DNA from: Alistipes sp.
GTDB taxonomy: Bacteria; Bacteroidota; Bacteroidia; Bacteroidales; Rikenellaceae
Direction of reading: 5' to 3'
Assembly (NCBI GenBank): GCA_022511355.1
Contig: JAFLRS010000001.1
Span: forward strand, 1 to 32,646
Length of the DNA: 32,646 nucleotides
The notes below the pieces were generated by a model. The model ran no database searches and was not told where the DNA came from. It was given only the letters and a program-made list of their open reading frames with translations. Within the stretch, counting starts at the first letter, position 1. Every line of letters starts with the position of its first letter. The position numbers and the translations under genes were made by a program. Of this stretch, positions 1-32,646 are shown piece by piece.

Positions 1-185
1 CCGCCGTTTCGACAAAAGAGACCATCGAGGTGAACGGCGAAACCTATCCCGTGTACAAGATGGAAATCTCGAACACATCTCATCCGTTCTATACGGGTAA
101 GATGAAGCTGGTGGATACCGCCGGCCGAGTGGATAAGTTTATGAGCCGCTACGCAAAACGCTACGATAAGAAAAACGCACAATAG
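1..185 (+). CDS. rpmE2: 50S ribosomal protein L31 type B, 3' part (truncated by window edge)
   Basis: Own translation from nt 3: [60 protein letters not shown]. The SHPFYTG...DTAGRV.KF signature is typical of L31B. Stop TAG at 183-185. Not in the ORF track. Confidence 0.95.
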
Positions 186-208
186 CACGAGGCTGTTTGC
201 AGTTTTTG

Positions 209-243
209 ACGACGACTTCCGACGGAAGCCGTCGTTTTTTTTT
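209..243 (+). terminator. Rho-independent terminator after rpmE2
   Basis: Stem GACGACTTCC (211-220) / GGAAGCCGTC (224-233) with one mismatch, followed by T9 (235-243). Confidence 0.85.
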
Positions 244-344
244 GCATCTGTACGAGGTGGAGGCAGGGCGGAAATGCGAGCGGAAAACGGAGGAGGAGAT
301 AAAATTTTCGTATAATAAATTTTCATATCTCTGAAATTTATTTA

Positions 345-352
345 TATATTTG
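345..352 (+). promoter_or_regulatory. Bacteroidota -7 promoter element for susC1
   Basis: TATATTTG matches the TAnnTTTG consensus in an AT-rich intergenic region 55 nt before the ATG. No clean TTTG -33 at canonical spacing. Confidence 0.6.
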
Positions 353-407
353 TAATCGGAAATGCAGAGTTTCCGCTTGAAACATTTTAATTAACCTAAA
401 TTTTTGT

Positions 408-3400
408 ATGAAACGAACATTACTTAAAATGGCGTCCGGCCTGTTCGTGTTCGTATGTTTAGGGGGGGGGATTTTGGATGCATCAGCATCTGACATTCAA
501 CTCTTTAACGCCGAAACGCAGAGTCGGATTTCGGTCAATGGCAAAGTCATTGATTCGAACGGACAACCGCTCGTAGGAGTGACGGTTGTCGAGGTCGGCA
601 ACGAAGTAAACGGCTCGATGACGGACCTTGACGGTGCGTTCAAACTTACCGTAGCTTCGGGAGCTGAATTGTCGTTGTCGTATATCGGTTACAAGACCAC
701 GACCGTAACGGCATCGGCAGGCGAGATGAGCATCACGCTCGAAGACGACACCGTAAGCATCGACGACGTAGTGGTTGTCGGCTTCGGCGTTCAGAAAAAA
801 TCGGACCTCACGGGCGCTGTCGCTCAGGTTTCGATGGACAAAGTTCTCGGCGACCGTCCTGTCATCAATGCGTCGGCCGCACTTCAGGGAGCAATCCCCG
901 GCCTTATGGTATCGGGAAGTTCTTCGCCCGGTCAGGCCAAAAGCTTCAACATCCGCGGTACGCTTTCACTCAACGGCGGCAGCCCGCTGATTCTTATCGA
1001 CAACGTAGAGGGCGATATTTCGTCGCTCAACCCCGATGACATCGAATCGGTTACCGTAATGAAGGATGCTTCGTCGGCGGCCATATACGGTGCCCGTGCA
1101 GCCGGCGGTGTCATCCTCATCACCACCAAGCGTCCGAAAGATGACGCCAAATTTTCGCTCGATTACAGCTTCAATCAGGGTTGGGAGAACGCTCTTCTCA
1201 TTCCCAAGCAGGCTCCCCTGCTCGACTACATCGACGCCTACGAAGAGGCGGGCTTCTCGCAGCAGTATTGGGCAGGAAACGGCGATGTAGGCACATGGCG
1301 CGAATTGATTCACAAGTATCGCGCAGGCGAACTCGACGGTGTTTACGACAACGGTATCTATAAACACACCGACGGCAGAACCTACTATCTGAAAGAGGGT
1401 AATCCGCAGCGCGCCGCATTGGGAACGGGTCACCTCTCGAATCACAATCTGTCGGTATCGGGCGGTACCGACCGCATCCGATTCCGCATCTCGGGCAACT
1501 ACAGCTACGAGAACGGTCCTATGGTAACAAGCAAGGACTCCTACACCCGTAAGGCCGTTTCGGCATTCATCTCGGGCGACATAACCAAGTGGTTTACGCA
1601 GGAGGCTTCGATGTTCTATACCAACACCCAGCGTTCGGCACTGTCGAGCAGTATTCGCGACCCGTTCGCTACGCGTCTTATCAGCTGGTATCCCGAAGGC
1701 TATATGCCGGCGGAGATTTTGGGCACGGACCACGACTACATTCTCGACTCGCCGAGAAACTCTTATATGGTTTCTCCCACTTCGAAGACTACCACCTCGC
1801 TGCCGCGTATGCAGCTCAAGAGTATTTTCAAGCCCATGAAGAATTGGGACATCATATTGGAGTACACCTACAACCAGAACAACTACGAGTATAAGAACTA
1901 CACGGGCGTCCTGGAGTATGCCGACGTGCAGCTGGCCCTCAAAACTTTGCCGTTGGATCCTACGCTCGACACCTACACCATAAACCATCGGACGACCAAG
2001 TATAACGCTCTGAACCTCTACACGAACTATAATCTGGACCTCGGCAAGCACCATGTAGGCATCATGCTCGGTTTCAACCAGGAGAGTTCGTGGCGAGGAA
2101 ATCTTAACACGTGGATTCAGGGTCAGTCGGTTACCACCGTTCCTTCATTCGGCGGCGGTACCGGCGAGAAAGGTTTGACCGACTCCTATTATGAATACAG
2201 CATTCGCGGCGGATTCGGACGTATCACCTACAACTACGACGACCGCTATCTGCTGACCGTAAACGGACGTTACGACGGATCTTCGAAGTTCCCCAAAAAG
2301 CAGCGTTTCGGCTTCTTCCCCTCGGTTTCGGTGGGATGGCGCATCGGTCAGGAGAAGTTTATGGAGAAGACCCGCGCGTGGCTCGACGAACTCAAGCTCC
2401 GTGCCTCTTATGGTTCTATCGGCAACCAGCTCTATCTCGACAGCGATCCCTTCTACGGCGCATACGGCTATGTAGCGGAGATGGCTCTTTCGGAGAGTAC
2501 GGTATGGCTTGACAACGACGGCAAGGTTCAGTCGATGTCCACACCCGGTCTGGTTCGAGGAAACTACGGATGGGAAGTTGTAAACACTCTCGACATCGGT
2601 TTGGATTTCGGTTTCCTGAGCAACCGACTCACCGGTTCATTCGACTGGTATCGCCGCGACACCAAAGGTATGCTTGCTGCCGGTTCAGAAATTCCTTCGA
2701 CGGTAGGTGCAAGCGCTCCTCTGCAGAATGTGGCAGATATGCGTTCGAACGGCTGGGAACTCTCCATCAACTGGCGCGACCAGATAGGTGACTGGCGCTA
2801 CTATGTCGGCTTCAATCTCTACGACCACAAAACGTTCGTAACCAAATACAACAACCTTTCGGGAGACCTATCTCAGTGGGCGGCAGGCGACCATCTCAAC
2901 GAGATCTACGGCTTGCAGTTCGACGGATACTACTCTATCGACGATTTCGACCTCGATCAGGCTCGCCAAAAAGTATGGGTTCTCAAAGAGGGCGTGACAA
3001 GCATTCAGGGCGTGAACGTTAAGCCGGGCGATGTCAAGTACAAAGACCTCGACGGCGACCATGTAATCACCTCGGGCGAATGGACCAAGGACAATCACGG
3101 AGACTGGAGCATAATCGGCAACTCGACTTCGCGTTATCAGTTCGGTGCCAACCTCGGAGTAGGCTGGAAAGGCATCGATCTCGGCATCGTTCTTCAGGGT
3201 GTCGGCAAGCGCGATGTAACCTTAAGCAACAAGAATGCACTCTATCCGTTCGGAGCGGCCGGTGCCGACGGCGTATTCCAGGCCGTATACTACAATCAGA
3301 CCGACTACTGGCGTGCAAAGAGCTACGACCCCAACAGCGAGGACTATATGGTGGCTGTCAAGGACAATCCGAAGCTCTTCCGCATCTACGATCAGATGGA

Positions 3401-3659
3401 GAACTCGGGTTCGAATACCCAAACCAACACCCGAAATCTGCAGAACGGAGCCTATATGCGTGTAAAGAACATTACGCTCTCCTACACATTCCCCAAAAAG
3501 TGGATGTCGAAGATTTACGTACAGCAGTTCCGCATCTATGCCAGCGTAGAGAACCTCACCACCGTAACTTCGCTGCCGCTCGGCTACGACCCCGAGAACC
3601 TCCAATGGGCATACCCGTTCTATCGCACATGGTCTATCGGAGCAAACATCACTTTCTAA
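408..3659 (+). CDS. susC: SusC/RagA family TonB-dependent outer membrane transporter (orphan pair, substrate unknown)
   Basis: 1083 aa. Signal peptide, N-terminal extension (GKVIDSNGQPLVGVTV), plug motifs VVVGFGVQKK and NPDDIESVTVMKDASSAAIYGARAAGGVILITTK, barrel motif RYDGSSKFP..RFGFFPSVS, C-terminal Phe. Confidence 0.97.
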   Translation: MKRTLLKMASGLFVFVCLGGGILDASASDIQLFNAETQSRISVNGKVIDSNGQPLVGVTVVEVGNEVNGSMTDLDGAFKLTVASGAELSLSYIGYKTTTVTASAGEMSITLEDDTVSIDDVVVVGFGVQKKSDLTGAVAQVSMDKVLGDRPVINASAALQGAIPGLMVSGSSSPGQAKSFNIRGTLSLNGGSPLILIDNVEGDISSLNPDDIESVTVMKDASSAAIYGARAAGGVILITTKRPKDDAKFSLDYSFNQGWENALLIPKQAPLLDYIDAYEEAGFSQQYWAGNGDVGTWRELIHKYRAGELDGVYDNGIYKHTDGRTYYLKEGNPQRAALGTGHLSNHNLSVSGGTDRIRFRISGNYSYENGPMVTSKDSYTRKAVSAFISGDITKWFTQEASMFYTNTQRSALSSSIRDPFATRLISWYPEGYMPAEILGTDHDYILDSPRNSYMVSPTSKTTTSLPRMQLKSIFKPMKNWDIILEYTYNQNNYEYKNYTGVLEYADVQLALKTLPLDPTLDTYTINHRTTKYNALNLYTNYNLDLGKHHVGIMLGFNQESSWRGNLNTWIQGQSVTTVPSFGGGTGEKGLTDSYYEYSIRGGFGRITYNYDDRYLLTVNGRYDGSSKFPKKQRFGFFPSVSVGWRIGQEKFMEKTRAWLDELKLRASYGSIGNQLYLDSDPFYGAYGYVAEMALSESTVWLDNDGKVQSMSTPGLVRGNYGWEVVNTLDIGLDFGFLSNRLTGSFDWYRRDTKGMLAAGSEIPSTVGASAPLQNVADMRSNGWELSINWRDQIGDWRYYVGFNLYDHKTFVTKYNNLSGDLSQWAAGDHLNEIYGLQFDGYYSIDDFDLDQARQKVWVLKEGVTSIQGVNVKPGDVKYKDLDGDHVITSGEWTKDNHGDWSIIGNSTSRYQFGANLGVGWKGIDLGIVLQGVGKRDVTLSNKNALYPFGAAGADGVFQAVYYNQTDYWRAKSYDPNSEDYMVAVKDNPKLFRIYDQMENSGSNTQTNTRNLQNGAYMRVKNITLSYTFPKKWMSKIYVQQFRIYASVENLTTVTSLPLGYDPENLQWAYPFYRTWSIGANITF
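462..470 (+). repeat. G9 homopolymer in the susC1 signal-peptide coding region (in frame)
   Basis: TTA GGG GGG GGG ATT, encoding L-GGG-I at codons 19-21. Confidence 0.9.
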
Positions 3660-3672
3660 CAAAAATCAGGAT

Positions 3673-5784
3673 ATGAAGATGAATAATAAAATATTGATTG
3701 CGCTTTGCATCACGGCCTCAGCAGCCATGGTTGCCTGCAACGATGATTTCCTCGAGAAATATCCGCAGACGACCCTGACCGAAGAGAATGCATTCCAGAC
3801 TTCGGACAACTTCAAAGCGTATATGTATACCAGCTACGACCTGTTCACAAGTACCAATATTCAAACCAATTTCTCGGGTAGTACGTATTATCAGAACGGG
3901 CAGTGGAGTTCGGAGTTCAGTGCAGGAATCATGACTACACGCGATCCGAACATAAACTCTTATGCATTCCAGACCTTCTCGCCGGCCACTACCGGAAACG
4001 GATGGAGTTTCACCCCTATCCGACGCGTAAACATCATGCTCAGCCACATCGACGGCAGCAAGATGAGCGATGCCGACAAAGAACATTGGCGTTCGGTAGG
4101 CTATTTCTTCCACGCATGGTGGTACATGGACCTTTTGGACAAATTCGGCGACATCCCCTGGATTGACAAGGTTCTTACCGATGCTTCGTCCGAAGCTTAC
4201 GGCCCGCGTACTCCGCGTGCCGAGGTGGCAGAGAACATCATCAAACGCCTCGAATATGCCATAGAGCATATCGGCGTTGAAGACAGATGGGCTCCCAACC
4301 AGAAAGGCGACAATCTCGTAACGGCCGATGCCGTTCGTGCAGCCCTCTGCCGCTTCCTGCTTCGCGAGGGCACATGGGCGAAATATCACGGACTCGATGA
4401 GCCTTACGAGGCATATCTGCAGAAATGTATGGAGGTAGCCGAGCCGTTGATGGGCAAATACACCCCCATGACGACCGCCGTCTACAACACCTACCCGGGT
4501 GCCGCATACGACGAAGAGTTCACCAGCGAGGACCTGAGTACCAACACCGGCGTAATTATGTACAAGCAGTATGTTGCCGGTATTCTGATGCACCGTTTCA
4601 GCGACCTTATTCACGTGGAGGCTCACCGTGCCGATGCACCTCAGCACACGGTGGATATGTTCCTCATGAAGAACGGCAAACCCATCAACAATCCTTCGTC
4701 GGGATTCAAGGGCGGCAAGGGCAAGGACCTGTGGGATTACTTTGCCGACCGCGACCCGCGTCTGCATATAAACTTCGAACCTCCCTGCCAGGCTAAAGTA
4801 ACAAACGTCGACAACAACCCCGACAACGTAACCACATTCAAGAAATGGACGTTCTGGAAGAGTGGCGAAAAGCTGAACGACGGAGGATTCACCGTAGACG
4901 AAGAGTATGAGGCCAAATTCCGCACATACATCGACTATTTCGGTCCGAACATCCGTTGCGAGGACGGAGACGGCATTCTCGACTTGGGCAGCAAGCGTTT
5001 GCCGGGCCACAACTGGGGCGGTTCGATGTGCCACTCGGCTCCGAATCTTTCGGGTCGTTCGCAGACCGACAACTATATGCGCTGCTGGTCGGGCTACTAC
5101 TTCTGGAAACATTTCACGATGTGGGAGAATGGCGACAATGTTGCCAACCAAACATCCGACAAACCCATTTTCACCATCGAAGAGGTGTTGCTCAACTATG
5201 CCGAAGCGGCATTCGAGCTTAACAAATTCGACCAGGCCGTAGCCGACAAGACCATCAATCTGCTGCGCCGCCGTTCGGATGTGGCCGACATGACCGTGGC
5301 TGAAATCAATGCCGATTTCGACCCCGACCGCGACAAGGGTCAGTTTGCATGGACCGCAGGTTACGATGCGAAGACCAACTACGAGGTTGATCCCGTACTG
5401 TGGGAAATTCGCCGCGAACGCATGGTCGAACTGATGGGTCAGGGCTTTGCCTTCTATGACATCCGCCGCTGGCACAAGGCTCCCTACTACGTAAACCGTC
5501 AGCCGTGCGGAATGTGGGTGGATACCGAGAAATTCCCCTATGGAACCGGCAGTTTCAGCGGATCGCTTGTCGATTACGACGAGATTAAGAAGAACGGATA
5601 TGCAACCGCACTTCCTCAAGGAACGACTCAGGGCTGGATTTACCACTCAGAGGGAGCCGGTATAGGCCCTCTTGCAACCGGCAAAGGTTGGAAAGACACC
5701 TACTATCTGCGCATGGTTCCGACACACGAAATAAATATGAATCCCAAACTCACCCAGAACCCCGGTTGGGATACCGAGTTTTAA
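3673..5784 (+). CDS. susD: SusD/RagB family lipoprotein
   Basis: 703 aa. Lipobox MVAC, KFGDIPW, EEVLLNYAEA, EIRRERMVELMGQG.AFYDIRRW, C-terminal LTQNPGW. Lies 13 nt downstream of susC1. Confidence 0.96.
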   Translation: MKMNNKILIALCITASAAMVACNDDFLEKYPQTTLTEENAFQTSDNFKAYMYTSYDLFTSTNIQTNFSGSTYYQNGQWSSEFSAGIMTTRDPNINSYAFQTFSPATTGNGWSFTPIRRVNIMLSHIDGSKMSDADKEHWRSVGYFFHAWWYMDLLDKFGDIPWIDKVLTDASSEAYGPRTPRAEVAENIIKRLEYAIEHIGVEDRWAPNQKGDNLVTADAVRAALCRFLLREGTWAKYHGLDEPYEAYLQKCMEVAEPLMGKYTPMTTAVYNTYPGAAYDEEFTSEDLSTNTGVIMYKQYVAGILMHRFSDLIHVEAHRADAPQHTVDMFLMKNGKPINNPSSGFKGGKGKDLWDYFADRDPRLHINFEPPCQAKVTNVDNNPDNVTTFKKWTFWKSGEKLNDGGFTVDEEYEAKFRTYIDYFGPNIRCEDGDGILDLGSKRLPGHNWGGSMCHSAPNLSGRSQTDNYMRCWSGYYFWKHFTMWENGDNVANQTSDKPIFTIEEVLLNYAEAAFELNKFDQAVADKTINLLRRRSDVADMTVAEINADFDPDRDKGQFAWTAGYDAKTNYEVDPVLWEIRRERMVELMGQGFAFYDIRRWHKAPYYVNRQPCGMWVDTEKFPYGTGSFSGSLVDYDEIKKNGYATALPQGTTQGWIYHSEGAGIGPLATGKGWKDTYYLRMVPTHEINMNPKLTQNPGWDTEF

Positions 5785-5832
5785 TTACTGACTCAGGTAT
5801 TTTCAGAGACCGCAGTTCTCTATTCTCTACGG

Positions 5833-5860
5833 GCGGATGTCGTAAGGCATCCGCTTTTTT
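5833..5860 (+). terminator. Rho-independent terminator after susD1
   Basis: GCGGATG (5833-5839) / CATCCGC (5848-5854) stem followed by T6. Confidence 0.85.
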
Positions 5861-5893
5861 ATCGTCATCGGGAACTCTTTCGACTTTTTTTGC

Positions 5894-5901
5894 TATCTTT
5901 G
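5894..5901 (+). promoter_or_regulatory. -7 promoter element for the DUF3127 gene
   Basis: TATCTTTG(C) matches TAnnTTTG, 25 nt upstream of the ATG at 5927. Confidence 0.6.
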
Positions 5902-5926
5902 CACTCAACTAAAATCAGTTATCATT

Positions 5927-6319
5927 ATGGAATTCGAAGGTGTCGTATACAAAATACTGCCCGCAACAAGCGGTACTTCCGCGCGAGGCGAATGGAAAAA
6001 ACAAGAAGTCGTATTCGAACTGCCGCAGGAATTTTCACGCAAAATCTGCGTTACGTTCTTCAACAAAGACCACGAAGTGGCTCAACTGCGCGAAGGCATG
6101 ACTTGCTCAGTCTCGGTGAACGTCGAGTCGCGCGAATACAACGGACGATGGTATACCGATGTGCGCGCGTGGAGAGTGCAGACCAAACAGAACGAAAACA
6201 ACAACCCCGCAACTCCCTCTGCCCCCTCTGCTCCCTCTGCTCCCTTCGCTCCACCCACCGAAGAGCCGGTCTCATCCTACCGCGCCAATACCGAAGATGT
6301 AGACGACCTGCCGTTCTGA
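5927..6319 (+). CDS. DUF3127 family protein (SSB-like OB fold with acidic DDLPF tail)
   Basis: 130 aa. SG.SARGEWKKQE, ESREYNGRWYTDVRAW, Pro-rich linker, ends DVDDLPF. Confidence 0.85.
   Translation: MEFEGVVYKILPATSGTSARGEWKKQEVVFELPQEFSRKICVTFFNKDHEVAQLREGMTCSVSVNVESREYNGRWYTDVRAWRVQTKQNENNNPATPSAPSAPSAPFAPPTEEPVSSYRANTEDVDDLPF
6213..6252 (+). repeat. 9-bp in-frame tandem repeat (CCCTCTGCY) encoding PSA-PSA-PSA-PFA
   Basis: ctccctctgccccctctgctccctctgctcccttcgctcc in the low-complexity linker. Confidence 0.7.
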
Positions 6320-6330
6320 ATCGGCAACCG

Positions 6331-6380
6331 CAAAAAAACAACAAGACCCGAAATCGTGCGATTTCGGGTCTGTTTTCTCT
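6331..6380. terminator. Bidirectional terminator between the convergent DUF3127 and M64 genes
   Basis: Perfect 13-bp inverted repeat AGACCCGAAATCG (6344-6356) / CGATTTCGGGTCT (6359-6371). A-rich on the left, T-rich on the right. Confidence 0.85.
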
Positions 6381-6390
6381 TCGCAAACAG

Positions 6391-7716
6391 CTATTTGCAA
6401 ATAAAATCGATATATCGGCTTATAGCCTCGCTGCATACGGGACAAAAACTGTCGGTTCTGTGCAGATTGTTCATCAGGCAGTTCAGCCACGGGCGATATA
6501 CTCCCTTCGTCTGATATCCGCCGCCCTCATACACCCCGACCTTATCCTCATACTCGTCGGCAGCCGGCGTCGGAACCGATACCCCCTCCGAAAGCAAACC
6601 CCTCCATATCCGCTTCGAATCGAAATCGACCAAAGTGGTAAGATTCACCTCCCACGGCTCCACATCGTGAGCATACATCGAATCGAACGAAACCGGATCA
6701 GCATACTCGTCGCCCAAACCCATCAGAACATGACCGAATTCGTGTACGTAGATTTTGCCGGTACGCGTCGGATGATGCGCCGAACTTATTCCGTAAAAAT
6801 TGAATATTCCGCCACCGCCGTACTTCTGCGTATTCGAAAGCACATAGATATAGTCGTAGGGCGTATGCGCCGCAGCGTCGCGAACACGCTGAAAATCGAC
6901 TATCGTCTGATAACGCTCCTCGCCGAAGGTGTAGAACGAAGCTCCGAATGCCGTATCGCACCATATATGTTCGCCCGGCAGGCTTACGCCCGAATCCTCC
7001 GACGGAACCCACACCGCACGAATGTTTATCCGGTACGCATTCTCCTTGAACGGACTGTACGACAAAAACTCTTCGGCAAATATCCTGGCCGCCGCCTCGA
7101 ACTTCGGACGCTCCTCCACGGTATAGCCTTCGGACAGCAGCACGATATCCAATGAGTGTTCGGGCGCTCCGCCGACCACCACATCGAAAACGTCGTAACG
7201 GCGGACAAACGGCCGGACCGTATAGGCTTCGGGGTCTATAATCTGACTGAACCTCTTTTCGAACTCTCCTTTGCCGTTGCGGCCGAAAATCTCTATGCGG
7301 CATTCGCGTTTGGGACACGGGAACACCACGCTCTCGGGATAGGCGGCCTCAATCGAAAGCGCCTCATCCGAATCGCGCCATTCGTTGAACAGCGTGCAGT
7401 ATCCGCGCGAATATATCTCACGCTCGTCGGCCGTATCCACAATGCGGAAAAACTGCGTTCCGAAACCCGTCGTATCTAAAAGCGACACCTTCGAACCGGC
7501 CCAGAACGGCTCCGATTTCACCTCGTCGAAGAAGTATTGTTCGGTATGTCTGTCGCCGCTGTGATAGAAGTCGAAACGCAGCGTGCGGTCGTGGAAATAA
7601 TCCTCGAACCTCAACGCGTCAGCTCTTTCCGCTCCGTCGGGTGCGGCGGCAGCGGCTTCGGCTGCAATTGCCGCCGATACGGCAACGGCCGATAAGTATA
7701 CAATCAATCTCTTCAT
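6391..7716 (-). CDS. M64 family (IgA peptidase-like) secreted zinc metallopeptidase
   Basis: 441 aa. Signal peptide, N-domain YFHDRTLRFDFYHSG, YGGGGIFN, HEFGH..GLGDEY zinc motif, GVYEGGGY..KGVYRP, C-terminal FCPVC. Confidence 0.92.
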   Translation of the reverse strand: MKRLIVYLSAVAVSAAIAAEAAAAAPDGAERADALRFEDYFHDRTLRFDFYHSGDRHTEQYFFDEVKSEPFWAGSKVSLLDTTGFGTQFFRIVDTADEREIYSRGYCTLFNEWRDSDEALSIEAAYPESVVFPCPKRECRIEIFGRNGKGEFEKRFSQIIDPEAYTVRPFVRRYDVFDVVVGGAPEHSLDIVLLSEGYTVEERPKFEAAARIFAEEFLSYSPFKENAYRINIRAVWVPSEDSGVSLPGEHIWCDTAFGASFYTFGEERYQTIVDFQRVRDAAAHTPYDYIYVLSNTQKYGGGGIFNFYGISSAHHPTRTGKIYVHEFGHVLMGLGDEYADPVSFDSMYAHDVEPWEVNLTTLVDFDSKRIWRGLLSEGVSVPTPAADEYEDKVGVYEGGGYQTKGVYRPWLNCLMNNLHRTDSFCPVCSEAISRYIDFICK

Positions 7717-7731
7717 TTCGTTTCGCCGGTT

Positions 7732-9951
7732 TTATCGTCCCGATTCATTTATCATCGCCCGCAGACGGCTGTTGAACCCGTCGGCCGCCAGCAGCGACTC
7801 CAAAGTGATATGCATTCGGTAATTCCAGTTCTGGTCGGGATTTGCGGGGTCGTTGATGCGCTCTTCGGCGGGTTCGGCACGACGCAGCGAAGCATCTATC
7901 GAGAGCCAGTCCTGAAGCGGCAGAATCGTCAGCATCGAAGCGCCGTCCAATTCGCGTCGCACGAGCCATTCGCACATTTCGGTCGTACATCCGGCGGGAG
8001 CTTCGCCCTGACGGCCCATAACTCCGTTGTAGTAACGCTGACGGCGTTCGGCATCCTCGCTCCACCACAAACGCAGATTCGACATATCGTGCGTCGAGGG
8101 CGAGCAGACCGAAAAATAGGGATACTCCGCAGGATTTCCGAATTCGCGCCAAGTCTCTTTGGGCATACGTTCGATTTCGAGCGAGAGAATCTGCAATTCG
8201 CGCATAACGTCGGGGACGCAGGCGGGAATCATGCCCAAATCCTCGCCGCACACCAGCATCCGCGTGGACGACACCAGCGGAATCAGTTTGCGGAGAGCTT
8301 CGTTGCGCCACCAGTCGTTGTGACGACGGAAGAAAAATTCGTCATAAAGGCGGTTGTAGGCATCCTTGTCGTTCTGCCACAGAGCGGCATAACATTCGGT
8401 ATGCTGCGCCGCTATGCGAGGATGATAATACCCCTCGCGCTGCGGGTCCTCCACGAACAGCACGTTGTCCGTAACATCGACCGGAGCCGTATGACGCGCA
8501 CGGTCGAAACCGAATCCGTAAGAGCGAATCTCCTCCTCGTTCATCGGCATTGCGGGGTTGAAGTGTCCGAGCAGCGCATTCACCGCATTGCAGGGAATCT
8601 CCCATATGCGGAAGAAACCCAGAATATGGTCGATGCGATAGGCGTCGAAGAAGTCGTTCATCTTTACGAAGCGGGCTTTCCACCACGCATATCCGTCCTC
8701 GGCCATGCGTGTCCAGTCGTAGGTGGGGAATCCCCAGTTCTGACCCGTAACTGCGAAATCGTCGGGCGGAGCTCCTGCCGAAGAGTCCATTCTGAACAGT
8801 TCGGGGGACATCCACGCATCGACGCTCGTGCGGCTTATTCCGATGGGAATATCGCCCTTGAGAATCACGCCGTGTTCATGGGCATAGTTGCGAACCTCGC
8901 GCAGCTGACGGTCGAGATGATACTGAACGAAAAACCAGTAACCGGCATCGGCGGCGTTTTCGGTTATAAACTTCTCTATCTTTTCCGCATCGGCGGCCGC
9001 ATACTCGCCCCACAGAGCGAAGTCGGCAGTGCGGAAGCGGTCGCGCAAAACGCTGAAAGCGGCATAGGGGCACAACCACGAAGCATTCTTCGAGAAGAAT
9101 GCCGCATACTCCGCCGAGGCCAAAGTCGCGGCACCCTGTTCGGCATAGAGGAGTCGCAGATATTCGTGTTTGAGGGCATTGACGCGTTCGTAATCCACCG
9201 CGGGCAGAGCGTTGAGTTCGCGTGCTGCCTTTTCGAAACGTATCTGTGCGGCGGCGCTTTTAAGACGGCCCGCAGCCGAAGGCCGGATATACTGCGGATG
9301 CAGTGCAAAAATGGAGTTGGCCTTGTAGGGATACGATTCGCGCCACGAGCCGCAGCAGGTCGTATCGTTCACGGGCAGAATCTGAATAACGTTCTGACCG
9401 GTCTTCACGGCCCAGTCCACCATCAGTTTGAGGTCGCAGAATTCACCCACGCCGAAACTCTCTTCGGAACGCAGCGAGAAGACGGGAATGGCCGTACCGG
9501 CACCCTTCCACTTCAGCGGATTCACGAACGGTGCGACATCTATGACAAGCACTTCGCCTTCGGGGCGGAAGTAGTCGAAACGTCGGTTCCAGCCCTCCTC
9601 CCATGCGAGCAGATTGCCCGAGAGGCGGTCGGTTACGATGAATTTGTATTCGAAGCTGTCGGGCAGCGAAGCCGCAGGCAGAACGATGCTCCATTCGGGG
9701 AATTTCGAATCGTCGAGGGGCAGAGCGCGTGCCGTGTCCCAATTTCCGAGCAGGTCGCAGCCGCCCGCAATGCGAAGCGTCTGTGCCGGAGTCACCGACG
9801 GTGCCGACACTCTTATCACCACATCGCCGGCAGCCGGTTTCACCTCTGCAGAGGCTGTTCCGCGTCGGGAGAATATAACATCCGTAAATGCCGACGAACC
9901 GAACGCTCTGTCGTTACGGTCGCCGCTTTCGGTTACAATATGTTGTTTCAT
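7732..9951 (-). CDS. malQ: 4-alpha-glucanotransferase GH77 (DPE2-like, one CBM20), cytoplasmic
   Basis: CBM20 (LGNWD..RALPL...FEYKF..WEEG.NR) followed by GH77 motifs AGTAIPVFSLRS, KGDIPIG, GAPPDDF..GQNWGFPTY, RIDHILGFFRIW, CGEDLGM, STHDMS. Start moved from the track's TTG at 10005 to the ATG at 9951 because a consensus promoter occupies 9975-10006. Confidence 0.95.
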   Translation of the reverse strand: MKQHIVTESGDRNDRAFGSSAFTDVIFSRRGTASAEVKPAAGDVVIRVSAPSVTPAQTLRIAGGCDLLGNWDTARALPLDDSKFPEWSIVLPAASLPDSFEYKFIVTDRLSGNLLAWEEGWNRRFDYFRPEGEVLVIDVAPFVNPLKWKGAGTAIPVFSLRSEESFGVGEFCDLKLMVDWAVKTGQNVIQILPVNDTTCCGSWRESYPYKANSIFALHPQYIRPSAAGRLKSAAAQIRFEKAARELNALPAVDYERVNALKHEYLRLLYAEQGAATLASAEYAAFFSKNASWLCPYAAFSVLRDRFRTADFALWGEYAAADAEKIEKFITENAADAGYWFFVQYHLDRQLREVRNYAHEHGVILKGDIPIGISRTSVDAWMSPELFRMDSSAGAPPDDFAVTGQNWGFPTYDWTRMAEDGYAWWKARFVKMNDFFDAYRIDHILGFFRIWEIPCNAVNALLGHFNPAMPMNEEEIRSYGFGFDRARHTAPVDVTDNVLFVEDPQREGYYHPRIAAQHTECYAALWQNDKDAYNRLYDEFFFRRHNDWWRNEALRKLIPLVSSTRMLVCGEDLGMIPACVPDVMRELQILSLEIERMPKETWREFGNPAEYPYFSVCSPSTHDMSNLRLWWSEDAERRQRYYNGVMGRQGEAPAGCTTEMCEWLVRRELDGASMLTILPLQDWLSIDASLRRAEPAEERINDPANPDQNWNYRMHITLESLLAADGFNSRLRAMINESGR

Positions 9952-9974
9952 ATCAATCAGGGTTGTATCAAGTA

Positions 9975-10006
9975 CAAAGATATTATTTTGGCGGCGAAAA
10001 TCCAAA
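9975..10006 (-). promoter_or_regulatory. Internal Bacteroidota primary-sigma promoter for malQ and the M64 gene
   Basis: On the minus strand: TTTG (10006-10003), 20 nt, TATCTTTG (9982-9975). Exact match to TTTG-N19-21-TAnnTTTG. Confidence 0.8.
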
Positions 10007-10008
10007 GG

Positions 10009-11877
10009 TTATCGACGTTTGAACTCCACTACCATCGACTTGCGCGGCCCGACCTTCATCGGTTCGCCCACCGTGACGGACTCTCCCGTCAGCACGTCGC
10101 GGCCGTCGCAGAGCGAATCCGTGATTTCGGCATAGTCGCTCCACGGAATGCTTTTGGCTCCGCGTGAGTTGTTGATATAGACCAGTACGGCATCCGTATC
10201 GTCATAGCGGAAGTAGGCGTAGGTGTTGTCGCGCGTGAGGAAGTGCAGCGTGCGGCCCGAATGTATCACCTTCTTGTTCTTGCGCCAGTTGAACAGACGC
10301 GTCGTATGGTTGTAGACATCGGCGGCACCGCCTTTCAGATTCGACGGCTCGAAGGCGTTGAACTTGTCGCCGCGCCAGCCGCCGGGGAAATCCACACGCA
10401 GACCGCCATGCCCCTGCGACGGGTCGGCCGAAACGAACATCTGCTCGTCGCCGGCGAAAATCTGCGGGATGCCCCTCATCGTGGCCAGCATGGTCATCGC
10501 GAGCTTCACGCGGTCGGGATTGCGGCGCACGACATCGGCTATGCGGTCGGTATCGTGATTGCCGGCGAAAATCATCATGTGCGACAGATCGTTATACACG
10601 AAGTCGTGCGACAGCACGTCGTAAATCTTCACCATGCCGTTGTTCCACTTGAGCGAATCGGTCGGCAGAGCCTGCACCATGGCCTCCTGCAGCGGAAAGT
10701 CCATAATCGAGGGCAGATGCGAATTGAATCCGTCGCGGTTGGGGTTGTCGGCCTGCCAGTAGGCCAGCTGAGCCGACGAACCGGTCCAGCACTCCCCCAC
10801 TATGTTGATGCAGGGATATTCGTCACGCACGGCGCGGCACCACTCCGACATGGGCAGCTTTTCGTTGTAGGGATATGTATCGACACGCAGACCGTCCAAA
10901 TCGGCATACTCTATCCACCATACGGCCCACTGCTTGAAGTATTGCAGCAGGAAAGGATTGTCGAGATTCATGTCGGGCATCGAGACGTCAAACCACCCCT
11001 CCTCGTTGAGTTTGAGGTCGTGCCGCGAGGCATTGGGGTCCATATTCGTCGAGAAGAGGGCGTTGGTGCGCGTAAAGGTGTCGAACTGATGAATCCAGTC
11101 GTTGAAAGGCGGATTCCCGACCCACCAATGCGACAGTCCGCAGTGGTTGGTAACGATGTCCATTATGATTTTCAATCCGCGCGTATGCGCCTGACGCACA
11201 TATTCGCGGTAGAGTTCGTTGGTGCCGAAGCGCGGGTCGATTTTGTAGTAATCGGCGCAGGCGTAGCCGTGATAGGAGTAGAAAGGTTCATCGTCGAGCA
11301 GCAGCGGCGTGGCCCATATCGCAGTGGCACCCGTACCGGCAATGTAGTCGAGATGGTCGATGATGCCCTGAATATCTCCGCCGTGACGGCCCGAAAGATG
11401 ATGCCGTGCCGTCTCCTCCCGCGTGTCGTCGGTCTCGTCGATAGAGGGGTCGCCGTCGGCGAAGCGGTCGGGCATAAGCAGATATATCATATCGGCCGTC
11501 GAGAATCCCTGCCTCTCGCGCGAACCCTCGCGCCGTTCGGCTATCACGTATTCGATAACCGTTTCGGAACCCGTCTCGTCGGTGAGAACCAGACGGTATG
11601 TACCCGCAGCGGCATCGGCATCTATCTCCACATCGGCGAACAGATAGTCGGGACTGTCGGCCCGATGAACGGCCGTCACCCGCAGACCCTCGGTGCCGTC
11701 GGCCGCAGAGAGGCTGCATCCGCCTATGTTTTTGCCGTAAAGCATCAACTGCAACGGCGTATTCATACCCGTCCACCACGACAGCGGTTCCACGCGTTCT
11801 ACGCGTCCGTTGTTTGCAAATGCGCTCACCGTCATACTCAATACCGCAACGACAGACAGCAATCTTCTGACAATCAT
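10009..11877 (-). CDS. susA: GH13 neopullulanase/cyclomaltodextrinase, SusA-like, periplasmic
   Basis: 622 aa. SPI signal, N-domain VEPLSWWTGM..PLQLMLYG, YLLMPDRFADGD, DIVTNH, DGLRVDTYPY, IVGECW, GNHDTDR. Confidence 0.9.
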   Translation of the reverse strand: MIVRRLLSVVAVLSMTVSAFANNGRVERVEPLSWWTGMNTPLQLMLYGKNIGGCSLSAADGTEGLRVTAVHRADSPDYLFADVEIDADAAAGTYRLVLTDETGSETVIEYVIAERREGSRERQGFSTADMIYLLMPDRFADGDPSIDETDDTREETARHHLSGRHGGDIQGIIDHLDYIAGTGATAIWATPLLLDDEPFYSYHGYACADYYKIDPRFGTNELYREYVRQAHTRGLKIIMDIVTNHCGLSHWWVGNPPFNDWIHQFDTFTRTNALFSTNMDPNASRHDLKLNEEGWFDVSMPDMNLDNPFLLQYFKQWAVWWIEYADLDGLRVDTYPYNEKLPMSEWCRAVRDEYPCINIVGECWTGSSAQLAYWQADNPNRDGFNSHLPSIMDFPLQEAMVQALPTDSLKWNNGMVKIYDVLSHDFVYNDLSHMMIFAGNHDTDRIADVVRRNPDRVKLAMTMLATMRGIPQIFAGDEQMFVSADPSQGHGGLRVDFPGGWRGDKFNAFEPSNLKGGAADVYNHTTRLFNWRKNKKVIHSGRTLHFLTRDNTYAYFRYDDTDAVLVYINNSRGAKSIPWSDYAEITDSLCDGRDVLTGESVTVGEPMKVGPRKSMVVEFKRR

Positions 11878-11894
11878 CCCGAAACGTGCTTATT

Positions 11895-13181
11895 CTATTT
11901 AACGCTCAGTATCATGTATCCCCACGGATTAAGGCTGAATTCGGTATTGTCGCCCATAGCCGTGAAATTTACGGCCTCGTCCGAGAGGTTGAACATACAC
12001 AGCACACTGTCATCGCCCTTCGTGCGGGTAAATGCCAGCGTATTTTCGGGTACTCCTTCAACGTATTCGAACTTGCCGCCGCGCTCTCCGGACTCAAGTG
12101 CGGGATGTGCATGACGCACAGCGCACAACCACTTGTAGAACTCGGTGTATTCGTTGGGTTCGAGCGAGGGCAGCGGGTCGGCCTCGAAGAATTCGAAACG
12201 ATGGTCGTAACCCACCTCCTGACCGGTATAAATCAGCGGCTGTCCGTTGGGAAGCACGAATGTGAGAGCGGCCATGCACTTCACGGCATCGCCCATGCGT
12301 TCGAATTCGGTACCGTTCCACGAATTTTCATCATGATTGGAGGTGAACATCAGTCGGAAAGCCTCGTGCGGAGTATCGACCGCATCGCGGGCTATATACT
12401 CCTTGAGGTCGGCTGCTCCCTTTTCGCCCTGCGCGATGTCGTTGAGCAGATGATGCAGCTCCCATGCATACGAAGCGTCAAAAGCCTCGATATGCAGTTC
12501 GGGTTTCTCGCCCTCGGCCAGCAGATAGAGGTCGGGATTGACTTTGCGCAGCTCGGCGAATGCGTGACGCCAGAAGTCTATCGGAATTTCGCCCGCAACG
12601 TCGCAGCGGAAACCGTCCACACCCTTGTTCACCCAGAAGAGCATCGATTCGAGCATCGCCTCGCGCATATCTTCGCAATCGTAGTTGAGTTTGGCTATGT
12701 CGGTCCAGTCATACTGCACCACGGGTTCGCCGTTCTCGTCGCGGACATACCACTCGGCAGGCTTGCCCTCTATCCACAGCGCATCGGGCGAGGTATGGTT
12801 GGCCACCCAGTCCAGAATCACGCGCAAACCGAGCCGGTGAGCCTCGGCGAGGAACGATTCGAAATCGGTCATCGTTCCGAATTCGGGATTGATGTCGCAG
12901 TAGTTCGAAATCGCGTAATAGGAGCCGAGCGTACCTTTGCGGCCCTTTTCGCCTATCGGATAGGGCGGCATCACCCACACTATATCGACACCCATATCCT
13001 TGAGTGCGGGCAGATAGGCTTCGGCGGCCGCGAACGAATGTTCGGGCGTAAGCTGACGCACATTAAGCTCGTAGACCACCGTATTGTAACTCCATTCGGG
13101 GTGAGCCGGATGTCGGGCGGCATCTCTGCCGCAGCTCCAGAGCAGCATCGCGCCGAGGAGCAGAGTGAAAATCTTTTTCAT
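11895..13181 (-). CDS. GH13 alpha-amylase family lipoprotein
   Basis: 428 aa. Lipobox LWSC, YELNVRQ, LGSYYAISNY, DWVANH, GVDGFRCDVA, LAEGE, FTSNHDEN. Confidence 0.92.
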   Translation of the reverse strand: MKKIFTLLLGAMLLWSCGRDAARHPAHPEWSYNTVVYELNVRQLTPEHSFAAAEAYLPALKDMGVDIVWVMPPYPIGEKGRKGTLGSYYAISNYCDINPEFGTMTDFESFLAEAHRLGLRVILDWVANHTSPDALWIEGKPAEWYVRDENGEPVVQYDWTDIAKLNYDCEDMREAMLESMLFWVNKGVDGFRCDVAGEIPIDFWRHAFAELRKVNPDLYLLAEGEKPELHIEAFDASYAWELHHLLNDIAQGEKGAADLKEYIARDAVDTPHEAFRLMFTSNHDENSWNGTEFERMGDAVKCMAALTFVLPNGQPLIYTGQEVGYDHRFEFFEADPLPSLEPNEYTEFYKWLCAVRHAHPALESGERGGKFEYVEGVPENTLAFTRTKGDDSVLCMFNLSDEAVNFTAMGDNTEFSLNPWGYMILSVK

Positions 13182-13203
13182 CGTATTGACCGTTTTGTAT
13201 TTT

Positions 13204-15300
13204 CTAATTGAACTCTATGATATTGAACGAATTGCCATCCAATCCGATTCGCAGCGTTCCGTCGCTTTCGAGAGTCTCGCTGCCCGCAAAATGCAGATGT
13301 GCCGGCGGAGATATCCGCAGAGAGTCGGGAACACGTATTTCGACGGTTCGGCTCTCGGGCGAATTGTTGAACGCCGCCACCACGCACTTGCCCATGTAGA
13401 CGCGGGCGAAGACCCACACATCGCGGTCCGACGCAAGCGGCACCATATCGCCGTAGAGCAGCGGCATCGAGGAGCGTCGCAAAGCCGTCAGAGCCTTCAC
13501 CTTCCCGCGCAGAGCCTTTTCGTCGTCGTTGTATCCGTCGAAAGCCATCATGCGTCTGTTGTCGGGGTCGTTGGCTCCCGGCACTCCGTATTCGTCGCCC
13601 TGGTAGAAGCACGGAACACCCGGAATGGTGCATATCATCGCCTCCAGCAGTGCCAGTTTGCTGTAACCCACAGGGTCGCCTACCCCTATTTCGCGCCGCC
13701 AACCCGCCAATTTGGTATCTTCGGACGGGTCCACCGCTCCGCCCGCAACCGATATGAAGCGGGGTTTGTCGTGGTTGCCCGTAATGTTGCCCATCGTGTG
13801 ATGCGAGCCGTAATTGGCCGCCGACTCCGCAACCGTGCGCGCAATCTCCGACATATCGCCGTTCGAAGCCAGCACGTCGATTGCCGTGTGGTAGAAGTTG
13901 AAGTCGAACTGCGCGTCTATCATTCCCGTCTTCACGTAGGAGCCTATGAGTTCGGGCGAACCGTAGGTTTCGCCTATCTGCCACAGAGCCCGGTCGGGGA
14001 AACGACGCTTCATTTTGCGGCAGAGCATTCGCCAGTAGTTCTCGGGGATATGCTTGCAGGCGTCGTGACGGAAGCCGTCGAAATCGTACTCGGCAATCCA
14101 GTAGAGAGCCGAATCGGTCAGCGGTTCGCAAATCTCGTCGCGTTCGAGGTCGAGGGTCGGGATGTGAACGTCGAACCACGTGGTAAGACGCTGTTCGTCC
14201 CACAGCTCCAGATTGCGTCGGCCGTCGGGCAGATACATCGAAGTGGTCCAGTCGGGATGCGCCTTCAGAACCGGAGAGTCGATGTGCATATGGTTGGCCA
14301 CATAGTCGAGCACGACATTCAAATCGCGGGCATGAGCCGCATCCAGCAATTCGCGCAACTCGGCATCGGTACCGAAACGGGTGTCTATCTGCGTGAGATA
14401 TATGGGCCAGTAGCCGTGATAACCCGAGAATCGGGTGAACGGGTCGGCATTCAGACCCCATGCATCAAAGGGATTCTGGGTAACGGGCGAAATCCACACC
14501 GTCGATATCCCCAACTCGTTGAAGAAACCTTCGTTAATCTTGTCGGTGATGCCCTTGAGGTCGCCGCCGTAATAATCGACTTTGGGCAGGACATCCTCAC
14601 GATTGAGAGGACGGTCGTTGTCGGGATTTCCGTTCGCGAAACGGTCTATCATCAGCGAATACAGCACCTGCGTATGCGCGTCATGACGATTCAGTTCGCG
14701 GGCATCGGCAACCGCACGGCCATACTTCAGCGGAATCAGAATATCGTTGTAGAGCCCCTCTTCGCCGGCGGCATACACCCTTATAAACGAACGTTCGAGC
14801 GAAGCCGCATCATGCGGAACCGCCACTGCAAAACCTCCGTTGCACCGCACGACCGAACTTTCGGGCAGACGGCAGTTCTGCCACATGGCCTCGATTTCGA
14901 CCGGTTCGCCGTCGGCGGCCACCGTTATCATACCCGACTCGAGACCTGTCGTAAACATATTCTTCGAGTCGTCGCGCCGGCCCTCCAGAACCGTCACCGA
15001 CACGCATCGGCCGTCGCGCCACACCTCGAGCGTCGAGACCGACGGACAGCCGCGTCCCTCGATGTCGAACTCGCTCCAGTCGGCCGCGGCATTGCTCAGC
15101 ACCGCTCCGACCGAAGTCACCGAATCGGCACCGTCCCACTGCGGAAGGTAGTCGGTAAGAAAAACGTGCTGAACTCCGCTCTTGAGCCGCAACGGATAGA
15201 TGGGCGCACCGTCACCCTGCGGGGCGGCATTGTCAAACAGCCTCTCGCGGCAGCAGGCGGCGGCAGTCACGACCGCAAAGAGCAAAAAGAGTCTCTTCAT
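13204..15300 (-). CDS. GH13 alpha-amylase/neopullulanase-like lipoprotein with uncharacterised N-terminal region
   Basis: Start reassigned to ATG 15300 (MKRLFLLFAVVTAAACC, lipoprotein signal). Motifs YSLMIDRFANGN, YHGYWP, DYVANH, FDGFRHDACKH, IGETYG, GNHDKPRF. Confidence 0.9.
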   Translation of the reverse strand: MKRLFLLFAVVTAAACCRERLFDNAAPQGDGAPIYPLRLKSGVQHVFLTDYLPQWDGADSVTSVGAVLSNAAADWSEFDIEGRGCPSVSTLEVWRDGRCVSVTVLEGRRDDSKNMFTTGLESGMITVAADGEPVEIEAMWQNCRLPESSVVRCNGGFAVAVPHDAASLERSFIRVYAAGEEGLYNDILIPLKYGRAVADARELNRHDAHTQVLYSLMIDRFANGNPDNDRPLNREDVLPKVDYYGGDLKGITDKINEGFFNELGISTVWISPVTQNPFDAWGLNADPFTRFSGYHGYWPIYLTQIDTRFGTDAELRELLDAAHARDLNVVLDYVANHMHIDSPVLKAHPDWTTSMYLPDGRRNLELWDEQRLTTWFDVHIPTLDLERDEICEPLTDSALYWIAEYDFDGFRHDACKHIPENYWRMLCRKMKRRFPDRALWQIGETYGSPELIGSYVKTGMIDAQFDFNFYHTAIDVLASNGDMSEIARTVAESAANYGSHHTMGNITGNHDKPRFISVAGGAVDPSEDTKLAGWRREIGVGDPVGYSKLALLEAMICTIPGVPCFYQGDEYGVPGANDPDNRRMMAFDGYNDDEKALRGKVKALTALRRSSMPLLYGDMVPLASDRDVWVFARVYMGKCVVAAFNNSPESRTVEIRVPDSLRISPPAHLHFAGSETLESDGTLRIGLDGNSFNIIEFN

Positions 15301-15316
15301 AATGCAAATATATCTA

Positions 15317-16543
15317 TTATTCGGCAACGTCGAGCATCCAGTCGATGCCCTCGTGCAGTTTGTTGTTGTCGCTGAAGTCCCAGTAGGAGTTGTTCTCCCA
15401 CGTCGAACCGTGCGCCCAGTCGGCCGGATAGGTGTAGATGTTGTTCGAGGGCAGCGATTCGGTGCCCCACGTGATGACTCCGAGACCGCCGGCATTCTTA
15501 ACCTCTTCGGCGAGCTGTCGCAGCCATTCGCGCTGCGCCGCGGGCGAAGTGTTCAATGACGTCTGCTCTTTCCATGCCGGATAGTTGTAGGAGTTGTTGC
15601 AGTTGTCGCCGCGGTCGTGAATGAACGTATAGGCCGTTTCGAGTACCATGAAGCCGCAGCCCTTGTTCTTGAGAGCCGAACATATTCCGCTGAATGAGGC
15701 ATAGCTGCCCGAACCCATCTTGTGGGAGATGCCCTCGCCCGGATACCACGACACGCCCACCATATCGTAATCGGTGCAGCCGTACTTCTCCAAATCGCGC
15801 ATATACCACTCTATCTCGGAGGGTCCTGCCACGTGCAGCAGCGACTTGACTTCGGGATTGCAGAGTTCGGCATATTCGCGCACCGCCTTCAGACCCGCAT
15901 TGAGGTTCGAAGCCTGACGGCTCATATCCCACCGATAGTTGTTCACCGGAGCCAGAAACTCCACATTGAGTTCGTTGCCCACGGCCACCACGCGCGGAAA
16001 TATACCCTCCTGCGCCAGTCTGTAAAGCACGTCCAACACCCAGTCGTGCAGACGGCGGTTAATCTGTTCCGTGCTGAGCGTCTGCCAATCTCTCGGCAGA
16101 CGGTTGTGGTCGGTCGATTGCCCGTCGTGATAGATGTCGGCATCGGGTTTGAGCGTCAGCATGATGTCCAATCCGCACGCACGAGCCTTTTTGGCATCGG
16201 CCAGCACGCGTTTGTAGGTCGCCCAGTCGATGGACGCGCCGTTATAGGAGGTGTACCGCGAAAAATCTTCGTAGTTGAGCTGCAAACGCACGATATTGGC
16301 TCCGTGCCGTTTCATAAGTTCATAGGGGTCGGCGGCCGTTCCGTCCGTGTCGCGGTAGACAAGCCCCGCATCCTGCTCGTAGCTTGCAAAACACATCGTG
16401 GAACCCTTCATGAATCCCTCCGAGAAGTAGCCCGGAAACTCTATCGGCTCATACGACTGACTCTTCTTTCCGTCGCCGCCGTCCTCCTTGTCGCAGGCCG
16501 CGAACGCAGCCAGACCGAGAAGTGCTAAAAATATCTTTTTCAT
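15317..16543 (-). CDS. GH53-like (endo-beta-1,4-galactanase fold, clan GH-A) lipoprotein, divergent
   Basis: Start reassigned to ATG 16543 (MKKIFLALLGLAAFAAC). GANIVRL, AKKARACGL, VAVGNELN (acid/base), DMVGVSWYP, MVLETAY (nucleophile), GSTWENN. ATGA overlap with the upstream stop. Confidence 0.8.
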   Translation of the reverse strand: MKKIFLALLGLAAFAACDKEDGGDGKKSQSYEPIEFPGYFSEGFMKGSTMCFASYEQDAGLVYRDTDGTAADPYELMKRHGANIVRLQLNYEDFSRYTSYNGASIDWATYKRVLADAKKARACGLDIMLTLKPDADIYHDGQSTDHNRLPRDWQTLSTEQINRRLHDWVLDVLYRLAQEGIFPRVVAVGNELNVEFLAPVNNYRWDMSRQASNLNAGLKAVREYAELCNPEVKSLLHVAGPSEIEWYMRDLEKYGCTDYDMVGVSWYPGEGISHKMGSGSYASFSGICSALKNKGCGFMVLETAYTFIHDRGDNCNNSYNYPAWKEQTSLNTSPAAQREWLRQLAEEVKNAGGLGVITWGTESLPSNNIYTYPADWAHGSTWENNSYWDFSDNNKLHEGIDWMLDVAE

Positions 16544-18621
16544 AACTGTTGGTCTATGGCATCGGTCTCCTCCACGGTGAGCGTGGGAGCGGTGCCCCAT
16601 TTAAGCGTGAATTTAAGTTTGCGTGCGCCGTCGTTGCCCGTATTGCGGACCGTCTGGAACCACTGACCGGCATCATAACCCGATTTGCCTTCGTTGGCAA
16701 TCATCGGAATGCGTCCGGCGGCTATATCCTGTTCGGGCTCCTTCGAGGTCACATAGTAGTCGCAGTAGGGACTGTCGGCCGAAGAGAGCAGGTCGAGGAA
16801 CCACGGATGAGCGACGCTCGTGTGATTGATAACCCAGTCCATATAGATTTTTATGCCGTGACGGTGTGCCTCGTCGATAAGTTTCCGGAAATCGGCCTCC
16901 GTGCCGTACACCTCATTGAGTGCTTCGTAGTCGAGTACATCGTAGCCGTGATACGACGATGCGGGATGCGCGGGCGAGAGCCACAGAGCCGAAACTCCCA
17001 GTTTGTCGAGGTAGTCGAGCTTGGCGGTTATGCCGTTGAAGTCGCCCGTACCGTCGCCGTCGCTGTCGGCAAAGGAGTAGATAAGCAGCTGATACGACAC
17101 ATCGGCACGCTTCTCGCCGTCCCACTCTCCGACCGCGGTGCCGCCGTCGAGCAGAGCCACCCACGACGAATATCCTTTCATCGAGAGTTCCGTCTTGCCG
17201 CCCTCGGCCGTCGTAACGGTGACATCGCCGAGCGTAGCCGCCGTAGCCGTAACATTGTCGTTCACAGTGAGCTTCGACTCTTTGGTCGTGAAGTTGTGAA
17301 CCACCATCATCTTCTGACCTTCGGCCTCCATGTACCATGCGGCCACGGGCAGATATTCGGATTTGCCCGAGAAGTCGGGATGTGGAGTCATCTTTCCGTG
17401 CGCAAGTGCGGGACAGGTGTTGCGCAGCTGCGAGAATTTGCGGTAGACGTTGAGAATCGACGACTCGTCGCCGTCCTGCACCGAAGCATCCTTAACCGCA
17501 TTCATGCCCGATTCGGCCTGTTTGATGAAGGTGGTGGTCGTGTTGTCGCCCCACTTCATCGGATTGCGTACATACTCGTCGCCCTTGCCGTTTTTGATGC
17601 CCACGTAGCCCAACTCTTCGCCGTAGTAGATGTAGGGCGAACCCGAAGCCGTAAGCAGCACGGCACCCGCCAGTTTGGCCTTATCCTCGGAACCGCCGAG
17701 GAGCGATTTCACACGGTCTTCGTCATGATTGGTCAGTTTGGTCGAGATTATGTAGTCGGGCCGTATGGCGGCATAGCCGTCGCGATAGGTTTTGAGGTCG
17801 TTTGCGAAGTAGCAGCCCGCAGACTGTTTGAACGCCCATTCGAGACGATACCAGAATGCGAATTCGAAGATGCTCGGCAGACCCTTGAGGTATGGAGCTG
17901 CGGCCGCATAATCGTCGTAGACCTCGCCCACGAGGTAGAAATTGCCCTCGCGGCCCTTGCTTTTGTGATAGCCGTTGAGTTCGTCGTAGAATTTGCCCCA
18001 GAATGTGGGATTCTCGTCCGATGAGGCATCGTGGTATATGTGCTTGGCGCCATCGAGACGCAGACCGTCCACACCCATGTCAATCCACTTTTTGGCCGCA
18101 TTGCAGATGGCCGCAAAAGCGGGCGAATTTTCGCATGAAGCGGCTGCTCCGTAGTCGATATCGGCGAATGCCGGAGTCCAGAAGTGCGAATGATACATCA
18201 GCGGCTCCATCCACGGAAGCAGAATGTTGCTCGGGTCGTAGCTTGCCGAACTGGCTCTCAGAGCGAGAGGTTTGCCGTATTCGAGATTGTTTTTGCCGGC
18301 AACCGCACCGTATTTCGTACCGGCGCTCCATGCGGTGTCGCTGGTGCGCACCAGACATCCCCACGAAGAGTCCATCTCCAACGAAAGGGTGTAGGTGTTG
18401 TCGCCCTGAAAGATGAACGGAGCGATTTGGGCATCGCCGTAATAGAGGAATCGGTCGGAGGCCGGTTTGCCGATATTCTCATCGGGTTCTTTGCCGCCGT
18501 CGCCGTCCGAAGGGTCTTTGGTGACGGGCGGAGCCAGCGGTTCGTCCTCGTAGTCGGAGCAGGCGGTGAATGCAGTGGTCATCATGACCGCAGCCGCCAA
18601 CATGAGAATTGCTTTTTTCAT
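16540..18621 (-). CDS. susG: SusG-like surface alpha-amylase (GH13 + CBM58), circularly permuted
   Basis: 693 aa, lipobox FTAC21. Order: CBM58 C-part (LYYG..SWG.LVRT..W..GTKYG), GVDGLRLD190, VGE233, TNHD300, domain C, and then WDGEKRADVSYQLLIYSFADSDGDG, YHGYD, DWVINH600 and KFTLKW at the C-terminus. Confidence 0.93.
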   Translation of the reverse strand: MKKAILMLAAAVMMTTAFTACSDYEDEPLAPPVTKDPSDGDGGKEPDENIGKPASDRFLYYGDAQIAPFIFQGDNTYTLSLEMDSSWGCLVRTSDTAWSAGTKYGAVAGKNNLEYGKPLALRASSASYDPSNILLPWMEPLMYHSHFWTPAFADIDYGAAASCENSPAFAAICNAAKKWIDMGVDGLRLDGAKHIYHDASSDENPTFWGKFYDELNGYHKSKGREGNFYLVGEVYDDYAAAAPYLKGLPSIFEFAFWYRLEWAFKQSAGCYFANDLKTYRDGYAAIRPDYIISTKLTNHDEDRVKSLLGGSEDKAKLAGAVLLTASGSPYIYYGEELGYVGIKNGKGDEYVRNPMKWGDNTTTTFIKQAESGMNAVKDASVQDGDESSILNVYRKFSQLRNTCPALAHGKMTPHPDFSGKSEYLPVAAWYMEAEGQKMMVVHNFTTKESKLTVNDNVTATAATLGDVTVTTAEGGKTELSMKGYSSWVALLDGGTAVGEWDGEKRADVSYQLLIYSFADSDGDGTGDFNGITAKLDYLDKLGVSALWLSPAHPASSYHGYDVLDYEALNEVYGTEADFRKLIDEAHRHGIKIYMDWVINHTSVAHPWFLDLLSSADSPYCDYYVTSKEPEQDIAAGRIPMIANEGKSGYDAGQWFQTVRNTGNDGARKLKFTLKWGTAPTLTVEETDAIDQQL

Positions 18622-18656
18622 ATCCTGAAACAGATTTTTTAATCGGTTCGATAGCA

Positions 18657-18684
18657 GTCGGCGTGCCGATCAAAGCACGCCGAC
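18657..18684 (-). other. Intergenic 10-bp stem-loop without U-tract (between susF-like and susG)
   Basis: GTCGGCGTGC / GCACGCCGAC with an 8-nt loop. No poly-U follows on the coding (minus) strand. Confidence 0.65.
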
Positions 18685-18706
18685 CAAAGGTGTCCGGAGT
18701 TCGGTT

Positions 18707-20080
18707 TTAGAACTCCTCGACAGTCGTCTGTCGGGCGGTGAGGTCGATTGTCACAACGACACTCTTGCCAATCATCTCCTCGACGGGATAGAAGTTCCTG
18801 TCGCCGACTTCGATAGGGGTGTCGAACTCGGTCTGCACTCCTTCGGGTGCGCCGTAGCTCTCAGCCCAATCGCCGTCCTTGCGAATCTTGAATTCGGTTC
18901 CCGCAATGAACGGAACGCTCTTCCATTTGCCGGACTCGACCTCGTACATCGCGACGTCGAAATTCCAGTTGGTGCCGTTGATGGTACCGATGACGCTGTA
19001 TGTGGTGAAGAAACGGTCTACCGTAAGGCTCTCGTCCGAGGCATTGAGCGTAAGCACCACGGGGATGCCTGCGAAGCCGTCGGCCGACATATCGCTGCTG
19101 CCGCCGCTGTTCTCGAGCGTGAATGGCTGTCCGTACTCTTCGAATATACCGCTGCCCCAGTTGAAGGAGTCGTCGTTCCACGCGTTGTCCTTGCGGATTT
19201 TGAACGTGTTGCCTTCCGAGAAGAGAATCGGATAGCTCTTATAGACATCGGAAGAGGTTGAGGTGAGTTTGTAGCTGTCGTTGTCCCAGCCGTTGGGCAG
19301 ACCGTTGCCGATTATACCCGCACCTGCAACGCCGTCATAGAGGGTTATGGTGGCATTCTTGCTGTCGTAAACCACATAGTAGAGACCCTCGGCAGCCTTG
19401 CAGTTGCCGCCGCCCGAAGCAAGAGCCGCAACGGGCGAACCCACGGTCAGCGAAGCCTCCGCAACGCCTGCCTCATGGTCCCACGAATTGTTGTAGTGGA
19501 GTTTGAATTCGCCGCCGTCGCCGAGCGAGAAAACAGGGCTTATCCACTTGCCGTCTTCGCCTGCGGTCATGTAGAGTTCCGAATCCCAGTTGCTGTCGTT
19601 GATTGTTCCGATAACCGACCACAGACCTGCGGGAATTACAGGCTGAGCCCCTGCCGTCAGCACGATTTCCACGGCTGCAGGCTCCGAAACCAGAACCTCG
19701 TTTGCGGTCGCCGCCGTGACGGTCAGCATAATGGAGCCGTCTTCGTTTTCGGGCATACCCGCGGTGTTGATGAGCCAATCGCGGAAGTCGGCCTTTCTTA
19801 TCGAATAGAAGAGTCCGGCGATGTCGTCGGCCAGCGTATTGGTATTTTCGCCGTAAGCGACATCGAGAGAGTAGAGTATCTCGCCCGTAACGTTGCGTGC
19901 CGCGCTCCAGTTGAACGACACAATCTCATCGGCTGTGGCCTCCGAGAGTACGACTGCATTGTGGGCGGTGATTACGGGAGCCACGGGATCGGTCGAGAAG
20001 AGATCCGTCGGTTCGGGCTGACAAGCGGTGGTCATAACCGCTGCAGCTGCCATCATCGTTAAATATTTGAAAATTTTCAT
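18707..20080 (-). CDS. SusF/SusE-type surface starch-binding lipoprotein (N-terminal Ig domain plus three CBM-like repeats)
   Basis: 457 aa. Lipobox TTAC, FNWSAA, and three repeats WSVIGTINDSNWD / GIIGNGLPNGWD / YSVIGTINGTNWN, each followed by (E/T)FK....W. Confidence 0.8.
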   Translation of the reverse strand: MKIFKYLTMMAAAAVMTTACQPEPTDLFSTDPVAPVITAHNAVVLSEATADEIVSFNWSAARNVTGEILYSLDVAYGENTNTLADDIAGLFYSIRKADFRDWLINTAGMPENEDGSIMLTVTAATANEVLVSEPAAVEIVLTAGAQPVIPAGLWSVIGTINDSNWDSELYMTAGEDGKWISPVFSLGDGGEFKLHYNNSWDHEAGVAEASLTVGSPVAALASGGGNCKAAEGLYYVVYDSKNATITLYDGVAGAGIIGNGLPNGWDNDSYKLTSTSSDVYKSYPILFSEGNTFKIRKDNAWNDDSFNWGSGIFEEYGQPFTLENSGGSSDMSADGFAGIPVVLTLNASDESLTVDRFFTTYSVIGTINGTNWNFDVAMYEVESGKWKSVPFIAGTEFKIRKDGDWAESYGAPEGVQTEFDTPIEVGDRNFYPVEEMIGKSVVVTIDLTARQTTVEEF

Positions 20081-20099
20081 CGTTATTCTCTTTTGTTTA

Positions 20100-20139
20100 T
20101 TGCGGGGCGGAGTTCGCTTTGCGGCTCGTCCGCCCGCAA
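20100..20139 (-). other. Intergenic stem-loop without U-tract (between susE-like and susF-like)
   Basis: TTGCGGG(G)CGGA ... TCCGCCCGCAA imperfect inverted repeat. Confidence 0.6.
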
Positions 20140-20166
20140 CTCATTAAAATCTCAATTTCCTCTCCG

Positions 20167-21246
20167 TTATTCGGCGGCTACGTATTCGACCAAACACGGA
20201 GTACGGTCGGCATAGAGCTTCACATACCACTTGCCGGCAGGCATATCGATATCAGCGCCGCCATCGACAAGCTGATAAGCTTCGCTTACGCCTTCGGGAA
20301 GATTCTCTCCCAGTTCGGTGCCGCCGCCCAACTTGGCAGTCCAGTCGTCATTGAGACGGAACAGATACTTTACGTCCGAACCTGCAGTATCCACCGGATC
20401 CTGACTCGTCCATACGTTCGACTCACTGTCGTATACCATGGTTATGGCAACAGCCCAGCCGTCCCAGCCGCCGATAATCACGAGGTTGGGAACCGACACG
20501 ACCTCCACCGACTTGGCACTCATGTTCACCGTAATGCGGTAGGCACCCGGAGTAACCTGGAAGTTGTGGTTGTCGCCATCGACATCCTCAACGCCCGACG
20601 ATACCGAATCGAATTTGTCGTATCCGGTCCAGTCGGGGGTCAGGAACTTGAACTGACCGTTGGAGCCGGTCAGGTCGTAGATACCCGAATAGACATTGGT
20701 TCCGCCGTCGGTCTCCCACATTGCGACGGGAGACATACCATCGTTACCCCAGTTGCAGAAGTCGCCGACAAGCTGAATCGTGCGCAGACTTGCCTTGTAG
20801 GTCGCAACGTTGAAGTATACGGTGTTGGAGGGAGCCGAATGGATGTCGGAATCGCCCACATAGGCGGTAACATAGGCACCCACTTCAGCCGATTCGTTGG
20901 CTGCCACCTCGAGCCCGTTCACCACGGCGCCGTTGATGTCGTTCTTGGTAACCGAAATCGAAGGCGTATAGGACATGGCCAAATCTGTTGTTTTGCCGCC
21001 CAGAGCGAGAGTAACCACATAGCGAATCTGAACGGGTTGTCCGAATCGGGCAGGCGTGCAGTTGAACACTACGGTTTCGTTCTTGTGGTCGCCATCCACG
21101 AGGATGTCGCCGACCTCCGCGAGTACGGGAGCCGTGAATTCTTCCTCGGAGACAAGCTGCCGCTGCTCGATGTCGGCAGTGCAGCCGACGAACGCAAATG
21201 CCGCGGCGCACATCGTCATCAAAAACTTTATATATTTCATAATCAT
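20167..21246 (-). CDS. SusE-type surface starch-binding lipoprotein (Ig domain plus two CBM-like domains)
   Basis: 359 aa (alternative start 21240). Lipobox FVGC, F.CTPARFG...Y, LVGDFCNW..QFKF, IIGGWDGW..FRLNDDW. Directly downstream of susD. Confidence 0.8.
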   Translation of the reverse strand: MIMKYIKFLMTMCAAAFAFVGCTADIEQRQLVSEEEFTAPVLAEVGDILVDGDHKNETVVFNCTPARFGQPVQIRYVVTLALGGKTTDLAMSYTPSISVTKNDINGAVVNGLEVAANESAEVGAYVTAYVGDSDIHSAPSNTVYFNVATYKASLRTIQLVGDFCNWGNDGMSPVAMWETDGGTNVYSGIYDLTGSNGQFKFLTPDWTGYDKFDSVSSGVEDVDGDNHNFQVTPGAYRITVNMSAKSVEVVSVPNLVIIGGWDGWAVAITMVYDSESNVWTSQDPVDTAGSDVKYLFRLNDDWTAKLGGGTELGENLPEGVSEAYQLVDGGADIDMPAGKWYVKLYADRTPCLVEYVAAE

Positions 21247-21272
21247 CTACTTTTTAAGCATTTAACTCTCCA

Positions 21273-23069
21273 TTAATAGCCCGGATTCTGTACCAGAGCC
21301 GGATTCGCAGCCAAATCGGAACCGATAATCGGATAGACTATGCGGTGAGGTTCGATCGACGACTGGGTGCCGGCTGCGACACCTCCCTTGTAGGGCCATG
21401 CCTTGGTGTTGATAAACATATCGTAGCGGATAAGGTCGGTACGACGGTGACCCTCCCACATAAGTTCGCGAACACGCTCTTTGAGAATCCATTCGGCATC
21501 GATGGTCTTCTCAATGGCCGAAGGCATATCGTAGTGTACGCGGTCGCGCAGCTCCTTCAGATACTGATAACCCTCATCGCCGTCGGTGAGAGGCGCATTC
21601 TTGGAACGGGTCTGTGCCTCGGCGTAGATAAGGTACATCTCGGCCAGACGATAGAGCGGGAAGTCGCACGACGAAAGCTTCGCGGTGTGGTTTATCGGGT
21701 CGTAATAGTCGGCAACCGTACCGTCGCTGTTGACGGGGAGCCACTTCACGCAGGTGTAGCCCGAAGAGTTGTCGGTAGACTCGTTGGAGAATGCCGCATC
21801 GAACTTGTAGAAGCGTGCGCGGGGGTCGCCTTTATAGTTGAAGGCTCCCGACTCGACATTCTCCAGTTCGAAGTTCTCCTCGACGAAAGACTCCGATATG
21901 TGATAACCGTTCCACGTCTCTACATAGGCGTTGTCCACGCTGTACTCCTTGATCTTTTCGTTGTCGCTGTTGTCGGAGAGGAACTTCGAATATGCACTCT
22001 TCAACTCGGGATAGGATTCGTAAAGCTTGGCGGTAATGTCCATGGCCATTTCAGCATTGTGGAGGGGTCCGCTCACCAAATGGGTCGTTCCGCCCCAGCT
22101 CTGGGTGCGAGTGTTGTCATACGAAATGGGGATGATGAACTCTTTCAGTGCGGCGCCGCTCTCGGTGTTGTCCTGCATGAAGAGCTGCAGATAACCCTCG
22201 GCTCCCGTGCCCTGATTGAGCGAGAAACCGCCCTCTTCGATGACCTTCTTGGAGTAGGTCATGGCGTCGTCCCAGCGAGCCGTGCCCGAATATACCTCGG
22301 CATTGAGATACATACGGGCCAGAACAGCCCATGCGGCACCCTTCGAAAGACGGGGGTACTCGGTGCGGACGGCGGGAAGATTGTCGTCGGCAGCAATGGA
22401 TTTGAGTTCGGTTTCGAGATATTCGAACAGCATACGGCGTCCCTCGGCGAAATTCTTCGAGAACTGCTTGGGGAAATCCGACGAACCGATGTGCTTCGGC
22501 TCCACGATGGGAGGATTGCCTATCATGTCGAGCAGAATGCTGTAATAGATTGCGCGAATCAGACGCAGTTCGGCACGATAGCGGTGAATGTTGCCGAGCT
22601 GGTCGGCGTGACCGCGTTCGCGAACAGCTTCGTCGCCCGAAACCTCCGACGCGAGGAAGTGGTTGCAGAGTGCGATACCCTTCATGCCGCGCAGATATAC
22701 GGCCGTAACCGCGAGACAGGAACTGCCCCACTTGTTGTAACCTATTTCGGGGATATAGGAGTCGCCCCATCCGCACTTGAAGGAGTCGGTCGGCAACTCG
22801 TTGAGAACCATATACTGACGGATGAACTCCGACTGTCCGGCATCGGTGAATCCTGCGAGGTCGGTTTCTCCGGGGTTGCTCTGCGACACCATCGCGAAGT
22901 ATCCGTAGGCGTAGCTGACATACTGTGCATAGGAAGCAGGGTCGGCGAAAGCCTTGTCAGCCGTATTGACCGACGGGTCGATGGGCATCGTGTCGAGATC
23001 CTGCACGCACGAAACACACGCCAACGCCGCAAACAGAGTCGTTATGCTTGATATTATTGTCTTTTTCAT
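21273..23069 (-). CDS. susD: SusD family lipoprotein, starch-binding SusD subtype
   Basis: 598 aa. CVQDLDTMPIDP, NELPTD, LARMYLNAEVY, LFMQDN, WGGTTHL, DFPLYRLAEMYLIYAEA, ERVRELMWEGHRRTDLIRY, QNPGY. Confidence 0.96.
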   Translation of the reverse strand: MKKTIISSITTLFAALACVSCVQDLDTMPIDPSVNTADKAFADPASYAQYVSYAYGYFAMVSQSNPGETDLAGFTDAGQSEFIRQYMVLNELPTDSFKCGWGDSYIPEIGYNKWGSSCLAVTAVYLRGMKGIALCNHFLASEVSGDEAVRERGHADQLGNIHRYRAELRLIRAIYYSILLDMIGNPPIVEPKHIGSSDFPKQFSKNFAEGRRMLFEYLETELKSIAADDNLPAVRTEYPRLSKGAAWAVLARMYLNAEVYSGTARWDDAMTYSKKVIEEGGFSLNQGTGAEGYLQLFMQDNTESGAALKEFIIPISYDNTRTQSWGGTTHLVSGPLHNAEMAMDITAKLYESYPELKSAYSKFLSDNSDNEKIKEYSVDNAYVETWNGYHISESFVEENFELENVESGAFNYKGDPRARFYKFDAAFSNESTDNSSGYTCVKWLPVNSDGTVADYYDPINHTAKLSSCDFPLYRLAEMYLIYAEAQTRSKNAPLTDGDEGYQYLKELRDRVHYDMPSAIEKTIDAEWILKERVRELMWEGHRRTDLIRYDMFINTKAWPYKGGVAAGTQSSIEPHRIVYPIIGSDLAANPALVQNPGY

Positions 23070-23082
23070 ACTCTTTCCTTGA

Positions 23083-26000
23083 TTAGAAGTTAATGTTCAC
23101 ACGCAGAGTGTACAGACGCGGACGGGGAACGATGGTTCCTACTACGCCGTCCCAGCTGTTCACCTCGGGGTCGAGACCCGAGAACTTGGTGATGATGAAT
23201 ACGTTCTGAACCGACGCCGCCAAACGCATATTTACGCCCGACTTGTTGAGGTTGTGGAACGTGTAACCGAGGTTGATGTCATCCAGACGGAAGAACGATG
23301 CATTCTCGATGAACATATCCGAATAGTTCTGTTCCGTCGAATTCTGCTTCGTGAATCCGGTGCGGAAGTGGTATTCGTTGAAGTTGGTCAGGTGGTCATA
23401 GGCTATCGAACCCATATAGGTGGTCGAGCTGCCCAAAGCCAGACTGTTGATTGCATAGTTTCCGAGGGTTCCGTGACCGTTGAAACCGAAATCCCAATTC
23501 TTCCACGTCAGCTGGGTGCCGATGCCGAAGAAGAAGTCGGGAGTCGCGCTCTTGCCGGTGATGTATTTGTCATCGTCGGTGATGCGGCCGTCGCCGTTGC
23601 GGTCGATGAAGGTGTTCTGAATGGGCTTGCCCTTCGAATCGTAAGCCTGCTGGAACATATTGAAGGTGTAGGGTTCGTAGCCCTCCATGTGAACACCCGA
23701 GAATGCACTTCCCGTACCCGCCAGCTGCGAACCTATATTCACGCGGCTGCCGTTAAGGTCGGCGATGCGGGTCTGCTGCCACGTTCCGTTGAGGCTGATG
23801 GTCCAGTTCCAGTCCTTGGTCTCGACGGGAACGAAGTTCAACGCCACCTCGACTCCCTGATTGTGCATCGTACCGATGTTCGACATGATGCGGTCCGTGA
23901 AGTTCGAACCGGTCGGAACATCCACATAGCTCAACAGGTCGAAGGTTCTGCGGAAGTAGTAATCGACCGAACCGTTGATGCGGCCGTTGAGGAATCCGAA
24001 GTCGAAACCGGCATTGTAGGTCTCGGTGGTCTCCCATTTGATATTGGTGTTGTAGGGCTGGGGAGCCAGCGTGGCATCGCCGCCCAGATACTGACCGCGC
24101 GGGTCGGTTGCCTGATAGTAGGTCGCAATGTGGGGATAGAATTCGTCGCCGATATCCTGCTGACCCGTGCGGCCCCAACCCAAACGCAGTTTGAGTGCCG
24201 AAAGGAAATCCACGTTATTGAGGAAATCCTCCTGAGCCATGTTCCATGCGAATGCCGCCGAAGGGAAGAAGCCCCAACGGTTGTTCTTCGAGAAACGCGA
24301 AGTGGCATCCTCACGAATCGTCACCGTGAAGAGGTACTTCGAAGCCAGCGAGTAGTTCACGCGGCCGAAGAACGAAACCAGATAGTACTCTTTGGGGTGC
24401 GCCCAGCGCGACTGCGGAGTTTCGCTCGCCGAAGCCCACTGCGAACGGTCGTCGTTCTTCCAGTAGAGCGAACGGTACTTCACGTAGTTGTGCTGCCACG
24501 AATATCCGGCCATCACATCCAGATGATGGTCGCCGAACTCCTTGTTGTAGTCGAGATAGAACTCGAGCAGCGTATTGGCGTTGTAGTTGCGGTGCTTGCC
24601 GTAGGTGTCGTTGTTGCTGCGGAAGCTTCCGATGGAACCCAACTGATTGTACGAAACGTTTTTGGATTCGGTAATGTCGTAACCGAGGTTCAGATTGGCA
24701 CGCAGGTCCTCCAGTCCGTGAACCTTGTAGTCGAGCTGGATGTTGCCCAACGAACGCAGAGTAACGTTCTTGTTGTGCCAGTCGTAGATACGCGACAGCG
24801 GGTTATAGGCACCTGCATTCGGATGCGTCGGGTTGATGTAACCGTTGAACCATGCGTATGCGGGGTTGGCCGAAGCGGTAGGATCGCCGTTCTCGTCATA
24901 AACCATGTTTGCGGGTTTGGTCGGGTCGAACGAGAAAGCGTCGCCCGTCGCATTGTTGGTCCAGTTGGCCTGATTCCATACGCCTTTCACGTTGATGTTG
25001 GCTACCAGATGGTCTTTCAGGAACTTGGGCGACAGATTGAAGCCCACATTCACGCGGGTGTTCTCACCGCCGCGAACCGTACCCTGATCGTAGTTGGCTC
25101 CCACGCTCACGCGATAGGGAAGCTTGTCTTTCAGAGCGCTGCCGTAGACCGAAATATTCTGGTCGGTGGAGAATGCCGTGCGGTAGATGAGTTTCTGCCA
25201 GTCGGTGTTGTAGTTCACGCCGTTGTAACCCATCAGACTCTCGGCCTTTTCGCGGTCGGCGGGATGTGCGTCCAACCAGCCCTGACCCTCATACTTGCCC
25301 TGACCGTACATATAATCGACATATTCGGAACCGGTGAGGACCTTCACATGGCTGGCATTGGTCTTGACGCTGTAGCTCGAATCGTAACTTACCGAGACCT
25401 TTTTGCCCTTGCCCTTTTTGGTGGTGATGAGGATGACGCCGCTCGATGCTCGCGAACCGTAAATGGCGGTTGCCGAAGCATCCTTGAGGACGGTGTAGGT
25501 TTCGATGTCGTTGGGATTGACCGAAGCCAGCGGATTCATACCCGAACCTCCGTCACCCGTTACGGGCACGCCGTCGATGACCACGAGGGGGTCGTTGCTT
25601 GCATTGAGCGAGGCTGCACCGCGAATACGAATCTGTGCGCCTGCGCCCGGTTCACCCGTTGCCGGAGTAACCAGCAGACCCGGAACCTTGCCCATCAGCA
25701 GCTGATCGGGCGAATTCACGGCACCGCGGTTCACATCCTCGGCCTTGATGGCCACTACGGAACCAGTCATGTCGTTCTTCTTGACCGAGCCGTAACCGAT
25801 AACCACCACCTCGTCGAGCGACATGAGATCCTCTTCGAGAGTGAGTCGTTTCAGCAGCTCCGATGCGGCAACCAGCTCTACGGTCTTGTATCCCATATAG
25901 CTGACTTCCACCACAGCATTTTCATTCGACACCTTCAACGTATAGTCGCCGTTGAAATCGGTCGAAACTCCGTTCGCCGTGCCCTTCTCTACCACCGTCG

Positions 26001-26136
26001 CTCCGATAACCGGCAGACCCGTGGCATCCACCACGGTACCCTGCACGGTATAGCTACCGTTCTGCGCCGATGCGAGGGGGGGGGTAATCACGCCTAAAAG
26101 GCTAATCCCCAAGCAAATAGCAATGAATTTTCTCAT
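23083..26136 (-). CDS. susC: SusC family TonB-dependent transporter (starch/maltooligosaccharide subtype)
   Basis: 1017 aa. VVVIGYGSVKK, IRIRGAASLNASNDPLVVIDGVP, VLKDASATAIYGSRASSGVILITTKKG, NTDWQ, KWETTET.N.G.DFGFLNGRI, ENASFFRLDDINLGY, C-terminal Phe. Confidence 0.97.
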   Translation of the reverse strand: MRKFIAICLGISLLGVITPPLASAQNGSYTVQGTVVDATGLPVIGATVVEKGTANGVSTDFNGDYTLKVSNENAVVEVSYMGYKTVELVAASELLKRLTLEEDLMSLDEVVVIGYGSVKKNDMTGSVVAIKAEDVNRGAVNSPDQLLMGKVPGLLVTPATGEPGAGAQIRIRGAASLNASNDPLVVIDGVPVTGDGGSGMNPLASVNPNDIETYTVLKDASATAIYGSRASSGVILITTKKGKGKKVSVSYDSSYSVKTNASHVKVLTGSEYVDYMYGQGKYEGQGWLDAHPADREKAESLMGYNGVNYNTDWQKLIYRTAFSTDQNISVYGSALKDKLPYRVSVGANYDQGTVRGGENTRVNVGFNLSPKFLKDHLVANINVKGVWNQANWTNNATGDAFSFDPTKPANMVYDENGDPTASANPAYAWFNGYINPTHPNAGAYNPLSRIYDWHNKNVTLRSLGNIQLDYKVHGLEDLRANLNLGYDITESKNVSYNQLGSIGSFRSNNDTYGKHRNYNANTLLEFYLDYNKEFGDHHLDVMAGYSWQHNYVKYRSLYWKNDDRSQWASASETPQSRWAHPKEYYLVSFFGRVNYSLASKYLFTVTIREDATSRFSKNNRWGFFPSAAFAWNMAQEDFLNNVDFLSALKLRLGWGRTGQQDIGDEFYPHIATYYQATDPRGQYLGGDATLAPQPYNTNIKWETTETYNAGFDFGFLNGRINGSVDYYFRRTFDLLSYVDVPTGSNFTDRIMSNIGTMHNQGVEVALNFVPVETKDWNWTISLNGTWQQTRIADLNGSRVNIGSQLAGTGSAFSGVHMEGYEPYTFNMFQQAYDSKGKPIQNTFIDRNGDGRITDDDKYITGKSATPDFFFGIGTQLTWKNWDFGFNGHGTLGNYAINSLALGSSTTYMGSIAYDHLTNFNEYHFRTGFTKQNSTEQNYSDMFIENASFFRLDDINLGYTFHNLNKSGVNMRLAASVQNVFIITKFSGLDPEVNSWDGVVGTIVPRPRLYTLRVNINF
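26076..26084 (-). repeat. C9 homopolymer (G9 on the plus strand) in the susC2 signal-peptide coding region (in frame)
   Basis: Coding strand ACC CCC CCC CTC (T-P-P-L) at codons 18-21. Confidence 0.9.
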
Positions 26137-26198
26137 AGATTTTTAAGTGTTGGTTAATTAAATTGGTTTGGTTTTGTTTCTGTTGTTTTCAGCAGGTT

Positions 26199-27509
26199 CT
26201 ATTTTCTCTCCTTAACGAATGCCACCGACACCGCAGCCAGCATCATGAATACTCCGGCCAGCAGCAGCATCCACATCGGACGGCCGCCGAACAGATATTC
26301 GACAATCACGCCGCCCAGGAGTCCGACGACAATCTGCGGAATGGTAATCGTGAAGTTGAAGATTCCCATATATACGCCCATTCGTCTCGCCTCGACCGCG
26401 AGAGAGAGAATGGAGTAAGGCATGGCCAGAATGCCTGCCCATGCGATGCCTATGCCCACCATCGGGAGCATCAGCAGATACTGGTCGGAAATCGAGGCCA
26501 GACCGAAAAATCCGGCCGCACCGAAGAGCAGACAGATGGCATAGACCGTTTTGTTGCCCCATTTGGCCGCGATTCCGCCGAGGAAGAGCGAAGCTATGCA
26601 GGCCGGCACGGGATAGGTTCCGTTCAGCACGCCGACCCACGTCTGAGTCTGGCCGTCGGTGAGCAGCAGGCCCGTATCGTGAGCCGTAACCACGCCCGTA
26701 ATCGCCGGTTTCAGATAGGTCCACATCAGGAACAGGGCCGCCCACGAAAAGAACTGAACCACGCCCAACTGAAGCATCACGCGCGGAATGTTGCGCATAA
26801 GTTCGGCGAACGAGGGTTTTTCGTACTTCGCGGCGTCGGCATTATCTTCGCCGTTGTAGAGCATAAACTGTTCGGGGGGATACTCTTTCGTGCGGAACGA
26901 TGTCACCAGCACCGTCAGCAGAAGTATCGCGCCTCCTATATAATATGAGCAGGCGATATGCGGCGATACGCTGCCTTCGGGAGCCGAGTCGGCCACTCCG
27001 CATTTGGTGAGGATAAGGGGCAGAACCGCTCCGATTACCGCTCCGAGGTTGATGAGGAATGTCTGTACGACATAGCCTTTGGTCTTCTGACTGTCGTCGA
27101 GCATATCGGCCACCAGCGCGCGGAACGGCTGCATGGTGACGTTGAACGACAAATCCATAAAGAGCAGAATGAAAGCGCCCATGGCCAGCGGAGCGAATGC
27201 CAGCAGCAGAGGTGCATTCGGCATGAGAGCCAGAGCCAGAGCCGAAATCACGGCTCCGCCGAGAATGAACGGAATGCGTCGTCCGAAGCGGGTCCACGTT
27301 CCGTCGGAGAAGAGTCCCACTATCGGCTGCACCACCAGTCCGGCTACGGGAGCCGCAAGCCAAAAGTAGCTCAACTGATGCAGGTCGGCACCCAGCGACT
27401 CGAAAATGGTCGAGGTGTTGGAGTTCTGAAGCGAATATCCTATCTGCACTCCGAGAAATCCGAAACTGAGATTCCATATCTGCCGAAATGACAATTCAGG
27501 TTTTTTCAT
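26199..27509 (-). CDS. MFS maltose/sucrose:H+ symporter family (GPH/SLC45-like) inner-membrane transporter
   Basis: MKKPELSFRQIWNLSFGFLGVQ, AGLVVQPIVG..SD.TWTRFGRRIPFI, MQPFRALVAD, VQFFSW, MGVYMGIFNF. ATG 27509 preferred over TTG 27518. Confidence 0.92.
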   Translation of the reverse strand: MKKPELSFRQIWNLSFGFLGVQIGYSLQNSNTSTIFESLGADLHQLSYFWLAAPVAGLVVQPIVGLFSDGTWTRFGRRIPFILGGAVISALALALMPNAPLLLAFAPLAMGAFILLFMDLSFNVTMQPFRALVADMLDDSQKTKGYVVQTFLINLGAVIGAVLPLILTKCGVADSAPEGSVSPHIACSYYIGGAILLLTVLVTSFRTKEYPPEQFMLYNGEDNADAAKYEKPSFAELMRNIPRVMLQLGVVQFFSWAALFLMWTYLKPAITGVVTAHDTGLLLTDGQTQTWVGVLNGTYPVPACIASLFLGGIAAKWGNKTVYAICLLFGAAGFFGLASISDQYLLMLPMVGIGIAWAGILAMPYSILSLAVEARRMGVYMGIFNFTITIPQIVVGLLGGVIVEYLFGGRPMWMLLLAGVFMMLAAVSVAFVKERK

Positions 27510-27546
27510 ATTTTTCAATAATTCAATTTTAAGCGCATAGTTTTAG

Positions 27547-27578
27547 CAAAACTAATATAGATTCGGCATCCCGACAAT
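27547..27578 (-). promoter_or_regulatory. Promoter of the alpha-glucan PUL
   Basis: On the minus strand: ATTG (27578-27575, one mismatch to TTTG), 20 nt, TAGTTTTG (27554-27547). Confidence 0.7.
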
Positions 27579-27586
27579 CGAATTGC

Positions 27587-27659
27587 GACGAATTGCAGAT
27601 TTCGTATGACGAACTGACGATTCGAATGGATGAAATGCAGCAGACCGCCGCCGAATTTA
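27587..27659 (-). promoter_or_regulatory. LytTR-type direct-repeat operator array (4 copies, 21-bp period)
   Basis: Plus-strand GACGAATTGC (27587), GACGAACTGA (27608), GATGAAATGC (27629), GCCGAATTTA (27650). Minus-strand copy TCAGTTCGT fits the LytTR consensus [TA][AC][CA]GTTN[AG][TG]. Confidence 0.75.
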
Positions 27660-27780
27660 TCTGTCGAAACCGCTTGCCGCACATTGCCGCGGCATCGGAG
27701 GCGCGACGCCGTTCCGACGCTTCGGCCGACACCCTCCGACAGATAATAAAATTTTTGAAATATCTCTTTATCCGACGCGA

Positions 27781-27812
27781 TTTGTTTTTTAATGAAAAAT
27801 ACACTACTTTTG
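27781..27812 (+). promoter_or_regulatory. Primary-sigma promoter of the lytS/lytTR operon
   Basis: TTTG (27781-27784), 20 nt, TACTTTTG (27805-27812). 20 nt upstream of ATG 27833. Confidence 0.8.
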
Positions 27813-27832
27813 ATACGCAAGCAACCGACAAC

Positions 27833-29260
27833 ATGAAACGCAGAGCCAACAACGACAGTCAGAGACGAATCGACATCCATACGGGGTTCATCATTCACAT
27901 CTTCGCCGCAGCGCACGCAGCTACGGCCGTCGTGTCGCGTCTGCTCGACTACAACGACGACATTCCGCTCACCATACTCACGGTCTCGATGCTGCTGCTC
28001 ATTGCCGTGCGGCGGCAAATGTCGCTCGTCTTCACCGCCGTAACCACGCTCGTGGTCACGCTCGTCGGTTATCTCTTCGGCGTGTGGTGCGGACAGCAGC
28101 TCGACCTGCTGCTCGGCTCTCCGCTCACCGCTTCGGCAGTCACCACCTTCCTCCTCACCGAACTCTTCGGCTGGAGTACCTATCTGCTCACCCGATTCAA
28201 AACCGTACACCGGCCCAAACACGACAACCACACCGCACTCACACGGCAGATAGTATTCGCGGCACTTATCATAATGGCGGTGCGAATACCCTACTCGATT
28301 ATCTTCCGTTCGGCCTATTTCGTGCTTCACGGCGGCATATATGCTCAGTTCGCACAGCTCTACTCCAACACATTCGCCACCCTCACCATGCTGTCGTTCA
28401 TCGCCATCCTCATCTCGATACCCATACGCACGCAACAGCACCCCAAATGGCGGAACCGTGTCGCGATAATGCTGCTGACAGCGGCAATCTTCATCTTTCC
28501 GCTGCTGCCGGCCGTCATCGCCTACTACGACTTCCCGATGCTCGATCATGCAGGCATTCGCACCCCCTTCGACCGCTATGCATTCGCCGGACTATATGCC
28601 GTGGCTCTGCTTACGGCCGTAATAGCCGTGCCGGCCGTAATCCTGATACGCTACGCCGCAATGCAGCAGCGCACAATAAAAACCGAACGCAGCAAAAAAC
28701 TCTCGGAACAGTACAAGTACGCCAAACTCAAACAGCAGATAAGCCCCCATTTCCTGTTCAATTCGCTCAACATTCTCGATTCGCTGGTTCAGAGCGGCGA
28801 GAACGAACGGGCCGGAATCTACATCCGCAAACTGGCAGCACTCTACCGCTACATCCTCAAAAACGAAGAGGAACAGCTCGTGACTCTCGGCGAAGAGCTG
28901 GATTTCACCGATATGTATATAGATTTGCTCAAGGTGCGCTTCGCCGACGGTCTGATTATCGACAACCGCATTCCGGCCGAAGCACGCAAACGGCACATAG
29001 TCCCCTGCGGATTGCAGATGCTGATAGAAAACGCCATCAAACACAACATCGTGGGCGCCGAATCGCCGCTCCATGTCACCGTGACGGTCGAAAACGAATT
29101 CATAGCCGTGGCCAACAACCTCCAGCCCAGAATAAGCACCCAGCCCTCGACGCGTCTGAGTCTGAAAAACCTCAGCCGTCAGTACGACAACATAGCCGGT
29201 ACGGGAATCGAAGTTCTGCAATCCGCATCGCAATTCATCGTCAGACTGCCGCTGCTCTGA
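27833..29260 (+). CDS. LytS/YehU-family membrane sensor histidine kinase
   Basis: Start reassigned to ATG 27833, downstream of the promoter. Many hydrophobic segments, then LKQQISPHFLFNSLN (H-box), VTLGEEL, RF, LQMLIENAIKH (N-box). Confidence 0.9.
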   Translation: MKRRANNDSQRRIDIHTGFIIHIFAAAHAATAVVSRLLDYNDDIPLTILTVSMLLLIAVRRQMSLVFTAVTTLVVTLVGYLFGVWCGQQLDLLLGSPLTASAVTTFLLTELFGWSTYLLTRFKTVHRPKHDNHTALTRQIVFAALIIMAVRIPYSIIFRSAYFVLHGGIYAQFAQLYSNTFATLTMLSFIAILISIPIRTQQHPKWRNRVAIMLLTAAIFIFPLLPAVIAYYDFPMLDHAGIRTPFDRYAFAGLYAVALLTAVIAVPAVILIRYAAMQQRTIKTERSKKLSEQYKYAKLKQQISPHFLFNSLNILDSLVQSGENERAGIYIRKLAALYRYILKNEEEQLVTLGEELDFTDMYIDLLKVRFADGLIIDNRIPAEARKRHIVPCGLQMLIENAIKHNIVGAESPLHVTVTVENEFIAVANNLQPRISTQPSTRLSLKNLSRQYDNIAGTGIEVLQSASQFIVRLPLL

Positions 29261-29294
29261 CACTTACCTCACCTCCAATCAAAAAGCCAAACTT

Positions 29295-30062
29295 ATGAAA
29301 GCACTTATTATCGAAGATGAAGTATTGTCGCGCAACAATCTGGTAAATGCCATAGAACGGATGTTCGACGATATAGAGATAGCCGGTTCGCAGGAGTCGG
29401 TGAAGGGAAGCGTCGAATTTCTGAAACGCTGCGGCAGCGACATCGACGTTATATTCATGGATGTGGAGTTGTCCGACGGAATGTGTTTCGACATCTTCGA
29501 CCAGACCGAAATCACGGCCAAAGTCATCATAACCACCGCCTACGACAACTATGCGATAAAGGCGTTCGAGATAAACAGCATCGACTACATACTCAAACCC
29601 ATCGACCCCGAAGCATTGCGGCGCGCCGTAGAGCGATGCCGCCGTGCGCTGCGGGAGAACAGACCGCATACGGGTTTCGACGCGGAATCGCTGCGCGAGG
29701 CGCTCTCCGCAGGCCGCAGCCGAAAACATCGGTTCGTGATACACATCGGCGACCGCATTACGATTGTAAATACGTCGGACATCGCCTGCATATATGCCGA
29801 GGACAAATGCACCTACATTCTGACCGCCGCCGGGAAACGATACATTATCGACCAGACTCTCAACGGATTGCAGGATGATTTGGACCCGTCCCGATTTTTC
29901 CGCATTTCGCGCAGCTGCATCGTGGCGGTAGATTCCATTGTTTCGATTTCGCGCACTTCGAGCGGCAAGATGCTGCTTACGTTGCAGCCCAAACCCGATT
30001 TCGAAGTGGCCGTAAGCAGATTCCGCACCGGAGAGTTTCTGGACTGGCTCGAAGGCAAATAA
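29295..30062 (+). CDS. LytR/AlgR family response regulator (REC + LytTR)
   Basis: 255 aa. IIEDE, IFMDVEL, ITTAYDNYAIKAF, DYILKP, LDPSRFFRISRSCIV, VSR. Confidence 0.95.
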   Translation: MKALIIEDEVLSRNNLVNAIERMFDDIEIAGSQESVKGSVEFLKRCGSDIDVIFMDVELSDGMCFDIFDQTEITAKVIITTAYDNYAIKAFEINSIDYILKPIDPEALRRAVERCRRALRENRPHTGFDAESLREALSAGRSRKHRFVIHIGDRITIVNTSDIACIYAEDKCTYILTAAGKRYIIDQTLNGLQDDLDPSRFFRISRSCIVAVDSIVSISRTSSGKMLLTLQPKPDFEVAVSRFRTGEFLDWLEGK

Positions 30063-30101
30063 CCGGTGCCTGATTTTATCGGGAGATGTTTGCTGTTGAA
30101 A

Positions 30102-30647
30102 TCAGGGCTGCCACAAACGCTCCGCGACGCCGTAATGCTCCGCGAGGCGGCGGCCCAAAAGATAAAAGTAGTCCGACAGACGGTTCAGCCACACCAAAGC
30201 CGTCTTATCGACTCCGTATTCGGCATCGGCACGCAATGCCGCCCGTTCGGCCCTGCGGCATACGGTCCGGCAGACATGACACAACGACAACTCCCTGCGG
30301 CCTCCCGGAATCGTAAATTTCACTATGGGCGAAACTTCGCTCTGCATGGCATCTATGCGGCTCTCCAAAAACGACACCTCATCCTCGCCCAACGGCGGAA
30401 CACTGCCTCCGTCACCCGCAGCCAGCAACGCCGAAACACTCATCAGGCGCGACTCCAACCGCTCCAACTCCGCAACCGTCGCAGCCAACGACGCATCGCC
30501 GCGCAACTCATCGCACAGCAACGCCGTAAAGGCCGTCAGTTCGTCCGTCGAGCCGTAAGCCTCGACACGTTCGTCATACTTCGACACGCGTTCGCCTCCT
30601 ATCAAGGACGTCGTGCCGTCATCACCGGTTTTTGTGTAAACTTTCAT
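30102..30647 (-). CDS. pduO: PduO-type ATP:cob(I)alamin adenosyltransferase
   Basis: MKVYTKTGDDGTTSL.GG.RV.K...RVEAYG..DEL, F.IPGG, HVCRTVCRRAER, LNRLSDY. Confidence 0.95.
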   Translation of the reverse strand: MKVYTKTGDDGTTSLIGGERVSKYDERVEAYGSTDELTAFTALLCDELRGDASLAATVAELERLESRLMSVSALLAAGDGGSVPPLGEDEVSFLESRIDAMQSEVSPIVKFTIPGGRRELSLCHVCRTVCRRAERAALRADAEYGVDKTALVWLNRLSDYFYLLGRRLAEHYGVAERLWQP

Positions 30648-31159
30648 AATCTGAAGTGCTGTTTGGGCAAATGGTTGTTGAAAATCAGCAGATAAGCTCT
30701 GTTATCCACCGTCGTGCAGGTGTGGGCGGCCACAATCTCGCGACAAGCCGCTTCACGTTCGCGGTTTTTGTATGGAGCGATTACCGCCAGCGTCGCTCCG
30801 CGTTTGCGTGCTGCCTCGGCGAAAGCCGCTATACGTGCCGGCTCCACATTCGCGCTCACGCACATGAAACTGCAATCCGACTCCGCATCGTCGATGCTGC
30901 GGCTCGAATATCCGCAGTGAACGCACAGATTATGCAGCTGTACGGCACGCTTCTCCGAGACCCCGCGTGCGATGAGAGCCTCGATGAACGAACGGTCGTC
31001 CGACATGGGTTTGCTGCGCATGAATACCTGACGCACAAGCGAATAGACGAACGGCGAATGGACGTTGTGACCTCGGAAATAACGGGCGCGGGACATACGG
31101 TCGCGCAGTTTCGACACTCCGTAAAGACGACGTTTGATATTTCGGCCCGTGATTTTCAT
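30644..31159 (-). CDS. Hypothetical protein with a GH.VHSPFVY N-terminal motif
   Basis: 171 aa. Abuts the upstream gene and overlaps the pduO start by 4 nt. The motif is reminiscent of Bacteroidota methyltransferase-like proteins. Confidence 0.7.
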   Translation of the reverse strand: MKITGRNIKRRLYGVSKLRDRMSRARYFRGHNVHSPFVYSLVRQVFMRSKPMSDDRSFIEALIARGVSEKRAVQLHNLCVHCGYSSRSIDDAESDCSFMCVSANVEPARIAAFAEAARKRGATLAVIAPYKNREREAACREIVAAHTCTTVDNRAYLLIFNNHLPKQHFRL

Positions 31160-32437
31160 CTATCGTTTCAGCTGACCGGCAAGCCATCCCGTCGAGAAGG
31201 CGGTTTGCAGATTGTAACCTCCGGTATCGGCGTCGATATCGAGTACCTCGCCGGCAAAATAGAGCCCCTTGACCTTCAGCGACTGCATGGTGCGGGGGTC
31301 CACCTCGCTGCAGCTGACACCGCCGGCCGTCACTATCGCATACTCGAACGGAGCATAGTCGGCAATGGGCAGCACGAAACCTTTCAGCACCTTTATAAGC
31401 CGTTCGGTTTCGCGTTCGGTGAGTTTCGAGATGTAGAGTTTCGAATGCACATCCAACTCCTTCGCCATAGGCACCACCAACTGTTTGGGCACCAGACGCC
31501 GCAGCAGGTCGCCGAAGAGTTCCGTCGGTTCCGATTCGGCGATTTCGCGCGCTATGCGGTCGCGCAGAGTCTGTTCGTCGAGAGCGGGTTTGAGGTCGAG
31601 AACAATCTTCACCTTGCGTTCGTCGATAATGGCATCCACGGCATCGCGGCTGAAGCGCAGAGCCACGGCACCTTCGACTCCGCGTTCCGAGAATCCTATT
31701 TCGCCGAACTCCTCACGCACGAGTTCGTTGTCCACGAACAGACGCGCTCCCACATTCCGCAGCAGCAGACCGTTGAGATATTCGCGCTGCGGATGCGAGG
31801 TCACGAGCGGAGTCAGCGACGGACGCACCGACTCTATCGTGTGACCGAGGGCATCGGCGAAGCGGTAACCGTCGCCCGTGGAGCCGGTAGCGGGATACGA
31901 CACTCCGCCCGTGGCTATTATCACGTTCGGAGCCTCTACCCTGCGTTCGAATCCGCGTTTGTTGCGGTATGCCACGCCGTAGACCTTGTTGTTAATCGTG
32001 AGTATGTCGGTAACGCGGGCGTTGCATTCGATTGTCACGCCGTTGTCGCGGCAGAAGAACTCCAAAGCATCGGCAATCTCGCCCGAACGGCCGCTCTTGG
32101 GGAATACACGGTCGCCGCGTTCGGTGACCAGTTTCACCTTGCGTCGTTCGAAGAAGCGCATGGCGGCCATATTGTTGAAGCCGTTGAATGCCTCCGAAAG
32201 AAATTCGGCATTGGCACGCACCTTCTGAAGAAACTCTTCGGGAGGTCGTGCATTCGTAAGGTTGCAGCGTCCCTTGCCCGTAATCCGCACTTTGCGGGCC
32301 GGTTTCTCCATCTTTTCGAGCAGCAGTACGCGCATTCCGTTATTTGCGGCCGCACCCGCAGCCATCAATCCCGCGGCACCTGCACCGACCACCGCCACAT
32401 CATAATCTCTGCTCTCCATAACAAGCCTTTTTTCCAT
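31160..32437 (-). CDS. HI0933/BaiN/YhiN family FAD-dependent oxidoreductase
   Basis: VVGAGAAGLMAA, K..ITGKGRCNLTN, GDRVFP, IIATGGVSYPATGSTGDGY, VTAGGV, TMQS...GLYFAGEVLD.DADTGGYNLQ.AFSTG. Alternative start 32419. Confidence 0.95.
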   Translation of the reverse strand: MEKRLVMESRDYDVAVVGAGAAGLMAAGAAANNGMRVLLLEKMEKPARKVRITGKGRCNLTNARPPEEFLQKVRANAEFLSEAFNGFNNMAAMRFFERRKVKLVTERGDRVFPKSGRSGEIADALEFFCRDNGVTIECNARVTDILTINNKVYGVAYRNKRGFERRVEAPNVIIATGGVSYPATGSTGDGYRFADALGHTIESVRPSLTPLVTSHPQREYLNGLLLRNVGARLFVDNELVREEFGEIGFSERGVEGAVALRFSRDAVDAIIDERKVKIVLDLKPALDEQTLRDRIAREIAESEPTELFGDLLRRLVPKQLVVPMAKELDVHSKLYISKLTERETERLIKVLKGFVLPIADYAPFEYAIVTAGGVSCSEVDPRTMQSLKVKGLYFAGEVLDIDADTGGYNLQTAFSTGWLAGQLKR

Positions 32438-32464
32438 TCGGTCAAACTCCGGATTTCGACGACA

Positions 32465-32492
32465 GAGCCGCTCCCCGTGCAGGGAGCGGCTC
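32465..32492 (-). terminator. 11-bp stem-loop after rpsU (no clear U-tract; weak terminator or stabiliser)
   Basis: GAGCCGCTCCC (32465-32475) / GGGAGCGGCTC (32482-32492). Confidence 0.55.
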
Positions 32493-32514
32493 CTATATCG
32501 CAGCTACACCTCTG

Positions 32515-32646
32515 CTACTCTTCGTTGCGATAGGTGTGCTCAACGTAGATGGCACGCATCAGCTTCTCGCGCTTCTCGATAGAAGGCTTCGTGAAATACT
32601 GACGGCGGCGAAGCTCCTTCAGAACTCCGGTGCGCTCATACTTGCG
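32515..32646 (-). CDS. rpsU: 30S ribosomal protein S21, 3' part (truncated by window edge)
   Basis: Own translation: RKYERTGVLKELRRRQYFTKPSIEKREKLMRAIYVEHTYRNEE*. Not in the ORF track. Confidence 0.93.
   Translation of the reverse strand, partial: RKYERTGVLKELRRRQYFTKPSIEKREKLMRAIYVEHTYRNEE

Follow-up and report, generated by a model that had tools for sequence, protein, structure and literature searches.

Evidence for a natural circular permutation in the SusG-type GH13 protein of an Alistipes starch locus

Does this Alistipes starch locus encode a SusG whose parts have been reordered rather than lost, and is the product likely to remain a starch-degrading enzyme? The window (the whole stretch of DNA that was analysed, 32,646 nucleotides) contains a starch locus at 10009–27518 (minus strand), with genes for an MFS transporter, SusC, SusD, two SusE/F-like proteins, the permuted SusG, a GH53-like lipoprotein, two further GH13 proteins and a SusA-like GH13; a GH77 gene (7732–10005) comes after the locus. 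In the same-genus loci mapped for context (n = 20) susG lies downstream of SusC/SusD, as does the permuted gene, which occupies the usual susG slot. The 5′ intergenic region carries an 11-bp hairpin with loop TTTGATCG (18656–18685, minus strand), the same element being present upstream of normal-order susG in relatives; Rfam gave 0 matches in the window.

Reading frame, motif order and layout of the protein

The permuted susG (16540–18621, minus strand) is a single open frame of 693 aa, and its stop overlaps the ATG of the next gene (ATGA, 16540–16543). In the translated ORF, SYQLLIYSFADSDGDG, LWLSP, YHGYD and DWVINH600 stand C-terminal to GVDGLRLD190, VGE233 and NHD300, as stated in a preliminary description made from the sequence, which had placed the catalytic motifs and domain C ahead of the barrel-start segment. 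Its proposals of a non-colinear alignment with SusG and of a constant residue offset were borne out: phmmer against SusG (PDB 3K8K) gave two swapped blocks, query 49–489 with chain 227–665 (E 2.4e-127) and query 487–681 with chain 21–211 (E 7e-72), and SusG D388/E431/W460/Y469/D498 aligned with D190/E233/W262/Y271/D300 at an offset of 198 throughout. SusG numbering was taken as the 3K8K chain index plus 23, with which the 669-aa chain ends at 692, the two blocks become ~250–688 and ~44–234, and W287, W299, N330, W460, Y469 and D473 of the literature are recovered (PMC5735674, PMC4173775). Pfam families above cut-off were PF00128, PF20756 and PF23915, the same three as in normal-order sisters, and domains A, B, C and CBM58 were all present according to Pfam and the fold match to SusG. 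The swapped order of the 693-aa ORF is confirmed. The canonical order I-II-III-IV with C-terminal domain C and one-piece CBM58 is absent; because the order is II-III-IV-I and CBM58 is split, the protein was filed as a permuted SusG-like variant and not as a plain SusG member.

For the layout, the domain boundaries of SusG were used; all features are on the minus strand. A lipoprotein signal peptide (residues 1–21, 18559–18621) ends at Cys21, which is kept in all seven permuted proteins, and is followed by an acidic, export-signal-like start (SDYEDE) and a Pro-rich tether predicted to be disordered (residues 22–50, 18472–18558), a leader homologous to that of normal-order relatives. SDYEDE behind Cys21 resembles the export signal SDDFE (PMC5080379); with the Cys21 signal and SusC/SusD upstream, these acidic residues make the protein a candidate surface lipoprotein. 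The later and larger part of CBM58 comes next (residues ~51–136, 18214–18471), with putative sugar-binding residues Y60, D63, W87, L90, W98, K103 and N132 (SusG Y260, E263, W287, L290, W299, K304 and N330). Residues ~137–409 (17395–18213) comprise the second half of domain B and the barrel from α3-β4 to α8, with motifs II, III and IV, catalytic D190, E233 and D300, and surface site W262, Y271 and D275. The domain C β-sandwich (residues 410–491, 17149–17394) is now internal and contiguous, the Pfam SusG_C profile matching residues 426–488 over positions 1–62 of 62. The new linker DGGTAVGE (residues 492–499, 17125–17148), found where it had been proposed, connects the former C-terminus with the original start of the barrel and leads into β1-α1-β2-α2-β3 and the first half of domain B (residues 500–~664, 16630–17124), with motif I D595/H600. 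CBM58 strands 1–2 (predicted at 667–674 and 680–685; 16540–16629) now form the C-terminus. The proposed topological position of the permutation, in domain B between β3 and α3, stands, but the exact cut lies inside CBM58, the module inserted there, so the CBM is split as well and predicted to be built from both chain ends. GC3 was 0.70–0.71 in each of the three susG segments.

Permuted relatives, junction support and descent

Seven of 182 collected proteins were swapped, 174 were normal and 1 was partial. The seven form three permuted lineages (hereafter the trio): the query cluster of four, P0003/P0124 (70–71% identity) and P0004 (66–67%). All are from metagenome-type assemblies, and junction support was taken from contigs. 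Both junctions were bridged by contigs of other strains with ~1% differences, one of them from a second study; contig X1 bridges the linker (16275–17515). The three lineages have an identical cut site, a linker of 8 residues, and N456, A459 and A489 in common; none of 45 normal proteins has A489, which lies beside the linker. At the cut itself P0003 stops cleanly with EQVDKIEN, where normal P0005 has EQVDVVEN and then SGTKATDRFLYYG. R188, D190, E233, H299, D300, D595 and H600 are invariant in 7/7 permuted proteins, as are CBM58 residues Y60, W87, L90, W98 and K103; in P0004 the residues of the surface site are replaced (W262D, Y271N, D275T).

The form is rare. The junction was spanned in one of 376 same-genus genomes, and 40/40 same-genus loci examined had normal order. 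A junction-centred search gave full coverage only for P0002–P0004 among the 120 matches listed of 1833, and a profile search of 1.84 billion representatives gave one full-length single-stretch match, P0003, among the best 150, the other 149 being normal (136) or partial (13), with 0 swapped. Junction DNA patterns, which fix the linker length for genome and metagenome contigs alike, had 0 matches in metagenome contigs; their sole match in genome contigs (L012), without similarity to any window gene, was put down to chance. Among 80 metagenome loci, 75 were normal and 4 partial. The swapped score of the remaining one (L115) came only from a 39% match ~2 kb downstream, which was read as a neighbouring GH13 gene. 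No additional permuted member was found in a family-wide search of 401 genomes, no match in a plasmid search, no further contig bridging the junction by 31 letters each side in a contig comparison at 80% likeness, and no normal-order susG copy elsewhere in G000, which, being 79% complete, may still have one.

An assembly artefact, the concern raised in the preliminary description, would fit a source genome fragmented into 217 contigs. It is nevertheless extremely improbable, as the junctions were bridged in other strains and in a second study, the same junctions occur in proteins at 66–71% identity, as independent support had been expected to show, and a clean in-frame leader fusion would not be expected three times. 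The lipoprotein signal, uninterrupted frame and ATGA overlap, cited earlier in favour of a real gene, are all present. Rarity (the one genome in 376) and strain differences, of which 6 of the 15 listed alter an amino acid, could speak for a recent, non-functional and drifting rearrangement; we hold this to be very unlikely, since lineages 29–34% apart have kept the frame open, the linker at the same length and every catalytic residue in place.

For phylogenetic analysis the old N-terminal barrel part (part A) and the larger block (part B) were treated separately, normal order being leader-A-B and permuted order leader-B-A. In the part-B tree the trio lies within a 100/99 clade with normal P0005, P0007 and P0008, requiring one change, and a constraint keeping the five nearest normal proteins together was rejected (p-AU 1.3e-8); monophyly of the trio had no more than moderate support (part B 74/88, part A 56/12). 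Being nested inside normal SusGs, the permuted proteins descend from within the SusG clade and the permutation is derived. Normal-order sisters P0005, P0007, P0008 and P0006 share with P0003 up to 77% identity in part B and 82% in part A, and have a homologous leader. Shuffle z-scores for leaders were dropped, because any signal peptide scores well, and replaced by a control-leader set: the score of P0003 against P0005 was 120, the best of 110 control leaders scored 61, and the P0004 leader overlapped the controls. By these scores the permuted gene keeps its native, inherited leader. Independent sequences, contigs, trees and the structure model support the view that a SusG-type GH13 has been circularly permuted in nature, with a motif order like that of GH70.

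Predicted structure, and proposed function and route

The AlphaFold2 model had pLDDT 88.4 and pTM 0.84 (linker block 82; C-terminal CBM strands 95 and 91), and an initial model, built on a less deep alignment, had a pLDDT of only 71.5; as SusG structures are older than AlphaFold2 training, the model may be flattered. SusG was its best fold match (Z 27.8, rmsd 6.5, 436 aligned), and the overall rmsd of 6.2–6.5 Å over 434–438 residues means that the CBM placement may differ or be wrong. The structural aligner ended at or near residue 493 against SusG and most GH13 rows and crossed the junction against GH70 GtfD (8FN5; model 152–624, Z 19.3, rmsd 4.1, 383 aligned); since several CGTase rows likewise extend to residue ~644, how far the alignment reaches is by itself an indirect indication that the barrel closes. 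A closed barrel, a CBM58 assembled from both chain ends and the usual SusG fold are predicted.

The gene is, with high probability, the locus's own susG, rearranged, with a predicted SusG fold, and likely a cell-surface α-amylase. Residues and gene context suggest hydrolytic activity: D190, E233 and D300 would carry out retaining hydrolysis of α-1,4 glucans, the products would be handed to SusD/SusC as in the Bacteroides Sus, and the lipid tether would now attach at the CBM end of the enzyme rather than at the barrel/domain C end. A real, folded and selected protein could have changed function, either with CBM58 as a stalk without starch binding or with a GH70-like shift towards transglycosylation. 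The cut through the CBM, the loose fit of the model to SusG (rmsd ~6.3), the loss of the surface site in P0004 and the presence of three other GH13s and one GH77 at the locus are compatible with such a change, which we regard as improbable given that neither the aromatic platform of the CBM nor K103 varies across the three lineages and that motif I has the GH13 His, not the Gln of GH70 (PMC4919382). It has also been argued that transglycosylation was gained before permutation in GH70, and that the core was little altered by permutation (PMC9732880).

The rearrangement probably goes back to a single event. Its simplest route would be the one proposed for GH70, permutation by duplication: in-frame duplication of the coding body would have created the C-to-β1 join, after which the first A part and the last B part would have been lost. 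As it stands, the chain begins inside CBM58, and the former C-terminus runs on into what was the start of the barrel. The tolerated cut site is probably a loop of the inserted module. A weak search for a duplicated intermediate found none, its two long matches not being tandem SusG. The same gene and function might have arisen otherwise, by an excised circle, by cut-and-paste of part A behind B without a lasting duplicate, or by several permutations. This is possible, if the less favoured origin: there was no tandem or fused intermediate among proteins of 1214–3465 aa, no internal DNA repeat at the locus and no starred support for the trio in the trees, but old intermediates are expected to vanish, and one origin rather than several is favoured by a cut at the same place, linkers of the same length and the common residues N456, A459 and A489. 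These alternatives concern the route only; the end product is identical and compatible with the rearranged, predicted surface amylase.

Going further, we lean towards an amylase of GH13 that is active although its barrel is permuted in the GH70 manner, with a starch-binding two-piece CBM58 and an anchor at the opposite end. The barrel of clan GH-H would then have been opened between β3 and α3 for a second time and independently, once more inside an accessory domain inserted in domain B. If so, such inserted domains would be the favoured point of entry for permuting the barrel in this clan. Barrel permutation has long been regarded as a mark separating GH70 from GH13 (PMC4919382), and the sequence of the GH70 events is hard to piece together according to a 2024 survey (PMC11299179). 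The GH70 route is a model resting on distant enzymes; here the same topological change occurs again, and recently enough for unpermuted sisters at up to 77–82% identity to survive, a matched natural pair for the effects of permutation alone on folding, specificity and transglycosylation. The gene is also a natural example of a CBM in two pieces, and through it one could ask whether the position of the anchor affects the hand-over of starch from SusG to SusD/SusC. Such variants are easily missed, as they share their three Pfam families with the sisters and a colinear annotation yields an ordinary SusG-like protein.

Comparison with SusG, GH70 and MalS

SusG of Bacteroides thetaiotaomicron (3K8K/3K8L/3K8M/6BS6), which we take to belong to GH13_36, shares with the permuted protein all domains (the larger of the two blocks being ~46% identical), the catalytic triad, CBM58 and surface-site residues, the lipoprotein signal and the place in a SusC/SusD/SusE-F locus. 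The permuted protein differs in its order II-III-IV-I, internal domain C, two-piece CBM58 and tether entering at the CBM58.

GH70 glucansucrases, branching sucrases and GtfB 4,6-α-glucanotransferases have the same barrel order (α3-β4 to α8, domain C, β1 to β3), and the motif order II-III-IV-I is that of most GH70 members; the barrel is permuted in the same manner. Both termini of the GH70 chain lie within domain IV, inserted in domain B, where CBM58 stands here (PMC9732880, PMC4919382); the cut inside CBM58 parallels the GH70 permutation, which splits its inserted domain IV. GtfD and the permuted SusG are 17% identical in the structural alignment, and no GH70 Pfam family was matched at E ≤ 0.001 by the query or at E ≤ 1 by P0003/P0004. 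Gln replaces the motif I His in glucansucrases and GtfB (PMC4919382), unlike H600, the GH13 His, in 7/7 permuted proteins. The permuted SusG carries CBM58 and is a Bacteroidales lipoprotein, whereas GH70 enzymes carry domains IV/V and are lactic-acid-bacterial. By sequence, the origin is from SusG and independent of GH70, as had been suggested, the trio being nested among normal SusGs.

A natural GH13 amylase described as circularly permuted is E. coli MalS (GH13_19), with domain C split into 120–180 and 646–676, order C-A-B-A-C and domain A interrupted by B only (PMC10223318). In the permuted SusG, unlike MalS, the barrel is opened between β3 and α3 and domain C is whole, not built from N- and C-terminal pieces. 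The earlier suggestion that the form is undescribed holds in that no published GH13 whose barrel is permuted was found, but not for permuted GH13 enzymes at large, MalS being in print. Circularly permuted GH13 enzymes were already known; the permuted barrel in a GH13 appears to be the new part.

The reordered frame and its support

The protein is encoded by a single uninterrupted open frame of 693 residues at window 16540-18621 on the minus strand, and its stop codon shares ATGA with the start of the next gene. Among solved structures its top match was SusG of Bacteroides thetaiotaomicron, found as the two swapped blocks that the preliminary description had predicted (query 49-489 on SusG chain 227-665, and query 487-681 on chain 21-211). 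SusG numbering was taken as chain index + 23, because the chain ends at 692 and this offset yields the residues named in PMC5735674 and PMC4173775. The frame, the ATGA overlap, the linker at nt 17125-17148 (minus strand) and the constant offset of 198 to the catalytic and surface-site residues of SusG were all confirmed. Residues 500-693 are called part A and residues 48-491 part B.

The query's 90% cluster has four members; P0003/P0124 (70-71% identity) and P0004 (66-67%), two further permuted lineages, are colinear with the query across 99% of its length and share the junction, and the spacing from LLD to the W of WDG.KRAD is seven residues in all permuted members. The region was compared with four public sequencing runs (X1-X4, recorded as gut and rodent metagenomes), in which the evidence consists of assembled contigs, not raw reads. 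One X1 contig of 1241 nt (16275-17515, 12 differences) spans the C-to-beta1 junction and the stop, another of 845 nt (17739-18583, 8 differences) spans the leader junction, and a 298-nt contig of X2 (18424-18721), from a second study, spans the leader junction again; X3 and X4 gave short pieces only, and the gene is covered piecewise, no one contig spanning all of it. X1 differs from the window by ~1% and is therefore another strain. That the permutation is real can be taken as virtually certain. Two loose ends in X4, at window 17290 and 17343, read by eye over 22-30 letters as domain C DNA matching permuted P0004, which suggests that the P0004 lineage inhabits the same kind of gut sample.

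Among the 182 proteins collected, the order was swapped in 7, normal in 174 and partial in 1. The junction query was matched by 67 of 376 same-genus genomes, with the whole junction covered only in the window's own genome; all 40 loci drawn from the other 66, picked for long reading frames, had the normal order. When the 50% representatives were searched with a profile, one of the best 150 matches was full-length. The relatives with names are Alistipes and other Bacteroidales, which makes an Alistipes-like host probable.

Site of the cut, predicted fold and function

The break corresponds to SusG positions ~234-250. The CBM58 profile (117 positions) covers 5 to 115 in P0005, a normal-order sister, and its match begins only at position 28 in permuted P0003 and 34 in P0004; the missing start (KLKFTLKWG...TLTVE) forms the C-terminus of the permuted proteins, so the cut lies inside CBM58. 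The earlier placement in domain B, between beta3 and alpha3, thus stands, that being where CBM58 is inserted, with the precise site refined to the inserted domain. P0003 ends in EQVDKIEN, equivalent to EQVDVVEN in P0005, which is followed there by SGTKATDRFLYYG, and the opening folded segment of P0003 is QQATDKFLYYG; on this comparison almost nothing was lost or duplicated at the cut.

Seven clan residues are unchanged in all seven permuted proteins, as are the CBM58 equivalents of SusG Y260, W287, L290, W299 and K304, and the equivalents of E263 and N330 show D/E and N/D variation only. In SusG, mutating W287, W299 and N330 destroys CBM58 binding (PMC4173775). Surface-site residues are retained in two permuted lineages and lost in P0004 (W262D, Y271N, D275T), which keeps the CBM58 residues. 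The permuted protein is quite likely an active SusG-like amylase, and its job would most likely be that of SusG, starch cleavage at the cell surface for SusC/SusD import. The tether runs into beta1 in SusG and into CBM58 in the permuted form. Beta1 must lie near the domain C end, because eight residues join them in the permuted protein, and CBM58 of SusG juts from domain B without contacting the core (PMC5735674); from the tether's entry into CBM58 we infer that the anchor was switched to the other end of the enzyme.

AlphaFold2 gave pLDDT 71.5 with 27 aligned rows, and 88.4 (pTM 0.84; four of five models >84) with 61; in the latter model values <50 occur only at residues 1-46, with 82 for the linker block and, for the pair of strands at the C-terminus, 95 and 91. 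Structural alignment with SusG covered model residues 50-493 and halted there (Z 27.8, rmsd 6.2-6.5), the position at which most GH13 rows end; the high rmsd is probably due to the modelled CBM angle. Alignments with GH70 enzymes crossed the junction (GtfD 8FN5, model 152-624, Z 19.3, rmsd 4.1, 383 aligned; GtfB 8FKL, model 172-598), and Foldseek aligned 610 columns to GtfB 7P38 versus 336-469 for GH13 rows; some CGTase rows likewise extend to residue ~644. These alignments lend indirect support to part A closing the barrel in GH70 order.

Origin and genomic setting

Trees were built from 48 of 72 non-redundant proteins and from a 24-row subset. In the part B tree the permuted trio of lineages requires one change (support 74/88) and lies within a clade (100/99) that also contains normal P0005, P0007 and P0008 but not normal P0006 and P0014; in the part A tree support for the trio is weak (56/12). 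A one-clade constraint on the five nearest normal proteins was rejected (p-AU 1.3e-8, optimistic because the group was named after the tree was seen). On these phylogenies the permutation is derived and probably arose once. The trio has in common four residues that none of the five nearest normal proteins carries, three of them in domain C; A489, adjoining the linker, is found in none of 45 normal proteins and may represent an adaptation to the C-to-beta1 join. The architecture of the SusG family is variable: some same-genus SusG-like genes (L005, L006 and others; frames of about 555-600 aa) seemingly have no CBM58, query ~49-143 being unmatched in them, and a BACON-type N-terminal domain (PF13004/PF19190) occurs in many others.

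The leader of P0003 scored 120 against that of P0005 (best of 110 unrelated lipoprotein leaders, 61) and that of P0001, the query, 52-70 against four sisters (best of the 110, 44), the P0004 score overlapping those of control leaders; for P0003 and P0001, the permuted leader is, by these scores, a descendant of the normal gene's leader. GC3 is even across the gene pieces. The starch locus runs MFS, SusC, SusD, two SusE/F-like genes, the permuted gene, a GH53-like lipoprotein, two GH13s, a SusA-like GH13 and GH77, and a second susG was not found in the window's own genome (79% complete). Gene context was mapped in 20 relatives; in each of them susG has the normal order and follows downstream of SusC/SusD, with downstream GH13 genes in 19 and a GH53-like gene immediately behind susG in 5. 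The GH53-like lipoprotein directly behind the permuted gene (window 15317-16543, minus strand; Pfam E 3e-50) lies within a starch locus; GH53 is, as a rule, a beta-galactanase family and does not by itself account for a role in starch use. 

An intergenic hairpin 5' of susG (window 18656-18685, minus strand; 11-bp stem, fixed loop TTTGAYCG, no Rfam match) is common to the permuted gene and loci L023-L027, L030, L031, L033, L034, L088 and L124-L131, a scan of the window plus 120 loci giving 19 distinct matches, and the window's own genome has a single copy. In 13 aligned copies every cell pairs and 9 of 11 pairs are changed on both sides, a figure that is partly by construction because copies were chosen for having a stem; the candidate may set susG levels, either as an RNA element for processing or stability or as a site where a protein binds. 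The MFS gene is closely followed, on the other strand, by a sensor-kinase-like ORF (identified by eye, without an NCBIfam match) and a LytR-like response regulator (window 27593-30062, plus strand), which possibly control the locus.

Comparison with known permuted enzymes

The preliminary description knew of no earlier account of this form. The full-text literature searched (main texts, mostly non-subscription) had no account of a permuted SusG or permuted-barrel GH13, and sequences of this kind could appear in large tables of GH13 subfamilies; circularly permuted GH13 as such is known from MalS (GH13_19), but its split is in domain C (PMC10223318; mentioned in PMC10647339 and PMC11299179). 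The permuted protein does not belong to GH70, since it keeps His in motif I, carries CBM58, shows 17% identity and lacks a GH70 Pfam match. The order II-III-IV-I is nevertheless that of GH70, as had been proposed: the swapped blocks agree with alpha3-beta4...alpha8, domain C, beta1...beta3 as laid out in PMC4919382, which proposes for GH70 a duplication that was then trimmed. This route fits permuted SusG as well; a weak search among long proteins found no duplicated intermediate. The chain ends of permuted GH70 enzymes lie in domain IV, which unpermuted GtfC has as one insert of domain B and GtfB as two halves in swapped order (PMC9732880). The circular permutation of SusG is real, conserved and derived; it has the topology of GH70 and splits CBM58, and the two families are closely parallel in that the inserted accessory domain of domain B took the cut, domain IV in one and CBM58 in the other.
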